Source of the DNA: Polyangiaceae bacterium
GTDB lineage: Bacteria > Myxococcota_A > Polyangia > Polyangiales > Polyangiaceae
NCBI GenBank assembly: GCA_043755175.1
Contig: JAYUUB010000002.1
Location: forward strand, 12,067-76,066
Direction of reading: 5' to 3'
Length of the DNA: 64,000 bases
Below the pieces are notes generated by a model. That model made no database searches, was not told where the DNA came from, and worked only from the letters and a program-made list of their open reading frames with translations. Positions 1-64,000 of this stretch are shown here, one piece after another. Each line of letters opens with the position of its first letter. Position 1 is the first letter of the stretch. Made by a program: the position numbers and the translations under genes.

Positions 1-508
1 TGAGGGTCACGGTGGCGATGGTGCGTCCGTGAAAGGAGTGCTCAAAGGCTATCAGGCGAAACTTCTCGGCCTTCCCTTGCGCTGAGTAATACCTCCGGGA
101 GAGCTTGAACATCGCCTCGTTTGCTTCTGCACCAGAATTGCAAAAGAAGGCGCGATCGTATCGTGCGCGACGGCACAGCTCGTCGGCGAGAAGAACGTTC
201 TCCTCGTTGTAGAAGTAGTTCGAGACGTGCATCACGCGAGCAGCCTGCTCGCCGATGGCGCGCACGAGACGCGGGTGGGCGTGGCCCAGCACGTTCACGG
301 CGACCCCCGCGGCGAAGTCCAAGTAGCTTCGACCCTCTTTGTCGACGAGGGTCGAGCCGTGCCCGTCGACGAAGAAGACGGGTGCAGGCCGGTAATTGCC
401 TAGCAAACGCTTCTGAGCGATCGCCAGGAGCTCGTCGCTCGACGGCGAATCGTCGGCTCGATGGGGCTCCGTGGAGAGAGAGGCGAGGGAGGGGTTCTCG
501 GGGCTCAT
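1..508 (-). CDS. argD: acetylornithine aminotransferase-like class III PLP aminotransferase, N-terminal part (3' end lies beyond the window)
   Basis: Absent from the ORF track because there is no stop in the window. My reverse-strand translation from ATG 508-506 reads MSPENPS...LLGNYRPAPVFFVDGHGSTLVDKEGRSYLDFAAGVAVNVLGHAHPRLVRAIGEQA...FFCNSGAEANEAMFKLSRRY...FEHSFHGRTIATV, which is typical of ArgD-type aminotransferases. Confidence 0.75.
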   Translation of the reverse strand, partial: MSPENPSLASLSTEPHRADDSPSSDELLAIAQKRLLGNYRPAPVFFVDGHGSTLVDKEGRSYLDFAAGVAVNVLGHAHPRLVRAIGEQAARVMHVSNYFYNEENVLLADELCRRARYDRAFFCNSGAEANEAMFKLSRRYYSAQGKAEKFRLIAFEHSFHGRTIATVTL

Positions 509-589
509 GGCTCGACACGACTACTAAGCCCGCGCCCGGGGAGCAAATCGGAGCGCAAAGTCGCCGAGACCCACCTCGGACCACGAGCA

Positions 590-617
590 TTGAATCGCTT
601 GCCCCAACGGCTATAGT
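590..617 (+). promoter_or_regulatory. candidate sigma70-type promoter of grpE (TTGAAT-N16-TATAGT)
   Basis: TTGAAT at 590-595, a 16-nt spacer, then TATAGT at 612-617. The grpE ATG at 626 lies only 8 nt past the -10 element, so the mRNA would have almost no leader. This is a hexamer match only. Confidence 0.25.
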
Positions 618-625
618 CCCGAGCC

Positions 626-1408
626 ATGACGGAGTCCGAGACCAACGATTCATCGACGAGCAGCGCAGCGAGCGAGAGCAAGACTGCGTCGACGCCGGCC
701 CCTCCCGGCGAAGCTTCCGCACCCAAGAGCGAAGCTTCACCGCCCAAGAGCGCTCCGAAGCCGCCCGTCGAATCCCTCGAGGTCATCGAGTTCGCCGAGC
801 CCGAGGTCGCTCCCGACCCGCTCGACGCGGCGAAGGCCGAAGCTGCGAAGTACCGTGAGCAGCTCCTGCGCACGGCGGCCGACTTCGAGAATTTCCGCAA
901 GCGTGCGCGCCGCGAGCAAGAAGATGCGACCCGAAGAGGCACCGAAAAGGCTCTGAAAGAGCTGCTTCCGGTCTTCGACAACCTCGAGCGCGCTACCACG
1001 AGCGCGGTCTCTGCACCCGACGTGACGTCGGTCGCCGACGGTCTCAAGATGATCGGCAGGCAATTCACCAGCACCCTCGACAAGCTGGGAATCAAGCGCA
1101 TCCCGACGGTCGGCCAGCCGTTCGACCCTGCGCTCCACGAAGCGATTCAGCACGTCGATTCGGCCGAGCACGCGCCAGGAGTCATCGCGATGGAGGTCCA
1201 AGCGGGCTACATGCTCGGCGACTACCTCATGCGTGCCGCGCTCGTCGCCGTTTCGAAGGGACCAGCCGAGGCACCTTCAGCTTCCGCCGAGGCAGCACCT
1301 TTTGGAGAAGCTGGCCACGCCGGGTCGGCCACCGAAACCGATGATCAGGAGACGCCGCCCGATGGTGTCCCGCCGGCGGTCGCAAAGGGCGAACCGCCCT
1401 CAGCCTAA
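626..1408 (+). CDS. grpE: nucleotide exchange factor GrpE
   Basis: 260-aa ORF with [24 protein letters not shown]...[11 protein letters not shown]...[12 protein letters not shown], the GrpE signature. It has a low-complexity acidic/Ser-rich N-terminus and sits directly upstream of dnaK. Confidence 0.95.
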
Positions 1409-1495
1409 GCTAATTTCCGACGAAATCGCTCGCCTTCGAAACGAGCTGGCCGTCGACCACCCCGCCGCGCTTTTCGTACGCGCGCGGACTCCGGG

Positions 1496-1537
1496 CTCGA
1501 GGGCAGGGTCTCGAGGGCAGGGTCTCGAGGGCAGGGT
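1496..1537. repeat. perfect 14-bp direct tandem repeat x3 (CTCGAGGGCAGGGT) in the grpE-dnaK spacer
   Basis: Three exact units at 1496-1509, 1510-1523 and 1524-1537, read directly from the sequence. The repeat is non-coding, about 100 nt upstream of the dnaK ATG. Confidence 0.9.
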
Positions 1538-1635
1538 CGCGTCGTCTCGACGCATCCCCTCGGAGCAACTCACCACGGTCGATGGTGCCGTGATGGTTTT
1601 GCGAACCTTCAACCATCCTGTATCCTGCGCGACAC

Positions 1636-3471
1636 ATGGGCAAAGTCATCGGCATCGATCTGGGAACCACCAACTCGTGCGTTGCGGTCGTCGAAGGCCT
1701 CACAGCCACGACGGTGCACGACGTGAAGGTCGTCCCGAACGCCGAAGGTGCGCGTACGACGCCGTCGGTCGTCGGCTTTCCCGCAACGGGTGAGCGTCTC
1801 GTCGGTCAGGTGGCGCGTCGTCAATCGGTCACCAATCCCGAGCACACCGTCTTCGCGATCAAGCGACTGATGGGTCGCAAGTTCGGAGCGAACGAAGTGC
1901 GAAAGCAAATCCAGCTCGCGCCCTACCGAATCGTCGAGGCTCCGAATGGCGATGCTTGGGTCGACATCCGGGGCCGAGCGATGTCGCCGCCCGAAATCAG
2001 CGCCGTCGTTCTCCAGCAAATGAAGGAGATCGCCGAAACTTACCTCGGCGAGCCCGTCACCGAAGCCGTGATCACGGTTCCCGCTTACTTCGACGATGCT
2101 CAGCGACAATCGACGAAAGACGCAGGTCGGATCGCCGGCCTCGACGTTCGCCGAATCATCAACGAGCCGACCGCAGCCGCGCTCGCCTACGGCCTCGACA
2201 AACGCGATGCCGAGGTGATCGCGGTCTACGATCTCGGTGGCGGCACGTTCGACATCTCGGTCCTGCAAATCGCCGGCGGCGTCTTCAGCGTGAAAGCGAC
2301 CGGCGGCGACACCCACCTCGGCGGCGAAGATTTCGATCAGCGCATCATCGACATGCTCGCCGACGAGTTCGCGATGGAGCACGGGCTCGACCTCCGCAAA
2401 GACCGCATGGCTCTTCAGCGCCTCAAAGAAGCGGCAGAGAAGGCGAAGCACGAGCTCTCGAGCTCGCTCGAAACAGCCGTGAACATTCCGTTCATCGCGG
2501 TCTCGCCGACCGGCGGTCCGCTCCATCTCGAGCGCAACATGAAGCGCAACGAGCTCGAGATGCTCTGCGGCGAGCTGGTCGATCGAACGATCACGGCCTG
2601 CAAAGCCGTCCTCGACGACGCCAAGATGGGCGTCGAGAACGTGAACACGGTCGTTCTCGTAGGAGGCATGACCCGCATGCCCGCCGTTCAGGCAGCGGTG
2701 AAAGCGTTCTTTGGTCGCGACCCGAGCAAAGAAGTGAACCCCGACGAGGTCGTCGCGGTGGGGGCTGCGCTCCAAGGTGCTGCGCTCACCGGGCAAGTCG
2801 ACGAGGTTCTCCTCCTCGACGTCACGCCGCTCTCGATCGGCGTCGAAACCGGCGGCGGCGTCGCGACCAAGCTCATCCTCCGCAATACGACGGTGCCGAC
2901 GGAGCGAAGCGAGATCTTCACGACCAGCGTCGACAACCAAAACTTCGTGCCGATTCACGTCATCCAAGGCGAACGCGAAATGGCCGCCGATTGTCGCTCG
3001 CTCGCGCGCTTCGAGCTGACCGGAATTCCGCCGGCACCTCGCGGCGTCCCGAAGATCCAGGTGACCTTCCGCATCGACGAGAACGGTATCGTTCGCGTCG
3101 AGGCGAAAGACCTCGGCACGCAGCGCGCCACCGAAATCAAGGTCACGCCGACGAGCGGTCTCTCGCAAGAAGAGGTCGACCGGTTCGTGCGAGAAGGCGA
3201 TCGCTTCAAGGAGACCGACCAGCTGCGACGCGATCTCGCGCAGCTCCGCAACCAAGCCGAGACCCTCGTCTACACGACCGAGCAGGCTCTCGAAGGTTAC
3301 GCAGACTTGCTCGATCCGCAGCTCTTGATCGAGGTGAAGAACGACGCAGTCCAGCTTCGACAGATGCTCGAGGGCGGCGGTGACCTGAACTCGCTGCGCG
3401 ACGCTTACACTCGTCTCGAGAGCGCGGCTTTCCGCATCGCCGAGTCGATGTACGGCTCGGCCGAAGGCTGA
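1636..3471 (+). CDS. dnaK: molecular chaperone DnaK (Hsp70)
   Basis: 611 aa starting [18 protein letters not shown], with [10 protein letters not shown] and [10 protein letters not shown], giving full-length Hsp70 colinearity. Confidence 0.98.
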
Positions 3472-3561
3472 AAGAACGCCACACGTCGGCTGGCCTCGGT
3501 GGCGATCGAGCGCCTCCCGGGGGGCGTCGTCTCTCGTGGGGGCTCGGATGGCGGAGGAGCA

Positions 3562-6500
3562 ATGTTGACCGAGTTTGGGCGCTACCTGTTGACCGAGCGA
3601 CTCGGGACGGGCTCCCTCACCGAGGCGTATCGAGCCAAGAGCTTCGGTGTCGAAGGCTTCGAAAAAGCCATCGTCGTCAAGCGTGTGCTCCCGAATCTCG
3701 CCGACTTGCCAGGCTTTCTCGAGGCGTTCGTCGAGCAGGCCAAAGCATCGCTCGCGCTCTCGCACGCGAACGTCGCGCAGGTGATCGACCTCGGCCGAAT
3801 CACGACCGAGCTCTCGGGCGAACGCGTCGCGCGCGACCACACCTTCATCGCGACCGAGCTCGTCGAAGGCACCGACATCGGCACGCTCCTGAGGCACGCG
3901 CGCGACAAGCAGGTCGAGGTGCCGATCGGCCTCGCGCTGTTCGTCGCGGCCGAGGTGGCGAAGGCGCTCGATCATGCACACAAGCGGCGAAGCGGGGGGG
4001 TCCTCCACGGCCCACTCACGCCGCAAAGTGTTTTGGTCTCTTGGGAGGGTGAGGTGAAGGTCAGCGACTTCGCGATTCACCGCGCGCTCGGCGCTGTTCG
4101 CTTCGAGCCCGACGAGGCGCGCTCGCTGCCGTACTTCTCTCCCGAAGCACTTCGTCACGAAGCACCTCGCCCGCAGAGCGACGTGTTCTCGCTCGGCGCG
4201 CTCCTCTTCGAGCTTCTGACCCGAGAGGTCGCCTTCGGCGGATCGGATGCCGAAAAGACGCGCGCACGAATCGCTGCTGCGACTCCGAGGAGCGTCTCAT
4301 CACTCCGCCCCGAGGCCTCGGGCGACATCGACGAGCTCGTTTCGAAGATGACGGCGGCCGAGGTCTCTCGACGATTTGGAGATGCAGCTCGATTGCATGA
4401 AGAGATCGTCGCGCTCGGCTACGAGCTCGGAGTGAGCTCGAGCCACGTCGAGATGGCCGCCTTCGTTTCGCGCCTCTGTCGTCGCGGCGAAGCGCCGACC
4501 CGGCTTTCGGAGGATCTCCCCGCGTCGTTCGTCGAAGCGACGCCGACCCCTTCGGCGGTCACGCGCGCAGAGAAACGCGAGGCCACGCTGCTCGTTGCCA
4601 CGGGGCTCGACACGACCGACGGTCGAAGCGAGCTTCTGCTGCACATCGAGCGAGCAGGAGGCGTCGTGCTCTCACGAGACGGTACCGAGGTTCGCGCCGT
4701 CTTCGGTCTTCGAGACGCCGATGGTCGCGACACCGAGGCCGCCGTCGGTGCGGCGCTCGACCTCCTTCGTGATGCGCCGGAGACGGGGATCGGCATCGAC
4801 CTCGCACGCGTGATGGTCGACGAGCAGGGCGTGGTCGTCGGCGACGTCGAGCTCGCCGCGTCGTTCGCGCTCGCAGCGCGTCTCGCGTCGAGTCAGAAGG
4901 GGTGCGTTCGCGTCTCGCGAGCCGCCGGCCGAGCCGTCGAGCGCGAGATCGAGCTCGAGGCCGAGTCGGGAGACGACGAGTCGCTGCGAGCGACGGCTCG
5001 ACGCGCTCGGTCGCTGCCCTCCTCGCGATTCGTCGGGAGGCGAGCGCAAGTCGAAGACTTGGGCAAGGCATTCGGAAGAGCCGTTCGAGGCGAGCTCACG
5101 ACCGCGTTCGTGGTGGGAGAGCGCGGGGTCGGGAAGACGAGGCTCCTCGCGGAGCTCGAGCGTCGACTCGCCAAGCTTCCGGCTGGCGCGCATTTCTTCC
5201 GAGCTGCGTGCCCTCGCGATTGGACCGGGTCTCCCACGCCGTTCGCAGCCGTCGCAGAGCTCACGCGGGCGCTGATTGGAACGGCCTCGATCGACGGCGC
5301 GGTGGGTGTGAGCGAAGTCGAGCCGAGAGGCGCGAAAGACGAAGGCGGAGAAATCGTCCGACGGCTTCGGTCTCTCGGGCTCGACGAGAACGACACGAGC
5401 GAGCTCGTCGCGCTCGCGTCAGCCACCAAGCGACTCGCCTCGGAAAAGAGCCCCGCGCGCGCGCTCGGTCGCGTCCTCGAGCGCCTCGCTCGCGATGGTA
5501 CGGTCGTGGTGGCGCTCGACGACGTCCAGTTCCTCGATTCAGCCAGCGCACGCGTGCTCGAGACCGTCTTCTCAGAAGCCGAGCCTCGGCGTGTGCTCCT
5601 CATCCTCGCGGGTCGCTCGCTCCCTCGGGGGGTCTTCAGTCGTACCGAGCCCACCCTGCTCGGACCTCTCGACGAGGCCGACGTTGCCGTGCTCACGGCC
5701 GGGCTCCTCGGCGCGCGCGTCCTGCCGCCAGAGCTCGTCGGCTATCTCAACGAACGCGCCGAAGGCAGCCCGCTGCTCGTCGAGCTCATCGTCAAAGAGC
5801 TCTCCGACGCGGCGCTCGTGACGGTGAGGCAGGGGATTGCGCAGGTCGATCTCGCGCACGCCTCCGTGCCGCGAACCCTTCGAGCGATCATCGAAGGACG
5901 CCTCGCCCGACTCGAGAGCTCGAGCGGTCCGAGCGACCCCGGACCGCGCGAAGTCCTCCGCGCGATGGCAGTCCTCGGCAGCGGCGCGACGAACGAAGAG
6001 ATCTCGGCGTTCGTCGACGTGTCGTTCGACCGCGTGAACGCCGTGCTCGCAGAGCCCGGCGTCAAGGCGCTGCTCAGTGTCGGACGGCTCTCCGGGACTC
6101 TCGCCGAGGTCGTGCTCGAGACCATTCCAGCAGAGGAGCGAGCGCGCTCGCACGCGAGAGCTGCCGAGCTCGTGGGTGCGGCCGGCGAGCCCACCGGCGA
6201 GCGTCTCGATCGCGTCGGTGCTCATCTCGCCGCGAGCGGCGACGCTTCGGGTGCAGCCTTCCAGTTCGCGCGCGCTGCAGCGCTCCACGCGAACCCGCTC
6301 GGAGTCGGCGTGGGACACCGCGTAGCGCGACCCGACCTCGCCGCACGCTCGGCCGCGCGTGCTCTCTCCACCGCCGACCTCGACGAGCTCGAGGCCTCGG
6401 ACCTTCGTGCATGGCTTTCGATCCTCGCTGAATCGGTGGTTCGTTCTCGAGCACGCGTGGGCTTCGTCGACATCGCCGCCAACGTCATCGAGCGAATCGA

Positions 6501-7383
6501 CGCCGTCGGTGATCCGAGCGCACGGGTTCTCGCTCGCCTCGATGTCGCACGCATCGCCGCTGCCGAGAGCTCGTTCGCGCAAGCCGAGGTCGTTCTCGCG
6601 CAGGCGCGTGACCTCTGCCACGACTCCGACCTTCTCGCACGCGCCCTCTCCGCAGAGGTCGAGCTCGCGGAGCGCACCGGCGAAATCACTCGAGGCCGTG
6701 ACGCTGCGCGGGCGCTCTCCGCCCTCGGGCCCGTTGGCGACGCGCGCGTTCTCCTCGACGCGGCGACGCTCTTCGCCGAGGCGCTCGATCTCGCCGAGGC
6801 GACGCGCGCGATCGATCTCGCCTACGAAATAGGGCTCGTCGACACCGCCGCGCTTCGCGCCAGCGTCGAAGCCCGTCGAGCACGCGTGCTCCTGATCGCC
6901 GGCGAGGCGACGTCGGCTCAACGTACGAGCCTGCTCGCCGCCGACCTCGCCGAGGCGCACGAGCTCTTCTTCGACGTCGCGAGCGCGAAGCTCACCTTGG
7001 CCGATGCCTACCTCGCCCTCGACCGTCCCGAGCGGGCGTGTGCAGCGTTCGTCGAGGCGCTCGAGGCTGCCGAAGGGGCCGGGCATGAGCGCCTCGTCGT
7101 TCTCGCTCGCGCCGGCTTGGCCTTCGTCGAGGGGCTGCGCGCCCATCTCGCCAAGTCTCAAGCGGCTCCTCTTCTCCTCTCGCGGATCGTGCAAGAAACC
7201 GAGGCTCGCGGCTTCATCGGCGACGCTTTGTACGTGCGCCTGCTTCTCGGCCGGCTCGAGCTGGCACGCGGCGACCTCGTCGCGGCGCGAAACGAGCTCG
7301 AGCGGGCCGAGAAGCAGGCGCTCTTCGTCGGTCATCGCGCGTTGGCTCGCGACTGCGCGAAAGAGCTCTTGCGCTGTGGTTGA
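3562..7383 (+). CDS. large signalling protein: N-terminal Ser/Thr-kinase-like (predicted pseudokinase) domain, P-loop STAND/AAA NTPase and a TPR-like C-terminal region
   Basis: The ORF runs 3499-7383. I prefer ATG 3562, which is preceded by GGAGGAG at 3553-3559. The kinase fold is recognisable (LGTGSLTEAY..AIVVKRV...SDFAI...FSPEAL), but the catalytic loop reads HGPLTPQS (about 4006-4029) instead of HRDLKPxN. Walker A is GERGVGKT and Walker B-like is VVVALDDVQFLD. The C-terminal half is long, Ala/Leu/Arg-rich and helical. Confidence 0.8.
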   Translation: MLTEFGRYLLTERLGTGSLTEAYRAKSFGVEGFEKAIVVKRVLPNLADLPGFLEAFVEQAKASLALSHANVAQVIDLGRITTELSGERVARDHTFIATELVEGTDIGTLLRHARDKQVEVPIGLALFVAAEVAKALDHAHKRRSGGVLHGPLTPQSVLVSWEGEVKVSDFAIHRALGAVRFEPDEARSLPYFSPEALRHEAPRPQSDVFSLGALLFELLTREVAFGGSDAEKTRARIAAATPRSVSSLRPEASGDIDELVSKMTAAEVSRRFGDAARLHEEIVALGYELGVSSSHVEMAAFVSRLCRRGEAPTRLSEDLPASFVEATPTPSAVTRAEKREATLLVATGLDTTDGRSELLLHIERAGGVVLSRDGTEVRAVFGLRDADGRDTEAAVGAALDLLRDAPETGIGIDLARVMVDEQGVVVGDVELAASFALAARLASSQKGCVRVSRAAGRAVEREIELEAESGDDESLRATARRARSLPSSRFVGRRAQVEDLGKAFGRAVRGELTTAFVVGERGVGKTRLLAELERRLAKLPAGAHFFRAACPRDWTGSPTPFAAVAELTRALIGTASIDGAVGVSEVEPRGAKDEGGEIVRRLRSLGLDENDTSELVALASATKRLASEKSPARALGRVLERLARDGTVVVALDDVQFLDSASARVLETVFSEAEPRRVLLILAGRSLPRGVFSRTEPTLLGPLDEADVAVLTAGLLGARVLPPELVGYLNERAEGSPLLVELIVKELSDAALVTVRQGIAQVDLAHASVPRTLRAIIEGRLARLESSSGPSDPGPREVLRAMAVLGSGATNEEISAFVDVSFDRVNAVLAEPGVKALLSVGRLSGTLAEVVLETIPAEERARSHARAAELVGAAGEPTGERLDRVGAHLAASGDASGAAFQFARAAALHANPLGVGVGHRVARPDLAARSAARALSTADLDELEASDLRAWLSILAESVVRSRARVGFVDIAANVIERIDAVGDPSARVLARLDVARIAAAESSFAQAEVVLAQARDLCHDSDLLARALSAEVELAERTGEITRGRDAARALSALGPVGDARVLLDAATLFAEALDLAEATRAIDLAYEIGLVDTAALRASVEARRARVLLIAGEATSAQRTSLLAADLAEAHELFFDVASAKLTLADAYLALDRPERACAAFVEALEAAEGAGHERLVVLARAGLAFVEGLRAHLAKSQAAPLLLSRIVQETEARGFIGDALYVRLLLGRLELARGDLVAARNELERAEKQALFVGHRALARDCAKELLRCG

Positions 7384-7386
7384 CCT

Positions 7387-7785
7387 GTGAGCTTGGCGAC
7401 GATGTCACTCGACGGACCCCCTGTTAACATGGCGATCGTGGATCCGACGCTCGAAGCGCTCTGGTTGTCGGTCGTCGAAGAATGGGGGGACGACGAACGG
7501 CATGGCAAGCTGCTCGCTTACGCCCAGCAGACGCGGCAGCTCGGCGACGTCGCGGGCCTCTACCGTCGGGTCAACGAAGACGGCTCGCCGTACCGCGTAT
7601 CTGCCGACCACTTGATCGACGCCAAGAAGCGATTGGCCGGCGTCGCAATGCTCGCCGTCATGGATCTCGATTCGACGAAGTCAGATGCGACTGATGTCCG
7701 AGGTCAACACATCGTACGGATCATCGGCTTCGTCGTCGTGCTCGGGCTCTTCGCGGCGCTCGGTTGGTTGCTTCTTCAACGATGA
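7387..7785 (+). CDS. small hypothetical protein with a C-terminal transmembrane helix
   Basis: The ORF starts 4 nt after the upstream stop. Candidate starts are GTG 7387, ATG 7402 and ATG 7429. The C-terminus IVRIIGFVVVLGLFAALGWLLLQR is a clear TM segment. I recognise no family. Confidence 0.5.
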   Translation: MSLATMSLDGPPVNMAIVDPTLEALWLSVVEEWGDDERHGKLLAYAQQTRQLGDVAGLYRRVNEDGSPYRVSADHLIDAKKRLAGVAMLAVMDLDSTKSDATDVRGQHIVRIIGFVVVLGLFAALGWLLLQR

Positions 7786-7901
7786 GCGTGCGACGAGCGA
7801 GCCGCGTCGTTCGGTACTCTCCGATCGCCGAAAACGCCTTTCCGCGCGGGGGCCGCGCTCGCCTCACGAGCCCAGTTCTACGAGGGCAGCGGCGCGGTGA
7901 C

Positions 7902-8393
7902 TCAGTGGTTGTGGTGTTTCTCGCGAACGACGAACACGGGGCATCCGGCGTGGCGGACGACCTTTTCCGCCACCGAGCCGAGCAAGAGCCGTTTGATACC
8001 CGTGCGCCCATGGGTCGCGAGCACGATGACGTCTGCGTCGACTTTCTTAGCCAACCCGACGATTTCTTCGCTCGGATCCCCGCTCACGTTGTGAATCTCG
8101 AGTCGCGGTGCCGCGCCATGGGCGTGGTGCAAAACGAACTCTGACAGGTGTCGGTCGCAGAACGCGCGGACCCCCGAAGGATCGTACCCGGTGAGATCCG
8201 GCGCATCGACCGCGGTGGGCTCGACGTTGGCGAGGTTCGGCTCGGCCACATGAACGACGTGCACGACGCCGGCTTCGGTCGGTCGGTCTTCGCCGTCGGC
8301 GCCGAGCACCGGCGACGCAGCGAGCGTCATCGCGCGCGAGAAGACGAGAACACTACCCTTGAACAGATCGATGGCGGCGACGACGACGGGCAT
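7902..8393 (-). CDS. universal stress protein (UspA family)
   Basis: The C-terminal motif DVIVLATHGRTGIKRLLLGSVAEKVVRHAGCPVFVV is the USP ATP-binding signature. I chose start ATG 8393 (MPVVVAAIDL...). The track ORF extends to 8642 with an Arg-rich, implausible N-terminus. Confidence 0.85.
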   Translation of the reverse strand: MPVVVAAIDLFKGSVLVFSRAMTLAASPVLGADGEDRPTEAGVVHVVHVAEPNLANVEPTAVDAPDLTGYDPSGVRAFCDRHLSEFVLHHAHGAAPRLEIHNVSGDPSEEIVGLAKKVDADVIVLATHGRTGIKRLLLGSVAEKVVRHAGCPVFVVREKHHNH

Positions 8394-8959
8394 GGGACTT
8401 TCGCTCACTGTGCGGGCGGCGAGACGACCCGACGCTGCGACCATACCATGAGCAATGGACAATGCGGCGAGCCCTCGATTGGTTGTTTCGTCGGCTCGTG
8501 GGTCTCTATTTTCAGAACATCGAAGAGGTGGGAAAACGTCCCGCCGCGACCACGCGCTCGCGGCTCTTCGTCGCACGTGTCGCCGACCAGCCCCCTCGGC
8601 AAGTCGTCGCGCTCGCGAGGTCGACATGCACTCGACGCTCAAGCTCGGGACGGGTCTCCTCGTCTACCCCGTTCGGGCAGCCATCCTCGCGGCGACGCTC
8701 TTCGCGCTCGTTCGGCGGCACTGGCTTTTGCCAACCTCGGCCGTGGTGTTCGTCGTCCGTTCGCCGCGCGCGACTGGCTCGAGCATCGAAGCAAGCTCTC
8801 GCGAAGCTCGATCCCGCGACGCTTGACCGAGCTCTCTCGCGCGAGCGGAAAGGCGCTCGATCGGATTCGCGAGGCAGACGCCGTCCTCTCGGAACGCGCT
8901 CCAGCCGAGGCGCCGGGCTGACTCCAGCCTGCTGGATCGAGGGAGTCGCCGAGCCCCGT

Positions 8960-9766
8960 CTAAGACCGAACGGCGATGGCGCTCAGCATGCGCCCGCTCA
9001 TCTGACCTTCACGACGGTACGAAAAGAAGGTTTCGGTGTCGCACAGGGTGCAACCGCGGACGTGATCGATGCGCTCGCGACGGACACCGAGCGCGACGAG
9101 GTTGTCTTCGAGGATGGCGCGCAGATCGACGTGCGCTTTCTGCGTCTCGCCCGAAGCGTTTTTCCCCCGCCTGACGGCGCGCTCGCCCAGCCGGGAGCTC
9201 AGAGCCAGCTCGGCGGCGACGTCGTCGCCGACCTCGAAGCAACAGACTTCGATGTGAGGACCGATCGCCGCGACGATCTCGACGTCTTGCCCAGTGAGCT
9301 CACGCATCGCGACGATCGCCGATTCGACGACACCTCGCACGGTGCCTCGCCATCCGGCATGGACGGCGCTGACCGCTCCCGTCCGTAGGTCGCCGAGCAA
9401 GAGCGTCGCGCAGTCGGCGCTCCGGACGCCGCAGACGACCTGGGGTGCCTTCGACAGAGTTGCGTCGCCCTGATGCAAGATGACCTCGGTCCGGTCTTCG
9501 TCGCCCTCGAGCACATGGACGGCGGTGCCGTGGACCTGGCTCAAGAAGTAGATGCGCTCGGGCTCGGCTCGAAGCTCTGCGCCTGCGATCTCGAGGTTGC
9601 CGCGCACGTGGTCGAGCGAGTCGCCGGTGCTGGCGGCGAAGTTGAGGCTCGACCACGGCGCCGGGCTCACCCCGCCTTTCCGGGTGAAAAACGCATGGTG
9701 AAAGCCCTCACGGTCAAGTAAATCGCTCCGAAGGGCCACGCGGTCGTAGCTCGGTTGGGTCCCCAC
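8960..9766 (-). CDS. pgeF: peptidoglycan editing factor PgeF / YfiH (DUF152, laccase-domain) protein
   Basis: 268 aa with FFTRKGGVS, QVHGTAV, ADCATLLL and AVHAGWRGTV, and a C-terminal GCTLCDTETFFSYRREG, all characteristic of YfiH/PgeF. Confidence 0.9.
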   Translation of the reverse strand: MGTQPSYDRVALRSDLLDREGFHHAFFTRKGGVSPAPWSSLNFAASTGDSLDHVRGNLEIAGAELRAEPERIYFLSQVHGTAVHVLEGDEDRTEVILHQGDATLSKAPQVVCGVRSADCATLLLGDLRTGAVSAVHAGWRGTVRGVVESAIVAMRELTGQDVEIVAAIGPHIEVCCFEVGDDVAAELALSSRLGERAVRRGKNASGETQKAHVDLRAILEDNLVALGVRRERIDHVRGCTLCDTETFFSYRREGQMSGRMLSAIAVRS

Positions 9767-9954
9767 CCCCTCTCGTTAGCCGACCGACACGGCCTGCGCC
9801 AGCTTTCGACTGAACACACGTCTCGACGGCCCGCAGATGTGCGCTTTTTTTCGGCCTTTTCGGCATGGTCTCAGTTACCCTCGCCGGCCAGACCGCCCGC
9901 TATCCCGTTGGGTGCGCAACGAACCAAGCGTCCAGCTCGGGTCAGCCGTCGACC

Positions 9955-11247
9955 ATGTCGTCCCCTCAGAAGCCGCCCGACCCTTACATTGGACGCGCCG
10001 TTCTCGGCGGTCAGTTCCTCATCGAGCAGAAGATCGGCTCCGGAGGAATGGGCGCGGTCTATCGGGCCTCGCAGCCCGCGATGAACCGACTCGTCGGGGT
10101 GAAGATTCTTCACCCGAAGCTGACGAACCGCAAAGATCTCGCCTCGCGCTTCCGACGCGAAGCGCGTGCGATGAGTCACTTGCAGCACCCGAACACGGTA
10201 CGCGTCTACCTGTACGGCGAGCTCGAAGACGGCTCGCTCTACATCGTGATGGAGTACCTCGAAGGTCGGAACCTGAATCAGAGCGTGCGCAAAGAAGGGC
10301 CTTTTCCCGTCGAGCGCGCGATCCCGATTCTCATCCAGTGCTGTGGCGCCCTCCAAGAAGCGCACTCACAAGGGATCATTCATCGCGATCTGAAGCCCGA
10401 GAACATCTTTCTCTCAACCAACGGCGGGCTAAAAGACTACCCGAAGGTTCTCGACTTCGGCCTCGCCAAGGTGACCGAACGCGAGCTTCGCCCCGGCTCC
10501 GTGATGCTCACCCAAGAGGGGATGGTGTTCGGCACGCCCGAGTTCATGTCACCCGAGCAGGCGCAGGGCAAAGTGCTCGACGCACGCAGCGACATCTACT
10601 CGCTCGCCACGATTCTCTACGAAGTGCTGACTGGCAAGCTGCCTTACGACGCCAAGACGCCGATGGAGTACATCCAGCTCCACGTCACCAAGCCGCCGAT
10701 GTCGCTCGACGATCGGATCCCCGGAAAGAAGTTCCCGGGAGGCCTGGCCGAAGTCATCGCAAAGGCATTGCAAAAGAATCCTGAGAACCGCTACAACTCG
10801 GCTTCCGAATTCGCCGACGCGCTGAAACCCTTCGCGATGGGTCGCACGTTCTCGGCGATCATGCCCGGCGGGTCGCCGGCCTCGCGTTCCATCGATCCGA
10901 CCCAGGTCGACCCGCAGAAGATTCCTGCGCCGGCGCCGAGCTCTGGGCGGAGGCCCGATGGCCCACCCGAGGTCGCGAAGACCATTCGGATGCAGGCTCA
11001 CCCGGCCGCGCTCAATCCGGGTGCCTACGCGCAACCAGGCAGCCATCGACAACCTCCTGCCAGCGGAGCGATGCCGAGCTCGGGGGTGCCGGCGAGCGAT
11101 CCGCGCGCGCCGCTCGGCATTCCTGTTTTGCCGGCCGTCGCCCAAAACCGCTCCGGAGTGAACCCCGTCGTTCTGGGGGTCGTCGCGGTCGTCTGTCTCC
11201 TGGTCGGAATCGCCATCACGCTCCTCGTGATGCGCGTGCTGACCTAG
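9955..11247 (+). CDS. Ser/Thr protein kinase with a C-terminal membrane anchor
   Basis: Canonical Hanks motifs: GSGGMGAVYRA, VGVKIL, HRDLKPENIFL, DFGLAK and SPEQ. A Pro-rich linker is followed by a terminal TM helix (VVLGVVAVVCLLVGIAITLLVM). Start ATG 9955 is preferred over track start 9865. Confidence 0.9.
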   Translation: MSSPQKPPDPYIGRAVLGGQFLIEQKIGSGGMGAVYRASQPAMNRLVGVKILHPKLTNRKDLASRFRREARAMSHLQHPNTVRVYLYGELEDGSLYIVMEYLEGRNLNQSVRKEGPFPVERAIPILIQCCGALQEAHSQGIIHRDLKPENIFLSTNGGLKDYPKVLDFGLAKVTERELRPGSVMLTQEGMVFGTPEFMSPEQAQGKVLDARSDIYSLATILYEVLTGKLPYDAKTPMEYIQLHVTKPPMSLDDRIPGKKFPGGLAEVIAKALQKNPENRYNSASEFADALKPFAMGRTFSAIMPGGSPASRSIDPTQVDPQKIPAPAPSSGRRPDGPPEVAKTIRMQAHPAALNPGAYAQPGSHRQPPASGAMPSSGVPASDPRAPLGIPVLPAVAQNRSGVNPVVLGVVAVVCLLVGIAITLLVMRVLT

Positions 11248-11325
11248 CCAACCAGGCTCCGCCTGACCCGCCGTCGAGCTGCGCGGTGACGATGCCAAGC
11301 CGGGTTTTTCGACAGCGAACGATGC

Positions 11326-13824
11326 GTGTGCCAAAAAGGAAGCGCGCTGCGTGCTGCGGCGTTCTCGAGGACAGCGATGGGTGATTCGGCCGGTTCGCGG
11401 AGGCTTTCTGGAGGAGGCTCCTCCACGCGAGCCGTCGTCTTCACCTGGGTGAAGCGTGTCGTGCTCATCGGCATCGCACTCGCCGGACTGTCGCTCGTCG
11501 CGGTCGCGCTGCTTTTACGTCACTACGAAGAGGGGCTCCCGTCGACCGACGAGCTTCGAAAGTATTCGCCTCCCCAGGTCACGCGAATTCTCGCGCGCGA
11601 CGGATCGCTCATCGCAGAAGACTTCGTCGAGAGGCGTACCGTCGTTCATCTCGGCGAGATCCCTCCGCAGGTGAAGCTCGCGTTCTTGGCGGCCGAAGAC
11701 GCGTCGTTCTACGAGCACCAGGGCCTCAACTACGCCGGAATGCTCCGGGCCATGTGGGTGAATCTTCGCGCGTCGGGGTCACGCCAAGGCGGCAGCACCA
11801 TCACCCAGCAAGTCGTCAAGAACGTCCTCCTCACCAACGAGCGCACGTACGAGCGCAAAATGAAGGAAGTTCTTCTCTCGCGGCGCATCGAGCAGGAGCT
11901 TTCGAAGGACGAGATCCTCGAGCTCTACCTCAACTACATCTATTTCGGTCACGGTCGATATGGCGTCGAAGAGGCGAGCAAATACTACTTCGGCAAGAGC
12001 GTTCGCGAGCTCACACTGGCCGAGGCCGCCGTTCTCGCGAGCATCCCGAAAGGCCCCGCACGCTATTCGCCGCGCGAGAACATGCCACGCGCGCTCAGTC
12101 GGCATCTGTTCGTGCTCGACCAGATGCAAGAAAAAGGATTTGCGAAGCCCGAGGCCATCGACGAGGCCAAGGCACAGAAGATCGTTCTCGCGCCCGAGCC
12201 CGAGCCCACCGGAGAGCTAGCCCCCGAGGTGGTCTCCGAGGTTCGACGGACGCTGCGCGAGTTGGTCGGCGACGAAGCCCAGAAGGGCGGCTACACGATC
12301 ACCACGACGATCGATCCGAAGCTCCAAGCCGAGGCACGCAAAGCACTGCGCGACAATCTTTCGAGCTACGACAAGCGTCGCCAGATCGTGGCGCCGCTGA
12401 AGAAAGCGAAGAAGCCGACGTTCTTCGAAGGAGATCCAGCGACCGAAAAGCACGCCGTCTATCTCGGTGAGGTCACGGGCGTCGACGATACGAAGAACGA
12501 GCTCTTCGTTCGCGTCGGAGCCGTTCGCGGATCGGTGAACCTGAGCACGGCGGCGCGTTACAATCCGGAGAAGCTCCCGGCCAGTAAGTTTGCGGAGGTC
12601 GGTGGGGCGGTGCGCGTCGCGATTCTTGGCCTCGGCGAGGCCGATCCAGACGGCAAACGAACCAAGGCGCAGCTCCGGCTCGATCTCGGACCCGAGGGAG
12701 CCATCGTGGCCATCGACGTCGGGAGCCGCGACATTCTCGCGCTGGCGGGAAGCTACGAGGGGCTTCGTTCCAATCTCGACCGGACGAGCCAGGCACACCG
12801 CCAGCCGGGCTCGACGTTCAAGCCTTTCGTCTACAGCTACGCCATACATTCGAAGAGCTTCACCGCTGCGTCGCTCTTGCCGACGTCCCCGACCGCGCTC
12901 ACGGGGCACGCTCCGAAGAACTACGACAAGAGCGAGGACGGAGCGCCGGTGCGTTTGCGAGAAGCGCTCGCGAAGAGCATCAACGTGTCGGCCCAGTGGA
13001 CCGCAGAGCGCGTCGGCCCGGCCAACATCGCGAGCTGGGCCCACGACATTGGAATCGAATCGAAGCTCGGCGCCACCCCGTCGATCGCTCTCGGCGCGTA
13101 CGAGGTCACACCGCGCGAGCTCGCCAACTCTTACGCGACGCTCGCGGCAGGGGGGATGGTCGAGGCCCCCCGTCTCATCGAGAAGATCGTCGGACCGAAC
13201 GGCATCGAGGTCGCGCTCCCCGTACGCGAGCCGAGGAAACGCGTGATGACCGAGGCCGAGGCGTTCGTGACGACCGATCTCCTTCGCAGCGTCATCGAGA
13301 GCGGCACCGGTCAAGCTGCCAAGGTCTTGCGGAGACCGATCGCCGGAAAGACAGGCACGTCGAACGAGGTCCGCGACGCTTGGTTCGCAGGCTACTCGAC
13401 CGAGATCGCTTGCGTCGTGTGGACCGGTTACGACGATCCAGCTCCGCTCGGCGCGGGCGAAGCGGGTGCGCGAACGAGCCTTCCGGCGTTCATCGCGTTC
13501 ATGCGTGCGGCGCACCAGGGGCTACCTGCAGCCGAGTTTCCAGTGCCACCTGGTATCGTTCACGCCAACGTCGATCCGAAGACGGGCCTCCTCGCCCGTT
13601 CCGATCAGGATGACGCCGTCAGCGAGGCGTTTCTCGCGGGGACCGAGCCCACCGATACGGCGAGCGAACCAGACGCGGGCTCACCACCGAGCGAGGCGGA
13701 CGCAGGCGTGGCCTCCGACAAACCCGATGCCGGCCCGCCGACCGTTCTCGACGAGGAGCCACCACCGGCTCCTCTCAAGCTTGACGGTCCAGCACCGACA
13801 GAGGGCGAAGCGCCACCGCCGTGA
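11326..13824 (+). CDS. class A penicillin-binding protein (PBP1A type, transglycosylase/transpeptidase)
   Basis: Glycosyltransferase motifs EDASFYEHQG and RQGGSTITQQ, and transpeptidase motifs STFKP and KTGTSN. It has an N-terminal TM helix and an Asp/Pro/Ala-rich tail. The start is uncertain (11326 or ATG 11377). Confidence 0.92.
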   Translation: MCQKGSALRAAAFSRTAMGDSAGSRRLSGGGSSTRAVVFTWVKRVVLIGIALAGLSLVAVALLLRHYEEGLPSTDELRKYSPPQVTRILARDGSLIAEDFVERRTVVHLGEIPPQVKLAFLAAEDASFYEHQGLNYAGMLRAMWVNLRASGSRQGGSTITQQVVKNVLLTNERTYERKMKEVLLSRRIEQELSKDEILELYLNYIYFGHGRYGVEEASKYYFGKSVRELTLAEAAVLASIPKGPARYSPRENMPRALSRHLFVLDQMQEKGFAKPEAIDEAKAQKIVLAPEPEPTGELAPEVVSEVRRTLRELVGDEAQKGGYTITTTIDPKLQAEARKALRDNLSSYDKRRQIVAPLKKAKKPTFFEGDPATEKHAVYLGEVTGVDDTKNELFVRVGAVRGSVNLSTAARYNPEKLPASKFAEVGGAVRVAILGLGEADPDGKRTKAQLRLDLGPEGAIVAIDVGSRDILALAGSYEGLRSNLDRTSQAHRQPGSTFKPFVYSYAIHSKSFTAASLLPTSPTALTGHAPKNYDKSEDGAPVRLREALAKSINVSAQWTAERVGPANIASWAHDIGIESKLGATPSIALGAYEVTPRELANSYATLAAGGMVEAPRLIEKIVGPNGIEVALPVREPRKRVMTEAEAFVTTDLLRSVIESGTGQAAKVLRRPIAGKTGTSNEVRDAWFAGYSTEIACVVWTGYDDPAPLGAGEAGARTSLPAFIAFMRAAHQGLPAAEFPVPPGIVHANVDPKTGLLARSDQDDAVSEAFLAGTEPTDTASEPDAGSPPSEADAGVASDKPDAGPPTVLDEEPPPAPLKLDGPAPTEGEAPPP

Positions 13825-13922
13825 GTCGGCGAGCGCGAGGTGCGGCCCGCGCTCCATCTCACGTGTTTCGACCGACGCTCCTTCCGGGCGGCCAGCAACG
13901 CGTCGAAGGCGTGTCGGAAGAC

Positions 13923-14745
13923 TTACGCGGCGTCTAGGTCCGACTTCGCCTCGGCTCGCCGAAGGACGTCTTCGACCCACGCGGCGAACGCCGAGCCCCC
14001 AGGGTCTCTCCGCCGCGATCGGAGAGCCCGCGCGCGGTCTCGCGTAGACCCGATGACACACCAAGAATCGGCCTTCGTTGTAGGCCGAAGCACCCACCCG
14101 GATCGCACGAACGATGGCGTCGACGATCTCGTCGCTCGAGCCGTTCGAAGGAAACGCATCGCCCGACGTGCGTGCTGGAACCGGGAGAATGGATCCGCGC
14201 GGCTCGGCTTGCGCCGACCCTGACCCCGATACGGCCGCTGGCGACATGGAGATGCTCGCGAGCGTCGCTCTGCCCGATCGCGAACGAATCGCGTCGAGGA
14301 TCGGTTGCAAAGGAGGCAGCGCGGTGAGGGGGTGGTGGCAGCTACACCCTGCTGCTCGAGGGGCGAGCCATCGCGGCGCCGAGCGTCTGCGCCGTCTCGC
14401 GCGCCGACGCAAAACGATCTTCCGGGCGCTTCGCGAGGAGACGCTGCATCACGCTCGTCGAGCGCCGCGCTCTCTCCCTTCGACTCGAGCGCTCGCGCGA
14501 GGGACGGTGAAGATTCGGTCCTGTGCTTCTTAGCGAGCCCCTGGATGCTCGGGGCTTCGAACGGAGGAACGCCGGCGAGCATCGTAGAGCATGATCCCGA
14601 GCACGAGGATTCGGTAGCGCTCGCCGAGGACCGAGCCGAGCAGCGGAACTGCGACGCCGGCGCGGGTCGTCACTCCGTCGCGTGGACAGGTTCTGATGGA
14701 GCGGAACGCAGCATCGCAGAGCTCGCGGAAGCGCACCCCCACATG
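13923..14745 (-). pseudogene. truncated, multiply frameshifted Ser/Thr kinase remnant (C-lobe plus C-terminal domain)
   Basis: Kinase subdomain IX-XI sequence is spread over three frames. LGIMLY ends at 14584. [20 protein letters not shown]...ALDE runs from 14582. [19 protein letters not shown] runs from about 14452 to a stop at 14342. A further coding-like block (SSDEIVDAIVRAIRVGASAYNEGRFLVCHRVYA) and the tail ...AWVEDVLRRAEAKSDLDAA end at 13923. An in-frame TAG lies just upstream of 14742, and there is no room for an N-lobe. Confidence 0.5.
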
Positions 14746-14874
14746 CTAGCGGCTCTTGGCACCCCGGGTCTGGCATCGTCGGCCGACCGAGTCGGTGAGG
14801 CACTTCGATCCGAATTCTTTCATGAGCCACTCGCCACCAGTCGAGCGTCTCGTCCGGGTCGGAAGGAGATTCCA

Positions 14875-15483
14875 ATGAACAAGAGTTACGTTCTCGCGAC
14901 CCTCATGAGCTTGGCTGCCGCCTGTGGCGGTTCTGAGCCTGCTGCTCAGAACGCCGAAGCCAGCGCCGAGCCGGCCATGTCGGCCTCCGCAATGCCTGAC
15001 ATGTCCGTCCCGCCGGCTTCGGCGAGCTCTGCCGAAGCCAAACCGGTCGAGGCCGCCAAGCCCGCCGAGAAGCCGGCCACGCCGGACCTCCTCGACACGG
15101 CCAAATCCGCTGGCAATTTCACTACACTTCTCGCGGCAGTCGATGCGGCCGGACTGACCGATACCTTGAAGGGCCCCGGCCCGTTCACGCTGTTTGCGCC
15201 CACCGACGAGGCTTTCAAGAAGATCCCCAAGGCGACGCTCGAGAAGCTCCTGAAAGACAAGGACAAGCTCGCCAAGGTGCTCAAGTTTCACGTCGTCGCC
15301 GGCAAGCTCATGGCTGCCGACGTCATCAAGCTGAAGGAGAGCGACACGGCTGCTGGCAGCAAAGTGAAGTTCAGCTCCAAGGGAGCTGACGTCATGATCG
15401 ACAAGGCGAAGATCACGAAGGCCGACATCGTCGCTGGCAACGGCGTGATCCACGTCATCGATACCGTCATCATGCCCAAGTGA
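14875..15483 (+). CDS. fasciclin (FAS1) domain lipoprotein
   Basis: ATG 14875 is preceded by GGAAGGAGA. The lipobox is [11 protein letters not shown]1 motifs are [11 protein letters not shown] and [13 protein letters not shown]. The 5' part of the long track ORF from 14305 is not credible. Confidence 0.9.
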
Positions 15484-15502
15484 AGGTGACGCGCGCGCTC
15501 GG

Positions 15503-15526
15503 CCGCGCCCTTTTTCGAGGGCGCGG
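15503..15526. terminator. GC-rich hairpin between convergent genes (candidate terminator)
   Basis: CCGCGCCCT-TTTTCG-AGGGCGCGG forms a perfect 9-bp stem 20 nt after the fasciclin stop. No clear U-tract follows. Confidence 0.4.
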
Positions 15527-15642
15527 AGCGCGGTAGCAGCGGCTCTTCCAGAACGACGAAGGCCTCGAGGAACCCCTCGAGGCCCGATTCGTTTGTTCGA
15601 AACGCGCCCGTCGGAGACGCGTTCACTCGCGCCGACGGGTGA

Positions 15643-16275
15643 CTACCGACCGCGACGGGACGCGGGCGCGTCGATGAGGCCTTCGACCGTTCCGGCGCCT
15701 TCACGCACGATCACCACTTGTCCCTCGCTGAGATCGACGACCGTGGTTGGAAGAATACCGCCAGCTCCGCCGTCGAGGACCAGATCGAGTCCTTTGAACT
15801 CGTCGCGGATCTCCGTCGGATCGACCATCGCTTCTTCACCGGGGCGCGCCGCCGTCGTGCTGATGATGGGTCTGCCGAGGGCTTGCGTGAGCGCGATGAT
15901 GACCGGATGGTTGGGCACGCGAATCCCCACCGTCTTCTGCTTGGTGAGCACCATCTTCGGCACCTCGCGCGTCGCCTGCAAGATGAAGCAGTACGGACCC
16001 GGGAGGTAGTGCCGCAACATCCGGTACGCCGAGTTGTCGACCACGGCATACTTGGCGATGTCGGAAAGGTCGTGGCAGATGAACGCGAGGTTCTTGTTCT
16101 TCTGCATGCCCTTGACCTGATAGAGACGCTCGATGGCGCTCTTGTTCATCAGGTCACAGCCCAGCCCGTAGACCGTGTCGGTCGGGTACGCGATGAGGCC
16201 GCCCTTTTCGAGGACCTCGACGGCGCGCTGGATCTTGCGTGGCTCGGGATGTTCGACGTTGATATCTAGAAGCAC
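15643..16275 (-). CDS. YrdC/Sua5-family protein, YciO-like (threonylcarbamoyl-AMP synthase family)
   Basis: 210 aa with GGLIAYPTDTVYGLGCD...NLAFICHDLSDIAKYAVVDNSAYRML...PGPYCFIL...GIRVPNHP...PTTVVDL. It is colinear with my recollection of E. coli YciO. Confidence 0.8.
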   Translation of the reverse strand: MLLDINVEHPEPRKIQRAVEVLEKGGLIAYPTDTVYGLGCDLMNKSAIERLYQVKGMQKNKNLAFICHDLSDIAKYAVVDNSAYRMLRHYLPGPYCFILQATREVPKMVLTKQKTVGIRVPNHPVIIALTQALGRPIISTTAARPGEEAMVDPTEIRDEFKGLDLVLDGGAGGILPTTVVDLSEGQVVIVREGAGTVEGLIDAPASRRGR

Positions 16276-16338
16276 GTTCTCAAGAGAGGCGTTGCGAAGG
16301 CGATCACGGTCAGCTCCTGTGCTCGCCCAGGCACGACC

Positions 16339-17259
16339 TCACTCCTTGATGGCCTCGCTGCCGCCGATGATCTCCATGAGCTCCTTGGTGATCGCAGCTT
16401 GGCGCGCCTTGTTGTAGTCGAGCGTGAGGCCCTCGATCATCTCGGAGGCGTTCTTGGTTGCCGACTCCATCGCGGTCATCTGAGCACCGAAGAACGACGC
16501 CATCGACTCGTAGAGCGCTCGGAGGAGAGAGATGTCGACGTACATCGGCGCGAGCACCTCGAGGATGGCGCGCTGATCGGGCTCGAAGATGAATTGCGAC
16601 GTGTCTTCGACCTCCCCCTCGGGGGGCGGTGGCACGGGCAGGAGTCGTTCGGCGCTCACCTGCTGGGTGAGAGCGCTCTTGAACTCGTTGTAGATGACGT
16701 AGATCGCATCGACCTGGCCCTTGAGGAACGGCTCGAGAACCTTGTCTCCGAGGGCTTTCGCGGTCTCTTGCCCGAGCTTGTCCCAGACTCCCGCGATGTA
16801 CTCGATGGGCGCGCCACGGCGCGTGAGGTAGTCGCGACCTTTTCGGCCGACGACGATCATGCGCACCTCTTGGCCTTCGGCCGTTCGCGTCTTCCACTCG
16901 CGCTCGGCGCGCTTGTTGATGTTCGCGTTGAACGCGCCGCAGAGACCGCGGTCGCTCGTCAGGACGACGAGTAGAACGCGCTTCTCGGGCCTCGCGACAA
17001 GCAGCGGGTGAAGGGTCTCTTCGAGCACCTCCCCCGGCAGCTGCGCCTCGCCCTGCGCGCCGCCTTCGCTCGCGCGAACGAGGCGATTCGTGAGCTCGGC
17101 GAGCACGGTCGTCGTCTTGACTGCGTACGGGCGGAGCTCGGTGATGCGCTGCTGCGCACGGTTCAGCCGTGCACCTGCGACCATCTTCATCGCGCGCGTG
17201 ATCTTCTGCGTCGACTTGACGCTGATGATGCGCTTGCGGATCGTCTTGAGAGAGGGCAC
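16339..17259 (-). CDS. atpG: F-type ATP synthase subunit gamma
   Basis: GTG start. The N-terminus PSLKTIRKRIISVKSTQKITRAMKMVAGARL and the C-terminus QAAITKELMEIIGGSEA are gamma signatures. Confidence 0.95.
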   Translation of the reverse strand: MPSLKTIRKRIISVKSTQKITRAMKMVAGARLNRAQQRITELRPYAVKTTTVLAELTNRLVRASEGGAQGEAQLPGEVLEETLHPLLVARPEKRVLLVVLTSDRGLCGAFNANINKRAEREWKTRTAEGQEVRMIVVGRKGRDYLTRRGAPIEYIAGVWDKLGQETAKALGDKVLEPFLKGQVDAIYVIYNEFKSALTQQVSAERLLPVPPPPEGEVEDTSQFIFEPDQRAILEVLAPMYVDISLLRALYESMASFFGAQMTAMESATKNASEMIEGLTLDYNKARQAAITKELMEIIGGSEAIKE

Positions 17260-17262
17260 GCG

Positions 17263-19017
<1,755 letters not shown>

Positions 19018-19102
19018 CTAACGGTTAGTCAACTGCGACTACACAAGAGTTACAAAACGGGCGGGCGGCTGGAGTCAGCGCGTCGCGAATCAGAGCGCCG
19101 GA

Positions 19103-19645
19103 TCAGGTGGCGGTCGAAGCATCGCGAAGACCCCTGAGGCGGGCCCTCGCGCTGCCGTCGATGACCCGATCGCCGATGCGTGTGACCACGCCGGCGATGA
19201 GGCTCGGATCGACCGAATGGGTGATGGTGACTTTGTTACCGGTCGCTTTCTCGAGCTCGGCTTTGAGGCGGTCGATGTACGTTTCCGTCAGGGGAGCGGC
19301 GCTCGTGACGACGGCGCGAACGACCTTCGCGTCGTGATCGACGAGACGGGCCAAGTGACGCGCGATGTCGGGGAGCGCACGGAGGCGACGGCGATGCGCG
19401 ACGAGCCTCAGCGTGCGCTGAGCCGTGTCGGACGCGCCGAGCTTCGTCGCGATTTCGACCAGAATGGCCTTCTTCGATGCGTCGGGTACGACCGGGCTCT
19501 CGAGCACGTTCTTCAGCTCGGCGCTCTCGGCGTAGGCCGCCGCGAAGTCACCGATCTGGGTCGAGAGCGCGGCGAGGTTGCCCTCTTCTTTTCCGAGATC
19601 GAAGATCGCCTTCGCGTAGCGTCGAGCGATGTTGTCGTAGCTCAC
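19103..19645 (-). CDS. atpH: F-type ATP synthase subunit delta (OSCP)
   Basis: 180 aa. The GTG start overlaps the atpF stop (GTGA at 19642-19645). ARRYAKAIFDLGKE...LIAGVVTRIGDRVIDGS is typical of delta. Confidence 0.9.
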   Translation of the reverse strand: MSYDNIARRYAKAIFDLGKEEGNLAALSTQIGDFAAAYAESAELKNVLESPVVPDASKKAILVEIATKLGASDTAQRTLRLVAHRRRLRALPDIARHLARLVDHDAKVVRAVVTSAAPLTETYIDRLKAELEKATGNKVTITHSVDPSLIAGVVTRIGDRVIDGSARARLRGLRDASTAT

Positions 19646-20688
19646 GAATTGTCTCCCTGAAGGGTTTGCGAAGCCTTCAACGCCGGGCCGATGCCGGTGA
19701 GGTACTCGTCGGCCAAGCGGTCGAGATCGCCCTGCTGTACGCGCTGCTTCACGAGCTCTTCGGCTGCGCGAATCGCGCCGTCGATGGCCTCGCTCAAGAG
19801 ATCGGCCTCGGCCTGCCGCAGCTCTTGGGCGACGCGGAAGGCGGCGTCCTTGCGCATGCGCGCCCGCTTTTCCTCTGCTTCGTCGAGGATGCGCTTCTTC
19901 TCCGCGGCGAACTGCGCGCGGTAGTCGTCTTCGAGCTCGGTCCGGCGCTGCTCGATGTTCGAGAGCTGCTTCTGGTACTTCTTCAGCCGCGCCTCGGCTT
20001 CGTCACGCAGCGTGGCGGCAGCCTCGATGTCTTGCATGATCGCTTTTTTGCGCTTGATGAGTCCGTCGCGGAGCGGCGTCCCTCCAAAGCGGAAGAGTAG
20101 GAGCACGACGATGCCGAAGTTGATGAGGTTCGCGAGGACCGGAGGCTCCTGGTTCTTCGCGTCGCACTCGTCGTTCTCGTTCTTGTAGCGCCAGAGGAGG
20201 CGGTCGAGGCCCGACGGGCTCTCGGCCTTCTCGTTGTTCACCCCGAGGAGGCCTTGGTACCAATTGACATGCGGCGGCGAATCCATCGGGCCGTGGCCGG
20301 GACACTCGTGCTCACCTGCGCCGGCGTGCTCGTGGGCTTCGGCGTGCGGCGCGCCCGGGATCGGGGGATGGCCCGGAGGCATGCCGCCCGGACCACCAGG
20401 GCCCGGCTGCCGAGGGCGCGACGGCTGCGGAAATCCGGGCGGCAGCTGCTGCCCCGGCTGCATCTGGATCGGGCGCGGCTGCACCTGCGACGGCTGGGGC
20501 TGGCCCGGCTGGGGCATCTGCACCGGAGGACGTTGGCCTGGCTGGGGCTGGCCTGGCTGGGGCTGGCCTGGCCGCGGCTGGCCTGGCTGCGGCTGCGGCT
20601 GCGGCTGCGGCTGAGCCGCGCCGACGTTCGCGAGGAGCGCGGCGATGGCGAGCGAGCCAGCGCCGACGAGGCGGGTAACGAGTCTCAC
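19642..20688 (-). CDS. atpF: F-type ATP synthase subunit b with a long N-terminal signal-peptide plus Pro/Gln-rich extension
   Basis: The C-terminal 170 aa are a standard b subunit (TM LANLINFGIVVLLLF, then the coiled coil KKAIMQDIEAAATLRDEAEARLKKYQ...). Before them come MRLVTRLVGAGSLAIAALLANVGAA (signal-like), about 90 aa of PQ/PGQ repeats and a His/Cys-containing segment. The GTG start overlaps the b' stop (GTGA at 20685-20688). Confidence 0.85.
   Translation of the reverse strand: MRLVTRLVGAGSLAIAALLANVGAAQPQPQPQPQPGQPRPGQPQPGQPQPGQRPPVQMPQPGQPQPSQVQPRPIQMQPGQQLPPGFPQPSRPRQPGPGGPGGMPPGHPPIPGAPHAEAHEHAGAGEHECPGHGPMDSPPHVNWYQGLLGVNNEKAESPSGLDRLLWRYKNENDECDAKNQEPPVLANLINFGIVVLLLFRFGGTPLRDGLIKRKKAIMQDIEAAATLRDEAEARLKKYQKQLSNIEQRRTELEDDYRAQFAAEKKRILDEAEEKRARMRKDAAFRVAQELRQAEADLLSEAIDGAIRAAEELVKQRVQQGDLDRLADEYLTGIGPALKASQTLQGDNS
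20534..20611. repeat. coding tandem repeat (15-bp units then 6-bp units) encoding the PQPQ/PGQPQ tract of AtpF
   Basis: TGGCCTGGCTGGGGC-type 15-mers at 20534, 20549, 20564 and 20579, followed by TGCGGC x3 to 20611. Confidence 0.85.
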
Positions 20689-21155
20689 GAGCGCACCTCT
20701 CGGCCGAGCAGCTTGGAAGCGATTTGTTCTGCGAGCGCGGGGCGTGCCGTATCGAGGTCGGCGCGCAACGTCGCGACCTCTTTGGCGATGTTCACGCGAC
20801 CCTCCTCGATGATTCGAGCGCTCTCGGCCTTGGCCTCTTCGAGGATCTGGGTCTCGAGCTTGTTCGTCTCGACTCGGAGCCGATCGCGCTCGACGGTCGC
20901 CGTGTGGCGCGCCTTTTCGATCTCGGTCTCGAAGCGATGGAGCAGCTGGTTCGCTTTTTCATCCATCGACCGCGCATCGGCGCGTGAGCCGTCCGTCCGT
21001 CGCTCTCGTTCCTCGAACAGCTTGAGGAGCGGATCGAAGAGGATCGGCTTCAGAAGGATGCAAAAGAGGGCGAACAGCGCGAGTTGCGCCAAGAACGACA
21101 TGTCGAAGTCGACGTTGACGTCGGCGCCCGAGGCAAAGAGGAGAGGAAGGCTCAT
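20685..21155 (-). CDS. F-type ATP synthase subunit b' (second b-type subunit)
   Basis: I chose start ATG 21155 (MSLPLLFASG...). It has one TM helix (FLAQLALFALFCILL) followed by a charged coiled coil, and sits directly upstream of atpF. Confidence 0.75.
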   Translation of the reverse strand: MSLPLLFASGADVNVDFDMSFLAQLALFALFCILLKPILFDPLLKLFEERERRTDGSRADARSMDEKANQLLHRFETEIEKARHTATVERDRLRVETNKLETQILEEAKAESARIIEEGRVNIAKEVATLRADLDTARPALAEQIASKLLGREVRS

Positions 21156-21371
21156 GAGCTCTGGTTTCCCTTGGGAAGGTCGCTCCGCGGGAATGGGTCG
21201 CGGGCCACCTAGCACCTTTTGACGCGAGCCGGAAGGGTTGCGCAGCGAGGAGGGTGCTTCGCGCGGAGGCTGTGGGGTGAACACACTTTCCAAGCAGCCC
21301 CGCTCGCAGGCGGGCACCCTGTTTTTTCGTCGGCTTGAGCAGCGCTAGCTTTCTAGCGGCTCGGGCTCGGC

Positions 21372-21767
21372 TCAACCGCGGGTCCAGTCTTCGACCCGCA
21401 ATTGGGGAAAGACCGCGAACTGGTGGGGTCTTTTCGAAACCAACACGAAGCCTTGAGAGGTGGCGATGGCCGCCATCATCACGTCGTCGGCCTCGTGATC
21501 TGCGGCCACGGTCGCGCGGAGCTTTGCGAACGACTGCGCCGCAGGGAGATCGAACGGGGCTACGCGCACGGCGGCGACCAACTGAATGACGTTCTGCATG
21601 AGTCGTGGCTGCCCGAACCGGCGCGCCGAGACGAGGAGTTGGCTCACCGAGACCACACTCGTCCACCGATCGCGGCTCGCGATCGTCGCGAGCTTTCTCA
21701 CGAACGGGCGAGACGGTGAGGCTCGAAGCACTTCGGCCAAGGTGGATGTGTCGAACAGGTAGGCCAC
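21372..21767 (-). CDS. vapC: PIN-domain toxin (VapC family)
   Basis: 131 aa with a GTG start. The N-terminal YLFDTS and the acidic residues (..AADHEADDVMMAAIA..) fit a PIN fold. It lies downstream of a small antitoxin-like ORF. Confidence 0.75.
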   Translation of the reverse strand: MAYLFDTSTLAEVLRASPSRPFVRKLATIASRDRWTSVVSVSQLLVSARRFGQPRLMQNVIQLVAAVRVAPFDLPAAQSFAKLRATVAADHEADDVMMAAIATSQGFVLVSKRPHQFAVFPQLRVEDWTRG

Positions 21768-21818
21768 GAGCGCGATTTCTGGGGAGGTCCGTTGTCTTCG
21801 GGAAAGGGCGGGCCTAGG

Positions 21819-22100
21819 TCAGCCGCGACGCCACAGCGAGGTCTTTCCGAGGTCTTGTCCCAACGAGTCGACGAACTCGTCATGCTGGCAAGTGCCTGCG
21901 AGCATGACGAGCGGGTCGCCGCCCCCTGCCGACGGATCGGGCGGATCGACCCGGTCGAGGTCGGCCATAGGGACGATCGCCGCGATGGCGTGACCCTCTC
22001 TGACGATCAACGTTCGCGAGAGCGATCGCTCCGCGGCGTCGACTGCGTCGAGGCAATACGCCGGGAGATCGGCGATGGGGATTCCGTACTTGTTGTTCAC
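21819..22100 (-). CDS. antitoxin (Phd/YefM- or VapB-like)
   Basis: 93 aa with a GTG start. The N-terminal block ...LDAVDAAERSLSRTLIVREGHAIAAIVPMADLDRV resembles Phd/YefM-type antitoxins. It ends 51 nt upstream of vapC. Confidence 0.6.
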   Translation of the reverse strand: MNNKYGIPIADLPAYCLDAVDAAERSLSRTLIVREGHAIAAIVPMADLDRVDPPDPSAGGGDPLVMLAGTCQHDEFVDSLGQDLGKTSLWRRG

Positions 22101-22173
22101 GCGGCGCTCACGATCTCAGACGCTAGTAGAAGCGGTCGCTCAATTCAAACTCTCCAGACAGCCCTTTTTCGTA

Positions 22174-22215
22174 GCGGTCTTGCCCGAGCGGTCTTGCCCG
22201 AGCGGTCTTGCCCGA
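22174..22215. repeat. perfect 14-bp direct tandem repeat x3 (GCGGTCTTGCCCGA) upstream of the antitoxin gene
   Basis: Exact units at 22174-22187, 22188-22201 and 22202-22215. The repeat lies 74-115 nt upstream of the antitoxin start on the minus strand and 26 nt downstream of the preceding gene's stop. Confidence 0.9.
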
Positions 22216-22240
22216 GTGTCGCGCCACGGGCGTCGGATGA

Positions 22241-23599
22241 TCAGATGACTGCCGCGAGCTCGAAGCGGAGGGCTGCGAGCCCAAGCTCCGGCGCTTGGTC
22301 GCTCGGGGCTCCCGCGACGGCTGCTTGGTGGTGCTCGCTGCGAAGCGCTTCGTGGGCGCGAGGGTTCTCGAACCAGTCTTCGTCGAACGCCTCGCGGAGG
22401 CGCCCCCGATCACGGATCCCTGCGAGAATCGCCAGGAACCTCGCGGGATCGTTCCACGACAGTCGCGGGACCAGGCCCACCAGGTTCGAGGGAATCGGCG
22501 CGCCCAGCGCGACGGCGCTCTCTTCTTCGGCGAGTGAGCCCGCCTTCGCCCTCGTCTCCAGCAGCACATCGGCGAGTAACACCCGGAGCGCTTCGACGCG
22601 TAGCGAGCGCGCGAGCGCGCGGCCCACCCGCTGGGCCTGATCCCGTGCCGCCGCGCGCCCGAGACCCAGCGCGACTTGTGCGAACGCAGGCTCGGCGGGG
22701 AGCATCCCGAAGAGCGTGGCGCGTGACGTCGCGAGCGGGTCGAAGGGCGATCGCGCGAACGCGAAAGCCTTGTCTTTAGGGAGATCGGCGTCGACCAGCG
22801 CTTCGCCGAAGAGCGCCAGCGCCTTGCAGAACGAGGTCGCTCCGAGAGCTTCCGGAAGCTCTGCCACGTCGAGATCGAGGCCGTGCACGAGCGTGGTTCC
22901 ACCGAAGAGATCGGCCAGCCATCGAGGTCGGAGCGCAGCGGGCCAGCCGTCGTGCGCGTCACGCCCCTGGGCATCGTGGAGCAGCTCTTCCCACGCGTTT
23001 CCATCGCGTCCGACGCCGTTCGGGAGGACGCCCTCGGTCAGCCGCAGCGTCTCGCGCGCGAGGCCTTGGATGCGAGACAGCGAGATGTTGCAGCCGGGAG
23101 GAAACTCGCTCGCCGAAGGCCAACCCAAGAGTCGGATCGCCTCGACGCGACGTTCGGCGAGAACGCGGACCGCATCCGAGGTTCGGCTCGCGGCCTCACC
23201 GAGCAGTGTCGCGAGCAGACGGCGCTTCTCGGGGCTCGAATGCTCGCGCAACATCGCGCGCATCAAATCGTGGGCCGACCACTCCGACTCGATTCGGCTC
23301 GAGCGGTGCTCGGTGGCGTGCCACGCGTCGGCCACGTCGGTCGTGTCGTCCCAGAGCACGCGAACGAGGGTGAGCGCACCCACCCATTCGCGCAGCGCTT
23401 CGACGAGCGGATCTTTCGGAAGCTCCGACAGCTCGATGAAGCCGGCTTTGCAGCTCACGTGTCTCAGGCGTGAGAGCGGGGCAGCGCCCTCGTCGAGATC
23501 GCCGCGCCGGAGCGCACGAGACGATTTCGTCACGCGCTTCGTCGCGGCGCGGACGTCGCGATCGAGGCGAAGCAGATCGATGCCGATGACGTTACCCAT
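22241..23599 (-). CDS. hypothetical 452-aa helical protein
   Basis: A long ORF with good codon character. Its ATG at 23599 overlaps the miaE stop by 8 nt (ATGGGTAA). I recognise no motifs and there is no HExxH. Confidence 0.6.
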   Translation of the reverse strand: MGNVIGIDLLRLDRDVRAATKRVTKSSRALRRGDLDEGAAPLSRLRHVSCKAGFIELSELPKDPLVEALREWVGALTLVRVLWDDTTDVADAWHATEHRSSRIESEWSAHDLMRAMLREHSSPEKRRLLATLLGEAASRTSDAVRVLAERRVEAIRLLGWPSASEFPPGCNISLSRIQGLARETLRLTEGVLPNGVGRDGNAWEELLHDAQGRDAHDGWPAALRPRWLADLFGGTTLVHGLDLDVAELPEALGATSFCKALALFGEALVDADLPKDKAFAFARSPFDPLATSRATLFGMLPAEPAFAQVALGLGRAAARDQAQRVGRALARSLRVEALRVLLADVLLETRAKAGSLAEEESAVALGAPIPSNLVGLVPRLSWNDPARFLAILAGIRDRGRLREAFDEDWFENPRAHEALRSEHHQAAVAGAPSDQAPELGLAALRFELAAVI

Positions 23600-24236
23600 G
23601 GATGGTCGCGTCGCTCTTCAGCCCTCTGACGACCTCGGCCTCGATGCGAGCGAGATCGGCGAGGCGCGCATGCACACGATCGGTATCGCCTGTCACTTGC
23701 TCGGCGAGCTCGATGAAGGTGCGATGATGCCTGGCTTCTGCGGCGAACAGCTCGTCGTAGAAATCGGCGAGTCGAAGGTAATCGTCTCGCTTGGCCACGT
23801 CGGACGACGAGGTCGCATCGTCACGTAGCGCCGCTGCGAGGAGCTTGAATCGCTCGCACGACCGCGCCTCGATGAGTGATCCGACGAGCAGCCGGTCACT
23901 GATGGCACCGGTCGCCGACTTGTCGCGTCCGGTGGCGTGGGCCCGGCGGCGAAGCTCGGCGACGTAAAAATCTTCGCTCGGCGGTTCGAGCTTGAGGCCG
24001 CGTCGCTCGATCTCGTCGAGCACGCATCTGAAATGCCGAATCTCTTCTTCTGCGAGATCGACGAGACCACGGACGACCGCGGGATGATCGAGGCAGCGCG
24101 CCGAGAGCGCGATCGCATTCGAAGCGGCCTTCATCTCGCAATGAGCGTGATCGACCAGGATGCGGGTTAACCCGTCGAGAGCGCGGCGAGCCCATGCGGG
24201 GTGGGTAGAGCAAGCAAGTCCGAGCATCGTCGACAC
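23592..24236 (-). CDS. miaE: tRNA-(ms2io6A)-hydroxylase MiaE (ferritin-like diiron)
   Basis: 214 aa with DHAHCEMKAA, EEEIRHF, IEARSCERF and FAAEARHH, which are the diiron ligand motifs of MiaE. Confidence 0.85.
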   Translation of the reverse strand: MSTMLGLACSTHPAWARRALDGLTRILVDHAHCEMKAASNAIALSARCLDHPAVVRGLVDLAEEEIRHFRCVLDEIERRGLKLEPPSEDFYVAELRRRAHATGRDKSATGAISDRLLVGSLIEARSCERFKLLAAALRDDATSSSDVAKRDDYLRLADFYDELFAAEARHHRTFIELAEQVTGDTDRVHARLADLARIEAEVVRGLKSDATIHG

Positions 24237-24336
24237 CCTAGCAGGCTGTTGAAGAAGTCTCGGCGAAGGATTTTCGAGATGCGGTGGGTTTTAGCGCCAG
24301 CGGGACGACTTTCGAGGGGCGAGCCGACGGCAGCGC

Positions 24337-25344
24337 TCAGAACTGTTCGGCGGTCTTGGTGAGCCCGCTCGATTCGAGGAAGTACGCCACACTGAAGAAG
24401 ATCATCGTCGCGTTCGGTCCGACCAGCGTGCGCCTGACGCTCGCCTCGATCGAGAACTCACGGGACGTGTAGCCGACGCCACCGGAGAGGGCGTGCGATT
24501 TTGCACCTTGATCGAACCTGTAACCCAGTCGCAACGGTATGTGATCAATGAGTAGGTACTCTCCCCCTGCCATCACGCGCGCGGTCGGGTTCTTGTACGA
24601 GTTGAGATCGGCGACGCCGTCTGCCTCGATGGTGAAGTCTTTGGTGGCCACTGCCACCCCGCCACCGATCTTGGTCGAGAGGTAGCTGTTGCTCGGGAAG
24701 GTGAGGTTCTGTCCCGAGAGTCCGATGTAGACGATGTCTCCGGCCTTGACGGTGAGACCGGCGTCGAAAGTCGGAATGTTCACGAGCGCGAACCGACCAC
24801 CGGAAGGGTCTCTGAGGCCGCCCGATACCTTGCTCTTGCCGAGCGGACCGTCACCGTTCTCGGTGAGCTTGAGGTATCGTCCTCCGAGACCGATGAAGAA
24901 ATTCTCACCAATCGGCAGGGCGAGCGCGAGGCGGACGTCGAGCCACGATCGATCGGGACCTTTGGGATCGAGGAAGCCACCGGAGACCGCGACGCCGCCG
25001 GCCACTTTGCTCGTCGTCGAGTCGACGATCGCGCCGCCGTAGACCTGTCGGCCGTACTCGGGGGTCAACTGACCCATCGCCTCGATGTGGTAAACGCGAG
25101 TCAGCGCCAGGTTGGCCGGGTTGAGAAACGGCGCGGTGGTCCCGTTTCCAGCAGCCCGAAGCGCCCCGCCCATGGCCGAGCTTCGGGTCGTCTCGACCTC
25201 TCCGTAGTTGTACCCGAAGCTCGAGGGAGCGTCTGCGGAGGCAATGGTGCTCTGGGCGCTCGCCGTCCCAGACCAAGCTGCCATCGCAATGAGCCCCGCC
25301 CCTCCACCGAGGATGCAGCGCGACAGAAGCTTCGAGCGACTCAT
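24337..25344 (-). CDS. putative outer-membrane beta-barrel protein
   Basis: Signal peptide (...LIAMAAWSGTASAQS), alternating beta-strand-like pattern, Gly/Tyr-rich composition and a C-terminal Phe (..KTAEQF). Confidence 0.6.
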   Translation of the reverse strand: MSRSKLLSRCILGGGAGLIAMAAWSGTASAQSTIASADAPSSFGYNYGEVETTRSSAMGGALRAAGNGTTAPFLNPANLALTRVYHIEAMGQLTPEYGRQVYGGAIVDSTTSKVAGGVAVSGGFLDPKGPDRSWLDVRLALALPIGENFFIGLGGRYLKLTENGDGPLGKSKVSGGLRDPSGGRFALVNIPTFDAGLTVKAGDIVYIGLSGQNLTFPSNSYLSTKIGGGVAVATKDFTIEADGVADLNSYKNPTARVMAGGEYLLIDHIPLRLGYRFDQGAKSHALSGGVGYTSREFSIEASVRRTLVGPNATMIFFSVAYFLESSGLTKTAEQF

Positions 25345-26013
25345 GGCGGGTGCCCTACCGGACCGCCCGGGACTGGGCCAACTTTAACAAAACCCCCGAG
25401 CGGACCTTTCGACCGCGGCCTCCAAAACCGAGGCAGAATTCCTCAGATTTTTCTCGAAATGTTCGATGTGCCCGATATGGCACAGAATTTTTACTATTGA
25501 CCTGGTCGACGGTCGTGACTCTCCGCGCCTCCGCCGGTGCCCCTCGACTGCCGCTGTATCTGTGCTGCAAAGGTCGCTGATGACCGGTTTGGCCGGCGTC
25601 GCCGCCCGCTCGGAAGCGAGGCAGCGCCCGGAAAGAGCTGGCAAGAAAAACTGGTTATGGTTTCGGGCGCTTGAATCGTATTGGCAAGTTCCCCATGGAC
25701 TCCCGTCGGGGGGCGGTGGTACCTCAAAAAGGTGTCGCCGAAGTCCTTTTGGGCAGAGCGGCACGGGGGGCTGGCGCCAGGAAAGCCAGCGACCGCGACG
25801 AAACAGTTGAGCATCGGCTCACCCGTTCTCTGAAGCGATCGAGCGCGTGTGCTCACGTGTCTTTCAGTCGGTAGTGGGCTGTCTCTCAGAGAGCGCCCTT
25901 TTAGAAAACACCTTTCAGAGAATCTCTTTCAAAAACCCTTCAGAAAGCCTCCTCCAGAGAGCCGGAGAAGGCACCGAAGGCCGTTGGTAAGCCTGTCCCA
26001 GGAGCTTGAGCTC

Positions 26014-26112
26014 CTGGAAGAAGCTGCCAACGCTAAATGAAGCTGCAGGGCTGGAAGAAGCTGCAGGGCTGGAAGAAGCTGCAACGCTGAAAGAAGCACT
26101 CTGGAGAAGCTT
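26014..26112. repeat. 18-bp-period tandem array (about 5 units, core GAAGAAGCTGCANNGCTG)
   Basis: The best units are 26054-26071 and 26072-26089. Degenerate units flank them at 26018-26035, 26036-26053 and 26090-26107. Confidence 0.8.
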
Positions 26113-26254
26113 TCCAGAACAGGTTGTTCATAAGTCGTTCAGCAGCGCCTGTTCAGCTCGTCTGTTAGCGGTGCCCTCGACACGTTGTCGTGCTCCTTCC
26201 CAAAGGTTCGGGCAGGTTACGCCGCAATTCGATTCGTGCATTATCCCGTAATAG

Positions 26255-26317
26255 GTTCAGCGACCTTCACGTTTAGTGACTTCGCGTTCAGTGACCTTCG
26301 CGTTCAGGAACCTTTGA
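26255..26317. repeat. 16-bp tandem array x4 (GTTCAGTGACCTTCGC-like)
   Basis: Units are gttcagcgaccttcac, gtttagtgacttcgc, gttcagtgaccttcgc and gttcaggaacctttga. Further isolated GTTCAGC motifs occur at about 26136 and 26150. Confidence 0.8.
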
Positions 26318-26490
26318 AGCGCGCTTTTCCTTTGATCGACCGTCTCGTCGCTGCAGTGAAATTTCGCTGCAAGTGGCAGGGCGGTTTCTTTTTCCGGACT
26401 TCTTTTCTCGGACTTGGATACTCCCCTCCCGACGGCCGACCTCGGCGAGTTTCCCCAATAGGAAACAGACCAGTTTTCTCGCGAGGCCTC

Positions 26491-26503
26491 TGTGGAAAAC
26501 CTG
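26491..26503. promoter_or_regulatory. DnaA-box-like element (TGTGGAAAA, complement TTTTCCACA) within the 13-mer TGTGGAAAACCTG
   Basis: It differs by one base from the TTATCCACA consensus and is identical over 13 nt to the copy at 26725. Confidence 0.55.
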
Positions 26504-26724
26504 TTCATGGGACCGAGAGCGTCTGACCTGAAAGCGCCTTGCAGGAGAGAAATGAGGCGGGTAATGGTTCTGGAGACAACACGGTCTGCCCATGGCATGA
26601 AAGGCCTAAGCTCTCGAAAAAGCTGGAGAAGACTCGACTGGAAAGGAGCGGTGTCGCTTCTTTCGGAATCGTCGGCCGCGCTCCGTACGCCGATTCGCTT
26701 CTAGCGGGCTCTGTCAGCCAGGGT

Positions 26725-26737
26725 TGTGGAAAACCTG
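26725..26737. promoter_or_regulatory. DnaA-box-like element, second copy of TGTGGAAAACCTG
   Basis: An exact 13-nt repeat of 26491-26503, about 185 nt upstream of the dnaA ATG. Confidence 0.55.
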
Positions 26738-26919
26738 GGGGATTCGGTTTTCGCGAGAGCCGGCTTCTCAAATCAGTCCGCGACCAGGACTCGGTTCTCC
26801 GAGGCTCGGTCGCAGTAGCACGACGTCCGCGTCGATGAGTGGTGAGCCCGCTCTCTTTGCCGGTTCGTTCGTTCGATTGTCGCAGTTCTTTTGGTGCACC
26901 GAGGTTGACCGAGTCCCCC

Positions 26920-28437
26920 ATGACGGTTCGACGAGATCCCGCCCCCGACGCGTTCCTGCTCGCCATCGAGCACACGCGTTCGCTATCGCCTGCCACGTTC
27001 GACCAATGGTTCGCGAGTGTCGCGTTCGACGACCTGACCGACGGCGTACTCACGCTTCGGGTGCAGAACGAGTTCGTCCAAGAGTGGGTGCGTGACAACT
27101 TTCTCCCGACGCTCGCGGGCAAGCTCCGAGAAATCACGGGTCACTCGATACAGATCGCCTGGGTTCTCGATTCGAAGCTCGAGCACCCGATCGCGGTGGG
27201 CGATGCATCGGCGCCGATTCGTCCGCGCGCGCTCGTCAGCCGCCAGCAGGTCGCCATGCCTCCTCCGATGCAGGCCGCGCTCGCGTCGCACGCGTACGGC
27301 TCATCGCCGTCGCTTCCCGGAAACGGCCACGGCGCGTGGTCTGACGACGCCGCCCCGCCCAGCTCGCGCAACCGCGCCGCAGCGCTCCCTGTCGGTGTCG
27401 GACCCATCACCCTCGAAGATCTCAACCCGAAGCAGACCTTCGCAAACTTTGTCGTGGGTCCATCGAATCAGCTCGCCCATGCCGCCGCCATCGCGGCCGC
27501 GGGTGGCGGCGGACGCCGCTACAACCCGCTCTTCATCTGCGGCGGCACGGGTCTCGGCAAGACCCACCTCATGCACGCGATCGCTCACCGGATGCGGAGC
27601 GAACGGCTGACCGCGCGCATCCTCTACATTTCGGCAGAGCGCTTCACGAACGAGTTCATCACGGCGATTCAACATCACAAGATGGATGAGTTCCGAACGC
27701 GGTACCGATCGGCTTGCGACCTTCTCCTCGTCGACGACATCCAGTTTCTCGCAGGTCGCGAGCAGACGCAGGAAGAGTTCTTCCACACGTTCAACGCCCT
27801 GCATGGGCAAGACAAACAAATCGTCGTCACGAGCGACAAGTATCCACAGAACCTCGAGCGAATGGAGGAGCGCCTCGTCTCTCGATTCTCGTGGGGCCTC
27901 GTCGCAGACATTCAGGTTCCCGAGCTCGAGACCCGGGTCGCGATCGTTCGCAACAAGGCCGCCATCGAGGGCATCTCGCTAGAAGACGATGTCGCGTTGT
28001 TCCTCGCCCAGATGATCCGTTCCAACGTGCGTGAGCTCGAAGGGACGCTCATCCGTCTCGCGGCGAAGTCGTCGCTCACCGGGCGCGCCGTCGACATGGC
28101 GTTCGCCAAGAGCGAGCTGGCGGCCACGAGCTCGGCGCGGCCCCAGATGATGAGCGTCGAAGACATCCAGCGCGCCGTCTGTCATCACTTCCACCTCCGC
28201 TCGAGCGAGCTCGTCTCGAAAGACCGACACAAGAGCGTTGCCTTCGCGCGGCACGTCGCGATGTATCTCTGCAAGCAGCGTCTGAAGTGCAGCTTTCCGG
28301 AGCTGGGTCGCGCTTTCGGAAACCGCGACCACACGACGGTCATGAGCGCGGTGCGAAAGATCGAAGCGCAACGCGACACCGATCCCGAGGTGAGAGCTCA
28401 TCTCGAAGCGCTCGAGCGAAAGCTCGCCGACGGCTGA
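26920..28437 (+). CDS. dnaA: chromosomal replication initiator DnaA
   Basis: N-terminal domain I (FDQWFASVAFDDLTDGVLTLRVQNEFVQEWVRDNF), AAA+ motifs (NPLFICGGTGLGKTHL, LLVDDIQFL) and the C-terminal DNA-binding helix (VAFARHVAMYLCK...LGRAFGNRDHTTVMSA). ATG 26920 is preferred over track start 26839. Confidence 0.97.
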   Translation: MTVRRDPAPDAFLLAIEHTRSLSPATFDQWFASVAFDDLTDGVLTLRVQNEFVQEWVRDNFLPTLAGKLREITGHSIQIAWVLDSKLEHPIAVGDASAPIRPRALVSRQQVAMPPPMQAALASHAYGSSPSLPGNGHGAWSDDAAPPSSRNRAAALPVGVGPITLEDLNPKQTFANFVVGPSNQLAHAAAIAAAGGGGRRYNPLFICGGTGLGKTHLMHAIAHRMRSERLTARILYISAERFTNEFITAIQHHKMDEFRTRYRSACDLLLVDDIQFLAGREQTQEEFFHTFNALHGQDKQIVVTSDKYPQNLERMEERLVSRFSWGLVADIQVPELETRVAIVRNKAAIEGISLEDDVALFLAQMIRSNVRELEGTLIRLAAKSSLTGRAVDMAFAKSELAATSSARPQMMSVEDIQRAVCHHFHLRSSELVSKDRHKSVAFARHVAMYLCKQRLKCSFPELGRAFGNRDHTTVMSAVRKIEAQRDTDPEVRAHLEALERKLADG

Positions 28438-28594
28438 GCCGGCTCGGAGCGCGTTCGGGCGCGAGCGCCTTGATGGGGAGCAGTCCGGTCAGAGCTCGCA
28501 GGAGCCAGGGCGGGCCGGAGCTCGGACCCGCCCCGCGCGACGTCCCCTCCTCGAGCTGGGCACGCGGAGGGGCTTCCGGCTCACGCGCTTCCGA

Positions 28595-29974
28595 CTAACT
28601 GACGCGCGTGGCGAGGTAGTCGATGAGATCGATCTTCGAAATGACGCCGACGATGGTTTCGCGATCCATGACGATCGCGATCTTCGCGTCGTTCAAGACG
28701 TTCTTGATGAGCTCGACGCGCGTCGTCGGTGTGACCGTGGCGTAGTCGCTCTCGACCATGTCTTGGATTTGGGTGTCTTGCGTCCGCCCGCTCACGAGAG
28801 CCTTCAACAGATCGCCCTCGTGAATGAGGCCGCGGAGCTTGCCCTCTTGGACGACCGGCATCTGGCTGATGCCGAACTCCTTCAGCTTGTTCACCACCTC
28901 GAGGATCGTGTCGGTGGTCTTCGCCGTCTCGACCTTGTGTGACGAGCCGCTCTTGTTGGCGAGAAGCTCGCGAACCGTGCCCATCGAAGGGCCTTCTTCT
29001 TCGAGGAATCCGTTCTCTCGCATCCAGTCGTCGTTGAATATCTTCGAAATGTACTTCGATGCGCCGTCGGCCAACATGACGAGGATGTTCTCCTTCTTGT
29101 TGGCCGCTTTCGCGTATTTGATTGCCCCCGAGACGGCCGCGCCGCCCGAGCCACCGACGAAGAGCCCTTCGAGGCGGACCAGATCGCGGGTCATCAGAAA
29201 GCACTCTTTGTCGTCGACGCGCACGACCTCGTCGATGATGTCGAGGTTGATGGTCGATGGAAAGAAGTCTTCGCCGATTCCTTCGACCTTGTAGCCGAAG
29301 GGTTTCGTGATGCGCTTGTCCTTGATGAAGTCGTAGTAGAGCGAGCCGACAGGATCGACGCCGACGAGCTTGATCTCGGGCTTGCGCTCCTTCAAGAACT
29401 TGCCGCTTCCGCTGATGGTCCCGCCCGTTCCGAGGCCGGCCACGAGCACGTCGAGCTCGGGCCCGCACTGCTCCCAGATCTCGGGCCCGGTCGACTTGTA
29501 GTGCGCCGCCGGGTTGTCGGGGTTGTGATACTGGTTCGCGTAGAACGCGTTCGGGGTCTCGTTCGCGATGCGCTTCGAGACCTGGTAGTAGCTGCGCGGA
29601 TCTTCGGGCTCGACAGCCGTCGGGCAGAGCACGACCTTCGCGCCGAGTGCGCGAAGCGTGCTCACCTTCTCCTGCGACATCTTGTCAGGCATGATGAAGA
29701 TGCACTTGTAACCGCGTACCGCAGCCATCATGGCGAGCGCCGCGCCGGTGTTGCCGCTCGTCGCTTCGACGATGGTTCCGCCGGGTTTGAGGCCTCGCCC
29801 TTCAGCCTCTTGGATCATGTTGCGAGCAACGCGATCTTTGTGGCTCCCCATGGGATTCAAGAACTCGCATTTGACGTAGATGTCGGCTGCGAGGCCCTCG
29901 GTCACCTTGTTGAGCTTCACGATCGGCGTGTTGCCGACGGCCTGGGTGATGTCGCTCTTCGCGCTCCGCATCAT
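28595..29974 (-). CDS. cystathionine beta-synthase-type enzyme (PLP Trp-synthase-beta fold plus tandem CBS domains)
   Basis: N-terminal GNTPIVKL...KCEFLNPMGSHKDR...TSGNTGAALA...GTGGTISG (CysK/CBS fold), and a C-terminal approx. 120 aa with two CBS-pair-like repeats. Confidence 0.85.
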   Translation of the reverse strand: MMRSAKSDITQAVGNTPIVKLNKVTEGLAADIYVKCEFLNPMGSHKDRVARNMIQEAEGRGLKPGGTIVEATSGNTGAALAMMAAVRGYKCIFIMPDKMSQEKVSTLRALGAKVVLCPTAVEPEDPRSYYQVSKRIANETPNAFYANQYHNPDNPAAHYKSTGPEIWEQCGPELDVLVAGLGTGGTISGSGKFLKERKPEIKLVGVDPVGSLYYDFIKDKRITKPFGYKVEGIGEDFFPSTINLDIIDEVVRVDDKECFLMTRDLVRLEGLFVGGSGGAAVSGAIKYAKAANKKENILVMLADGASKYISKIFNDDWMRENGFLEEEGPSMGTVRELLANKSGSSHKVETAKTTDTILEVVNKLKEFGISQMPVVQEGKLRGLIHEGDLLKALVSGRTQDTQIQDMVESDYATVTPTTRVELIKNVLNDAKIAIVMDRETIVGVISKIDLIDYLATRVS

Positions 29975-30090
29975 GCCTCGGTTCTAACCGCGAACACGGG
30001 GCAGCCACAAGCGGCTCTCGCGCTCGGCGGCGAACCGGGCCGCGCCGCGTCACCAGGCGGTGTGTCCGGGCGCGGCTTACGCGGGGAATC

Positions 30091-32244
30091 GTGCCCCGAA
30101 GGCCCGGGTGCGCTACGGTTCACGGCCGCCGCGACCCGAAAAAAAGTGTCTCCCACGCCGTGACCCACAGCACTCTTCCCAAGACCGGGCTCGTCTCGGC
30201 CTCCGCTCGCCGTTCGGTGCGGGTGGGCTGGGTCGGCACGCTCACTGGGCTCGTGCTCGGCGCTGCGGGGCAAGTCGCGATCGTGGCGTCGGGTCATGGC
30301 ACCAAGTGGGCCCCCGCGTTCGGACACCGCGTCTTCGGGACGCTTCTTCTGAGCGCCGCGTATGGGCTCGGGCTTTCGGTTCTCACGTTCGCGCTCTTGA
30401 TCGTGTCGGGTGGCCGAGCGAGGCGCGCGACCATCGTCCTGGTCTCGGCGGTCGGAGCCGTCGCGGTGCTCGTCCATGCGCTCGGCGTCGCCCTGCGGCT
30501 TTTAACCGGCTCGAACCTGACCACGACCGGGCTTCAGTATTTCTTCAACAGCGGAACCCACATCGCCAACGAGGTGCTGAACCGATTCGTGCCTCACCTC
30601 GTCGCGCTCGCGTTGGTCGGTTCCGTCGTCGGCTATGCATTGTCGAAAGGAGTTCGGTGGGCCTTTCGTACCGACGAACGCGCGCTCGGGCGGCGTGAGC
30701 TAGGGGCGATTTTCGCCATCGCGCTGCCGGCTTCTTGGTTCTGGCTCCTTCCGCTACCTCAAGCGTTCGCGGCGAGTGTCAGGCAGACCATGCCCGAGCT
30801 CGCGTTCGCAGCGTCGGTCGCCTCCGAGCGCGCGCACCTCGCCGAGCTCGGGGTCGACGCGAACGCCCTCTTGGCGCGCGCGCTCGCCACACCGCCGAAA
30901 TCGCGCGAGGCGAGCTGGAAAGCCGTCGCGAAGGCAACCGGTGTCAGGCCGAACGTGATCCTCGTCACGGTCGAGGCGATCAACATCCACCACCTCGGAT
31001 ACGAAGGTTACGAGCGCAACACCACGCCGAACCTCGACAGGCTCGCGCGTGAGGGGATTCGAACCGAGCGCGGGTACACGACCGCCACGCACTCGAACTA
31101 TGCGCAGATGGCGATCATCTCGTCGCTCTTCCCGAGGCGCGGCTCGTCGCTCGACATGTACACGAAGCTCGAATACCCGCGCGAGCTGCTCCACGACGTG
31201 ATGAACGAGCTCGGCTACACGACAGCGACCATCTCGAGCCAAGACGAGACGTGGCAAGGCATGAAGCGGTTCCAAGACACGGGAACTCCCACGTACTTCT
31301 TCCATTCTCCCGACGACAAAGGACCGCACCTCGACATCGGCACCGAGGAGGTGGTTCCCGACGAGGTCACGATCGATCACGTGCTCGACTTCATCGATCA
31401 CGAGACGAAGCGTCTGAAGCCGTTTTCGATCTACGTGAACCTCCAGTCGACCCACTTTCCGTACGCGATCCCCGAATCTGCCGCGCGCCCCTTCACGCCG
31501 TACGAGCCGAAGGGAGTTTTCAATTTCGTGAATTGGGGCGAGAGCGATCGGGAAGCTGTCACCAATCGCTACGACAACGCCCTCTTCTACATCGACACGC
31601 AGATGGGTCGGCTCGCCGACGGGCTCGCGGAGCGCGGGCTCGAAGACGACACGATTCTGGTCTTTGTCGCCGACCACGGGGAGATGTTCCGCGAGCACGA
31701 TCTCGTGACGCACGCTCGTTCACTCTACGAAGGCGAGGCGCGCGTCCCGATTCTCTTTCATTGGCCGGCCGGCGTGTCGCCGGGCATCGTCGAGACGCCA
31801 GTGTCGACGCTCGACATCTTGCCGACCATCCTCGACTTAATGGAGGTTCCTCCTCATCCGGCGATGCAAGGCGAGAGCGTTCTGTCGGACCGAGCCAACC
31901 CCGGCGCCGCGCTCTCTCGCGCGCACCCGGAAAGGCCCGCGGTGTTCCTCAACATTCAAGGCTGGAAGCACCTCGAGGCCGTCGTCTGTTTTCCGTACAA
32001 GATTATTTACGATCCTGTTGCAGATACAAGTCAATTGTTTGACTTGACCGGCGATCCAGGCGAGCTCACCGATCTGACGAGCTCGCTTCCCGCGATCTCG
32101 CGCGGCCTTCTCGACGTGCTCCACGCGCAGATTCGAGCTCAGCTCGAGTTCTACGGTGGTGAAACGGAGCTCGCTCGCTCCCACTTCGCGCCGCGTCTCC
32201 TTCGGTGCCCTCCGCTCGCGGCGCCCGTGGCTCCGACGCGCTGA
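30091..32244 (+). CDS. membrane-anchored sulfatase-like / alkaline-phosphatase-superfamily protein (LTA-synthase or phosphoethanolamine-transferase-like)
   Basis: Several N-terminal TM helices are followed by NVILVTVEAINIHHLGYEGYERNTTPNLDRLAREG and ...FVADHGEMF... There is no C/S-x-P-x-R formylglycine motif; the sequence reads TTATHSNYAQ. The start is uncertain. Confidence 0.7.
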   Translation: MPRRPGCATVHGRRDPKKSVSHAVTHSTLPKTGLVSASARRSVRVGWVGTLTGLVLGAAGQVAIVASGHGTKWAPAFGHRVFGTLLLSAAYGLGLSVLTFALLIVSGGRARRATIVLVSAVGAVAVLVHALGVALRLLTGSNLTTTGLQYFFNSGTHIANEVLNRFVPHLVALALVGSVVGYALSKGVRWAFRTDERALGRRELGAIFAIALPASWFWLLPLPQAFAASVRQTMPELAFAASVASERAHLAELGVDANALLARALATPPKSREASWKAVAKATGVRPNVILVTVEAINIHHLGYEGYERNTTPNLDRLAREGIRTERGYTTATHSNYAQMAIISSLFPRRGSSLDMYTKLEYPRELLHDVMNELGYTTATISSQDETWQGMKRFQDTGTPTYFFHSPDDKGPHLDIGTEEVVPDEVTIDHVLDFIDHETKRLKPFSIYVNLQSTHFPYAIPESAARPFTPYEPKGVFNFVNWGESDREAVTNRYDNALFYIDTQMGRLADGLAERGLEDDTILVFVADHGEMFREHDLVTHARSLYEGEARVPILFHWPAGVSPGIVETPVSTLDILPTILDLMEVPPHPAMQGESVLSDRANPGAALSRAHPERPAVFLNIQGWKHLEAVVCFPYKIIYDPVADTSQLFDLTGDPGELTDLTSSLPAISRGLLDVLHAQIRAQLEFYGGETELARSHFAPRLLRCPPLAAPVAPTR

Positions 32245-32254
32245 CGGATCCTAG

Positions 32255-33427
32255 ATGTGGGATGTCGCGATCGTCGGAGGCGGACCCGCTGGGTTGAGCG
32301 CAGCGCTCTTCTTGATCGCGGAGGCCCCGCGGCTCGTCGGTCGCGTGCTGGTGGTAGAGCGATCTCGGCACCCGCGCGACAAGATTTGCGCTGGTGCGAT
32401 CGGCGACCGCGCCGAGCGACTGCTCCGCGACATCGGCGTCGACGTCGAAGTCCCCTCGAGCCCAATTCGAGGCTTCGCGGTGACCGCCGCCTTCGCACAC
32501 CTGGTCGTGCGAGGAGAGAGGGCCGTCGGTCGCGTCGTGCGCCGTGACGCTTTCGACGGGCGACTGGCCGAGATTGCTCGATCACGCGGCGTCGCGTTTC
32601 GCGAAGACACCGTCGTCAGCGGTCTCGTCGCACACCGTGAGGGGGTGGAGCTCGAGGTCGATGGCGAACCCATCCGAGCGCGTGTGGTCGTCGGAGCCGA
32701 CGGCGTCGGAAGCATCGTCCGCCGCGCTCTGGGCGTGCCACGCGGCAAGCTCGTGGCGCAGGTCGCCGAGATCGACACCGAGCGAACGCGCGCCGACGTC
32801 GACGACGACATTCTTCATTTCGACCTCTCCGATCCCGAGCTCCGGGGCTACGCGTGGGACTTTCCCACGCCGATCGACCGCGCGACTCGAGCGTGCCGTG
32901 GGGTCTACGAGCTCCGCGCCGAGCGCGGCATCGAGCCGCGGGCCGAGCATGGTCAGAACGTCTCGGAGAGGCTCCTCGCTCGCGTCGGAGAGACGGCACG
33001 CTTGAGCTCGGTCAAGCGCTTCTCGGAGCGTGGGATCGAATGGCACGAGCCCATGTCGTGGCCGCGAATCCTCCTCGCCGGCGAGGCCGCAGGAATCGAT
33101 CCCGTGCTCGGCGAAGGGATCGCGCAAGCCATCTCGTATGGGCGCAGTGTCGCTCGGTACCTCGCACCGCGGCTCGCAGCCGACAGCCTTGCGTTCACCG
33201 ATTGGCGATCTTTCGTGCGACGTAGTCGGCTCGGTCTCGACCTCACTGCCCGCGTCGCGGCCATTCCGCTCGTGTACGGCCCAGGGCGGAGCCGCCTCGA
33301 GCGTTGGGTCACTCGGAGTCCGGCGCTCGCTCGGGCCGGACTCTCGTACTTCGCCGGCCAACGAGTGGCTCGGCTCGATCTAATGAGGGCGATCGTCGAC
33401 TTGGGGCGCGTCTTCGTCGATTGGTAG
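32255..33427 (+). CDS. FAD-dependent oxidoreductase (geranylgeranyl-reductase / monooxygenase-like)
   Basis: N-terminal dinucleotide-binding motif WDVAIVGGGPAGLSAALFL, and GADG...VRR and GEAAG motifs later in the sequence. Confidence 0.8.
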   Translation: MWDVAIVGGGPAGLSAALFLIAEAPRLVGRVLVVERSRHPRDKICAGAIGDRAERLLRDIGVDVEVPSSPIRGFAVTAAFAHLVVRGERAVGRVVRRDAFDGRLAEIARSRGVAFREDTVVSGLVAHREGVELEVDGEPIRARVVVGADGVGSIVRRALGVPRGKLVAQVAEIDTERTRADVDDDILHFDLSDPELRGYAWDFPTPIDRATRACRGVYELRAERGIEPRAEHGQNVSERLLARVGETARLSSVKRFSERGIEWHEPMSWPRILLAGEAAGIDPVLGEGIAQAISYGRSVARYLAPRLAADSLAFTDWRSFVRRSRLGLDLTARVAAIPLVYGPGRSRLERWVTRSPALARAGLSYFAGQRVARLDLMRAIVDLGRVFVDW

Positions 33428-33470
33428 CTCTGCCGTGCGGTCTGCTTCGCGCAGAGAGGGGCGGCTTCGA

Positions 33471-34154
33471 TCAGTTCGGCGCGTCGCTCGTGACCTGGAG
33501 GATCGCGTTCGTGAAGGTCGAGATCTCGAAGGTCGCGAAACCGTCTTCTGTCTTCGCGGGTGCGATGATCTTCCAGGTGAGGGTCTCTTTGCCCTTCGCG
33601 TCGGTCGCCGTCTCGCCGATCGCGAGGTTCGGCGATGCGATCTTCGCGGTCGGCAGCCGGAGCACGAAAGTCGGGCCTTTCGTCGTGATCGTCGAGAAGA
33701 TCTCGGCAGGAGGGATTTGGCCCTGGAGCCGATAGAGCGTGCCTGCGCCACCCTTGGCCTTCTTGGCCTTCTTGTCGATCATGAAAGTTATCAAGATCCC
33801 TCCGCCTTCGCTCAGCGCAAACTCGGGGATCCGCATGCTCGCGCCTTCGGTTCCGAGCTCGAGCTTCGCCGAGGGCGAGGCGCCAAAGGTGTTGGTGATC
33901 TTCTCGGCGTTCGAGAAGCTCACGCCCGGACGCCCGCTCGGCTTCGGTGTGGAGGGACCTTCGGCCGACGCAGACGGAGCGGGAGCGCCGGCGCTGGCCG
34001 TCGGCTCGGGCTCGGCAGTGTGAGCAGGAGCGGTCGCGGTGGCCTCGGGCTCCGCCTTCGGCTCGGGCGTCGGCGCCGAACAGCCTCCGAGCAGCCAAGA
34101 TGCCAACAGAACGATGCTTGCGGAGTGGAGTCGTTTTCGCGTTGTCATTGGCAT
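33471..34154 (-). CDS. hypothetical lipoprotein
   Basis: Start at ATG 34154 or 34148. The lipobox is LLASWLLGGC. A Pro/Glu/Ala-rich linker leads into a beta-rich domain. I recognise no family. Confidence 0.6.
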   Translation of the reverse strand: MPMTTRKRLHSASIVLLASWLLGGCSAPTPEPKAEPEATATAPAHTAEPEPTASAGAPAPSASAEGPSTPKPSGRPGVSFSNAEKITNTFGASPSAKLELGTEGASMRIPEFALSEGGGILITFMIDKKAKKAKGGAGTLYRLQGQIPPAEIFSTITTKGPTFVLRLPTAKIASPNLAIGETATDAKGKETLTWKIIAPAKTEDGFATFEISTFTNAILQVTSDAPN

Positions 34155-34339
34155 GCCTCTTTTTGATGGATCGCCCGAATGTACGGGGTTGGGCCGACGG
34201 GCCGCGGTCCAGCGTTTCGTCTGCTCGAGCCACACCCGAACGGCTTACGATTCTTCGGAGCTGGAGAAAGAGACCCGACCCACGTTTCGACGCGCGAATC
34301 GCGTCGAGTGGCTCAGGTCGCCTCGAAAGGGCCGCCAGC

Positions 34340-35050
34340 TCAACGGTTGCCCTTCACCACGTTCATGAGCGCAGAGAAGTCGTCGAGCGATGCCTTCGGG
34401 ATGTTGAGCGAGAAGCGTGATCGGAAGGGGCCTTCCGAGACGGTCCCTTGGTAGACGATGGGCGTCTGCCCTTTGTTGGGCAGGCCCTGGAACAGCTTTT
34501 CCATTTTCCCGCTCACGTCGAGCATGTCGTCTTCGCTGCCGCCGCCGCTGCCTCGAATGAAGAACACCGCCGCAAGCGCTCGAAAGCTTCCGAGCGTCAT
34601 GAACCCGCCCGATGCGACCTTGAGCGACTTGAGGCTTTGGGCGTCTGCGCGACCGTCGACGGTCTTGTCTTTCGGCGCACCGCTCTTGACCCCGAGCAGG
34701 CGCTCGACGAGCTCTTCGCGGTTTCCACCGAACGCGACCCAAGAGCTGTCTCCGTCGGCCATCACCAAAATGTAGAAGGTGACCGAGGCCGGAGCTTTGT
34801 CGCTCTTCGCGTCTTTGGCGTCTTTCTTCGGATCGCGTTTCGCGTCGGGCCTCTTGTCGTGCTTCTTTCCAAAGACGACGCCGATGTCCATTTCGAAGGC
34901 GCCCTTGCCGAGCTTCGCGGGCGGCGCCGGAGTCTTCACGGTCGGAACCACGTCGCTCAGGGCTTTCTTCAGCTCCTTCTGCATGCCGGGCTGGGCGTAC
35001 GCGCCGGCCGCGTCTTTCAGCCACTTCGCGACAGCATCAGCCTTCTGATT
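34340..35050 (-). CDS. C-terminal segment of the interrupted lipoprotein gene (or an independent ORF from ATG 34984)
   Basis: It is in the same frame as 35051-36307. The 22 codons between the TAG at 35053-35051 and ATG 34984 keep coding-like composition (17/22 G/C at third positions by my count). Confidence 0.5.
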   Translation of the reverse strand, partial: NQKADAVAKWLKDAAGAYAQPGMQKELKKALSDVVPTVKTPAPPAKLGKGAFEMDIGVVFGKKHDKRPDAKRDPKKDAKDAKSDKAPASVTFYILVMADGDSSWVAFGGNREELVERLLGVKSGAPKDKTVDGRADAQSLKSLKVASGGFMTLGSFRALAAVFFIRGSGGGSEDDMLDVSGKMEKLFQGLPNKGQTPIVYQGTVSEGPFRSRFSLNIPKASLDDFSALMNVVKGNR

Positions 35051-36307
35051 CTAGCCGATGAGGTTCCAACCCATCTGCGTGTCGAAGATGGCCCCGATCT
35101 TCTCGGACGCCGATTTCGGCGTCGAGGGCTTGGAGATCATGCGGTTACCGGTCGCCGAGACGATCTGTTCGCCCTTCAGCAGCGGGAAATCGAGCAGAGC
35201 GCTCAGCTTCTTGCGCTCGGCCTCGCTGCCGACCTTCAGCTTCGCGAGCCCCCCTTCGATGAGGTCTTTGCCGACACGCAGCATCGGGGCGTAGTCGTTC
35301 GGGTTGACGATTCTTCCGAAGGTGACCGAGTCGGCGTCGGCCGGCGCTTGGAAGAAGAGAGCTGGAAACGGTCCGCTCATGGCTGCTGCGGTTTCGCGCG
35401 CGATCCACGACGTCTTGCTCTTGTAGTCGACCGCGCCCTCGACGTTCACGCCTCCTTGCGGCGAGAGCGTCACGTTGAAGCTCACCTTGTCGACGTCGGC
35501 GAAGAGCGCGATGGCTTCGTCGGTGAGGCCGCGTGCGCCGGCCTCGATGGCTCGGTCGAACTGCGGCTCGCCGATCCCGAGCTCGCTTCGCGCGAGACGG
35601 GGCGCTTGTGGCGCGAGCTTGGCGAGGTCGGCTCCGAATCGCGCGTTGAGCGGCGACACCAACAGCTCGAGGGTGACGTCGCTCGCAGGCGAGGCTTGAG
35701 TCGAGAGGGTGCGTGTGAGGTAGCCGCCGAGCGCTTGAACGTCACGCTCGGACGGACCGCAGACCGCCCGCGCAGGTACCGGGCCCGACGCGACCGCGAC
35801 GACGCAGAAGGCCTTCGCGCGCTCTCCTCCGAACGCCCACATTCCGGGCGCGAGCTCGCGCGTCGCACCGAGCGCGATCTTGGCCTCGTCGAGCGACTTG
35901 AGCCCCACGGCGACCGCCATCATCGGCTCGGGGGGGCCATCGGTGGGCATGGCAGCCACGAAGTCGACCGGTGCGTCGAGCGCGACGACCGACGCGGCCT
36001 TCGAGGCGTCGACGTCGAGTCGAAGCCCACCGCGACCGGTGAGCTCTCGGAGTGTCGCCGTCGTCAGATCGCTCTGGGCGCCGCCGAAGCCGAGGGTCGC
36101 GATCGTCGCGGTCAGGCTTTTCGCACGGCCCGTGGCAAAAACGCCGGTGGGGGCGGGGACAGGGGAGAGATCGAACGCGGGAGCGGCGACCGCTGTCGCG
36201 GTGACGGCCGGCTTGGGTGCCGCCTGCTCGACGCGCGGAGGAGCAGAAGAACAGGCCGCGGTCGCCAGGATGACGGATAGCGAGATGAGGCGAAAAGTCG
36301 TTCGCAT
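35051..36307 (-). CDS. hypothetical lipoprotein, N-terminal segment ending at an in-frame TAG
   Basis: Start ATG 36307 (MRTTFRLISLSVILATAAC, lipobox). The ORF terminates at TAG 35053-35051, and the downstream ORF continues in frame. Confidence 0.6.
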   Translation of the reverse strand: MRTTFRLISLSVILATAACSSAPPRVEQAAPKPAVTATAVAAPAFDLSPVPAPTGVFATGRAKSLTATIATLGFGGAQSDLTTATLRELTGRGGLRLDVDASKAASVVALDAPVDFVAAMPTDGPPEPMMAVAVGLKSLDEAKIALGATRELAPGMWAFGGERAKAFCVVAVASGPVPARAVCGPSERDVQALGGYLTRTLSTQASPASDVTLELLVSPLNARFGADLAKLAPQAPRLARSELGIGEPQFDRAIEAGARGLTDEAIALFADVDKVSFNVTLSPQGGVNVEGAVDYKSKTSWIARETAAAMSGPFPALFFQAPADADSVTFGRIVNPNDYAPMLRVGKDLIEGGLAKLKVGSEAERKKLSALLDFPLLKGEQIVSATGNRMISKPSTPKSASEKIGAIFDTQMGWNLIG

Positions 36308-36381
36308 GGCCCGAGCCCATACACCCGATCGCCGGGCGTCGAAACGGGGAAGGGGCAGTGAAATGCCCTTCGCGCGAGGGG

Positions 36382-36957
36382 TCAGCCGCCCTTTCTGGCG
36401 ATGAACGGCACGATGCGATCGACGAACGCCTGTTTGTGGAAGCGGTCGAACTCGGACCAAGTCGTCAGCGTTCGAGGGTCTTTCACTCGGTCGAGAAACA
36501 CGATCCCGTCGAGGTGGTCGGTCTCGTGCTGAAAGGTCCCGGCCGTGAGACCGGTCACTTTTCGACGCTCTTCGTTTCCGTGTCGATCCCAGCTCGTGAC
36601 CTCGAGATCGGCGAACCGCTCGACCACGCCGCGAAGGTTGGGGACGCTGAGGCAGCCTTCGTAGTTCTCGAAGGTCTCGTCACCGACGGCCGTCAAAACC
36701 GGGTTGACCAAAATGGTCAGTGGCACATTCGGTTTGTAAGGGTAACGGGGATTGTCCTTCACTTCGATTGCACAAACCCGAACCGGCATGTGCACCTGCG
36801 GCGCCGCGAGGCCGGCTCCGTTCGCATCGCGCATGGTCTCGACGAGATCGTCGATGAAGGTTTGCATCGCGCCAGACGCGAGCTCTTCGCGCGTCACTTC
36901 GCGCGAGCGCTGACGGAGCACGGGGTGACCGAGTTGGGCGATCTCGAGGAGTGTCAC
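36382..36957 (-). CDS. def: peptide deformylase
   Basis: Motifs GAGLAAPQV, EGCLSVP and QHETDHLDG. The GTG start at 36957 overlaps the upstream stop (GTGA). The track ORF extends to 37293 but its N-terminus is Arg-rich junk. Confidence 0.9.
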   Translation of the reverse strand: MTLLEIAQLGHPVLRQRSREVTREELASGAMQTFIDDLVETMRDANGAGLAAPQVHMPVRVCAIEVKDNPRYPYKPNVPLTILVNPVLTAVGDETFENYEGCLSVPNLRGVVERFADLEVTSWDRHGNEERRKVTGLTAGTFQHETDHLDGIVFLDRVKDPRTLTTWSEFDRFHKQAFVDRIVPFIARKGG

Positions 36958-39137
36958 CCGCGACAAGGTAGCAGAGCGTCGGGCTCGTGCGCGCTCACGG
37001 CCCGCCCCTCGAATGCGGCGTCGAGAGCCGCGACGCGCGTCGGACCGTCGGGATCGAGCTTGGGGGTGAGATCGCGGATCATCGGATCGGAGGGGCCGAC
37101 GAACGCTCGAGGGATCGCCGCGAGGAGCAGAGCGAGAATGAAGAGCGGTCCGGCCCAAAGGAGGTCGTTTCGCCGCAGGTCGGGGAGAACGCCTCCGAAG
37201 GGCTCGAGATACTTGCTGGAACGCCAGGCGCGCGGTTGTGCGCCGAACACGACGCGCGCGGTGCGCGCTGCAGCGGCCACCGAAAGGAGCCAACCGAGCG
37301 TCCCGAGACCGGTCAGCCAGGGGTTGCGTCCGAGCGAGCCGAGCAGTCCGACCAGAGGCCCGATGACCCCCGGAAAGATGGGCGCTGCGAGCCCAATCGT
37401 GCCGAGCACCAGCGCCGCCGACAAGACTGGCGCGCTTCTACCGAGCCCCGACAAGCGCTCCAAATCGTGCGTTCCGACGTGAACCACCGCCATCTTCGTG
37501 GCGACGTAGAACAAGGACGCCACGACTGCGTGGGCGCTCACGAGACCGATGGCAGACTCGATGCCGTGTGGCGTCAGCGAGAACGCGAGAAGCAGAATGA
37601 GCCCACCGCGGGCCACCGCCAGGTGGGCTCCGAGTCGCACGATGTCACGCTCGACCAGCGCCCACGCCCCGCCGACCACGAGCAACGCGACGCCGATTGC
37701 TGGCAGGCTCTCTGCGCCCCACCGCGCCCCGTCGAGCTCGATCGAGAGACAGAGTCGCAAGATCGAGTAGCCCGAGAGCGCCGGAAGGAGCGCCCCGACG
37801 AGCACGGTCTTCGCCGGTGAAGATTCGGCGCCCTCGGAGGGGCTCCCGAGATCTTTGAGCCAGCCGTGAACGGGAACCAGTGGAAGAAACGCGGCGCACC
37901 CCAGGAACGAGAGGAGCCACGCCGCGCGATATCCGGGCAGGCCGATCATCGGTAGGAGATCGTTCACGAAGTGGGCGCGCGCAAGATCGGGAAAGGCATA
38001 GACCGCGGCGGCTTCGGAGCCATCGACGAGGTAGCAACCCCCCGTGTGGGTCGACATCCACCGAACGGCGACTGCGAGCGAGACGGTCGACGAGATGCCC
38101 ACGATGGCGAGCTTCGCGCTGGCCTTCTTCGACGAGTCCCAGGTGAGGTAGACCGCGCCGGCGATCGTGAATGCCCAACCGAGGAGGAGAAGCAGGCTCG
38201 TCTGCGCGACGAGGACGAGCACCGCTCCGCTCACGACGATCGCTGCGCCACCAATGGCTCGTCGCGCTCCGCCGAGGCGCGTGTCGGTCGTCAGGATCGC
38301 TGTGAGCCCGACGACCGTCGCCGCGAGCAACGCGGCGATCGAGAGCCCGTCGACCCCGAGGAACAGCTCGAGGCCGTTCCGACCGTCGAGGACCGAGCGC
38401 TCGATGAACTGGAGGCCGTCGTTGCCGTCGCGTTTTCCGAGCTCGCGATCGAAGCTCGCGAAGAGCCACGTGGCGAGGGCGCACTCGATGAACATGATCG
38501 CGCCGGCCGCGATTCGAAGGGTGCGATCGCCCAAAGACCGGACGAAACGCGATGAAAACGCGAGGAGTGCCACCAAGAACGGAATCATGACCAGGAGTGA
38601 GAGTGCGTGTCGCGCGAGCCCGAGGCGGCGTTGCGCGACGACCCCGATGAGCTTGGGCGCGTCGACCACCTTCGCGTCGGGTTGGGCTGCGTCGGAGTCG
38701 ACGACGAGCTCGGCGTAGAGCTCGCTCGCTCTCACGTCGGCCGAGTGCCACGTCACGAAGTACTTCCGCGATTGTCCTGGAGCGATCGACGAACGCGTGC
38801 CGCCTTCGGGCTGTGCGACGAGACCGCTCGGGCTGCGCGGATCGTCGTCGGCATCGAGAACGTAGACCCGATTGATCGTCAGAGGTCCCGGTCCGGAGTT
38901 GCGGACCTCGAACGCGCCAGTGTAGTCGCCGCCCTCACCGCGAAGGAGCCTCACGGGTTCGCCGATCGGGCTACGGACCTCGAGCTGGCCGCGCGGGCCC
39001 TTCGGGGGAACCGAGACCCGCTTCTCGACTTTGAAGCGCTCGGCCCCCATGTGCGCATGGGCGACGACGGGCGAGGCGACGAAGGCCATCAAGACGGCGA
39101 TGACGAAGAAAAGCGCACGCATGCCATTGTGCTTCAT
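36954..39137 (-). CDS. polytopic membrane protein: N-terminal secreted beta-rich domain plus a degenerate NuoM/ND4-like antiporter-type domain
   Basis: Signal peptide (ALFFVIAVLMAFVASPVVAHA) and an approx. 150-aa Ig-like segment (AFEVRNSGPGPLTINRVYV...IAPGQSRKYFVTW). By-eye NuoM-like blocks follow: LFLGVDGLSIAALLAATVVGL, LLLGWAFTIAG, LPLVPVHGWLKDLG and ERDIVRLGAHLAVARGG. Confidence 0.55.
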   Translation of the reverse strand: MKHNGMRALFFVIAVLMAFVASPVVAHAHMGAERFKVEKRVSVPPKGPRGQLEVRSPIGEPVRLLRGEGGDYTGAFEVRNSGPGPLTINRVYVLDADDDPRSPSGLVAQPEGGTRSSIAPGQSRKYFVTWHSADVRASELYAELVVDSDAAQPDAKVVDAPKLIGVVAQRRLGLARHALSLLVMIPFLVALLAFSSRFVRSLGDRTLRIAAGAIMFIECALATWLFASFDRELGKRDGNDGLQFIERSVLDGRNGLELFLGVDGLSIAALLAATVVGLTAILTTDTRLGGARRAIGGAAIVVSGAVLVLVAQTSLLLLLGWAFTIAGAVYLTWDSSKKASAKLAIVGISSTVSLAVAVRWMSTHTGGCYLVDGSEAAAVYAFPDLARAHFVNDLLPMIGLPGYRAAWLLSFLGCAAFLPLVPVHGWLKDLGSPSEGAESSPAKTVLVGALLPALSGYSILRLCLSIELDGARWGAESLPAIGVALLVVGGAWALVERDIVRLGAHLAVARGGLILLLAFSLTPHGIESAIGLVSAHAVVASLFYVATKMAVVHVGTHDLERLSGLGRSAPVLSAALVLGTIGLAAPIFPGVIGPLVGLLGSLGRNPWLTGLGTLGWLLSVAAAARTARVVFGAQPRAWRSSKYLEPFGGVLPDLRRNDLLWAGPLFILALLLAAIPRAFVGPSDPMIRDLTPKLDPDGPTRVAALDAAFEGRAVSAHEPDALLPCRG

Positions 39138-41455
39138 GCGTCGTCCTTCGGAGATGCGCTCGATCGTGACGCGAGCCGTGCGAGCAAGTCGAGTGGCGCG
39201 TCGAGGAGTTGCTCGAGCCCCAGGATCAACCGCGCGAGACTTCCAGGCGATCCGTCGTCTCGCACGCGGTTCTCACGCGGAGTCTTCGCTTCGCAGAACC
39301 ACTCGAGAGCACCGCGCCTGTCGCGTGCTGCCCAGTCGGCGGGCCTGCCCGACGAGTAGCGAGCGCGCGCCAGATGCCCGGCGATCGCAGCCGGAATCGC
39401 GAGCGCCGCAAACACGAGCACGCGCGCCGTGGTCGTTTGGCCGACGGGTTGTTCGAGCACGCCGAGCATGACGCCGACCAACGGGCCTGCGACGCACGCC
39501 GCGGTGGCGATCGCCGAGGCGGTTCGATCGGTCGGGGCCGACGAGCCCGGGGCCGCGAGGCTCGCGCCTCGAGCGCGCTGTGAGTCGGTCGAGCTCTTCT
39601 TGGCGCGTCCCTGGCCTTCGGCCGCGCTCTGCTTCGCCGTATTCTTGCCGGCCTGCGGAGTCGCAGCCAGTGGAGATTCGGTGAGATCGGTGGGAGATGC
39701 GACTGCATGCGAGACGCAAAAGTAAGCGCGATACACGGCGTGAGCGAGGGCTGCCCAAGCCGCCGCGGCGAGGAGCGCGATCGCCACACCGAGGGCGCCG
39801 CCACGCGCGAGAGCTGCGGCACCGATGGCTCCGACGCCGACGAAGACGCCGACAAAAGGAACGGGAGAGCCAGCTAGCGCCAAGACGGCGATCGCGAGCG
39901 ACGTTCCCTCGCCTACGCGAGAGCCTTCACCGAGGCCAGCGCCGATCTCGATCTGCGCGAGGGGCTCGAGCTCGTCGACGTCGTTGGTCGCACGTTCGAG
40001 AACGATCCCGATCGCCACGAGTGAAAACGCGGCGGCTACCGCGAGTGACATCGCACCGGCGGAAGCCGAAGAAGCGCTCGCGGCCAAGACGAGCGCGACG
40101 ACGGTGCGCGACGATTCGGCGACGAAGGTCGTGCTACGAAACGCACGGGCCGATCGCAGCGCAGCGAAGAGCGCGACGCCGAGAGCTAGCAGGGTCACCA
40201 CGCCCCCGAGGCTCGGGCTCGCAGCGAAGATCCCCGAGAGGCGTCCGCCGATGACCGCCGCGAGGATGGAGGTAAAGCCACCAGCGAACCCGACGACGCG
40301 CGGATCGTCGGTCATCGCTCCCGTGCGCCGCTCCCGCGCGGAGGAGCCGCCGAGCGCCATCACGAGCCCGAGACCTGCGAGCCCGAACGCGATGCAGGCG
40401 CCGTCGACGATGCGAAACGATCCGAGCTGCCTCTCGGCGAACGTGCTCGCGCTCGCATCGAGCTGACGGTCGATCTCGCGGAAGGTGATCGATGGACCCA
40501 CCGCTCGGACTTCGACCTCTTCGTTTGGCGGAAAGCGTACTTGCTGGATGAGCGCGATGTCCCTGGAATCGCCGCCGAGAATGGTGCCTCCGCCGGGGTC
40601 GATCGTCACCTTCTGAAGGCCGGCGGGAAGCTCGGCACGAACGAACGGCGCTATGGCGAACGGCTCGGTCCTCGGAGTGAGCTGCGAGTCGTTGGCGAGA
40701 CCGAGGTACACCTTCGCGCCCGGTCGTGTGAGCACCGTCAGGTAGCTCTTGTCGCCCACCTTCGGCGGGTGAACTCCGGCGACGTCTTTGGTCGCCGACT
40801 CGGTGGGCTCTTTGGAGCTCGCCTCGAACGGAGCTCGGTAGTCGGAAAGATATCGACGCCCGTCGAGGTAGCGCCCGCCCAACCCCCAGAACACCAACCC
40901 TGAACCGAGCGCGAGCATCAGCGCACCCGCGGTGATCGTACCCAAGGCTCGAGCGCCGGCCCGGGGCGATGTCGCACCGACGAGCACGGCGACGACGATT
41001 CCGAAGGCGGTCCAACCCGTGAGCAGGGTCGCGAATCCGTCGCCGAGCACCGACACCAGGAGCGCCGAGACCGCAAGGCCGATGCCCGCCTGTGAGGCCG
41101 GCGTGCGTCTGCGGAGCGAGGGAGTGAGCACCGAAAAGAGCCCGAGCACGAGGAGAGCGAACGCGAGCACCGCGCTCTTCGTGTCGAGCCAGAAGCCGAG
41201 GTTTGCGTCGAGCGATCCCACGCGCGCGAGGCGGAGCGCATGTGAAAACACGCGTTGGCCCGACAAGAGCGGTCGGCCGGCGATCGCCAGCGCGGCCATC
41301 GCAGCCACGATCGACGCTCCGACGACGCGGGCCGCGTTGGGGCCAGCCGTCTTCGACATGCCTGCGCCGCGCGCCGTGACGAGGCTCGCGAGTGCACCGA
41401 GCGCGACGAGCAGAGGGACCAGATAGAGCGGAATGGAGCTCAGGACCACGTTCAT
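39134..41455 (-). CDS. polytopic membrane protein: degenerate NuoL/ND5-like N-terminal region with an inserted PEGA-like soluble domain
   Basis: ATG 41455 overlaps the sigma-factor stop (ATGA). By-eye NuoL-like blocks are LGFWLDTKSAVLAFALLVLGLFSV and LLTGWTAFGIVVAVLVG (canonical GWEGVG). A soluble insert of about 150 aa carries SYLTVLTRPGAKVYLG...LTP...ELPAGLQKVTI. Further Ala/Gly-rich TM helices follow. Confidence 0.5.
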   Translation of the reverse strand: MNVVLSSIPLYLVPLLVALGALASLVTARGAGMSKTAGPNAARVVGASIVAAMAALAIAGRPLLSGQRVFSHALRLARVGSLDANLGFWLDTKSAVLAFALLVLGLFSVLTPSLRRRTPASQAGIGLAVSALLVSVLGDGFATLLTGWTAFGIVVAVLVGATSPRAGARALGTITAGALMLALGSGLVFWGLGGRYLDGRRYLSDYRAPFEASSKEPTESATKDVAGVHPPKVGDKSYLTVLTRPGAKVYLGLANDSQLTPRTEPFAIAPFVRAELPAGLQKVTIDPGGGTILGGDSRDIALIQQVRFPPNEEVEVRAVGPSITFREIDRQLDASASTFAERQLGSFRIVDGACIAFGLAGLGLVMALGGSSARERRTGAMTDDPRVVGFAGGFTSILAAVIGGRLSGIFAASPSLGGVVTLLALGVALFAALRSARAFRSTTFVAESSRTVVALVLAASASSASAGAMSLAVAAAFSLVAIGIVLERATNDVDELEPLAQIEIGAGLGEGSRVGEGTSLAIAVLALAGSPVPFVGVFVGVGAIGAAALARGGALGVAIALLAAAAWAALAHAVYRAYFCVSHAVASPTDLTESPLAATPQAGKNTAKQSAAEGQGRAKKSSTDSQRARGASLAAPGSSAPTDRTASAIATAACVAGPLVGVMLGVLEQPVGQTTTARVLVFAALAIPAAIAGHLARARYSSGRPADWAARDRRGALEWFCEAKTPRENRVRDDGSPGSLARLILGLEQLLDAPLDLLARLASRSSASPKDDA

Positions 41456-42138
41456 GCGAGCGACTTTTTCTCCATCTCCGCGCTTGAGGCTCGTGGCTCG
41501 TTCGCTTGGTCGGTCGGTGTCGAGCTCTCGCTTCGTTGTGCGCCGCCCCCCCATCCCCGGTCGGTGAGGCAACTCCGAAGCGCGTGGATCGCGCGAGCGG
41601 CTCGGGATTTGATCGTTCCGAGGGGCACGCCGTCCCGCTCTGCCATCTCCGGGTACGACAGCCCTTCGAAGAAAGCGATGATCAACGTGTCACGCTGCGC
41701 CTTCGGTAGAATATTCATCGCATCGCGCACGGCTTTGCGTTCGCGCTCGAGCGTGAGGCGCGTCTCGGGATCGTCGACGGCGATGCCGAGCGCCTCGACC
41801 TCTGGTCGAAGATCGTTGTCGGCGATTTGGGCGCGGCGGGTGCGCCTGCGCGTTCGATCGAGCGAGAGGTTGCGAACGGTGGTGAGGAGCCAGGCGGCGA
41901 CGGTGCCGCGCTCGGCCTGGTACTGATGCGCGCGCTCGACGACGGCCATGAACGCGTCGTGAACGATGTCTTCGGCCTCTTCGGCGTCACGGACGATCTT
42001 CAGCGCGAGCCCGAGCGCCGTCTTGGCATACCGATCGTACAGGTCTCCGACCGCCGTGGCGTCACCGCTACGAAGCCTCTCGAGCGCAGCGATGTCGGCA
42101 TCGTCTCGCTCAGCCCTGTTGTCGTCCCCAAGGACCAT
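41452..42138 (-). CDS. ECF-type RNA polymerase sigma-70 family factor
   Basis: Region 2 (DAEEAEDIVHDAFMAV...AWLLTTVRNLSLDRTRRR) and region 4 (LPKAQRDTLIIAFFEGLSYPEMAERDGVPLGTIKSRAARAIHALR). Start ATG 42138 is preferred. Confidence 0.9.
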   Translation of the reverse strand: MVLGDDNRAERDDADIAALERLRSGDATAVGDLYDRYAKTALGLALKIVRDAEEAEDIVHDAFMAVVERAHQYQAERGTVAAWLLTTVRNLSLDRTRRRTRRAQIADNDLRPEVEALGIAVDDPETRLTLERERKAVRDAMNILPKAQRDTLIIAFFEGLSYPEMAERDGVPLGTIKSRAARAIHALRSCLTDRGWGGGAQRSESSTPTDQANEPRASSAEMEKKSLA

Positions 42139-42220
42139 GGTCGGTCTGCCCCCGTGGCGCTCACACCACAAGGTCGCGGGTTATGCCGGGTTTCCTGGTC
42201 GGCGGCTAGCCCCGCGGGCT

Positions 42221-43015
42221 TTACGCATCGGGGGTCGTGCTCGTTTCGGTCATCGGCGCGACGAGAGCTTGCGGTTCCGACGGACCGTCGGTCGGGACGA
42301 CGCCGATCGCGCTCTTTCTGAGAGCGCGCCACACGGCGCCTCTTCCGTCACCCGTCACGGCCGAATAGCCGATGACGCCGCGGCCTACGTCTCTCTTCAA
42401 CCGGTCGAGCACCAACCGCTCTTGAGACCGCGGGACTTTGTCGAGCTTGGTCGCCACGAGCACCACCGAGAGCGGTCTCAGAGTCCGCTCGCGCGGAGCC
42501 AGGGCGAACTCGACCAGCTCGAGATCGTCTTCCTCGAGACCGCGGCGCGCATCGAAGAGAACCACGATCGTCGCCAAGGACGCACGTGTTCGAAGGTAGC
42601 CCTCGATGAGCTCTGCCCACTGCTTGCGCTCGTCTTTCGAACGTTTGGCGAAGCCGTAGCCCGGAAGATCGGCGAGGACCAAAGCGAGTCCGTCTCTCGC
42701 GCGAATTTCGAACAGATTCACCTGCCGCGTACATCCGGGGGTCGAGCTCGTTCGCACGAGCCCGCGTCGCTCGACGAGCGAGTTGATCAGGCTCGATTTG
42801 CCGACGTTCGAGCGGCCACAAAAAGCGATCTCGGTGTAGGTGGGCGGCGGCAGCGAGCCTCCACCGATGCCGACCGCAGCGATGAACTTGGCGTCGACGA
42901 TTTGCAGTCCTTCCTCGCCGACGACGATGGGCGTCGAGGCGCCGGGCTTCGCTCCTCCGCCACCCGACTGTGGGGCCGCCGTCTTCTTGGGGTGGTTGTG
43001 CTTCGCAGCGCTCAC
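42221..43015 (-). CDS. engB: ribosome-biogenesis GTPase EngB/YihA
   Basis: G1 GRSNVGKSSLINSL, G3 DLPGYG and G4 ATKLDK. The GTG start at 43015 overlaps the upstream stop (GTGA). It has basic/Gly-rich N-terminal and extra C-terminal extensions. Confidence 0.85.
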   Translation of the reverse strand: MSAAKHNHPKKTAAPQSGGGGAKPGASTPIVVGEEGLQIVDAKFIAAVGIGGGSLPPPTYTEIAFCGRSNVGKSSLINSLVERRGLVRTSSTPGCTRQVNLFEIRARDGLALVLADLPGYGFAKRSKDERKQWAELIEGYLRTRASLATIVVLFDARRGLEEDDLELVEFALAPRERTLRPLSVVLVATKLDKVPRSQERLVLDRLKRDVGRGVIGYSAVTGDGRGAVWRALRKSAIGVVPTDGPSEPQALVAPMTETSTTPDA

Positions 43016-43374
43016 TTGATCTCCTCTTCGGCGCGGGCCGTGACCTCGAAGTGAGGCTTGCAGCGTTCGCACTGACAGAGCGCTCGCAGATACCTGAACG
43101 AGTAGATACCCGTCGAATGGCTGTCGCCCCACGCGAAAGAGAGGCCGTAGTTTCCGACGCGCTCGATCTGGCGAAGCTCGAGAGGCAGCGAGCCCGTGAC
43201 GTCGACACGACGGATCGTCCCGCCGTGACCCTGGCAATGGGCGCATGGGCAGTAGCCGCGGAGGACATCGTGCGGCAGCACCGAGTGATGTCCGTCTGCC
43301 CAGGTGATCTCCATGACCATCGCACCGTGCGGGGCCTTGACGCCGGTGGGCGTGATGCTCGGCTCGTTCGCCAT
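43012..43374 (-). CDS. DUF971-family small protein (gamma-butyrobetaine-hydroxylase-like N-terminal domain)
   Basis: 120 aa with ITWADGHHSVLPHDVLRGYCPCAHCQGH...FAWGDSHSTGIYSFRYLRALC, the DUF971 pattern. Confidence 0.7.
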   Translation of the reverse strand: MANEPSITPTGVKAPHGAMVMEITWADGHHSVLPHDVLRGYCPCAHCQGHGGTIRRVDVTGSLPLELRQIERVGNYGLSFAWGDSHSTGIYSFRYLRALCQCERCKPHFEVTARAEEEIK

Positions 43375-43519
43375 GGCCGGGACCTTACCACGGGCCCTCG
43401 ATTCAGGCTTTGAAGCGCCACCGAAGACTTTCTGCGCCGCTCTCGGAACGCGTATACTTTCCTTGGGTGATCGAGGCGCTCTGCTGCGCTCGGCTTTTCA
43501 CGACGACTACGAGGTCACG

Positions 43520-44032
43520 ATGAGCAGCTCTGCGCGTCCGTCGGATTTGGCCTTTCTGTCGGTCGCGGCCGCGGTGACGGCCTGCGCGATGAGCTGCGCA
43601 CAAGGATCGAGCGACGTCATCGGAAGCGGTGGCTCCGGCGGCGCTTCGACCGGGCCTTCGACCACGGCGCAGAAGGGCGCGGCGACGACGGGGCCGTCGA
43701 CCACCGGCCCTTCGACGGGCGCGGTGACGAGCGGACCATCGACGACCGTCACGAGCGGTCCCTCGGGATCGACCGTGAGCTCGACGAGCGTGGTCTCTTC
43801 GTCGGCCGTGGCTTCATCGTCGAGCGGCGGCGGCACCTGTCACGATCCGTGCACCGTCGGCACGGCGCTGACACCCCTCGCGTGCCTCACGGCTCTCGCG
43901 ACGGAGCTTTGCGCGCAAGACGTCTGCGGTAACACCGGATTGGAGTACTGTTGCACGAGCAACTGGGATGCTGGCTGCGTGGCGGGCGCCGGCAACTCCA
44001 CCACGTGTCTCCTCGGCGGGTTCTTTTGCTGA
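43520..44032 (+). CDS. secreted or lipoprotein-like Ser/Thr/Gly-rich protein with a Cys-rich C-terminal module
   Basis: ATG 43520. N-terminus FLSVAAAVTACAMSC, then about 90 aa of GPSTT-type low complexity, then 10 Cys in the last approx. 65 aa (CHDPC...CAQDVCGNTGLEYCCTSNWDAGCV...C...C). Confidence 0.6.
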   Translation: MSSSARPSDLAFLSVAAAVTACAMSCAQGSSDVIGSGGSGGASTGPSTTAQKGAATTGPSTTGPSTGAVTSGPSTTVTSGPSGSTVSSTSVVSSSAVASSSSGGGTCHDPCTVGTALTPLACLTALATELCAQDVCGNTGLEYCCTSNWDAGCVAGAGNSTTCLLGGFFC

Positions 44033-44076
44033 GCCTTCACGAAAGCTCACATCGTCGACGGGGCGTTTTCTTCTGA

Positions 44077-45210
44077 ATGAGGCGTTTTCGCCTGATCTTG
44101 TTCGTGACGTCGGGCCTCGCTCAAGGCCCTTTCGTCGTCCTCGTCGCGTTCGTTCTGCGTGCGTTCTCGAACGCCTGGGTCTCGTGGACCGTCGCGGTGC
44201 TCCTGGGTGCGGTAGCCCTGTGGCTTCTTCGCGGACGGGTCGCCGTCGTCTTCGACGATCGGCCCGTCTCCGCTCCGCGCCGCCTCCTCGAGCGCGTTTA
44301 CTACACGCATTGGGGAGCATCGATCGCGGCGCTGCCACTCAGCTTCGTGCTCGTGCCGATCGGGCTCGTGGCGGGTACCGGCATCGCTTCGGGCGCCATC
44401 GCCGCGTATGCGCTCTCTCTCGGGGTCGCGATGTATGCCGTGTTCGTGCGGCCCGTTTGGGTGCGCGTTCGAGAGCTCGAGGTGGAAGTGACGGGCCTAC
44501 CCGACGCCTTCGACGGCTACCGAATCGCGCATCTCTCCGACCTCCACGTAGGCTCGCTCTGCCCCCCGGAACGAGCGCGACGTTGGGTACGGACGACCAA
44601 CGCGCTCGCCGTCGACGCGGTGGCCCTCACGGGCGACTACGTCACCAGCGGAACCCGATTTCACGAGGTCACTGCCCACGTCTTGGGTGAGCTCCGGGCG
44701 ACCGACGGAGTGTTTGCCGTGCTCGGCAACCACGACGACTACGGCAAAGGCGAGCCCCTCCGCACCGAGATGCGGTCCGTGGGGATCAAGCTTCTCTTGA
44801 ACGAGCGGACGACGGTCGAACGCGCCGGATCGCGTCTCACGATCGCGGGTGTCGACGACACGTACACGCGCCGAGCCGACGTCGACGTCACCATGGCCGA
44901 TCTGGGTTCATCCGAGGTCGTGATCGCGCTCGCTCACGATCCGTCGCTGTTCCCCAAGCTCGCAGATCGCGGCGCAGCCCTCGTCCTGTCAGGGCACACG
45001 CACTGGGGTCAGGTCGCGCTCCCGTTCTTCGAAGAGCGCGTGAATCTGGCGGCGCGCTTCTATCGCTACCACGCCGGCATTTACCGGCGCGAGGCGTCGG
45101 TCCTCTACATCCATCCTGGGCTCGGAACCACCGGCCCCCCGCTTCGGTTCGGGGTCGCTCCCGAGATCACCGTCCTCAAGCTTCGTGCGCTGCGGGCCGC
45201 TACTCGATGA
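44077..45210 (+). CDS. membrane-associated metallophosphoesterase (calcineurin-like)
   Basis: N-terminal TM helices followed by HLSDLHVG, LTGDYV, LGNHD and SGHTHWGQ motifs. Confidence 0.85.
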   Translation: MRRFRLILFVTSGLAQGPFVVLVAFVLRAFSNAWVSWTVAVLLGAVALWLLRGRVAVVFDDRPVSAPRRLLERVYYTHWGASIAALPLSFVLVPIGLVAGTGIASGAIAAYALSLGVAMYAVFVRPVWVRVRELEVEVTGLPDAFDGYRIAHLSDLHVGSLCPPERARRWVRTTNALAVDAVALTGDYVTSGTRFHEVTAHVLGELRATDGVFAVLGNHDDYGKGEPLRTEMRSVGIKLLLNERTTVERAGSRLTIAGVDDTYTRRADVDVTMADLGSSEVVIALAHDPSLFPKLADRGAALVLSGHTHWGQVALPFFEERVNLAARFYRYHAGIYRREASVLYIHPGLGTTGPPLRFGVAPEITVLKLRALRAATR

Positions 45211-46147
45211 ATGCGCCGAGCGATCGGAAACGTCTGTAGCGGTCTTCGGTGAGTGCGCTCGGGCTCATCGCGCAGAGCGAGTCGAGGTGCGCACCGAGGA
45301 CCGCGTCGAGGCGTCTCGCCGCGTCGTCGTGATCTTGGTGGGCTCCGCCCGGCGGCTCGTCGACGATCATGTCGACCACCTTCAAAGCGAGCAAGTCTTG
45401 CGCAGTCACGCGAAGCTGCTCCGCGGCCTCGTCTGCGCGGGACCCGTCTTTCCAAAGAATCGCAGCGCAGCCTTCGGGGGAGATGACCGAGTAGCAGCCG
45501 AACTCGAGGACGAGGACCCGGTTGGCGACTCCGAGCGCGAGAGCGCCTCCCGACCCACCCTCGCCGATGATGGTCGCGATGATGGGGACCTCGATGCGCG
45601 CGAGGACGGCGAGCGCCGCGCCAATCGCTTCGCTCTGTCCGCGCTCCTCGGCGCCGATCCCGGGATACGCTCCCGGGGTGTCGATGAAGGTCAGCACAGG
45701 GAGACCGAAGCGCGCGGCGAGCTCGTAGATACGAACCGCCTTTCGATACCCCTCGGGATGGGGCATTCCGAAGTTGCGCTTCATGTTTTCCTTCGTGCCA
45801 CGACCCTTTTGATGGCCTACGACCGCGACGCTTCGCCCGTGGTAGGTCGCCAGGCCAGCGACGATGGCTGCGTCTTCGGCGAAGCGGCGATCACCTTTCA
45901 TCTCGATGAAGTCGGTGAAGAGACGCTTGGTGTAGTCGAGCGTGTAGGGACGATTCGCGTGGCGCGAGAGCTGCACCTTCTGCATCGGAGTGAGATCTCG
46001 GAAGATCTCTTTGGCGAGTCGGCCGGTTTCGACCTCGAGCCGCGAGAGCTCGTCTCGAAGGCTCGGGTCTTCGACGACCAAGGTACGCAGCTCACGCATG
46101 CGCTCGACGAGATCGACGATCGGCTTCTCGAACGACAGTACAGCCAT
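45200..46147 (-). CDS. accA: acetyl-CoA carboxylase carboxyltransferase subunit alpha
   Basis: 315 aa with LSRHANRPYTLDY, GHQKGRGTKENMKRNFGMPHPEGYRKA and FIDTPGAYPGIGAEERGQSEAI. Confidence 0.95.
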   Translation of the reverse strand: MAVLSFEKPIVDLVERMRELRTLVVEDPSLRDELSRLEVETGRLAKEIFRDLTPMQKVQLSRHANRPYTLDYTKRLFTDFIEMKGDRRFAEDAAIVAGLATYHGRSVAVVGHQKGRGTKENMKRNFGMPHPEGYRKAVRIYELAARFGLPVLTFIDTPGAYPGIGAEERGQSEAIGAALAVLARIEVPIIATIIGEGGSGGALALGVANRVLVLEFGCYSVISPEGCAAILWKDGSRADEAAEQLRVTAQDLLALKVVDMIVDEPPGGAHQDHDDAARRLDAVLGAHLDSLCAMSPSALTEDRYRRFRSLGAFIE

Positions 46148-46436
46148 CGCGTCCTTCTTACTCCAGCTCCTCGGGGGGCGTCACGTCGCCTCGACGCGAA
46201 AACAGACTCTTCGCGTTTCGCACTGCGTCACTCGAGGAGGCGCGCTTGGGTGTTCGCTCGGCTTCCGGAGCGTGGCCCGTTCGCTCGTGCGTCAGCTCTC
46301 AGCGCACGCGTCTGCCTTTCTTTCTTCCGATGGAGCTGCGACCGCTCGCGAAACTTTGCGGCGATGGCCCTGGGATTCGGAGAGGCGTGGGCTCGGAAAG
46401 CCGTGGCTCGAAGAGGCGTGGTTCTCGACGAAGAGA

Positions 46437-48704
46437 TCAGGTCGAGATCGCGCTCGTCGGCTCGGCCAAGAACGCGTTCGCCGGGACCTGCACCTTGAGC
46501 GCGGGTCGGAGGACGTTGAAGATGCGCAGCGGCTTCTCTTTGCCCTTCACCTTGGCAGGGTGGAGCTCTTCGATGTCGAACCGGTTCTTCAGGCGCACGA
46601 GCGTGTTCTCGCTCACGATGACCTGTCCGGCGAGCGCGTGCGAGCAAAGGCGAGCCGAAGTGTTCGCGGTGTCGCCGATGACGGTGTAGCTGAGCGCCTT
46701 CGAGCTGCCGATGTAGCCCGCGACGAGCGGCCCGGTGTGAATGCCGATGCCCACCGCGAGCGGCGACTCGTCTTTTTCGAGGCGGCGACGGTTCAAGTGG
46801 CCGAGCGCCTCCCCCATCTCGAGCGCGCACTCGACCGAGCGGAAAGCGTCTTCGGGCGTCTGCAGCGGCGCGCCCCAGAGGGCCATGATGCCGTCGCCCA
46901 TGAACTTGTCGAGCGTGCCGTCGTACTTGAAGACCGTGTCGACCATCGTCTCGAAGTACACGTTCAACATCTCGACGAGCGCTTCTGGGCTGGTGCTCTC
47001 GCTCATCCGCGTGAAGCCACGGATGTCGCTGTTGAAGACGGTGCACTCTTCGACGCGTTGACCTCCAGGCTTCACTTCGAGTCGCCCGCTGATGACCTGC
47101 TCGGCGATGTTCGGCGAGAGCAGGCGGCTCAAGCGCTCGCGGCTCACGATCTCGGCCTCGACCTTCTTGCCGAGGATGTTGATCTCGATGAAGCGCGCGG
47201 CCTGGTTCGCCACGGTCTGAACGAGCTCGAGGTCTTTGGCTTGAAAACGCGCGAGCGTCTCGGAGTCGAGCCAGAGCACCCCGAGCACTTCGTTGTCGTG
47301 TTGGAGAAGGGGCGCGACGATCGCCGAGCTGATCCGGTTCAGGATCATGCTCTTTCCCTTCGACGCAGCGAAATCCATCGCGGCGTCGTGCGTGAGAACG
47401 GCGGCGCGCTCTTTCACCACGTGATCGAGGATGGTGGAGCTGATCGTGATGGGACCGGTGGTCCCGTCGCGTCGCTGCGAGGCCTGCGGCCGGAGCTCGC
47501 CGTTCTCGTCGCGCAAGAAGATGACCGCGCGATCGGCGGTGATGAACTTGAGGACGCTGGCGAGAATCTTCTCGAGGAGCTTGTTCGTGTCGCGTTCGAT
47601 GCCGATGGCATGCGAGAGCTCATGCGACAGACGAAGACGCTCGTAGTCGGCGCGCAGCTGGTTGATGTCGTTCGCGATGCGGTCGAAAGCGAGAAAGCCT
47701 TTTTCGACGGCGTCGATTTGGGTTCCAATCTGACGGGCCTGATCGCTGACGTCGATGCGGGTGCCCTGGGCGACGAACGACCCGACGACCGGTGCGCCAC
47801 GCGCCGTGACCTGCGGCTGTTGCTGCGGATACCCCGTGCCTTGGAGCATGTGCCGCGGAGCATCGAGCGGTGCCGTGCCACCGGGCCGCATCTGTTGCCC
47901 CATCTGGGACGAAGCGAGATGCGGCGCGACCATCTGCGGCGGCGCAGCCTGACCGTACTGATTCTGCGGCGCGTTCTGGTTGTAGGTCGAGGGAGGGTAG
48001 CTGGGCGATTGAGCGCCCGAGCTCGGCGGCGCACGCCCTGGAGCGGATCCTGGGTAGGCCTGGGTCGAGGGCGGCCCGACTCCCGACGGCTGCGGGTAGT
48101 TCTGCTGCTGCTGCGGCGGACGCCCAAATCCGATGTTCTGCGACTGAGCCATCGGCGAGGAGCCGCCAGGCGCCTGCATGGCCGATTGCATGCCGGGACC
48201 CTGCACACCAGGCGGCTGCATGGGCTGCATTCCAGGCGGCTGCATTCCAGGCGGCTGCATTGCAAGCGGCTGCATTCCAGGCGGCTGCATTCCAGGCGGC
48301 TGCATTCCAGGCTGCGGTGGCGCTCCTTGCTGGCCGGGCTGCCAGCGCTGGTAGCCTTGCCCCGCGGCCGCAATCAGCTGGGCATTCGGCTGGACCGCGG
48401 AAACGCCTTGCAGAGGGCTCGATCCGTCGTCGAAGCGGCCTCGAGTGGCGCCGAGCGCGATCTCGTCGCCGTGCTTCAGCGGAGCTTCGCCCCGGACCCG
48501 CTCGTTGTTGACGTAGGTCCCGTTGAGGCTCCCGAGGTCTCGCAGGACGAAGTGATCGACTCGTTGCTCGATGATGCAGTGCTCTTTCGAGACGATCTTG
48601 TCGAGCAGCTGGATCGTGTTGTTGGGATGCCGGCCCAACGAATTGACCGCGCGCAGATCCACGGCGTGGGTGCCTTCGGCCGTCGTCAGGAATAGGCGCG
48701 CCAT
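46437..48704 (-). CDS. FHA domain - Pro/Gln-rich repeat linker - GAF - class III adenylate cyclase
   Basis: FHA (LGRHPNNTIQL..VSKEHCII...DLGSLNGTYVN), a GMQPP repeat tract, a GAF-like region (LEKILASVLKFITADRAVIFLRDENGEL) and a cyclase domain (VFNSDIRGFT...DKFMGDGIMALWGAP...GDTANTSARL). ATG 48704 is preferred. Confidence 0.88.
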   Translation of the reverse strand: MARLFLTTAEGTHAVDLRAVNSLGRHPNNTIQLLDKIVSKEHCIIEQRVDHFVLRDLGSLNGTYVNNERVRGEAPLKHGDEIALGATRGRFDDGSSPLQGVSAVQPNAQLIAAAGQGYQRWQPGQQGAPPQPGMQPPGMQPPGMQPLAMQPPGMQPPGMQPMQPPGVQGPGMQSAMQAPGGSSPMAQSQNIGFGRPPQQQQNYPQPSGVGPPSTQAYPGSAPGRAPPSSGAQSPSYPPSTYNQNAPQNQYGQAAPPQMVAPHLASSQMGQQMRPGGTAPLDAPRHMLQGTGYPQQQPQVTARGAPVVGSFVAQGTRIDVSDQARQIGTQIDAVEKGFLAFDRIANDINQLRADYERLRLSHELSHAIGIERDTNKLLEKILASVLKFITADRAVIFLRDENGELRPQASQRRDGTTGPITISSTILDHVVKERAAVLTHDAAMDFAASKGKSMILNRISSAIVAPLLQHDNEVLGVLWLDSETLARFQAKDLELVQTVANQAARFIEINILGKKVEAEIVSRERLSRLLSPNIAEQVISGRLEVKPGGQRVEECTVFNSDIRGFTRMSESTSPEALVEMLNVYFETMVDTVFKYDGTLDKFMGDGIMALWGAPLQTPEDAFRSVECALEMGEALGHLNRRRLEKDESPLAVGIGIHTGPLVAGYIGSSKALSYTVIGDTANTSARLCSHALAGQVIVSENTLVRLKNRFDIEELHPAKVKGKEKPLRIFNVLRPALKVQVPANAFLAEPTSAIST
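48225..48314. repeat. coding 15-bp tandem repeat x6 (CTGCATTCCAGGCGG) encoding GMQPP pentapeptides
   Basis: Units at 48225, 48240, 48255 (variant), 48270, 48285 and 48300 (variant). Confidence 0.9.
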
Positions 48705-48975
48705 GGACCTCAAGAGCTTATCGGGGGTTTCGGTGAACCACAATCACTCGTCGCAGGCCAGAGGCACCGGAAGACGCTTCCATGCCTTCGCCGACTTCGC
48801 TCACCCAGCGTCACCCGGAGGGTCTTCGGGCGAGGCCCGCAGCGCCCCACCTCCCGCGACTCGAAGAACCGTCGCAGGCCCGTCGACATTCCCGCCCACC
48901 CTCGCCCGGAGGCTTTGGGATCGGGCCCGCTTTTGTTGCCCGGAACCCGAGAAAAGTAGCAATGACTCCGGCAGG

Positions 48976-49989
48976 ATGTCGATCACTGTTCTCATCCATG
49001 GGGCCACGCGCCCCACGGGCGACGCGAGCGGGAAATCCGTCGCCACGCTGACGTTCGATGCCCCGCGCATCGTTCTCGGTCGTGGGGAGGGGTGCGAAGT
49101 TCGACTTCCCGATCCGAGCGTCAGCCATCGACACGCATCGATCCGTCAGCGAGGGGCCGAGTACCTTCTCGTCGACGAGGGGAGCACGAACGGAACGCGG
49201 ATGGGACGGGTGCTTCTGTCGGCGCATTCCCCTCGCGCGATCCGATCCTCCCAGATCACGCGGATCGGTCGGGTCTGGTTGGAGCTTCGCGTCGAGCCGG
49301 CGGCACCCTCGACGGGATCGGCGGTCGCTGCCAAGGAAATCGCGCTCGATCTCGTTTCCGAAGCGCTTGCCGAGCAGGGGGAAGATGCTCGACCTCGCGT
49401 CGTCGTCGAAGAGGGACCCGACGCGGGCGCCGAGCTTCGGATCGACCCGGGTGTCAGGCATGTCGTCGGTCGTTCGAAAGACGCCCACTTCCCTCTTGAA
49501 GATGCTGAGCTGTCGCGTCGCCACCTCGAAATCGCGCGCAAGGGTGACGTCCTCGTCGTTCGCGATCTGGGCTCCAAAGGCGGCGGCCTCCTCGGCGATC
49601 GACCTCTCGGGACGACCGATCTGGTCTGGAAGCCTGCCGACCGCCTCACGATCGGTCAGACCGTGCTGCGCTACAGCTTCGATGCGGCCGAGGCGCTCCT
49701 GGAGATCGAGCGGAGCCCCGACGAAAAGCTCACCCCTGCCGACCTCGAGATCGGTGAAGAGCCGGAGATCGCTGCGCCCGACGATCCGGTGATCGACGAC
49801 TTCGACGAGCAAGCGTTGGCGACGGGCGTCTCCACCGCGCTCACCGCGCAGGAACCCGAAATCGAGCGTATGAACAGCACGAAACGACGTCGCGGCTCGT
49901 CTTGGGGCGTGACGGATTTCGCCGTGGTCTTGTTGGCGCTCGGCGTGGTTTCGCTCAGCGCCGTCGGCTACTTCGCGTTGCTGCATTGA
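48976..49989 (+). CDS. double-FHA-domain protein with a C-terminal TM anchor
   Basis: ATG 48976. FHA1 is LGRGEGCEVRLPDPSVSHRHASI...DEGSTNGTRM, FHA2 is VGRSKDAHFPLEDAELSRRHLEI...DLGSKGGG, and the C-terminal helix is FAVVLLALGVVSLSAVGYFALL. Confidence 0.8.
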   Translation: MSITVLIHGATRPTGDASGKSVATLTFDAPRIVLGRGEGCEVRLPDPSVSHRHASIRQRGAEYLLVDEGSTNGTRMGRVLLSAHSPRAIRSSQITRIGRVWLELRVEPAAPSTGSAVAAKEIALDLVSEALAEQGEDARPRVVVEEGPDAGAELRIDPGVRHVVGRSKDAHFPLEDAELSRRHLEIARKGDVLVVRDLGSKGGGLLGDRPLGTTDLVWKPADRLTIGQTVLRYSFDAAEALLEIERSPDEKLTPADLEIGEEPEIAAPDDPVIDDFDEQALATGVSTALTAQEPEIERMNSTKRRRGSSWGVTDFAVVLLALGVVSLSAVGYFALLH

Positions 49990-50000
49990 ACGTCGCACCC

Positions 50001-50026
50001 CGAGCCGCTCGAAAGCGAGCGGCTCG
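50001..50026. terminator. perfect 11-bp hairpin between convergent genes (candidate bidirectional terminator)
   Basis: CGAGCCGCTCG-AAAG-CGAGCGGCTCG, 12 nt after the FHA-FHA stop and 18 nt beyond the rnr stop. No U-tract follows. Confidence 0.45.
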
Positions 50027-50043
50027 CGACCGGCCGAACGAGC

Positions 50044-52392
50044 TCAGCGCTTCGGTCGTCGACCAGGCTTCTTGTGGGCTCTGCCTGCCGGGGTCGCCGA
50101 GCTCTTGCCCTTGGGGCTACCGCTCGGCATCGCCGGGTGATTCGCGGTTCGCCCGCTCTTCTTGGTCGCGCGCCTCGCGGGCGTGACGGCCTTGCCTTCA
50201 CGGTCTTCGCTTCCGCCGATGCGCCGTCCGTAGACGGTTCGCCGGAGGATCGCTACGTCTTCGATGATGACCGAGACGCTGTCGCCGATGTCGATGCGAT
50301 CGCCGGACCGAACACCGACCATGGCCAAGCCTTGCTCGTCGAGCTCGTAGACGTCGGTCCCGAGGGCTTCGCTGCGAACGAGCACCTCGACGTAAGGCTC
50401 GTCGATCGTGACGAAGACGCCGCTCCCGACGAAACCGGTCGCCGTACCCGTGTACAGATCGCCGATCTTGTCTTTCATGAAGAGGGCTCGATAGAGATCG
50501 ACCACTTCGCGCTCGACCTCCATGCCACGCCGCTCACGCTCCGACGCGGTCACCGCGGCGAGGCGCAACGTCTCGACGGCGGCTTCGGATCGGTCGACCT
50601 TCTCGTTGCGGAGCACCGCGCGAACCGCACGGTGAACGACGAGGTCGGGGTAGCGACGAATCGGCGAGGTGAAGTGGAGGTAGGCCTGCGATGCGAGGCC
50701 GAAGTGGCCGATGTTCGCCGTGTCGTACACGGCCTGCTTCATCGAGCGAACGAGCAGCGTATCGAGGATCGATCGACGCGGATGCGCGTGCGTCTTCCGG
50801 AGAAAGCTCGAGAGCTTTTTCGGATCGAGCGCATCTTCTGGATCGAACGGGACGTCGAGCCGCGCGCACATGGCCGCGAAGCGCTCGATCTTCTTCGGAT
50901 CGGGCGCGGCGTGGTTTCGGAAGATCGTCGGCACGCCGTGCTCGACGAGAAAGGCCGCCACGGTTTCGTTGGCGAGAAGCATCAGCTCTTCGACGATCTG
51001 GTAGGCCTTCGCCACGCCCGGATCCCGCGCTCGCTTCACGGCGTCGAGCGGTCCTTTCGTGACGGGATCGACGACGATCTTCGCTTCGGGGAGGTTGAAG
51101 TCGAGCGCACCTCGCTGCATGCGCTTCGCGCGAAGAAGGCTCGAGATGTCGCGGAGCACGCGCAGATCGTCGCGCATCGCTTCGGCCGCTTCGCTGACCT
51201 GAGGGACCGTCGTGAGACCAAGCGCGCGCGCGACCCCTTCGTAGGTGAGCTTCGCGCGAGAGCGCATGAAGCCTTCGATGACCTTCGATTGCGTGACGAT
51301 GCCCGTCGCATCGAGGGTCATCTCGATGCACAGACAGAGCCGAACGACGTCGGGAAGGAGCGAGCAGAGGTTCGACGAGAGAGCTCGTGGAAGCATCGGA
51401 ATCGCGCGATCGGGTAAGTAAATCGAGTTGCCACGGGCGAGCGCCGCGGTGTCGAGCGCGCTGCCCGGGGTCACGTAAGCCGACACGTCGGCGATCGCGA
51501 CCCACACCCGGTACGTCCCGTCTTCTTCGCGAACGGCCCACAACGCATCGTCGTGGTCGCGCGCGTCTTCGGGGTCGATCGTGGGCAGAGGAAGATGGGT
51601 GAGGTCGACGCGCCCTTCGAGCACGTGCGCTGCGACCTCGCGTCCGAACGCCTCGGCCTCTTGCACTGCCGCGACGTCGTGCGGCTCGACGATCGAGTGG
51701 ATGGCGAGGATCTTCCGCACTTCGACGTCGGGTGTGCCAGCCGGACCGAGCACTTCTTCGAGCACGCCTTCTGGATTTTCGCCGGGGCTCATCGGAAAGC
51801 GCGTGATCCGCGCGATCGCGACGTCGCCGTCGTTGCCGTCGCGAGGCGCATCGGGCATCGCCGCGAGGTTCGCCGCCGGAACGAGCACGACCGGACCGCG
51901 AATGCGCGAGTCGTCGGGCTCGATCCACGAGCTCTTCCCACGGCGCCTCAAGGTTCCTGAGATGCGTGCGGCGCGACGCTCGACAACCTCGGAGACGGCG
52001 CCTTCGGGGCCGCGGTGCGAGGTGGCGACGATGCGCACGACGACCTTGTCACCGTGGAGCGCGCCACCGACCGCTTCGGCCGGAATGAAGATGTCGGGTG
52101 CATCTCCCTCGGTCGCGACGAACGCGAAGCCGCGTGCATGCGCGTTCAAGAAGCCGGTGATGGCCTTGTCGCGCGACATCTTCGACTGCTTGTCGGAGAG
52201 CGCGAAACGCTGTCCGGGCAACGGAGTGACCGTGCCGTCGAAGACCAGGTCGTCGAGCACGCGGCCCAGCGCCGGAATCATCTGGGGGGCGATGGCGAGG
52301 CGGTCGGCCAGCTCCTGAAAGTGGAGGGGCCTCTTGAACCCGGTGAGCAGGTCGATGACCGACGCTCGTCGGGGTGTCTGTGAATCCGTCAT
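50044..52392 (-). CDS. rnr: ribonuclease R
   Basis: RNB-domain motifs (DPEDARDHDDALWA, FTSPIRRYPDLVVHR), a C-terminal S1-like segment and a basic tail. ATG 52392 is preferred. Confidence 0.93.
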   Translation of the reverse strand: MTDSQTPRRASVIDLLTGFKRPLHFQELADRLAIAPQMIPALGRVLDDLVFDGTVTPLPGQRFALSDKQSKMSRDKAITGFLNAHARGFAFVATEGDAPDIFIPAEAVGGALHGDKVVVRIVATSHRGPEGAVSEVVERRAARISGTLRRRGKSSWIEPDDSRIRGPVVLVPAANLAAMPDAPRDGNDGDVAIARITRFPMSPGENPEGVLEEVLGPAGTPDVEVRKILAIHSIVEPHDVAAVQEAEAFGREVAAHVLEGRVDLTHLPLPTIDPEDARDHDDALWAVREEDGTYRVWVAIADVSAYVTPGSALDTAALARGNSIYLPDRAIPMLPRALSSNLCSLLPDVVRLCLCIEMTLDATGIVTQSKVIEGFMRSRAKLTYEGVARALGLTTVPQVSEAAEAMRDDLRVLRDISSLLRAKRMQRGALDFNLPEAKIVVDPVTKGPLDAVKRARDPGVAKAYQIVEELMLLANETVAAFLVEHGVPTIFRNHAAPDPKKIERFAAMCARLDVPFDPEDALDPKKLSSFLRKTHAHPRRSILDTLLVRSMKQAVYDTANIGHFGLASQAYLHFTSPIRRYPDLVVHRAVRAVLRNEKVDRSEAAVETLRLAAVTASERERRGMEVEREVVDLYRALFMKDKIGDLYTGTATGFVGSGVFVTIDEPYVEVLVRSEALGTDVYELDEQGLAMVGVRSGDRIDIGDSVSVIIEDVAILRRTVYGRRIGGSEDREGKAVTPARRATKKSGRTANHPAMPSGSPKGKSSATPAGRAHKKPGRRPKR

Positions 52393-52550
52393 TCGTTTTT
52401 CGTCTTTTCTCTTTCTCAATCAATCGAACCCGGAGCACGGGCGTTCGCGCTTCGGGGTCCCTTCTAGTGGCAAGGGACGCAGCCCGGAGCGTTCACCTGA
52501 CGATGGCGCTCCCGTGCCGACTGCCCCGTGGTATGCGAGGCTCTCGGTCG

Positions 52551-53732
52551 ATGAATCCCGCCCGTCTCATTCTGCTGATTCGAGCCGCGCTGGTCGCGGC
52601 CGTGATGGCGGCTGCCGCTCTCATCATCGACTACCAGAACCCCGGCGATCCGGCGTTTTGCGGAGTCGAGTCGGCGTGCTTGCAGCTCCGTCGCTCGACC
52701 GTCGGCCAGGAGATTGCCGAGCGGCTCTATCCGCTGAACCTGCCGCAACTCGGGCTCCTGTCGTTCGTCGTGTTGCTAGCGTTGTCGTTCTTTCAGAGCT
52801 CTCGCGCCCGCGTTCAGGTGTTGGCTGCCGCGTGCACGCTGGGCGGGCTCGGCGCTGCTGGCCTCATCGTGGCGCAGGCGTCCGCTCGCATCTTCTGCCT
52901 CTACTGCATGATCGTCGATACGTCGACCCTCGTCGCCGCCGGCGCCTCGCTCGCGCTCCTGTCGAAGCTGAAGACCGAGGCCGATCTCGCGAGGCTCTTG
53001 ACCCCGTCGATGCGCTGGGACGTGACCTTGCGTTGGTTCACGGCCATCGCCGTCGCGGTGGGCGGTCCGTTCATCTGGGCACGCTACCCCGTCGTCCCCG
53101 CGCTGCCGGCGCCGATTCAGGCCTTCCAGACACCCGGCAAGCTGACCGTCGTGAGCTTCACCGATTTTCAGTGCCCTTACTGTCGCCTCACGCACCCGAT
53201 CCTCACCGCGCTTCGGAAACGCCCCGACGTCGATTTTCACCGGGTGATGGCCCCGCTCGAGTTTCACCTCGGCGCAGAGCCCGCTGCGCTCGGCTACCTC
53301 TGCACCCCCGAAGACCGACGTGACGAGCTCGCCGAGCTCCTCTACGCCGCCGACGAGACGCACCTCACGACCCCAGGCGTCGTCGAGATGGCGCGCACGC
53401 TCGGAGTCGATGGTGACGCGGTCCAGGCGTGCATCGACTCCCCCAAAGCCCACGAGAAGCTGGCTCTCGAGAAAAAGATTTTCCAAGACGCCGGTGGCGC
53501 CGGCCTGCCGACTACGTACATCGGTCGCAGCGTGATCGTCGGCTACGACGTCGAACGCTACAAACGCGTCATCGTGAGCGGCGACCCAGGCTCGTTCTCG
53601 CTCCCCGTGTGGGCGCTCTTCGTGCTGACGGGGCTTTCGATCCTGTGGGCCGTCGTCTCATCTCTCCGCGCGCTGAAGGGCCCCCCGAAAGGCGACGCGC
53701 TCCCACCCGATCCTGTTTCGACCGAGGCCTGA
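52551..53732 (+). CDS. VKOR (vitamin K epoxide reductase-like) - DsbA/thioredoxin-fold fusion protein
   Basis: The VKOR part has the loop Cys pair FCGVESAC and the active site FCLYCM within multiple TM helices. The DsbA-like part has FTDFQCPYCRL. A C-terminal TM helix follows. The start is ATG 52551 or 52533. Confidence 0.8.
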   Translation: MNPARLILLIRAALVAAVMAAAALIIDYQNPGDPAFCGVESACLQLRRSTVGQEIAERLYPLNLPQLGLLSFVVLLALSFFQSSRARVQVLAAACTLGGLGAAGLIVAQASARIFCLYCMIVDTSTLVAAGASLALLSKLKTEADLARLLTPSMRWDVTLRWFTAIAVAVGGPFIWARYPVVPALPAPIQAFQTPGKLTVVSFTDFQCPYCRLTHPILTALRKRPDVDFHRVMAPLEFHLGAEPAALGYLCTPEDRRDELAELLYAADETHLTTPGVVEMARTLGVDGDAVQACIDSPKAHEKLALEKKIFQDAGGAGLPTTYIGRSVIVGYDVERYKRVIVSGDPGSFSLPVWALFVLTGLSILWAVVSSLRALKGPPKGDALPPDPVSTEA

Positions 53733-53759
53733 ACCGGTCTCCGGAAGGAAATCTGCCAA

Positions 53760-54971
53760 GTGACTCAAGACTCCGACGACGACTTCGCCTCCGTTCCGCC
53801 GCCTCCTCCACATCCAGACGAAGAGCCAGCGCAGAACCTTTCACACCGTTCGACGCCGACGCTGCCGCTCTCGTTCTTCGAGCAGTTACCTAAGACCGAT
53901 TTGCATGTGCACCTCGATGGCTCTTTGAGGCTCGAGACGATTCTCGATCTCGCGAGAGACCGACACATCGAGCTGCCCTCGACCGATCCGAACGAGCTGC
54001 GCCGCGCGATGAACCTCGGACAGAATTGCGGGTCGCTCGTCGAGTACTTGAAGGCGTTCGACGTGACGCTCCGCGTTCTCCAGCACCAAGACGCGCTCTT
54101 TCGAGTCGCCTACGAGCTGGCCGAAGACGCCGCGCGCGAGAACGTCCGCTACATGGAGGTTCGCTACGCGCCGATGCTGCACACCCGCGAAGGCCTTCGA
54201 TTGACGAGCGTCGTCGAGGCCGTCCTCGGGGGGCTCCGCGCTGCGCAAGACGATCTCGGTATCGAGTCGAACGTCATCCTCTGCGGCATCCGCAACGTCT
54301 CGCCCGAGTCGTCGCTCGAGATGGCCGAGCTCGCCGTCGCTTACAAAGGACGAGGCGTCGTCGGCTTCGACCTCGCGGGTGCCGAGTACGATCACCCTGC
54401 GAAGCATCATCGCCGCGCGTTCCAGCTCGTGCGCGACAACAACATCAACGTCACGATTCACGCGGGCGAGGCGTACGGACCCGAGTCGATATCGCAAGCG
54501 ATTCACGTCTGCGGCGCCCATCGAATCGGCCACGGATGTCGCCTGCGCGAAGACGGCGATCTCCTTCACTACGTCAACGATCATCGCATTCCGCTCGAGT
54601 GCTGCCCGTCGAGCAACGTGCAGACCGGCGCCGTCGCGAACCTCGCGAGCCACCCGCTCAAGTTCTATTTCAACCTCGGGCTCCGCGTGACCGTCAACAC
54701 CGACAACCGGCTCGTGACCGACACCACCGTGTCGAAAGAGCTCTGGATCTGCCACACGCAAATGGGTCTCACCGTCCCCGACATCAAGAGCATCATCGTC
54801 GCCGGCTTCAAGAGCTCGTTCTTGCCGTTCCACATCAAGCAGTCGTACTTGCGACAGCTCTCGCAAGATCTTCCGCGCTTCTCGGACGACGGCACGATCG
54901 CCCCGCCGCAGGCCCCCTCGAGTGGACGACACGACGGCCGCGCCGGTCGGCGAGCCGACGCGCGCGGCTAG
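53760..54971 (+). CDS. add: adenosine deaminase
   Basis: LPKTDLHVHLDGSLR, HAGE, CPSSN and VTVNTDN motifs, with an acidic N-terminal extension. The exact start is uncertain. Confidence 0.9.
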   Translation: MTQDSDDDFASVPPPPPHPDEEPAQNLSHRSTPTLPLSFFEQLPKTDLHVHLDGSLRLETILDLARDRHIELPSTDPNELRRAMNLGQNCGSLVEYLKAFDVTLRVLQHQDALFRVAYELAEDAARENVRYMEVRYAPMLHTREGLRLTSVVEAVLGGLRAAQDDLGIESNVILCGIRNVSPESSLEMAELAVAYKGRGVVGFDLAGAEYDHPAKHHRRAFQLVRDNNINVTIHAGEAYGPESISQAIHVCGAHRIGHGCRLREDGDLLHYVNDHRIPLECCPSSNVQTGAVANLASHPLKFYFNLGLRVTVNTDNRLVTDTTVSKELWICHTQMGLTVPDIKSIIVAGFKSSFLPFHIKQSYLRQLSQDLPRFSDDGTIAPPQAPSSGRHDGRAGRRADARG

Positions 54972-55022
54972 CCTGAAAGGCTCGCTCGAAGAGCGCTCGC
55001 CACCGCCGACACCCGAACGACG

Positions 55023-55056
55023 AAGGGCTCCGATTTCTCGGAGCCCTTTTTCGATT
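55023..55056 (+). terminator. rho-independent terminator downstream of add
   Basis: AAGGGCTCCGA-TTTC-TCGGAGCCCTT forms a perfect 11-bp stem followed by TTTCGATTTCG. Confidence 0.7.
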
Positions 55057-55108
55057 TCGTAAGCTGTGAGAAGGCTAAGCACCGCTCTCGACGAGCGGAA
55101 AAAAACTT

Positions 55109-56104
55109 TCAGGCGGGCTTCTTCGGCTCCGGCTTCGCGTGTGATTTCGGCTCGGGCTTTCCGTGCGCCGGATTCGCTGCTTTGTCGTGCTCGGGCTTCG
55201 CGTGAGCCGGCTTGTCGTGAGTCGACTTTTCGGGCGTCGTCTTGTCGTGCTCGGGCTTCGCGTGATGCTCGGGTCCCTTCGACTGGGGCTTCGCGTGCTC
55301 GCTGTGTCCGGGCTTCGCGTGGTCACCCTCGTCGTCGGCCGTCTTGGCCTTCGATTCGCCCTTTGCGTCGCCCTTTTGCTTCTTGTCCGACTTCTCGCCC
55401 TTGTCGGCGGTCTGTCGCTCGGTGAGGTCGACCTTCTTTGGGGCCTTGTCCTCGTCTGCCTTGTGACAAGTGCAGTGATCGTCGTCGCCCTTCAGCGAGC
55501 TCGCCTTCGCCTCTTCGGCCTTGGGCTTGTCGGCTTTGCTCTTCTCCGGCTTCTCGCTCTTGGCCTTCTCTTCCAAGGCGACCTTCGGCTCTTTCGGCTC
55601 GCTCTTCGAGCTCGGCTTCTCGACGTCTGCCTTGGGTTTGTCGGCGTCTGCCTTGGGCTTTTCGCCTTCGATCCCCCAGGTCATGTCGGCGCGAACCCAG
55701 CCGCCGTCGCCGTGCGCGTCCACGACCTTGATCCAGTGATCTTTGTGCTCTTCGACCTTGAAGACCTCGCCATGCTCGACCTTGAAGAGCACTTCGGAGT
55801 CGGTCGACGCCTTCTCTCGAATGTTGGCGTGGTCGGTCGAGATGACGACCGTGGTCTGCTTGGCGAGCGAATGCTCCACCACCCAGGCCTTGTCGCCCTC
55901 GAAGTCGCGAACGAGCGCCCAGCCGTTCTTCCGCTCGATCACTTCGACCGGATAAAATTTGTCGGCGGAGTAGACGATGCTGCCCTTGTCGGAAGGCTGC
56001 TGTCGAAAGTTGGCGCTCTGAGTCTTCACACTCAAGATCTCGGCCGACGCGACCGAAGGAATGAGTGGAAGAGCAAGACTGAGGAGAAAAGGGCTGAGTT
56101 TCAC
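55109..56104 (-). CDS. secreted protein with two bacterial SH3-like domains and a Lys/His/Pro-rich repeat tail
   Basis: GTG 56104, signal peptide KLSPFLLSLALPLIPSVASA, two SH3b-like modules (ANFRQQPS...GWALV..; ANIREKAS...HWIKV...GWV), then KPKAD/EKP repeats and HAKPEHDK-type repeats. Confidence 0.7.
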   Translation of the reverse strand: MKLSPFLLSLALPLIPSVASAEILSVKTQSANFRQQPSDKGSIVYSADKFYPVEVIERKNGWALVRDFEGDKAWVVEHSLAKQTTVVISTDHANIREKASTDSEVLFKVEHGEVFKVEEHKDHWIKVVDAHGDGGWVRADMTWGIEGEKPKADADKPKADVEKPSSKSEPKEPKVALEEKAKSEKPEKSKADKPKAEEAKASSLKGDDDHCTCHKADEDKAPKKVDLTERQTADKGEKSDKKQKGDAKGESKAKTADDEGDHAKPGHSEHAKPQSKGPEHHAKPEHDKTTPEKSTHDKPAHAKPEHDKAANPAHGKPEPKSHAKPEPKKPA

Positions 56105-56394
56105 TTGAACCTCCGCGAGATGAAACGCACGTTTACCTACATGTGAGCGTCTCCCCAAATTCCTTGTGTCGATTTTTCGCCTCGGGGCCGAGTCGAGGGG
56201 TTGACGCGTCTCGCTTTCGCGAGAAAAACACGCATGCGCGTCGCAGCTCTCGGCGCTAGACCGGAAGGGTGGACATCGCGTGGAGCTCCGCTCGACGCCG
56301 ACCCACCTCGACGGTCCCCAGACACTCCTGGGTGACCGTTCCGGACGTCCTCACGAGGCGTATTTGTGCCTCACTCGATCAAGGAGACGACCAG

Positions 56395-57981
56395 ATGTCG
56401 GATCAGTTCTCGCTGGCTAATCACGGAATCACGGTGCCTCAGGTCACCCGCAACCCTTCTCCGGCGGAGCTGTACGAGCAGGGTCTCGTTCGTGAGCGCG
56501 GGACCGCGATCACGTCGACGGGCGCCCTCGTCGCGCTCTCGGGCGCCAAGACCGGACGGAGCCCAAAAGACAAGCGCATCGTCGCGCACCCCGACAGCGA
56601 GAAAAACGTCTGGTGGGGCCCGGTCAACATCAAGATGGACGACCACATCTTCTTGACCAACCGCGAGCGCGCGACCGACTACCTCAACACGCGCGAGCAT
56701 CTCTACGTGATCGACGGCTACGCGGGCTGGGACTTGAAGTACCGGCTGAAGGTGCGCGTCATCTGCGCCCGCGCCTACCACGCACTCTTCATGTGGAACA
56801 TGCTCATCCGCCCGACCGAGGCGGAGCTCGAGACGTTCGGCGAGCCCGACTTCACGATCTTCAACGCCGGTCAGTTCCCGGCCAACCGCTACACGTCGGG
56901 CATGACGTCGACCACGAGCGTCGCGCTGAGCTTCGAGCACAAAGAGTTCGTCATTCTCGGCACCGAGTATGCCGGCGAAATGAAGAAGGGCGTCTTCACG
57001 GTCATGAACTACCTGATGCCGCTCGCGGGCGTCATGAGCATGCACTGTTCGGCGACCGAGGGAGACAAGGGCGACACGAGCATTCTCTTCGGGCTCTCGG
57101 GCACCGGCAAGACCACCCTCTCCGCAGACCCGAAGCGCAAGCTCATCGGTGACGACGAACATGGCTGGAGCGACGACGGCGTCTTCAACATCGAAGGCGG
57201 CTGCTACGCGAAGGCGATCAACCTGAGCGCGGAGCTCGAGCCCGACATCTTCGGCGCCATCCGTTTCGGTTCGGTCCTCGAGAACGTCGTCTGCGGGTCG
57301 CACGATCGCGTGGTCGACTACACCAACACGTCGATCACCGACAACACGCGCGCAAGCTACCCGATCGAGTTCATCGAGAACGCGAAGCTCCCTTGCGTGG
57401 GCGGCCACCCGAGCCAGGTGATCTTCCTCACCTGTGACGCGTTCGGCGTCTTGCCGCCGGTATCGAAGCTCACACCCGAACAGGCGATGTACCACTTCAT
57501 CAGCGGCTATACCGCTAAGGTCGCAGGCACCGAGGTCGGCGTGACGGAGCCCGAGGCCACGTTCTCGGCATGCTTCGGTCAGCCCTTCATGGTCTGGCAT
57601 CCGACGAAGTACGCCGAGCTTCTTGCGGCGAAGCTGAAGAAGCACGACGCGCAGTGCTGGCTCGTGAACACGGGCTGGTCTGGCGGCGCTTACGGCGTCG
57701 GCGCTCGCATGAAGCTCAAATACACGCGCGCCATCGTCGACGCGATTCACGCAGGCGACCTCGACCGTGCCCCGACCACGCTCGATCCGATCTTTGGGCT
57801 CGCGGTGCCCAACGAGATCGCCAACGTTCCCACCGAGATTCTCACGCCGAAGAACACCTGGGCCGACAAGGCAGCGTACGAGGCCACGGCAAACAAGCTC
57901 GCGTCGCTCTTCAGCGAGAACTTCAAGAAGTACGCCGACCAGGCGAGCGAAGAAGTGCGCAAGGCCGGACCGCGAATGTAA
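56395..57981 (+). CDS. pckA: phosphoenolpyruvate carboxykinase (ATP)
   Basis: ATG 56395 is preceded by AAGGAGA. Motifs are GRSPKDK, the kinase-1a motif [11 protein letters not shown], and DDEHGW. Confidence 0.95.
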
Positions 57982-58011
57982 TTCGTTCGCAAAAGCATCG
58001 AATGTGCGTCA

Positions 58012-58051
58012 GCGCCGCGCCCCGAGCCGAAGAGGCTTCGGGGGGCGGCGC
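58012..58051. terminator. imperfect GC-rich hairpin between convergent pckA and the kinase gene
   Basis: GCGCCGC..CCCGAGCC-loop-GGCTTCGGG..GCGGCGC, giving 7 + 8 bp with a bulge. No U-tract follows. Confidence 0.3.
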
Positions 58052-58094
58052 TTCCATCGCCTGCCGAGGCGGGTAAGAGGCGAAGGGGCACGCC

Positions 58095-58943
58095 TTAGCA
58101 GGCGATTGCGGCATCGATGGCTTTCGCGAACGCGCGGGCCGTCTGCCATCGTCGATCGCGGCGCTTCTCGAGAGCGCGCGCGACGACCTCTGCCAGCGCG
58201 GGTCCGACGTCGGCGACCAGATCGAGTCGCGGCGGCGTGCGATCGAGATGCGCTTCCATGACGTGCGCGCGATCGCCCCCGACGAAGGGAGGTCGACCCG
58301 TGATGGCTTCGAAGAGGAGCACCCCGGCCGAGTAGACGTCGGTGCGTGGGTCGACGCGCTCGCCGAGAATGAGCTCGGGTGAAAGGTACGCCGGGCTCAG
58401 CTGCGAGGCAGCGCTCTCGGGAAGCGGCGTGGAGACGTCGTCGATTTTGGCTGAGCCGAGATCGAGCACGATGGCCCGCGTCGAGCTACGCGATTCGCGT
58501 TCTCCGTGGCCGATGAAGAGGTTCGAAGGCGTGAGGTCGCGGTGAATCACACCGACGCGATGCGCGGCGTCGAGGCCTCGCAGGGTGTCGCTCACGAAAG
58601 AGGCAGCGCGCCCGGGAGAGATTCTTCCGGTCGTGAACAGGTGCTCGCGCAGCGTGCATCCGACGAGGAGCGGCATGACGATGCACGGCATTCCGCTCGG
58701 CGTGCGCTGCAGCTTCAAGAGAGGGACCACGTTCTCGTGACGAATGCGCGCGAGCGCCGCCGCCTCGAGGAGGAATCGTACGCGGACGGTCGGATCGTCG
58801 GAGAGCGGCACCTTCAGCGCGAAACGACGACGCTCTGGCGTCACGGCTTCGAAGACCGTCGAGGTCATGCCGCCCCCTATTCGGCGCACGACTTTGTACG
58901 CGCACGCCTCGAGATCCATCGTCTCATCCACGCTCGACAGCAT
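58095..58943 (-). CDS. stand-alone Ser/Thr-kinase-domain protein with atypical catalytic motifs
   Basis: GGGMTSTVFEA, ALKVP, HRDLTPSNLF (Thr replaces the Lys of HRDLKPxN), DLGSAK (instead of DFG) and SPELILGERVDPRTDVYSAGVLLFE. There are no additional domains. Confidence 0.8.
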   Translation of the reverse strand: MLSSVDETMDLEACAYKVVRRIGGGMTSTVFEAVTPERRRFALKVPLSDDPTVRVRFLLEAAALARIRHENVVPLLKLQRTPSGMPCIVMPLLVGCTLREHLFTTGRISPGRAASFVSDTLRGLDAAHRVGVIHRDLTPSNLFIGHGERESRSSTRAIVLDLGSAKIDDVSTPLPESAASQLSPAYLSPELILGERVDPRTDVYSAGVLLFEAITGRPPFVGGDRAHVMEAHLDRTPPRLDLVADVGPALAEVVARALEKRRDRRWQTARAFAKAIDAAIAC

Positions 58944-59083
58944 TGGGCACCTCCGAGCGCGAGGCCGTGCCGGGCTCTCCATCGCTCCAAAGGTTGTCGG
59001 CGTGAGCGAGCGCGAGTTGCGTCGCGTGTCTCACATGGTCGACCGCTGTCGGACGGAACCCGCCCGTCGAGCAACGCGTCGGG

Positions 59084-60514
59084 TCAGTGGTAGAGAAACC
59101 AGAGAACGCCCGGCTTGATCTCCATGTGGAAATGATCCCGGTGCGCGACGTTGTAGTTCGGGGTCAGCGTGTACGTGAAGACGCCCGCGTCGTGGGCCTC
59201 GCACACGATCGAGCGAAGCTCACGTGCGTCGTCGCTCTCGGGAACGGGAGCGCCGGGCCCGCAGGTGCGGTCGCCAAGCTTGCCTTCGAATCCCGAGGCC
59301 ACGCTGAGGATCTTTCCGTTCTTCTTCTTCAGCGAGCCCACGTCGATCGCGAGGCCAGCCGGGTGGCGCGTTCCTGGTGGCGCCCACTTTCCGTGAAGCT
59401 GCTCGTCGTCGAACGCGGCGGCGGGCTTGGGCCCGTTCTTGGAGACACCGAAGCCCGCGCCTTTCATGGCTCCAGGCTTCGTGCTCTTCGTCGTCGCAGG
59501 CTTGGCGCTCCACCGCTTCGGCGCTGGCGCTTTTGCGACGAGAGGCAACGTCGTCGGCGCCTTCGCGAGCGGTGTTTGGGGGATGGTCTTGGCTCGATCG
59601 GCACCTTCGCCGCCTTCGACCAAGTGGGCACCCACCGCGGTGAGCGTGGGCTCGAGCTCGTCTGCGAGAATCTCGAGCGGCTCGAGATTGGAGTCGAGCT
59701 CCTTGTGGCGACTCTCGCCCGATCGGTTCGGTCCGCGCTGCGCGCCGCTGTGCGTTTTCGCGCCTTGGGTGCCCTTCTCGTCTAGAAACGCGCGCCTCTT
59801 GCTCGGCCGTCCGACGCGACTTTCGAGGGCGGCTCCGGCGTTCGCGCTCTCATCGGGCGAGGCTTCGTCGTGTGCAGCTTCAGAGCCAACGACAGCGGCG
59901 TTCTTGGCCGACGTGCTCGACGCCTTGTTGCCGTTAGCGACGCTGCCGTTGGCGACGCTGCCGTTGGCGACGCTGCCTTTGGCGATGCTGCCGTTGGCGA
60001 CGCTGCCGTTGGCGACGCTGCCTTTGGCGATGCTGCCCTTCGCGACGTTGCCCTTGGCGATTCCGCCGCCGTTCGCGACAGCGTCGGACTGGGGGACGTT
60101 CGGACGGTACATCGTGTAGTGCACCACCTCTTCGACGTCGTGACGCTCGAGGATCGCAGCGAAGTCGTCGAGAGCGAGCGCGAGGCGCGCGTCGCAGATC
60201 TCGAAGATGGAGCTCGCTCGTTCTTCGGGCGGGAGCGCGGAGCGGATCAGGACCCCGTGCAAGCGTCCGGTGAGTCGAATCGGCGCGCGGACACCCGAGA
60301 CCGGGCCGACGCGCGAGTAGAGAATGCTTCGTCGATCGAGCTCGGCGTAGGCCTCGTCGTCGGTCATGTTCGCGTAGCGATAGGCCGGCGTCTGCATCGC
60401 CGCAGCAGGATCGGGGATCTCGAGGTACGGAGACGTCGCGCGTGCGGGGCTTGCCACGGTGAGACAAGCGGCGAGCGTCGCGATTCCGGCGCACGATGCA
60501 GAAGCTCGCTTCAT
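59084..60514 (-). CDS. extensin-like C-terminal-domain family secreted protein with an internal pentapeptide-repeat insert
   Basis: Signal peptide/lipobox-like GIATLAAC. The C-terminus HPAGLAIDVGS...FTYTLTPNYNVAHRDHFHMEI matches the bacterial extensin-like (peptidase-like) domain pattern. In the middle sits G[SN][VI]A[KN] x about 9. Confidence 0.7.
   Translation of the reverse strand: MKRASASCAGIATLAACLTVASPARATSPYLEIPDPAAAMQTPAYRYANMTDDEAYAELDRRSILYSRVGPVSGVRAPIRLTGRLHGVLIRSALPPEERASSIFEICDARLALALDDFAAILERHDVEEVVHYTMYRPNVPQSDAVANGGGIAKGNVAKGSIAKGSVANGSVANGSIAKGSVANGSVANGSVANGNKASSTSAKNAAVVGSEAAHDEASPDESANAGAALESRVGRPSKRRAFLDEKGTQGAKTHSGAQRGPNRSGESRHKELDSNLEPLEILADELEPTLTAVGAHLVEGGEGADRAKTIPQTPLAKAPTTLPLVAKAPAPKRWSAKPATTKSTKPGAMKGAGFGVSKNGPKPAAAFDDEQLHGKWAPPGTRHPAGLAIDVGSLKKKNGKILSVASGFEGKLGDRTCGPGAPVPESDDARELRSIVCEAHDAGVFTYTLTPNYNVAHRDHFHMEIKPGVLWFLYH
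59927..60061. repeat. coding 15-bp tandem repeat x9 (GCTGCCGTTGGCGAC-like) encoding GSVAN/GSIAK pentapeptides
   Basis: Nine consecutive 15-mers read from the sequence, several of them identical (59942, 59957, 59987 and 60002). Confidence 0.9.
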
Positions 60515-60657
60515 CGTCGTGCCGACGACGCCCAAGAATTGGGCAAGCGAGGTCGTTGCGCGGAGCACCTGGCCACCTTAATCGGCTGCGTGACAAAGGC
60601 TAGAAAAAGCCTCGCCTGTGATCGTCCTCGGTTCGCAAAATCAGCTAAAAGGCCTGT

Positions 60658-61464
60658 GTGAGCGACGCGGGCGACGATTCCCCTGAACAGACGACGCACG
60701 AGGTCGCGGGCCCACCCGGCGGTCGTCCTTCGTCGCGTGAGGCCGGCGACGACCCCGACGAAGCGTCCGATCCTGAGCTCTCACTTCGACGCACCATCGT
60801 CGCGGTCGTGGCGACGACAGCCATCGTGACGGTCGCCTCGTACACCACGCCCGAGCCTTATGTCGCGACCGTGGTCGGCCTCCTCTTTCTGGCGGCGACC
60901 TACTTCCTCGTTCTGCGCCACAGCGCGAAGTTCGTCGCAGCGCACGGCCTCTCGCTCGGTGGACTCTTCGAGCCGACCGGTCTCTCGCTCGCGCGCATCG
61001 CCAAAGACGCGTTCTCCTCGCTCGCGTGGGCGCTCGGTGCGTTCGCGATCGTCGCGGTGCCTTTCGCGATCGCCTTTCCGGTTTACTTCCACGTCCATCG
61101 CGAATTTCATTGGCGGGCCGTCACTTCGTCGCTCGAGCTGTTGTCGGGTCAGGTGCTCGTCATCGCGCTTCCCGAAGAGGCGTTCTTTCGCGGCTTCTTG
61201 CAGACCGAGCTCGAGCCTCTCTTCGCGCGGCGAGTGCGCGTGCTCGGCGTCGATCTGTCTCTGGCCATTCCAGTCGCCTCGGTGATCTTCGCCCTGGGTC
61301 ACCTCTTCACGAATGCGCAGCCGAGTCGGTTGGCGGTGTTCTTTCCCTCCCTGTTGTTCGGCTTTCTGCGTACGCGGACCCGAGGGATCGGCGCATCGTT
61401 CATGTTCCACGCGCTATGCAACCTCCTTTCGGCCACGCTCGCGCACGGCTACAAGATCGGCTGA
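60658..61464 (+). CDS. CPBP-family intramembrane glutamic endopeptidase (CAAX protease / Abi-like)
   Basis: Motifs PEEAFFRGFL, FALGHLF and FHALCNLL within a multi-TM protein, plus an acidic N-terminal extension. Confidence 0.85.
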   Translation: MSDAGDDSPEQTTHEVAGPPGGRPSSREAGDDPDEASDPELSLRRTIVAVVATTAIVTVASYTTPEPYVATVVGLLFLAATYFLVLRHSAKFVAAHGLSLGGLFEPTGLSLARIAKDAFSSLAWALGAFAIVAVPFAIAFPVYFHVHREFHWRAVTSSLELLSGQVLVIALPEEAFFRGFLQTELEPLFARRVRVLGVDLSLAIPVASVIFALGHLFTNAQPSRLAVFFPSLLFGFLRTRTRGIGASFMFHALCNLLSATLAHGYKIG

Positions 61465-62120
61465 TGGGAGCGAGGCTCGCGCTCTTCGACTTGGATCGAA
61501 CGCTCGTCAGCAAGGAGACCGCGAGTCTCTACGTTCGCTATCAACGCGAGATCGGCGAGGCCACGACGCGTGACCTCATCCGCACGCTCGGATGGGTCGC
61601 GCAGTACACGCTCGGGATCCTCGACGCGAACAAGGTCGCCGAACGCGCGCTGCGCTCGCTCGCCGGAACCTCCGAGATCGCCATGTCGTCGCGTTGCGAT
61701 GATTGGTTCCGTCGTTCGGTGGAGCGATACGTCACCGATGGCGGACGTCGCGCCGTCGCAGAGCATCGCGCGCGTGGCGACGTCTGCGCAATCGTCACGG
61801 GAACGTCGCTCTATGCGTCGAGACCGCTCGCGCGCTTGCTCGACATTCCCTTCATCGTGTCGAGCGTCTTCGAAGTCGACGCCGATGGGATGTTCACCGG
61901 TCGACCGGTTCAGCCGCTCTGCATCGGAAAAGGAAAGCTTTCCCGGGCCGAACGTTTCGCCGAAGAGCGAGGTGCGAAGCTCGAAGAAGCGGTGTTCTAC
62001 ACCGACAGCGTCACCGACCTGCCGCTGCTCGAGCGCGTGGGCGAGCCCGTCGTCGTGAACCCCGATCCGCGGCTCCGCCGGATCGCAACGCGCCGCGAAT
62101 GGCGGGTCGAGCGCTGGTGA
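61464..62120 (+). CDS. HAD-IB family hydrolase (SerB-like)
   Basis: The ATG overlaps the upstream TGA by 1 nt (TGATG). Motifs are LFDLDRTL (DxDxT), IVTGT, GKGK and YTDSVTDLPLL. Confidence 0.8.
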   Translation: MGARLALFDLDRTLVSKETASLYVRYQREIGEATTRDLIRTLGWVAQYTLGILDANKVAERALRSLAGTSEIAMSSRCDDWFRRSVERYVTDGGRRAVAEHRARGDVCAIVTGTSLYASRPLARLLDIPFIVSSVFEVDADGMFTGRPVQPLCIGKGKLSRAERFAEERGAKLEEAVFYTDSVTDLPLLERVGEPVVVNPDPRLRRIATRREWRVERW

Positions 62121-62190
62121 GGAGCGGGAGCCTAAGGGTCGACCGCGAGGAGCGTGCGTAGTAGGACTGCGGCATTCGGAGGTCCTGACC

Positions 62191-62883
62191 ATGAGCGGTG
62201 GTGGTGGCGGGTGGGGCGACGGTGGTGGCTGGGGTGATGGCAAAGGAGGCGGCGGACCTCCCCCACCTCCTGGTGGCTATGGGCCTCCTCCCGCGCCTGG
62301 CGGATACGGCGCCCCTCAGGGCTACGGGGGCTCGACCCCCGGCGGCGGCTACGGAGCGCCCATCGGCGTCGACGCGCCCAATGCCTTCGGGAGCTACGGG
62401 ATGCCCGGGCCGAGCTACGGCCTCATGGCCCCGAACCAACCGATGATCCAGTACTCCGAGAAGGAGCAATCGACGGCGTTTCTACTGGCGATCTTCCTCG
62501 GCACGCTCGGCGTCGATCGTTTCTACCTGGGCCAGACCGGGCTCGGCATTCTCAAGCTGCTCACCTGTGGAGGCTTCGGAATCTGGGCCATCGTCGACGC
62601 GGTCCTCATCGGCTGCGGGATCATGAAAGACGCGAACGGCCTCTTGTTGAGGCGCAACGCGCCGATCGGCAATCCGCATCGCAGCCAAGCCGTGACGTTT
62701 CTCCTGAGCTACTTCGGCGGAACGTTCGGGGTCGATCGCTTTTACTTGGGGCAAACGGGTCTCGGGATCGCCAAGCTTCTCACGTGTGGCGGGCTCGGGA
62801 TCTGGGCCCTCGTCGACGTCGTCCTCATCGGGATGGGCAACATGACCGACAACGAAGGAAACTCACTCAAACAAGACATGTGA
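62191..62883 (+). CDS. tandem TM2-domain membrane protein with a Gly/Pro/Tyr-rich N-terminus
   Basis: Two copies of the TM2 pattern (FLLAIFLGTLGVDRFYLGQTGLGILKLLTCGGFGIWAIVD and FLLSYFGGTFGVDRFYLGQTGLGIAKLLTCGGLGIWALVD) follow about 85 aa of GGW/GGYGPPP low complexity. Confidence 0.85.
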   Translation: MSGGGGGWGDGGGWGDGKGGGGPPPPPGGYGPPPAPGGYGAPQGYGGSTPGGGYGAPIGVDAPNAFGSYGMPGPSYGLMAPNQPMIQYSEKEQSTAFLLAIFLGTLGVDRFYLGQTGLGILKLLTCGGFGIWAIVDAVLIGCGIMKDANGLLLRRNAPIGNPHRSQAVTFLLSYFGGTFGVDRFYLGQTGLGIAKLLTCGGLGIWALVDVVLIGMGNMTDNEGNSLKQDM

Positions 62884-63021
62884 GCCCGTCGTTGTGACGT
62901 CGATGTGTCGTCGCCCCTCCAGACCAGCACGGGCTCGAGCCCCCCGAAAACTCAAGGTGAAACGCGACCTCTGGGCTCCAAAGAGCTTGGCTGTGTCACC
63001 GGTTTGTCACATACTCGTACC

Positions 63022-64000
63022 GTGACGCTTGGACTTCTCCGCAACCATCCTCTCGAGCTCGACAAGCCGAAGGTTGGCAAGCGCCCGCGCATCGAGGTCC
63101 AGGCGTCGATCGAAGACGCACCGCCTTCGGAGTGGGGCTCGTTGCTCGGCGATCTCGCGCGCCCTTCTGGCGGCGCGCGCGGTGTCGAAGTCGACTGGCG
63201 CGTCCACGACAAGACGCACCTCGAGTTCGCGATCGACTACCCGTTCGATCCCGACCATCCGGCCTACACGTGGGAAGCCTTCTTCTTCGTCCCCGACAGC
63301 TTTCGGCTCGACGCGACGACCTACGACAAGAAGGACATGTACGAAGACCTTCTCAGCTACGTGCGCCTCGCCGTGCCCGAGCTGCCTTTCGAGCACCTCG
63401 GTCGACGCGAGGTCGACGACAGCGAGCCGCATGGGCGTGAAGTCAGAATCTTGAGCGAGCTCGAACGCGCCCTGAAAGGCGCTGAGAACAGCGAAGACGG
63501 CTCCGATGCATCGCGCGTCGCCATAAGGCGCGCTCGCGTGTTCGCCTGCCTCGTTCGAGCGTCGGGCCTCGACGCCCAGCGCACCTTCCTCGCACAAATC
63601 GACGGGCCAGAGGGTCTGATCAAGGCCGCACAGCACACCGCACGCTTCACGAAATCGGTCGGAGAAGTCGCTCGGAGCTACCGCGCCATTCTCGCGACGG
63701 CGGCGAAGCGATCGCTGCCTCACGAAGTGAACATCGCTCTGAAATGGGTCGACGAGGACATGTCGCTCGTCCTCGAGACGCTCATCGCGAACGCGAGCGT
63801 CCGGATTCACGAGAAGGCACAAGGGCCTTCGGGCAATGGGCCTGCCGAGCCTGCTTGGTCCGACATTGCCGCGCGTCTCGCGGCAGAAGCCGTCGCCGAG
63901 GCTCGGTATCGCGAAGAGCACGAATACCCGTCGGTCGGTCGCGGTGATGCGTCGCCGCGCGAGATGGAGCACATCGAATTTCGACGGCACATGCTCAAAC
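63022..64000 (+). CDS. hypothetical protein, N-terminal 326 codons (continues beyond the window)
   Basis: Absent from the ORF track because there is no stop in the window. My translation from GTG 63022 reads VTLGLLRNHPLELDKPKVGKRPRIEVQ...THLEFAIDYPFDPDHPAYTWEAFFFVPDSFRLDATTYDKKDMYEDLLSYVRLAVPELPFEHL...; it is stop-free with good codon character. I recognise no family, and the start is uncertain. Confidence 0.55.
   Translation, partial: MTLGLLRNHPLELDKPKVGKRPRIEVQASIEDAPPSEWGSLLGDLARPSGGARGVEVDWRVHDKTHLEFAIDYPFDPDHPAYTWEAFFFVPDSFRLDATTYDKKDMYEDLLSYVRLAVPELPFEHLGRREVDDSEPHGREVRILSELERALKGAENSEDGSDASRVAIRRARVFACLVRASGLDAQRTFLAQIDGPEGLIKAAQHTARFTKSVGEVARSYRAILATAAKRSLPHEVNIALKWVDEDMSLVLETLIANASVRIHEKAQGPSGNGPAEPAWSDIAARLAAEAVAEARYREEHEYPSVGRGDASPREMEHIEFRRHMLK

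Follow-up and report, generated by a model that had tools for sequence, protein, structure and literature searches.

Expression of dnaA is autoregulated in Escherichia coli and Bacillus subtilis. In E. coli, the dnaA promoters P1 and P2 have a DnaA box between them, and in B. subtilis clusters of boxes lie upstream of dnaA. Origin-proximal parS sites are usual, but not obligatory. The basal unwinding system (BUS) consists of one or more DnaA boxes, a short GC-rich spacer, DnaA-trios and an AT-rich region (PMC6669920, PMC8287927). For Sorangium cellulosum So ce56, Gao and Zhang (2008) predicted oriC between the kinase gene sce8163 and dnaN (PMC2650636); the Sorangium genome paper, in the part quoted there, states that the origin could not be located from GC skew.

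We analyzed the dnaA-upstream region of a Polyangiaceae MAG (Myxococcota), whose 8.6-Mb assembly comprises 300 contigs, with dnaA on contig C2 and dnaN on contig C5. Positions are those of the window, that is, the whole 64,000-nucleotide stretch of DNA that was analyzed. The original prediction had singled out the gap at 25345–26919 as the longest ORF-free stretch of the window. This gap is the longest between gene calls (1494–1575 bp; the next longest is 840 bp), and codon-position G+C periodicity is absent at 25320–26900, with a frame difference of 0.02–0.22 versus 0.3–0.48 in the flanking genes. Its G+C content is 57.4% versus 65.1% for the window, in line with the drop described earlier, whose counts of 30/60 and 45/60 were exact. 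The gap is thus non-coding, and a search of the assembly found a single copy of it and no dispersed matches. An Rfam search of 24500–27500 returned no match at E<1. The tandem arrays were found, and the AT-rich patch and the palindrome nearest to dnaA lie where they had been placed; the other palindrome was also present, but it starts one base earlier than claimed. As had been noted, all called genes at 15643–25344 are on the minus strand and dnaA is on the plus strand. The features of the region are as follows.

24337–25344, minus strand: divergent upstream gene from the ORF list, encoding a 335-aa protein; left boundary of the gap.
25445–25500, no strand assigned: AT-rich patch, 36% G+C, 100–155 bp upstream of the divergent gene start.
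25640–25694, plus strand: AT-rich/A-tract segment GGCAAGAAAAACTGG...CTTGAATCGTATTGGCAAGTT, adjoining the conserved motif on its 5' side in an alignment of 13–14 Polyangiaceae dnaA-upstream regions.
25695–25725, plus strand: conserved core ATGGAC-N13-CGGTGGTACCTC from the cross-genus alignment, pointing at dnaA.
25861–25963, no strand assigned: stretch with the lowest G+C in the gap (about 50%), containing short repeats of the TTCAGA / CTCTCAGAGAG type; mostly gaps in the congener alignment.
25998–26017, no strand assigned: perfect palindrome CCAGGAGC-TTGA-GCTCCTGG with an 8-bp stem, running into the 18-bp array.
26014–26097, plus strand: 18-bp tandem array, 4.6 copies of CTGGAAGAAGCTGCAACG, each unit 3 mismatches from TTTTCCACA.
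26100–26132, both strands: three degenerate box-like words, TTCTCCAGA at 26100 (minus), CTTTCCAGA at 26110 (plus) and GAACAGGTTGTTCATA at 26117–26132.
26255–26311, plus strand: 16-bp tandem array, 3.4 copies of GTTCAGTGACCTTCGC at 26255–26307.
26386–26415, plus strand: 14-bp repeat, two copies of TTCTTTTCCCGGAC.
26449–26466, no strand assigned: palindrome GTTTCC-N6-GGAAAC, holding the 2-mismatch box GTTTCCCCA.
26491–26503, minus strand: predicted DnaA box 1, TTTTCCACA (plus strand, TGTGGAAAA followed by CCTG), 429 bp upstream of the dnaA ATG.
26725–26737, minus strand: predicted DnaA box 2, a 13-mer identical to box 1, 195 bp upstream of the dnaA ATG.
26896–26919, plus strand: conserved segment CCGAGGTTGACCGAGTCCCCC, immediately 5' of the dnaA start.
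26920–28437, plus strand: dnaA, start codon ATG at 26920, product of 505 aa with Pfam domains DnaA_N, Bac_DnaA and Bac_DnaA_C.

The product of the divergent gene matched no Pfam family and shows 85% amino acid identity to that of the same-position gene in a congener (G001). Judging from position alone, the AT-rich patch is probably part of the promoter region of this gene, and the congener keeps part of the area (ACTATTGACCT...GGTCGT.GAC at about 25485–25520 and TGTATCTGTGCTGCA at about 25556–25570). At the other end, dnaA is present in one copy in the whole assembly, and the proteins of relatives match it from residue 1. The segment before its start codon is near-identical in the congener and is probably the translation-initiation region of dnaA.

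The sole family-conserved part of the gap is an element of about 90 bp at 25640–25725; outside it, the gap diverges fast, even inside the genus, as shown by comparison with the congener. An nhmmer search located the element 5' of dnaA, in the orientation of the gene, in L001, L002, L007–L013, L017, L018, G001 and So ce56. It was seen in this arrangement in 14 genomes, and it is single-copy in the studied genome. Its core can be parsed as a putative promoter, with a -35-like TGGACT (25696–25701), an 18-nt spacer and an extended -10 made of TGn (25717–25719) and TACCTC (25720–25725), which would place the transcription start at about 25731–25733. Conserved across the 14 genomes are T-G-C of the -35, TG-n-TA of the extended -10, the fixed spacing between them and an AT-rich tract upstream. 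The CGGTG-TA columns of the alignment are invariant, and the spacing is free of gaps except in L008. The segment at 25640–25694 looks like an UP element, and its counterpart in the relatives is much more AT-rich. A strict sigma-70 consensus scan gave no site in the element, in which the last -10 position is not T and the -35 agrees with TTGACA at 3/6 positions. RNAalifold on the 14 sequences of the element gave 0 consensus pairs. The distance from the element to dnaA is about 1.2 kb in the studied genome and 0.33–0.95 kb in the relatives. A small ORF was rejected as an explanation of the element, one frame being stopped in Minicystis rosea and the other frames not being conserved in the alignment. 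The spacing and bases also misfit the sigma-54 and ECF-type promoter consensus sequences.

The two identical 13-mers described as containing DnaA boxes were recovered exactly (TGTGGAAAACCTG at 26491–26503 and 26725–26737), and both are exact boxes of the high-affinity type. The proposed scan with 1–2 mismatches gave a divided answer: the two exact boxes are non-random, TTTTCCACA occurring 7 times in the 8.6-Mb assembly and two of these occurrences falling within 1575 bp (P ~8e-7), whereas boxes with ≤2 mismatches are not enriched in the gap (9 seen versus 5.7 ± 2.6 expected, P=0.14). No 600-bp window of the gap holds at least three boxes at ≤1 mismatch, and boxes with 0–1 mismatch number two in all. 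Two-box sites occur elsewhere in the assembly too, as at C277:10805–10967. The congener keeps the orthologue of box 1 along with its flank (AGGCC-CTGTGGA-AAC), and it carries five same-orientation boxes upstream of dnaA. Four of its boxes form an array with a 17-bp period (L082:1818–1885), which reads CCTGTGGAAAC / CCTGTGGAAAAGCTGT / CCTGTGGAGAACCTGT x2. In the pairwise alignment this array is overlapped by the 18-bp array of the studied genome, with an AAGCTG flank in common, and we read the 18-bp array as decayed or low-affinity DnaA-box repeats. Such a head-to-tail four-box array is more than simple autoregulation usually needs. Among the three degenerate words that follow, GAACAGGTTGTTCATA agrees with the extended box motif at 13/16 positions in inverted orientation; these words could be weak sites, and they may have arisen by chance. 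The 16-bp array lies mostly opposite gaps in the congener alignment and is therefore lineage-specific. Of 26 dnaA loci scanned in Polyangiaceae and related Myxococcota, 25 have 1–5 box-like words with 0–1 mismatch in the 2 kb upstream, with a mean of 2.0 in the last 800 bp before dnaA. The boxes of the relatives lie mostly at -20 to -280 and are often paired 11–14 bp apart.

The main claim of the original prediction, that the gap is the replication origin, was not borne out: there is no unwinding module and no significant cluster of weak boxes in it and no parS site nearby, and its orthologues lie far from the polarity switch. The module was searched for by the rule of PMC8287927 (a box with ≤2 mismatches, 0–16 nt, at least three NAN trios and an AT-rich run), and trio calls rest on this rule together with the conservation of the central adenines. 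On neither strand of 25345–26919 was a box followed at 0–16 nt by (NAN)x3 and an AT-rich DUE, and no parS-like site was found on C2 at ≤3 mismatches. The orientation switch said to mark an origin is real in that the genes diverge as stated, but it says little on the origin; the leading and lagging strands carry coding length in a 51:49 ratio. No switch of strand polarity was seen across the gap on C2, where both flanks tend towards a leading plus strand, in tests that are all weak. To the left of the gap the strand-corrected GC3 skew was +0.024 ± 0.015, and to the right it was +0.016 ± 0.013; GGGNAGGG occurred in low counts, three times on the plus strand to the left and 4+:1- to the right. 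The 6-mer log-likelihood, of low power, reached +27.6 for the left flank and +196 for the right one. Since the replication-linked GC3 skew of this genome is as weak as about 0.008, with a contig z-score SD of 1.33, contig-level GC3 skew decides for neither the dnaA gap nor the candidate locus on C5 described below. Among de novo polar 8-mers of the studied genome, GGGNAGGG-type words alone stand out and the others are at noise. The 6-mer naive-Bayes polarity classifier reached 80–87% accuracy in cross-validation, a value that is optimistic since the labels come from the GGGNAGGG-type motif, and it gave the same sign on both flanks at both candidate loci, which favors neither.

The most probable origin of the chromosome is a 376-bp gap on contig C5 (C5:18300–18675), which separates dnaN from a Ser/Thr kinase gene in the order gyrB-dnaN, gap, kinase. 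This locus lies at least 56 kb from dnaA, its order and true distance being limited by the 300-contig assembly. It is the only non-coding cluster of at least three boxes per 600 bp in 8.6 Mb; the box 'clusters' on C213 and C146 were rejected as coding low-complexity repeats (QQAALPQ / PYPQQ) and not DNA sites. At ≤2 mismatches, 5 boxes were found in the C5 gap versus 1.1 expected (P=0.006). The gap contains ATTTCCACA-ggccc-TAC GAT GAC GAC followed by an AT-rich run, and the unwinding rule is matched there with a box at ≤2 mismatches, a 5-nt spacer, four NAN trios and the AT-rich run. In a dnaN-upstream alignment of 15 Polyangiaceae, TTATCCCCA, nnnTCCACAG, GGCC, CTAC.A..A.GAC and the AT-rich run are kept, and the central A of each trio is conserved. 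The whole assembly holds two parS sites at ≤2 mismatches, C5:20846 and C5:20883, 2.2 kb from the C5 gap. Across the family, 23 of 80 dnaN loci have parS at a distance of 2.2–2.9 kb on the 5' side of dnaN, compared with 0 of 48 dnaA loci and a background of 0 in 2.4 Mb (P=6e-6). A clear polarity switch was not seen at the C5 gap within the studied genome, where the tests are weak; the left flank scored +12.7 with the 6-mers, although an origin there predicts a negative value, again in a weak test.

We then turned to two complete genomes, So ce56 and M. rosea, in both of which the DNA before dnaA has the conserved element and boxes. Over the interval 11.24–11.38 Mb of So ce56, where dnaN lies, the sampled GC skew changes from -0.0225 to +0.0088, and it shows no change at dnaA. 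The strand counts of GGGNAGGG (+:-) in So ce56 were 36:59 to the left of dnaN, 68:24 in the interval from dnaN to dnaA, and 64:34 beyond dnaA on the right (P=9e-7). In M. rosea they were 11:46 to the left of dnaA, 19:56 in the interval from dnaA to dnaN, and 36:13 beyond dnaN on the right (P=1.5e-7); raw GC skew is flat in this genome, and motif polarity alone is usable there. The dnaA-upstream regions are thus 1.68 Mb (So ce56) and 0.87 Mb (M. rosea) from the polarity switch at dnaN. The sampled skew and the GGGNAGGG counts of So ce56 reproduce the switch at the oriC locus predicted in PMC2650636. That locus and C5:18300–18675 are orthologous, with the common flanks kinase, gap and dnaN-gyrB and with box-like words in both. 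With the predicted origin locus at dnaN in So ce56 and its orthologue on C5, an origin in the gap before dnaA is unlikely. New beyond PMC2650636 are the conserved module of box, spacer, NAN trios and AT-rich run and the linked parS sites.

Taken together, the gap at 25345–26919 is likely to be a control region of dnaA and not the chromosomal replication origin. This is the alternative that had been offered alongside the origin, a dnaA autoregulatory region plus something else, and it is favored by the two boxes and the promoter-like element upstream of dnaA. The evidence favors taking the 'something else' as this conserved element together with fast-evolving repeats partly derived from DnaA boxes. 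An sRNA, one of the suggestions made for it, found no support in Rfam (no match at E<1) or in a consensus structure; the other, a remnant of foreign DNA, is at odds with a single-copy gap that has no ORF remnants and is syntenic across genera. As judged from sequence, the most likely function of the gap is dnaA transcription with DnaA autoregulation. The conserved element (UP-like AT-rich tract, TGGACT, 18-nt spacer, extended -10 TGnTACCTC) would serve as the dnaA promoter. Transcription would start near 25732 and pass through a leader of 1.19 kb into dnaA, whose expression would be lowered by DnaA bound to the two boxes and perhaps weakly to the decayed repeats at 26014–26132. Few leaders would be expected to reach about 1.2 kb, and this unusual length counts against the promoter reading. 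The boxes lie 760–1000 bp downstream of the putative start, which excludes simple promoter occlusion as the mechanism unless a proximal promoter exists; a second promoter closer to the boxes may be present. We also offer, as a conjecture that is more likely wrong than right by a good margin, that after dnaA left the dnaN-oriC block in the Polyangiaceae ancestor, an origin-derived box array was kept as a fast-evolving, slippage-driven DnaA 'sensor' in the exceptionally long 0.3–1.2-kb leader. If so, this array would adjust the supply of initiator in slow-growing bacteria with very large genomes, where dnaA and the origin can be 1.7 Mb apart. The four intact boxes of one species and the decayed 18-bp array of the studied genome would be two outcomes of such slippage.

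Other readings of the gap were weighed against the control region. DnaA might bind the two boxes and weaker sites and open an AT-rich stretch here, making the gap the chromosomal origin, a second origin or the distant half of a bipartite origin. The neighborhood of dnaA is the ancestral origin site in many bacteria, and the gap offers two perfect species-type boxes, lower G+C, repeats and AT-rich tracts at 25445–25500 and 25640–25690, with a four-box tandem array in the congener; polarity tests within the studied genome are too weak to decide against it. However, both C2 flanks lean to the same polarity, these AT-rich tracts lie 750–1000 bp from the boxes, the box-trio-AT-rich module is absent, weak boxes are unenriched and parS is not nearby. 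The complete conserved module and parS are found at dnaN on C5 instead, and the orthologues of the gap sit 0.9–1.7 Mb from the polarity switch in two complete genomes, so an origin of any of these kinds is quite improbable. A locus that titrates DnaA or switches its state, like E. coli datA/DARS, and thereby controls the active-DnaA pool, in place of dnaA transcription or besides it, would account for the fast change in box number (2 here, 5 in the congener, 1–5 in the family) and for boxes in one orientation with the extended flank CCTGTGGAAAACCTG. The decayed 18-bp array would likewise suggest selection on a multi-site array and not on a single operator. Nevertheless, we regard this role as unlikely, given that the studied genome has two strong sites only and that the boxes of relatives are always close to the dnaA start, a few hundred bp away at most, as promoter control predicts.

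The conserved element itself could be the promoter of a separate ncRNA, or of a leader ending before dnaA, with dnaA under its own proximal promoter. Its distance to dnaA varies from 330 to 1200 bp among genomes, the long spacer is poorly conserved, as if the ends alone mattered, and at 25714–25750, overlapping the element and extending past it, there is a terminator-like hairpin with a T-run. But the hairpin at 25714–25740 includes the -10-like motif and is lost in more distant relatives in the alignment, and the sequence past the element is conserved in the closest relatives only, with no consensus structure and no Rfam match; a separate transcript therefore has little probability in our view. 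Insertion of foreign or mobile DNA before dnaA would fit a G+C content below the surroundings as well as the tandem repeats and palindromes. It is extremely unlikely, as the gap has neither further copies or dispersed matches in the assembly nor ORF remnants, and a long low-G+C gap with the conserved element occupies the same place in other genera; this synteny largely refutes it.

Automated annotation often puts oriC beside dnaA; the data indicate that this would be wrong for Polyangiaceae, and the studied genome illustrates how the error can be recognized. The prediction of an origin at dnaN is backed by four independent lines (the module, parS, GGGNAGGG polarity in two genomes and GC skew in So ce56) and is here extended to an uncultured genus. 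For the gap itself, the yield is a candidate family-wide dnaA promoter and fast-turnover box arrays in a long leader, which are targets for studying control of initiator supply in 9–16-Mb myxobacterial genomes.

Compared with known systems, the BUS is matched by the dnaN-upstream gap on C5 and is absent from either strand of the dnaA-upstream gap. Like non-origin box clusters (E. coli datA and DARS; B. subtilis), the dnaA-upstream gap has same-orientation boxes whose copy number varies between relatives; in contrast to datA/DARS, it has two strong boxes only, and these stand directly before dnaA, so that promoter control is the simpler reading. If a box array was retained before dnaA, as conjectured above, it would resemble the half of the B. 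subtilis origin that comprises incA/incB. In contrast to that of B. subtilis, the dnaA region has no physical link to the origin. It also differs from E. coli and B. subtilis in a putative promoter about 1.2 kb from the start codon, in boxes far downstream of that promoter and in a spacer with lineage-specific tandem arrays. What it shares with the autoregulated dnaA promoters of E. coli and B. subtilis is strong boxes a few hundred bp before dnaA, which in its relatives are conserved in presence and not in exact position, along with a promoter-like element that points at dnaA.

Non-coding, single-copy and carrying two high-affinity-type DnaA boxes together with a conserved element that points at dnaA, the stretch at 25345-26919 (hereafter the gap) is likely to be the control region of dnaA and not the replication origin. 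No other gap in the window is as long, and the third-position G+C periodicity of both flanking genes is missing here. The repeats, motifs and palindromes listed in the original prediction were all found in place, one palindrome beginning one base earlier, at 25998; short tandem arrays are frequent across the whole window. The 18-bp array, the GTTCAG array and the 13-mers were each confirmed. DnaA of this genome (G000; 8.6 Mb in 300 contigs, the window being C2:12067-76066) is 74-75% identical to DnaA of Minicystis rosea and Sorangium and places the genome in the Polyangiaceae (Myxococcota). The gene and the promoter-like motifs upstream are as follows:

26920-28437, plus strand: dnaA, sole copy in the assembly, all three DnaA Pfam domains present
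25696-25701, dnaA's strand: -35-like hexamer TGGACT, followed by an 18-nt spacer
25717-25718 and 25720-25725, dnaA's strand: extended -10, TG and TACCTC

On any statistical measure the two TGTGGAAAACCTG 13-mers in the gap are genuine DnaA boxes: TTTTCCACA occurs only seven times in 8.6 Mb, and two of these occurrences fall within the 1575 bp of the gap (P about 8e-7). Weaker boxes with up to two mismatches showed no excess in the gap (9 sites vs 5.7 ± 2.6 in Markov-1 simulations, P = 0.14). Among 26 loci from Polyangiaceae and related Myxococcota, 25 had, within 2 kb upstream of dnaA, one to five box-like words with 0-1 mismatch, mostly at -20 to -280 and often as an inverted pair with 11-14 bp spacing. 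Two further exact TTTTCCACA boxes, inverted and 154 bp apart (C277:10805-10813 and 10959-10967), sit on another contig in a gap of ~500 bp between the genes for an 878-aa protein and a 747-aa kinase-like protein; C277:10805-10967 is a candidate DnaA-regulated promoter, distant from dnaA and dnaN.

Only one segment of the gap, 25640-25725, is conserved beyond the genus. A profile search with this element returned one copy in G000 and one upstream of dnaA in each of 13 other Polyangiaceae including Sorangium cellulosum So ce56, always on dnaA's strand and 330-1200 bp from the start codon. The core alignment is gap-free except in locus L008, with invariant columns at T-G-C of ATGGAC/ATTGTC/ATAGAC and at CGGTG-TA, and by our own count the AT-rich tract upstream of the -35-like hexamer falls to about 27% G+C in relatives. 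The element fails a strict consensus promoter scan. From these motifs we infer that it is the promoter of dnaA and that transcription begins near 25732. A terminator-like hairpin with an 11-bp stem (CGGTGGTACCT-CAAAA-AGGTGTCGCCG) followed by a T-run lies at 25714-25750, overlapping the conserved -10-like motif; its stem is retained in the closest relatives only.

The rest of the gap turns over quickly. The congener G001 has a 1316-bp dnaA gap with the same flanking genes, and global alignment of the two gaps gave 49% identity overall, with the following conserved islands:

the start of the divergent gene
about 25485-25520 and about 25556-25570
the promoter-like element, where about 60 nt are almost identical
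the box at 26491 and its flank
the final 25 nt before the dnaA ATG

In G001 (contig C92; dnaA locus L082, 1818-1885), head-to-tail boxes, four in all, repeat every 17 bp (CCTGTGGAAAC, CCTGTGGAAAAGCTGT and CCTGTGGAGAACCTGT twice) about 280-350 bp after the element, and a fifth box lies at L082 2098-2108. The G000 18-bp array at 26014-26097 overlaps this four-box array in the alignment and shares its AAGCTG flank; its box part appears to have decayed to CTGGAAGAA, with three mismatches. The G000 16-bp and 14-bp arrays mostly lie opposite alignment gaps in G001.

The proposal that the gap is a replication origin is not supported; the origin hallmarks missing from it are present at dnaN. By the published rule for an unwinding module, a box with at most two mismatches followed after 0-16 nt by at least three NAN trios (Pelliciari et al., PMC8287927), none was found on either strand of the gap, and its AT-rich tracts (25445-25500 and 25640-25690) are 750-1000 bp away from its boxes. 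The corresponding features on contig C5 are as follows:

C5:17145-18299, minus strand: dnaN, the only one in G000, followed by gyrB
C5:18300-18675 (L084 1864-2239): 376-bp gap across which dnaN faces a Ser/Thr kinase gene
C5:20846-20861 and C5:20883-20898: parS sites, near-consensus TGTTTCACGTGAAACC and CGTTTCACGTGAAACG

The C5 gap is the sole non-coding place in the assembly with at least three boxes (at most one mismatch to TTWTCCACA) per 600 bp, and with up to two mismatches it holds 5 boxes vs 1.1 expected (P = 0.006). It reads ATTTCCACA-ggccc-TAC GAT GAC GAC, then an AT-rich run, TTGATCATTTATATCTCTCTCTC. The two parS sites, 2.2 kb away, are the only ones in the whole assembly within two mismatches of TGTTTCACGTGAAACA; parB is on contig C28, not C5. 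The oriC of So ce56 was predicted between the kinase gene sce8163 and dnaN (Gao & Zhang, PMC2650636), exactly the same neighbours as here. On this sequence evidence, C5:18300-18675 is probably the oriC of G000.

Complete relatives place the strand polarity switch at dnaN, not dnaA, in two genera, because the So ce56 skew and KOPS-like word GGGNAGGG, and the M. rosea GGGNAGGG, change there. In So ce56, sampled as 60 x 20 kb, raw GC skew was -0.0225 ± 0.0058 left of dnaN, +0.0088 ± 0.0033 from dnaN to dnaA, and +0.0089 ± 0.0043 to the right of dnaA; a single change point was placed best at 11.24-11.38 Mb, a range that contains dnaN (11.355 Mb). The plus:minus counts of GGGNAGGG across these intervals were 36:59, 68:24 and 64:34 (left vs between, P = 9e-7; between vs right, not significant), and a dif-like site was found at the position given by Gao & Zhang (PMC2650636). 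In M. rosea GC skew is flat, and GGGNAGGG counts were 11:46 left of dnaA, 19:56 from dnaA to dnaN and 36:13 right of dnaN (P = 1.5e-7); the dif-like site, located at 3.09 Mb, falls nearer the point opposite dnaN than that opposite dnaA. In the segments sampled from the two genomes, 65-81% of GGGNAGGG copies are on a single strand, so that in Polyangiaceae the word acts as a KOPS-like polar motif; it is useful for locating origins in the family, as it reveals the replichore switch even in a genome with flat GC skew such as M. rosea. The dnaN-dnaA distance is 1.68 Mb in So ce56 and 0.87 Mb in M. rosea (CP016211), whose dnaA lies on the plus strand at about 9.704 Mb and dnaN at 10.57 Mb. With the origin at dnaN, M. 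rosea dnaA would be on the left replichore and transcribed head-on to replication, whereas So ce56 dnaA would be co-directional; dnaA would therefore lie on either side of the origin by genus.

Within G000, 64% of neighbouring GGGNAGGG pairs share orientation (P = 1e-12; implied bias about 0.76). On the window's contig, C2, the count is 7 plus to 1 minus, with the three to the left of the gap in one tandem cluster. At 1496-1538 of the window, three exact 14-bp tandem units of CTCGAGGGCAGGGT each carry the polar motif GGGCAGGG, all on the plus strand. To the left and right of the gap alike, strand-corrected GC3 skew is positive, and a 6-mer classifier gave +27.6 (left) and +196 (right). These low-power C2 tests lend mild support to left-to-right replication through the gap; no clean switch was seen at the C5 gap either. 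The flanking-gene orientation switch read as an origin sign is indeed there, but it carries little weight because coding length divides 51:49 between strands (contigs oriented by the polar motif). Leading-strand gene preference is absent (51%), and replication-linked GC3 skew is about 0.008, almost nil, in agreement with the published "no GC-skew inversion" in Sorangium.

The probability beside the control-region reading is shared by four rivals: a datA/DARS-like role built on the boxes, a distinct RNA, an origin (true or secondary) and foreign DNA. An RNA would have to be reconciled with zero Rfam matches in the gap at E < 1 and with RNAalifold predicting no common structure for the element alignment. 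Foreign DNA would fit a G+C content of 57.4% vs 65.1% in the window; no second copy of the gap was found in the assembly, and So ce56 and M. rosea both have its orthologue, conserved element and boxes included. Under the preferred reading, a dnaA control region, the conserved element would drive dnaA, and DnaA on the boxes, possibly on weak sites too, would lower dnaA expression.

Family-wide evidence again concerns dnaN. Of 80 dnaN loci in the family, 23 have a parS site 2.2-2.9 kb upstream of the gene, vs 0 of 48 dnaA loci (P = 6e-6) and none in 2.4 Mb of sampled background. We aligned 420 bp upstream of dnaN from G000 and 14 other Polyangiaceae, including Sorangium, Minicystis, Polyangium, Chondromyces and Byssovorax. 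The alignment contains a single conserved module, consisting of a TTATCCCCA box with a nnnTCCACAG box directly beside it, then GGCC, CTAC.A..A.GAC and an AT-rich run; adenine is retained at every third position of CTAC.A..A.GAC in the 15 genomes, and AACCCTGCTAAGAG is conserved directly before dnaN. Box, GC spacer, NAN trios and AT-rich run follow one another here as they do in the basal unwinding system.

Follow-up and report, generated by a model that had tools for sequence, protein, structure and literature searches.

The window analysed here is a 64,000-nucleotide stretch of DNA from a Polyangiaceae bacterium. Its minus strand carries a run of four genes, in the order ECF sigma factor, protein A, protein B and def, the products of which comprise 228, 773, 727 and 191 aa, respectively. 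Successive genes overlap at their start and stop codons (ATGA, ATGA and GTGA): the sigma stop and the A start lie at 41452-41455, the A stop and the B start at 39134-39137, and the B stop and the def start at 36954-36957. The arrangement of the four genes given in a preliminary description of this DNA is therefore borne out, both in its boundaries and in its overlaps. The def gene (36382..36957, minus strand) encodes a peptide deformylase (157 bits with PF01327; 155 bits with NF001159, cutoff 125), and its translation shows the catalytic motifs GAGLAAPQ, EGCLS and HETDH, corresponding to GxGxAAxQ, EGCLS and HExxH. Upstream of the run, at 42221..43374 on the minus strand, lie the genes for a DUF971 (GBBH-like_N) protein and an EngB/YsxC-type GTPase (Pfam), and throughout the Polyangiaceae loci (L001-L048) this pair identifies the syntenic site. 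Searches of the 64-kb window with tblastn (N-like and H-like queries) and of about 40 predicted genes, i.e. most of them, with Pfam revealed no further nuo or mrp gene, be it for NuoA/H/J/K/N or for MrpB/C/E/F/G, which agrees with the absence of partner subunits noted in the preliminary description. The same description had noted no recognisable anti-sigma domain near the sigma gene, and Pfam and NCBIfam searches of A, B and the neighbours likewise revealed none (zf-HC2, RskA or other families).

The sigma gene (41452..42138, minus strand) encodes a protein with the domain composition of an ECF group 4 sigma factor, comprising Sigma70_r2 and Sigma70_r4_2, a match to Sigma70_ECF and no region 3 (Pfam). 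It scores 92.8 bits with TIGR02937 (cutoff 42.9), and its top NCBIfam matches, PRK12519 and SigK-type models, are all below cutoff. Its close relatives all belong to the Polyangiaceae, and its orthologs are 60-80% identical. The protein starts with an extension of some 20 aa that is conserved, and its C-terminus is a short GWG tail. Upstream of the gene, a promoter-like element consisting of TAGCCG, 17 nt and CATAAC can be read at 42180..42208 on the minus strand, and it is conserved in sequence and in its 17-nt spacing between the window, L006 and L001. This putative promoter resembles a housekeeping promoter rather than an ECF-type one.

Protein A (39134..41455, minus strand) is a polytopic membrane protein that is poorly recognised by profiles. 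It matched no Pfam family, including PF00662 and PF00361, reached 15.6 bits with TIGR01974 (cutoff 407.5), and gave only a weak NuoL N-terminal match (E=0.0055). Its sequence homology to NuoL is seen only through the NuoL of Sorangium, which is 33% identical to A (E=4e-47) and itself passes the NuoL equivalog cutoff. A structural model (pTM 0.73), based on an alignment of 8 sequences of which one is an intact NuoL, was compared with known structures using Foldseek, and the top 50 matches were all NuoL/ND5/NdhF chains (E down to 1e-11, TM 0.6-0.69 normalised to the target). The model thus predicts a NuoL fold for A.

Between TM6 and TM7, A exhibits a beta-rich insert of approximately residues 199-345 (40421..40861, minus strand), which is expected to be periplasmic from the topology of NuoL. 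Its modelled structure is of low confidence and it has no match in Pfam, PEGA included. It is the best-conserved part of A, with 44% mean pairwise identity against 23-26% in the C-terminal half, and was found in 73 of 1.84 billion representative clusters only, nearly always at the TM6/TM7 position. The intact NuoL of Sorangium also has the insert. At the other end of the protein, the cytoplasmic C-terminal tail (39137..39283, minus strand) ends with an amphipathic helix, modelled at residues 739-766. In the alignment with Sorangium NuoL, the tail corresponds to the beginning of the HL region, and only the first 25 or so residues of the helix region are matched. A stops there, without TM16 and without the remainder of the lateral helix, its tail being what is left of the beginning of the NuoL lateral helix. 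The cytoplasmic segments of A are the sole places where the sigma factor could bind it, and they are also its least conserved parts.

Protein B (36954..39137, minus strand) is more readily assigned. It scores 64.4 bits with PF00361 (cutoff 21.5) and 124.7 bits across the whole of the NuoM profile TIGR01972 (cutoff 263.8); all NuoM equivalog models remain below cutoff, and its top sequence match is PDB 6tjv. The AlphaFold model (pLDDT 81) predicts the 14-TM fold with two inverted 5-TM repeats and superimposes on NuoM/ND4/NdhD chains with E=1e-21, TM 0.84-0.90 and an rmsd of about 3 A. The profile and Foldseek searches therefore recover the antiporter-like folds that had been suggested by eye, NuoL/ND5 for A through Sorangium NuoL and the predicted fold, and NuoM/ND4 for B through PF00361 and the predicted fold. 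Residues 1-170 of B (38628..39137, minus strand) are predicted to comprise a signal peptide and a beta sandwich, with strands modelled at residues 52-169, and the homology-based topology places this domain in the periplasm. It is conserved at 42% and gave sub-threshold hints only, to DUF4232, CARDB and DUF1573. As the intact Sorangium NuoM has the same N-terminal domain, just as the intact NuoL has the insert, the extracytoplasmic beta-rich domains initially described in A and B are indeed present, but they were not gained alongside degeneration.

The DUF971-engB site is occupied differently among the Polyangiaceae. In Sorangium, it carries intact nuoL-M-N and no sigma gene; the three proteins pass their family cutoffs, and their genes are always detached from nuoA-K. 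Four Polyangiaceae MAGs (L021, L028, L029 and L038) exhibit the orthologous sigma gene, a promoter-bearing gap of 210-290 bp and intact L-M-N, the nuoLMN promoter being conserved whether the sigma gene is present or absent. In at least 12 loci, the sigma gene is fused to genes for dead counterparts of A and B (hereafter L'-M'), in most cases followed by def. The junction between the sigma gene and that of the A counterpart ranges from -4 to +59 bp in all 12 such loci: in the window, L001, L005, L006 and L045 the two genes share 4 bp, and elsewhere the gap does not exceed 59 bp. Intact L, by comparison, is preceded by 210-290 bp, so that fusion into one operon correlates with degeneration. None of the degenerate loci has nuoN. 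Public data contain about 60 diverse clusters of the dead form, and cultured Polyangium species carry the same sigma gene adjoining that of a fused dead L'-M' protein. The co-occurrence of these genes is not constant. The sigma gene is found without any L or M in L040-L043, either alone or with a gene for a 129-aa soluble protein instead, and L'-M' is found without sigma in L046, L008 and L044. The def gene follows that of B in 7 loci and is absent from L005 and L046, which makes it a frequent but non-constant member of the cluster.

The residues of the proton path are altered in both proteins. In A, the Glu of the GWEG motif (TM5), the TM7 Lys, the TM8 His, the TM11 His/Lys and the TM12 Lys are all replaced or deleted. 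In B, the replacements are E to A in TM5, K to F in TM7, K to A in TM8 and E to P in TM12, and only the TM7 and TM11 His are retained, the former being kept in most relatives. The absence of the TM5 glutamate from both proteins, which had been noticed before, is therefore confirmed by alignments in which the other key charged positions of TM7, TM8, TM11 and TM12 were also examined. Across loci, the E/K/H/K/E positions are lost in every degenerate locus, compared with 100% retention in the 22 intact loci. A and B could still be active transporters that use other residues or another substrate, as the TM architecture and, in most relatives, the TM7 His of B are kept. We consider this very unlikely: at the key positions, different relatives now have different small or hydrophobic residues (A, V, I, T, S, F, L, P), which indicates that these positions are no longer constrained, and among the membrane parts of A, conservation is lowest in TM7-13 (25%). 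A role as non-pumping structural subunits of a complex I of reduced proton stoichiometry, with nuoN and nuoA-K encoded elsewhere, would fit their descent from genes that in Sorangium pass the NuoL, NuoM and NuoN cutoffs and are themselves always detached from nuoA-K, as well as the very well kept NuoM-like fold of B. However, no degenerate locus has nuoN, and L has lost all or part of the lateral helix and TM16 with which it clamps M and N, so that this role appears very improbable.

The genes are nevertheless maintained. In the close pair L034/L035, dN/dS is 0.15 for the counterpart of A, 0.08 for that of B and 0.14 for def, and relatives of A and B that are only 36-59% identical have intact reading frames throughout. 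In both proteins, the periplasmic domains are the best conserved and the cytoplasmic segments the least; in A, the cytoplasmic loop shows 55% gaps across relatives and the tail is 23% conserved. Purifying selection thus acts on the dead L' and M' genes, and most strongly on the periplasmic domains. A loss series that ends with L and M wholly absent would suit functionless, decaying relics whose frames happen to have stayed open because the genome is GC-rich. Such low dN/dS values already disfavour decay, as do the intact frames, the conserved periplasmic domains and the roughly 60 diverse clusters of the dead form, and we regard it as extremely improbable. The NuoL and NuoM folds, the loss of the proton-path residues and the persistence of purifying selection together strongly support A and B as repurposed pseudo-antiporters. 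As the residues for pumping were lost and the genes were still kept by selection, this energy-converting pair would have taken on a new membrane role.

Whether this role includes control of the sigma factor is more doubtful. In such a scheme, the L'-M' pair would be the membrane receptor or anti-sigma factor of the ECF sigma, retaining it at the membrane and releasing it upon an envelope or proton-motive-force signal. The gene of A lies immediately 3' of the sigma gene with a 4-bp overlap, which is the position of a Class I anti-sigma gene, this arrangement is kept in a dozen divergent loci, and no nearby gene encodes a protein with an anti-sigma domain (Pfam, NCBIfam). In addition, post-translational control could be expected of a sigma factor that, like this one, lacks a regulatory C-terminal domain and has a constitutive-looking promoter. 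Polytopic anti-sigma factors without a classical domain are known in myxobacteria, CarR being an example (PMC8156234), and ECF229 has been catalogued with proton-conducting membrane transporters (PMC7826278). On the other hand, orthologs of the sigma gene also occur beside intact, separately promoted nuoLMN, with the 129-aa soluble protein, or alone, and L'-M' pairs occur without sigma; the persistence of each without the other weakens the case for sigma control. Furthermore, no cytoplasmic N-terminal anti-sigma domain (ASD/zf-HC2) was found in A or B: A starts straight at TM1, and as this N-terminal helix faces the periplasm, there is no cytoplasmic N-terminal domain. The gapped loop and weakly conserved tail of A also contrast with the 60-80% identity of the sigma factor. 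The receptor scheme therefore seems to us possible but rather unlikely. The preliminary description had proposed a pseudo-antiporter sensing module controlling the sigma factor; the repurposed pseudo-antiporters stand, whereas the control of sigma is weakened and rests on gene position.

We favour, with about an even chance of being right, a reading in which A and B form a non-pumping L-M membrane pair that presents periplasmic domains and is co-expressed with the sigma factor. They descend from the detached nuoL-nuoM(-nuoN) set found after DUF971-engB throughout the Polyangiaceae. In Sorangium and some MAGs, this set is intact, has its own promoter and already exhibits the beta insert in L and the beta sandwich in M. 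In the lineage of the window, nuoN has been lost, all conserved proton-path residues of L and M are replaced and the lateral helix of L is shortened; instead of a separate promoter region, L-M has start/stop overlaps that tie it to the ECF sigma gene resident at this site. By analogy with L and M, A and B probably sit side by side in the inner membrane, where they would no longer move ions and could act as a membrane-anchored scaffold or binding module showing two beta domains to the periplasm, although as a mechanism "scaffold" has little force. Because of translational coupling, they would be made in fixed proportion to the sigma factor and usually also to def. Their link to sigma would thus reflect co-expression resulting from old synteny and operon compaction, and not an obligate sigma/anti-sigma partnership. 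The housekeeping-like sigma promoter and the presence of def in the same operon count in favour of this reading, whereas the tight sigma-to-A junction of the dead loci, the location of A in the exact anti-sigma slot and the lack of another sigma regulator visible nearby count against it.

To our knowledge, ion translocation is regarded as an obligate function of the antiporter-like subunits of complex I, and our literature searches revealed no L/M pair described as catalytically dead yet maintained by selection. At a single chromosomal site, the DUF971-engB loci offer a natural series, from intact to sigma-linked intact, to dead and fused, and finally to lost, which can show how an energy-converting membrane protein gets repurposed. 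The role of the unusual periplasmic beta domains on NuoL and NuoM of the Sorangium type is a separate question that these loci raise. If L'-M' did regulate the sigma factor, it would represent a new anti-sigma architecture, in which a pumping module of complex I has been turned into a sensor of the envelope or membrane state. As cultured Polyangium carry the sigma gene and the fused dead L'-M', experiments are feasible.

Among known systems, the closest are NuoL/NuoM (ND5/ND4) of complex I, and in particular the detached nuoL-M-N of Sorangium, which share ancestry, chromosomal site and fold with A and B, as well as the lineage-specific periplasmic insert of L and N-terminal beta domain of M. 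A and B differ from them by the loss of the proton-path residues and of TM16, the truncated lateral helix, the absence of nuoN, and the fusion of their genes to the sigma gene without a separate promoter. The preliminary description knew of no ECF group with this set of partners, but a loosely similar association had already been catalogued in a different phylum: ECF229, a group that is 100% Spirochaetes, is genomically associated with PF00361-type, proton-conducting membrane transporters (2021, PMC7826278). Compared by description, ECF229 also has a separate putative anti-sigma factor, and no degeneration of its transporters is reported (PMC7826278). In Myxococcus xanthus, CarR, which has six TM helices and DUF1109, is translationally coupled to carQ and binds CarQ, and thus likewise pairs a myxobacterial ECF sigma with a multi-pass membrane protein without zinc-binding anti-sigma domain (PMC8156234). 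A and B are instead 14-16-TM derivatives of NuoL and NuoM. They were considered as polytopic anti-sigma factors of the six-TM CarR/DUF1109 type and rejected, as Pfam gave no DUF1109 match in either protein and their folds are those of NuoL and NuoM. The NdhD3/NdhF3-CupA module of cyanobacterial NDH-1MS is also an alternative L/M-type pair apart from the core with an extra soluble domain or protein, but NdhD3 and NdhF3 have retained the catalytic residues and are docked on the core of NDH-1, whereas A and B have lost theirs and have no N-type neighbour. Finally, the "transceptors" UhpC and yeast Snf3/Rgt2 have kept a transporter fold after transport was lost or reduced, possibly for signalling, and have demonstrated signalling partners. 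In A and B, unlike in these transceptors, the scaffold is a pair of complex I subunits.

On the minus strand of the window, a gene encoding an ECF sigma factor of 228 aa (41452-42138), which profile searches resolve into two domains, is followed by the genes of protein A, a 773-aa NuoL-derived protein (39134-41455), and of protein B, a 727-aa NuoM-derived protein (36954-39137), and by def (36382-36957), which encodes a canonical peptide deformylase according to the same searches. The four overlapping ORFs reported in the preliminary description were recovered by sequence read-out with exactly the junctions claimed: the TGA stops of sigma and of A each lie in an ATGA common to the start of the next gene, and that of B lies in a GTGA common to the start of def. 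Neither A and B nor the genes around them matched an anti-sigma domain in Pfam, NCBIfam or solved structures, and no other nuo or mrp gene was detected in the 64-kb window by tblastn and by profile searches of most predicted genes, which agrees with the two absences noted initially. The window gave no matches in Rfam or tRNA scans, and a generic promoter and terminator scan of the operon gave no signal above chance. The gene content of the window is of the housekeeping type, with grpE-dnaK, PBP1, atpG/atpA, dnaA, an RNase R-like gene and PEPCK. As the ATP synthase genes (atpG, atpA and a b-subunit-like gene) and dnaA (16339-20958 and 26839-28437) are located 10-25 kb from the operon, the latter sits in a housekeeping region. 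The synteny between the window and Sorangium is broad and reaches accA and a TM2-domain gene.

Other features of the window deserve mention. A 1303-aa fusion of a Ser/Thr kinase and an AAA_16 (STAND-like) ATPase is encoded at 3472-7383, and two more Ser/Thr kinases are encoded at 9814-11247 and 58095-59030; multiple Ser/Thr kinases are typical of myxobacteria. A conserved lipoprotein-like gene of 655 aa (34340-36307) is interrupted by an in-frame TAG at 35051-35053 on the minus strand. The related locus L003, from an independent assembly, exhibits TCG (Ser) at this site, which is its sole base difference from the window over 17,409 nt, and the orthologs exhibit Ser or Thr at this position. The TAG is either a genuine nonsense variant or a sequencing error.

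With regard to the identity of A and B, B matches Proton_antipo_M with 64 bits and the NuoM model TIGR01972 with 125 bits over the full model, far under the cutoff of 264 bits. A has no Pfam match and, in NCBIfam, only a marginal match to the NuoL N-terminus, and its family is rare, with eight word-indexed relatives. One of these is a Sorangium cellulosum protein annotated as NuoL (863 aa, 33% identical), which passes the NCBIfam cutoff (616 vs 556 bits), as do the NuoM encoded by the next gene (564 vs 264 bits) and the NuoN encoded by the third (381 vs 333 bits). In alignments, the Sorangium NuoL keeps all canonical motifs (GWEGVG, GKSAQIPLHVWLPDA, LIHAAT, THAFFK and GFWSKD) and so does the NuoM (FWEV, AIKIP..HTWLPDAH, LLKMG, NHG and FWGE). 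In A and B, every canonical charged or histidine position is replaced apart from two in B, the histidines of TM7 and TM11; the TM5 glutamate is indeed missing from both proteins, as had been noticed. A is also truncated: it covers only some 25 residues of the lateral-helix region, and TM16 is missing. The predicted structures match antiporter-subunit folds, as expected from the NuoL-like and NuoM-like identities first proposed: the B model (pLDDT 81) aligns with NuoM, ND4 and NdhD chains with TM-scores of 0.84-0.90 and an rmsd of about 3 Å, and the best matches of the A model (pTM 0.73) are NuoL, ND5 and NdhF chains (E=1e-11). The Sorangium-type NuoL and NuoM are the closest relatives of A and B by descent, but A and B should not be filed as NuoL and NuoM, because they fail at the defining residues and at the lateral helix. 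That they continue as members of a complex I whose remaining genes lie elsewhere is quite improbable, and that they form an altered transporter is very unlikely.

Both proteins exhibit extracytoplasmic beta-rich domains, which had been described as gained by the pseudo-antiporters. The domains are present, but they were not gained by the pseudo-antiporters, since the intact Sorangium proteins have them: the NuoL already carries the insert of A between TM6 and TM7, and the NuoM already carries the signal peptide and the beta domain at the front of B. In the predicted structures, the N-terminal beta sandwich of B comprises residues 52-169, and the insert of A is poorly modelled. Neither PEGA nor any other named domain was found in this insert in Pfam, NCBIfam or solved structures, which leaves the initial suggestion of PEGA without profile support. 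By homology with the known topology of NuoL and NuoM, the extra domains of A and B probably both face the periplasm, and the Lys-rich loop (residues 586-640) and the C-terminal tail of A probably face the cytoplasm. Of 1.84 billion representative clusters searched, only 73 contain the insert of A, nearly always at the same position in L-like proteins, and about 60 of the 73 clusters lack all four NuoL motifs.

The degenerate counterparts of A and B at related loci from other genomes and metagenomes, here termed L' and M', are under purifying selection. Between the closest degenerate loci, L034 and L035 (dS ~0.7), the dN/dS is 0.15 for L', 0.08 for M', 0.14 for def and 0.06 for sigma. The values for L' and M' led us to reject a pseudogene reading of A and B, and functionless relics are thus extremely unlikely. 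Across eight degenerate loci, the best-conserved part of L' is the periplasmic beta insert (44% mean pairwise identity), with 25% for TM7-13, 23% for the cytoplasmic tail and 55% gaps in the basic loop; in M', the beta domain reaches 42% versus 35% for the TM core. The key residues follow an all-or-none pattern, being all kept in 22 of 22 intact loci and lost in all degenerate loci, where varied small or hydrophobic residues occupy the former key positions. The dN/dS values, the conservation of the domains and the approximately 60 dead-type clusters therefore indicate that the dead forms make up a sizeable and diverse family that selection maintains.

Relatives were gathered by a genome scan (one genome per species; 7-sequence alignment), a metagenome scan, which contributed just three further loci, and twelve contig look-ups, and all loci were mapped by tblastn. 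A single syntenic site, located after DUF971-engB, occurs in several states. In Sorangium (about 20 complete genomes), it comprises intact nuoL-nuoM-nuoN without sigma. Four Polyangiaceae MAGs (L021, L028, L029 and L038) exhibit a sigma ortholog (60-64% identical) separated by 210-290 bp from intact nuoL-nuoM-nuoN. Twelve distinct loci (the window, L001, L005, L006, L027/L048, L032, L034, L035, L036, L045 and L047) exhibit sigma and then dead L' and M', as far as the contigs extend, with -4 to +59 bp between sigma and L' and -4 to +2 bp between L' and M'. The co-occurrence of sigma, the two proteins and def, which the preliminary description proposed to check, holds for the first three genes in these twelve loci, within the reach of the contigs, and def follows in only seven. 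In Polyangium jinanense (L039, 10001-15482), sigma is followed by an opposite-strand PAS-STAS gene and then by the gene of a 1279-aa fused dead L'-M' protein; the PAS-STAS protein is divergently oriented and has an anti-sigma-antagonist-like domain. As this Polyangium is a cultured species with sigma beside the fused protein, experiments are feasible.

In three further loci, sigma overlaps by 4 bp the gene of an unrelated 129-aa helical, soluble protein (L040, 10594-10983; L042, 9603-9992; L043, 981-1370), and in L041 sigma stands alone; none of the four has L or M. The 129-aa protein (L040, L042) matched no family, and neither the window nor the remaining loci were found to contain a relative; it is a candidate alternative partner of the orthologous sigma. 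In L046 (3917-8839), dead L'-M' directly follow engB with no intervening sigma, so they can be retained without sigma at the syntenic site. A second degenerate type, found off this site (L008, 153-5639; L044, 5325-12463), comprises a degenerate NuoH-like protein (540 or 645 aa), into which a PDZ domain is inserted, followed by dead L'-M', with no linked sigma. The L008 cluster adjoins the ATP synthase operon.

These arrangements bear on the initial proposal of repurposed pseudo-antiporters controlling sigma. The pseudo-antiporter part is upheld by the fold, the residue loss and the selection, whereas the control part is weakened by the persistence of sigma and dead L'-M' apart from each other. 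A role of A and B as anti-sigma or sensor of the ECF sigma is possible but rather doubtful: A fills the slot of an anti-sigma, no other sigma regulator is seen nearby, and tight coupling tracks degeneration, the distance from sigma being 59 bp or less for dead L' and 210-290 bp for intact L. However, an obligate partnership is difficult to reconcile with dead L'-M' lacking sigma in L046, L008 and L044, or with the sigma itself, which is 60-80% conserved in every state of the site, even in lineages without L or M, and is an older resident there. Moreover, A lacks an N-terminal domain on the cytoplasmic side, and conservation within A is lowest in the segments that face the cytoplasm. An approximately 20-aa N-terminal extension before region 2 of sigma, R-A/S-E-R-D-x-x-D, is conserved in all orthologs aligned. 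The window sigma and those of L001, L005 and L006, all with a 4-bp sigma-A overlap, carry in addition a linker insert of 3 aa and a C-terminal tail in which a GWG/GWA motif is conserved; L045, which also has this overlap, was not among the sigmas in that alignment.

The upstream regions also argue against an obligate partnership. An ECF-type autoregulated promoter (GGAAC ... CGT) was sought upstream of sigma, but all the conserved elements there fit a housekeeping-like -35/-10 pair, TAGCCG-N17-CATAAC. As this element is housekeeping-like and def is usually in the operon, steady expression of the operon is probable. Intact nuoL is preceded, whether sigma is present or absent, by a promoter-like element (TTGACC-N18-TAACGT), a GCGCG...CGCGC palindrome that might act as an operator, and a GC-rich hairpin leader (L002, 5300-5583; L021, 8953-9168; L028, 9521-9814; L029, 9581-9814; L038, 993-1262; also upstream of nuoL in L012, L018 and L023). 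In the intermediate loci, which have sigma and intact nuoL-nuoM-nuoN, no convincing small anti-sigma ORF was found between sigma and L.

The explanation that we favour, with moderate confidence, is that A and B are a non-pumping membrane pair of the L-M type. The two proteins would pair in the membrane without transporting ions, and the selected function would reside in the two periplasmic beta domains, which may form a binding module or scaffold. The co-expression of A and B with sigma could be explained by compaction of the long-standing neighbours into one operon after the need for a separately controlled respiratory promoter had ceased.

The initial observation is thus confirmed and extended, and its interpretation is partly supported. 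A literature search on Sorangium nuoL and pseudo-antiporters returned nothing relevant, and no account of dead antiporter-like subunits kept by selection was found. The ECF229 group, for which an association with proton-conducting membrane transporters is catalogued (PMC7826278), differs in taxonomy from the window sigma. The closest functional analogy to the proposed control of sigma by A and B is CarQ-CarR of Myxococcus, where an ECF sigma is translationally coupled to a six-TM anti-sigma (PMC8156234). CarR belongs to DUF1109, unlike A and B.

Follow-up and report, generated by a model that had tools for sequence, protein, structure and literature searches.

Can an antiporter-like subunit of complex I be held by selection after the residues of its proton relay have gone? 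The question is raised by one gene in a 64,000-nucleotide stretch of Polyangiaceae DNA (the window), whose product combines a Sec signal peptide, a beta-rich periplasmic domain of roughly 145 aa and a full-length 14-helix NuoM/ND4 core. An earlier reading of the sequence alone (the sequence-only reading) had proposed that the transmembrane (TM) region tracks NuoM/ND4, and that the fold is kept while the charged relay is dismantled. Both points are borne out, the first by PF00361, TIGR01972, AF2/Foldseek and a family-wide alignment, and the second by the agreement of profiles, structure prediction and that alignment.

Overall fold of the NuoM-like protein

36954–39137, minus strand: degenerate NuoM/ND4-like (M-like) gene, 727 aa plus stop (open reading frame and translation, PF00361, TIGR01972, Foldseek)
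37056–38621, minus strand: 14-helix antiporter-like core, residues 173–694 (AF2 pLDDT mostly >90; Foldseek TM-score)

The protein is a member of PF00361 (Proton_antipo_M; E = 1.3e-17, 64.4 bits against a gathering cutoff of 21.5). The TIGR01972 model (NDH_I_M; E = 4.2e-36) aligns with residues 179–691 over its positions 1–483 of 486, but, though the whole model is covered, the score does not reach the curated cutoff (124.7 versus 263.8 bits), and all NuoM equivalog models score far under their own cutoffs. A phmmer search of the PDB recovers NdhD and NuoM chains. By these comparisons the NuoM homology of the frame at 36954–39137 is well beyond chance. Databases label such proteins ‘NADH-quinone oxidoreductase subunit M’, ‘proton-conducting transporter membrane subunit’ or ‘hypothetical protein’.

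The AF2 model has a pLDDT of 81 overall and above 90 in the TM core, and its best Foldseek matches are the NuoM chains 8e9g_M, 8qby_M and 6tjv_D, with TM-scores on target of 0.87–0.90; the AF2 input alignment contained canonical NuoM, so that the retained fold is partly built in. The predicted structure is the 14-helix antiporter fold with discontinuous TM7 and TM12, and its core includes the TM2–3 beta-hairpin (VDG block), the two broken helices and the C-terminal periplasmic helix. HMM and structure analyses, which the sequence-only reading had suggested, both recover the NuoM fold (Pfam/NCBIfam profiles and AF2/Foldseek, respectively).

Loss of the central charged axis

38172–38174, minus strand: Ala322 at the conserved TM5 Glu position (MAFFT alignment)
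37887–37889, minus strand: Phe417 at the conserved TM7 Lys position (alignments with NuoM)
37860–37874, minus strand: P422-x-H424-x-W426 motif of broken helix TM7, retained (alignment with canonical NuoM)
37779–37781, minus strand: Ala453 at the central TM8 Lys position, with Pro452 just before it (alignments with NuoM)
37608–37610, minus strand: Arg510 at the TM10 His position of the AYSSxSHMG block (alignments with NuoM)
37356–37358, minus strand: Pro594 at the TM12 Glu position (alignments with NuoM)

All four central-axis positions are replaced in the M-like protein. The ion pair between GluTM5 and LysTM7 is missing (Ala322 and Phe417), as are the central LysTM8 and GluTM12 (Ala453 and Pro594). 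The exchange of the TM5 Glu for Ala322, first proposed by eye, holds in the MAFFT alignment; a pairwise phmmer alignment moves the counterpart to Thr324, likewise non-acidic, and in both alignments that helix has no acidic residue. At TM7, the proposed replacement of Lys by Phe with extra residues nearby corresponds to Phe417 and to an inserted loop that comes after the P422/H424/W426 motif; alignment with canonical NuoM shows no variation at P422 and W426 and almost none at H424. The lysine of the LLK block is lost as suggested, but the residue aligned with it is Ala453 and not the Pro named in that suggestion, Pro452, which is its neighbour. Two further block assignments stand: the DGLS match, within which G261, D263 and G264 (VDG block) are invariant, and the AYSSxxHM correspondence, where the His of the block is Arg510. 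The loss of the TM12 Glu is an addition to the earlier list. An alignment that restored the conserved Glu and Lys residues would have spoken against the reading of a dismantled relay; MAFFT, phmmer and the family-wide alignment restore none.

The full set of residues (E/K/H/K/H/H/E) is kept by 18 Sorangium-type loci (T1) and by 24 ordinary NuoM proteins, whereas the window protein and about 45 related loci have other residues in place of GluTM5, LysTM7, LysTM8 and GluTM12. A general depletion of buried charge was considered and rejected, as the helix interiors hold 12 ionisable residues in the window protein and 12 in Sorangium NuoM; specific positions are lost, not charges generally.

Signal peptide and periplasmic N-domain

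39054–39137, minus strand: Sec-type signal peptide, residues 1–28 (basic n-region, hydrophobic core, AHA just before HMG)
38622–39053, minus strand: periplasmic beta-rich Ig-like domain, residues 29–172 (AF2 strands, sub-threshold Pfam matches, domain profile)

The AxA-HMG junction is conserved across close homologues, AF2 places a helix at residues 4–21, and the signal peptide is probably cleaved. The N-domain had been described as beta-rich and DUF1573/Ig-like in flavour. Its beta-rich character is predicted by AF2 with moderate confidence (about ten strands in residues 27–169, pLDDT 50–80), but assignment to DUF1573 itself fails (E = 0.21, 12.1 bits versus a cutoff of 26.1), as do the other Pfam matches, DUF4232 (E = 0.023, 15.3 versus 27 bits) and CARDB (E = 0.15, 12.7 versus 22.7 bits); an NCBIfam search with the domain gave no match. 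A profile built on the N-domain retrieves 449 representative proteins, including tandem choice-of-anchor D/ASH repeat proteins. Among these, P0035 (E = 6e-106 over 20 repeats) and P0037 are giant tandem-repeat proteins that Pfam and NCBIfam assign to choice-of-anchor D, HYDIN-VesB-CFA65 Ig, ASH and DUF1573. These matches support a distant relationship of the N-domain to DUF1573, ASH and choice-of-anchor D domains (PF07610, PF15780, NF012200), a kinship at the level of superfamily and not family membership.

The partner gene and its operon

39134–41455, minus strand: strongly degenerate NuoL/ND5-like (L-like) partner gene, 773 aa (TIGR01974, homology to Sorangium NuoL, AF2 and Foldseek)
41452–42171, minus strand: ECF sigma factor gene (Pfam Sigma70_r2, r4_2, ECF; its TGA overlaps the L-like ATG as ATGA)
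36382–36957, minus strand: peptide deformylase gene, def (PF01327, E = 3.6e-46; its GTG overlaps the M-like TGA as GTGA)

The L-like protein is more degenerate than its M-like partner. TIGR01974 matches it at E = 0.006 only, and its homology to Sorangium NuoL (863 aa) is at E = 3.8e-47; the best Foldseek matches of its AF2 model are NuoL chains. It carries a periplasmic beta-rich insert after TM6 and has no TM16 anchor, GWE is changed to GWT, and nothing is left of the TM7, TM8 and TM12 motifs. By tblastn, the 64-kb window holds no nuoN, nuoH or other nuo gene; what precedes the M-like gene is the degenerate nuoL-like gene.

The M-like ATG at 39137–39135 overlaps the TGA of the L-like gene (ATGA), and the ECF sigma, L-like, M-like and def genes are joined by 4-base overlaps throughout. 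The def gene has the same place in the gene order at two other loci, L088 and L006. Two scans, both weakly informative for this phylum, found no sigma-70-like promoter in 34000–43600 and one terminator-like hairpin (34301–34276, minus strand) after the last gene of the run. A further neighbour encodes a 655-aa protein without a Pfam match.

Wherever a locus has sufficient sequence, the L and M genes lie next to each other. In seven loci, from at least three lineages and including two Polyangium isolates, they are fused in frame, and in two of the fusions (L046 and L048) TM16 of the L protein stands where M would have its signal peptide. A fusion was accepted only where no stop separates L and M matches in one frame and the junction had been read; the length of stop-to-stop frames was rejected as a sign of fusion, since high G+C gives long spurious frames. 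Because of these in-frame fusions, L and M likely work together. The constant adjacency, the 4-base overlaps and the seven fusions also lend indirect support to the side-by-side pairing raised in the sequence-only reading.

A different role for the pair would be that of a membrane sensor or anti-sigma module for the upstream ECF sigma factor, with the periplasmic domains as input. The sigma and L-like genes share the ATGA overlap in the window, overlap also in L006 and L088 and are separated by 41 bp in L001. A separate anti-sigma gene is missing, and the periplasmic beta domains are under selection. However, Pfam finds no anti-sigma domain in either protein, the L-like protein begins directly with TM1, and the same sigma gene stands upstream of canonical nuoLMN in Byssovorax-type loci (L016, L017, L020 and L038) and is absent from Sorangium and from all loci of a second degenerate type (below). 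The link therefore predates the decay and is not a requirement for it, and we consider a sigma-regulating role improbable.

Origin of the locus and related loci

42221–43246, minus strand: EngB-like GTPase frame, upstream synteny marker (Pfam; maximal frame, start probably later)
43012–43374, minus strand: GBBH-like_N/DUF971 frame, upstream synteny marker (Pfam; maximal frame)

In Sorangium the order is a DUF971-type gene (GBBH-like_N), a GTPase gene, nuoL, nuoM and nuoN. The window is syntenic with it except that nuoN is gone, as it is from all window-type loci, and the upstream synteny (GBBH-like_N, GTPase) is identical whether the ECF sigma gene is present or absent. By gene order, the window locus is a decayed nuoLMN. 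The canonical NuoM of Sorangium cellulosum and other Polyangiaceae (749 aa; L007 8183–10432, with L008–L021, L038 and L053) resembles the window protein in having a signal peptide and an Ig-like N-domain, with N80, G82, P85, L86, R90, W130 and others conserved in both, and in its loops, among them the RxDGNDGxQF hairpin, YLVDG...PELxR, PxGxRW and SKYLEPFGG; the NuoL encoded before it has the same beta insert as the window L-like protein. Unlike the window protein, with which it is 31% identical, Sorangium NuoM keeps GluTM5, LysTM7, LysTM8, two His and GluTM12, and nuoN follows its gene; in the window protein these are replaced by Ala, Phe, Ala, Arg and Pro, and of the two His only the second (H536) is kept. 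The same N-domain, together with the loop insertions, occurs in the fully charged NuoM of Sorangium, Byssovorax and other Polyangia. Because a canonical NuoM with all relay residues carries it too, the N-domain appears to be ancestral and not special to the degenerate protein.

The same decay is found at about 45 loci of the myxobacterial class Polyangia. A second degenerate type (Labilithrix and many MAGs; L002, L003 and L024–L062) has PDZ-NuoH-like, L-like and M-like genes beside the ATP synthase operon. It shares with the window type the M-like architecture, the loss of relay residues and an L-like partner with the beta insert, and differs in its third gene, which encodes a PDZ-fused NuoH-like protein (PF00146, E = 6.6e-20), in its chromosomal position, in having no ECF sigma gene and in an L protein that keeps its lateral helix and TM16. 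None of the six window-type L proteins has the TM16 anchor; 11 of 12 canonical proteins and 26 of 27 of the second type have it. Some members of the second type, L025 (E K H K Q H T) among them, are intermediates with partial decay. Genes for an esterase or a Ser/Thr kinase between the H-like and L-like genes of some loci are unrelated insertions and not conserved components. A neighbour-joining tree placed the canonical Sorangium-type clade and all degenerate proteins as sister groups, the window type falling within the other type; it was set aside as unreliable, long-branch attraction being likely. No assembly occurs twice among 80 of the 496 listed relatives, which is weak evidence for one locus per assembly, and the supplements of a complex I census paper hold no Polyangia entries.

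L and M might instead be inert distal ballast on a working complex I whose canonical NuoN/K/J/A/H core is encoded elsewhere, giving fewer protons per electron. Carrier genomes may also encode a complete canonical complex I, on which the pair could still dock. Conservation is highest in the beta-hairpin (VDG block) and in other periplasmic elements between subunits, the locus is positionally orthologous to nuoLMN, and the missing subunits could lie elsewhere, as myxobacterial nuo genes are split over separate clusters (PMC2330069). The absence of nuoN from every window-type locus argues against such ballast, as does the missing TM16 anchor of the L-like protein, by which the distal module is attached to the rest. 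The best 120 listed relatives of Sorangium NuoN, all at least 70% identical to it, include Sorangium, Byssovorax and Minicystis and none from Polyangium or Labilithrix, which for Polyangium counts weakly in the same direction. Furthermore, in a domino-type mechanism protons from NuoN and NuoM have to exit via NuoM and NuoL (PMC10212512), and therefore dead M and L would block pumping and not merely lower it. We regard attachment to a working pump as unlikely.

Selection and shift of constraint

The related degenerate genes are under purifying selection: in seven closely related pairs dN/dS is 0.08–0.21, versus 0.17–0.43 in canonical pairs; the values of 0.38–0.46 for the window gene against its nearest DNA relatives were obtained at saturated dS and are unreliable. 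Constraint along the protein, measured as mean pairwise column identity, is distributed as follows.

Degenerate genes: TM helices 0.37, periplasmic loops 0.49, N-domain 0.43
Ordinary NuoM: TM helices 0.64, periplasmic loops 0.44, N-domain not applicable
T1 (Sorangium type): TM helices 0.88, periplasmic loops 0.79, N-domain 0.67

Constraint has moved from the helices to the periplasmic loops in the degenerate genes. Identity in TM5, TM6, TM8 and TM10 drops from 0.77–0.86 to 0.32–0.42, and the motifs of the loops and the N-domain are strongly conserved in the degenerate set. A functionless pseudogene, left to decay after the loss of complex I, would account for the loss of every functionally defining residue, for a score under the NuoM family cutoff (TIGR01972) and for the loss of nuoN. 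Full-length frames nevertheless persist at the roughly 45 loci, at 23–59% identity, and translational coupling and fusions are maintained. Because the same decay recurs at so many loci, with low dN/dS in close pairs and constraint shifted to the periplasmic loops, the pattern of substitution indicates that the M-like gene is not a pseudogene, and functionless decay is scarcely credible.

The same measurements bear on a further alternative, in which the fold would now carry some other substrate by a new route, as a channel or transporter. The discontinuous TM7 and TM12 are retained (P422, H424, W426, G593 and G600), and ionisable residues still lie in the membrane interior (R510, R625, K342, E527 and K548); interior residues that recur in relatives are K/R342, H424 and R461 (conserved in every group) and R625 (about half), and an unconventional ion path is conceivable. 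Yet conservation along the protein is lowest in the helices, no newly conserved polar residue is found inside the membrane in the alignment of the degenerate set, and the residues now found at the former relay sites vary without restriction (A/Q/S/T/C, F/L/M/A/V, A/T/S/M/G and P/Q/S/A/T). A new transport pathway seems to us quite improbable.

A putative membrane scaffold

The selection on periplasmic surfaces leads us to lean, with modest confidence, towards a different role: the gene would encode a non-pumping derivative of the Polyangia-type NuoM, kept together with L as a scaffold in the membrane, which would display periplasmic domains and have no attachment to the redox part of complex I. 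The ancestral Polyangia NuoM would already have combined several additional loops with a cleavable signal peptide and an Ig-like domain in the periplasm, and the ancestral NuoL would have had its periplasmic beta-rich insert. In the window lineage, nuoN would then have been lost from the nuoL-nuoM-nuoN locus, the L protein would have lost its lateral-helix anchor (TM16), and every central proton-relay residue of both proteins would have given way to non-ionisable residues. Made from one probably translationally coupled operon (ECF sigma, L-like, M-like, def), L and M most likely still lie next to each other in the inner membrane, in the manner of complex I, in contact through the retained periplasmic beta-hairpin and loop elements, with a proton relay presumably no longer possible. 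Selection would now hold the fold and, above all, the periplasmic surfaces of the N-domain and loops. Physical pairing of L and M in the window organism is probable, and so are the absence of ion transport by either protein and their independence from complex I; the scaffold role is what the conservation patterns suggest. In E. coli, C-terminal truncation of NuoL makes complex I fragile (PMC3274701).

A broader and more tentative idea, which we think possible if rather doubtful, is that whole Polyangia lineages (Polyangium, Labilithrix and many uncultured ones) made the distal membrane arm of complex I a free-standing non-redox, non-pumping complex (L+M or PDZ-H+L+M), kept for a periplasmic function of its Ig-like, beta-insert and PDZ domains. 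If true, these would be the first antiporter-like subunits to survive as pure scaffolds. Polyangium produces the complex I inhibitor phenoxan (PMC4758237), and it is speculative that the loss of a working pump in Polyangium is related to this production.

Comparison with known systems

The solved NuoM, ND4 and NdhD structures (8qby_M from Paracoccus, 8e9g_M from Mycobacterium, 3rko from E. coli, and 6tjv_D) match the window model with TM-scores on target of 0.84–0.90 at 16–24% sequence identity, and share with it the 14-helix fold, the two inverted five-helix repeats, the broken TM7 and TM12 and the TM2–3 beta-hairpin. Unlike the window protein, they have no N-terminal periplasmic domain, and all of them have the Glu/Lys/Lys/Glu axis that it lacks. 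The dozens of lineages without this axis in NuoM, and without its equivalent in NuoL, form a natural mutagenesis series, with partly decayed intermediates and with fold and inter-subunit elements under purifying selection; the series separates structural needs from those of proton transfer. In metabolic reconstructions, such proteins should not be taken as a sign of a complex I that pumps protons. We found no description in the literature searched of degenerate NuoM/NuoL, or of NuoM/NuoL periplasmic domains, in myxobacteria, and the periplasmic domains of the working Sorangium-type complex I are a target for structural work.

Antiporter-like subunits are re-used outside classical complex I in cyanobacterial NdhD3/NdhF3 with CupA, in DabB with DabA, and in MrpA/MrpD of Mrp. 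These belong to the PF00361 fold family and have taken on a modified role with an accessory soluble domain or protein. An identity as an Mrp antiporter or a DAB (DabA/DabB) CO2 uptake system is not supported for the window protein by its neighbours (ECF sigma, L-like, def and the 655-aa protein), and no gene for CupA, DabA/DUF2309 or the mrpB–G partners lies near the M-like gene. NdhD3/NdhF3, DabB and MrpA/MrpD keep the charged axis and are still ion- or CO2-coupled machines, whereas in the window protein that axis is erased; should the L–M pair prove to stand apart from complex I, a module of a respiratory pump would here persist as a membrane scaffold without transport, possibly a new category.

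Gene context and identity of the NuoM-like protein

The NuoM-like gene lies in a run of genes on the minus strand, within a chromosomal housekeeping region that carries dnaA, dnaK and ATP synthase genes; G+C across the window is about 65%.

Features of the window (positions, strand)
1636-3471, +: dnaK
16339-20688, -: ATP synthase run (atpG, atpA, probably atpH and atpF)
26839-28437, +: dnaA
36382-36957, -: def (peptide deformylase), in the coupled run
36954-39137, -: NuoM-like (M-like) open reading frame, 727 aa
39134-41455, -: NuoL-like (L-like) gene, 773 aa
41452-42171, -: ECF sigma factor, in the coupled run

The ATG of the NuoM-like gene (39137-39135) shares an ATGA overlap with the TGA of the upstream NuoL-like gene, whose own ATG overlaps the TGA of the sigma factor gene, and the NuoM-like TGA forms a GTGA overlap with the GTG start of downstream def. 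Because of these start/stop overlaps, the four genes constitute one translationally coupled run. The dnaA / PALP-CBS / sulfatase neighbourhood of the window recurs at locus L088 of another assembly, and its PALP-CBS / sulfatase part at L006. Following def, a 655-aa lipoprotein-like gene (34340-36307, -), which has no Pfam match, carries an in-frame stop at 35051-35053. The site is Ser in L090 (5831-7798), from an assembly with an identical M-like protein; the two copies differ solely at base 35052 (A in the window, C in L090), and the stop reflects a nonsense polymorphism or else an error in sequencing. A VKOR-DsbA fusion (52374-53732, +) and an FHA-GAF-adenylate/guanylate cyclase protein (46437-48743, -) are commonplace in myxobacteria and have no bearing on the NuoM finding.

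The sequence-only reading had likened the transmembrane region to NuoM/ND4 by eye, and profile and structure comparisons bear this out. The M-like protein matches PF00361 (Pfam, E=1.3e-17) and, over residues 179-691, the whole length of the NCBIfam model TIGR01972 (NDH_I_M; E=4.2e-36), with a score of 124.7 bits that is well under the curated cutoff of 263.8. Searched against PDB sequences, it matches NdhD and NuoM chains. The AlphaFold2 model (mean pLDDT 81, helices mostly above 90, from an input alignment that included canonical NuoM) superposes best on mycobacterial, Paracoccus, cyanobacterial, plant and E. coli NuoM chains, with TM-scores on the target of 0.84-0.90. The protein is thus very probably a degenerate NuoM.

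According to a recent review (PMC10212512), the central axis of ND4 comprises the LysTM7-GluTM5 pair, the central LysTM8 and GluTM12, which are essential in any mechanism.

Residues of the M-like protein at conserved NuoM sites (alignment with canonical NuoM, codons checked)
GluTM5: Ala322
LysTM7: Phe417
LysTM8: Ala453 (neighbour Pro452)
His of the AYSSxSHMG block: Arg510
GluTM12: Pro594

The earlier assignments at TM5 and TM7 agree with this alignment; the Pro proposed for TM8 adjoins the aligned Ala453, and the loss at TM12 had not been listed. The earlier account of a kept fold with a dismantled charged relay is right, and the canonical proton relay is probably lost in this protein. Still in place are the VDG hairpin block (G261, D263, G264), P422-x-H424-x-W426 of the broken TM7 helix and, besides R461, a number of structural Gly and Pro residues. 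We note that ionisable residues in helix interiors are unchanged in raw number (12 in the window protein vs 12 in Sorangium NuoM), and that the helices of the degenerate proteins contain dispersed Arg, His and Glu residues specific to individual lineages.

Distribution of the degenerate loci

Related loci from a scan that used a single genome for each species, covering 80 of 496 relatives, were sorted by relay residues and context (a tree of canonical and degenerate proteins may suffer from long-branch attraction).

Types of locus
T1, canonical: relay E K H K H H E (His sites included), nuoL and nuoN flanking; Sorangium, Byssovorax-like MAGs
T2, window type: relay degenerate, DUF971 gene, GTPase, usually sigma, L-like, M-like, no nuoN; L001, L006, L088, L045, L067, Polyangium jinanense, Polyangium sp. 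6x1, two Polyangium MAGs
T3, second degenerate type: relay degenerate, PDZ-fused NuoH-like gene, L-like, M-like, convergent on atpG/atpA; Labilithrix and more than 30 MAGs

The NuoH-like protein of T3, with its N-terminal PDZ domain, is encoded just 5' of the L-like/M-like pair (L002 153-1775, L003 1-1605, L030 4180-6123) and matches PF00146 in L002 (E=6.6e-20). Among the 80 of 496 relatives covered, no assembly contributes two loci, which hints that the three types may exclude one another. Carriers of the degenerate pair with good assemblies include Polyangium jinanense SDU13 (NZ_JAGTJK01), Polyangium sp. 6x1 (NZ_JARZHH01), GCA_046351395.1, GCA_964467935.1 and the megabase contigs CAWBEN010000003.1 and CAVOKF010000005.1. 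Some loci are decayed only in part and still have several of the relay residues (L025, E K H K Q H T; L028/L029, L024, L027, L044, L057), which suggests that relay loss was stepwise and repeated. The replacements differ by lineage, in keeping with relaxed constraint at these sites and not with selection of a new residue.

The same ECF sigma gene as in the window (41452-42171, -) sits upstream of degenerate loci and also of canonical nuoL-nuoM in the Byssovorax-like T1 loci L016, L017, L020 and L038; it may regulate nuoL-nuoM-type genes. The overlap of sigma and L-like genes is suggestive of a sensor or anti-sigma module formed by the L-M pair. However, such a module is improbable: Pfam finds no anti-sigma domain in either protein, and canonical nuoLMN is preceded by the same sigma gene. 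We see no anti-sigma gene in loci of the window type, and in canonical loci the space upstream of nuoL could not accommodate one.

The NuoL-like partner

The L-like protein matches the NuoL model weakly (E=0.006), yet the best Foldseek matches of its predicted structure are NuoL/ND5 chains. It is more decayed than its M-like neighbour: TM5 GWE has become GWT, and the TM7 Lys/His motif, TM8 His and TM12 Lys-Asp are gone. The hydrophobic C-terminal TM16 anchor is absent from all six T2 proteins examined and present in 11 of 12 T1 and 26 of 27 T3 proteins; therefore, the clamp that fastens the distal module to the remainder of complex I is missing from just those loci that encode no third membrane partner alongside. 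Inert ballast attached to a working complex I, itself encoded at another locus, is an unlikely role for the pair, given the missing nuoN and TM16 and given that protons would need to pass through M and L in a domino-type mechanism (PMC10212512).

The L and M genes adjoin in every locus with enough sequence. In addition, L and M are fused in frame at seven degenerate loci, which represent three or more lineages (Polyangium isolates L022, 7723-11586, and L023, 8072-12022; L055, L061, L046, L048, L057), and in L046 and L048 TM16 of L takes the place of the M signal peptide. This gene-fusion evidence suggests that L and M work as one physical unit.

The N-terminal periplasmic domain

Residues 1-28 of the M-like protein resemble a Sec signal peptide, whose AxA-HMG junction is shared by family members, and AlphaFold2 predicts residues 29-172 to be beta-rich with moderate confidence. 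The N-terminus of NuoM is periplasmic in complex I structures, which agrees with the periplasmic beta-hairpin after TM2, so an exported domain is topologically sensible. The domain had been called DUF1573/Ig-like in flavour. This holds at superfamily level: among 1.84 billion representative proteins, its profile has 449 matches, including NuoM-fused copies and giant tandem-repeat proteins whose repeats are choice-of-anchor D / HYDIN-VesB-CFA65 Ig / ASH / DUF1573 (Pfam, NCBIfam). It does not extend to family membership, as all Ig-like Pfam families score below threshold (DUF4232 E=0.023, CARDB 0.15, DUF1573 0.21). Two representative proteins, P0048 (1240 aa) and P0069 (1474 aa; above the NuoM cutoff at 383.7 bits), carry the Ig-like domain mid-chain, followed by NuoM, and may represent NuoL joined to a functional NuoM.

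Selection and constraint

Closely related degenerate gene pairs have dN/dS of 0.08-0.21 (for example L035/L037 0.08, L046/L048 0.13, L022/L023 0.20) and canonical pairs 0.17-0.43; for the nearest DNA relatives of the window gene, dS is saturated. Mean pairwise column identity in ordinary NuoM is 0.64 in TM helices and 0.44 in periplasmic loops (N-domain not applicable), and in the degenerate set 0.37, 0.49 and, for the N-domain, 0.43. TM5, TM6, TM8 and TM10, the top-conserved helices of working NuoM (0.77-0.86), fall to 0.32-0.42. The conserved positions of the degenerate set lie almost all in the N-domain, hairpin and periplasmic loops, and are common to T1. Constraint in the degenerate genes has moved. 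Because dN/dS is low and conserved positions remain after this shift, the gene is not dead; a pseudogene, contradicted by selection, is very improbable. A new transporter is improbable too, the helices being the least constrained part. No newly conserved polar residue in the membrane is found across the degenerate set.

A candidate scaffold and its comparison with Sorangium nuoLMN

In the explanation we favour, a non-pumping NuoM derivative would pair with a non-pumping NuoL derivative as a membrane scaffold, whose selected features would face the periplasm and which would probably be detached from the redox enzyme. We regard independence of the pair from complex I as an even call, and the scaffold role as tentative. 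Phenoxan, which potently inhibits complex I, is a product of Polyangium strains (PMC4758237); a link to the degenerate subunits is speculative.

Our literature search found no description of degenerate subunits or of periplasmic domains of Polyangia NuoM/NuoL, and database labels of these proteins are inconsistent. Periplasmic additions, an Ig-like N-domain on NuoM and a beta-rich insert in NuoL, occur on the fully canonical subunits in L007 (Sorangium cellulosum, 5584-10432), L008-L021, L038 and L053. Among annotated relatives, the best match of the L-like protein is a Sorangium cellulosum protein of 863 aa labelled 'NuoL', whose locus runs GBBH-like_N/DUF971, GTPase, nuoL (863 aa), nuoM (749 aa), nuoN (507 aa). 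Like the window protein, Sorangium NuoM has the signal peptide, the Ig-like domain and the loops RxDGNDGxQF, YLVDG...PELxR and SKYLEPFGG, but it keeps all relay residues; Sorangium NuoL and the L-like protein share a beta-rich insert of about 110 aa after TM6. The accessory domains are therefore ancestral in complex I of the class, and the window locus, with the same two upstream genes (GBBH-like_N/DUF971, GTPase) but without nuoN, is thus the positional counterpart of nuoLMN from which nuoN has gone.
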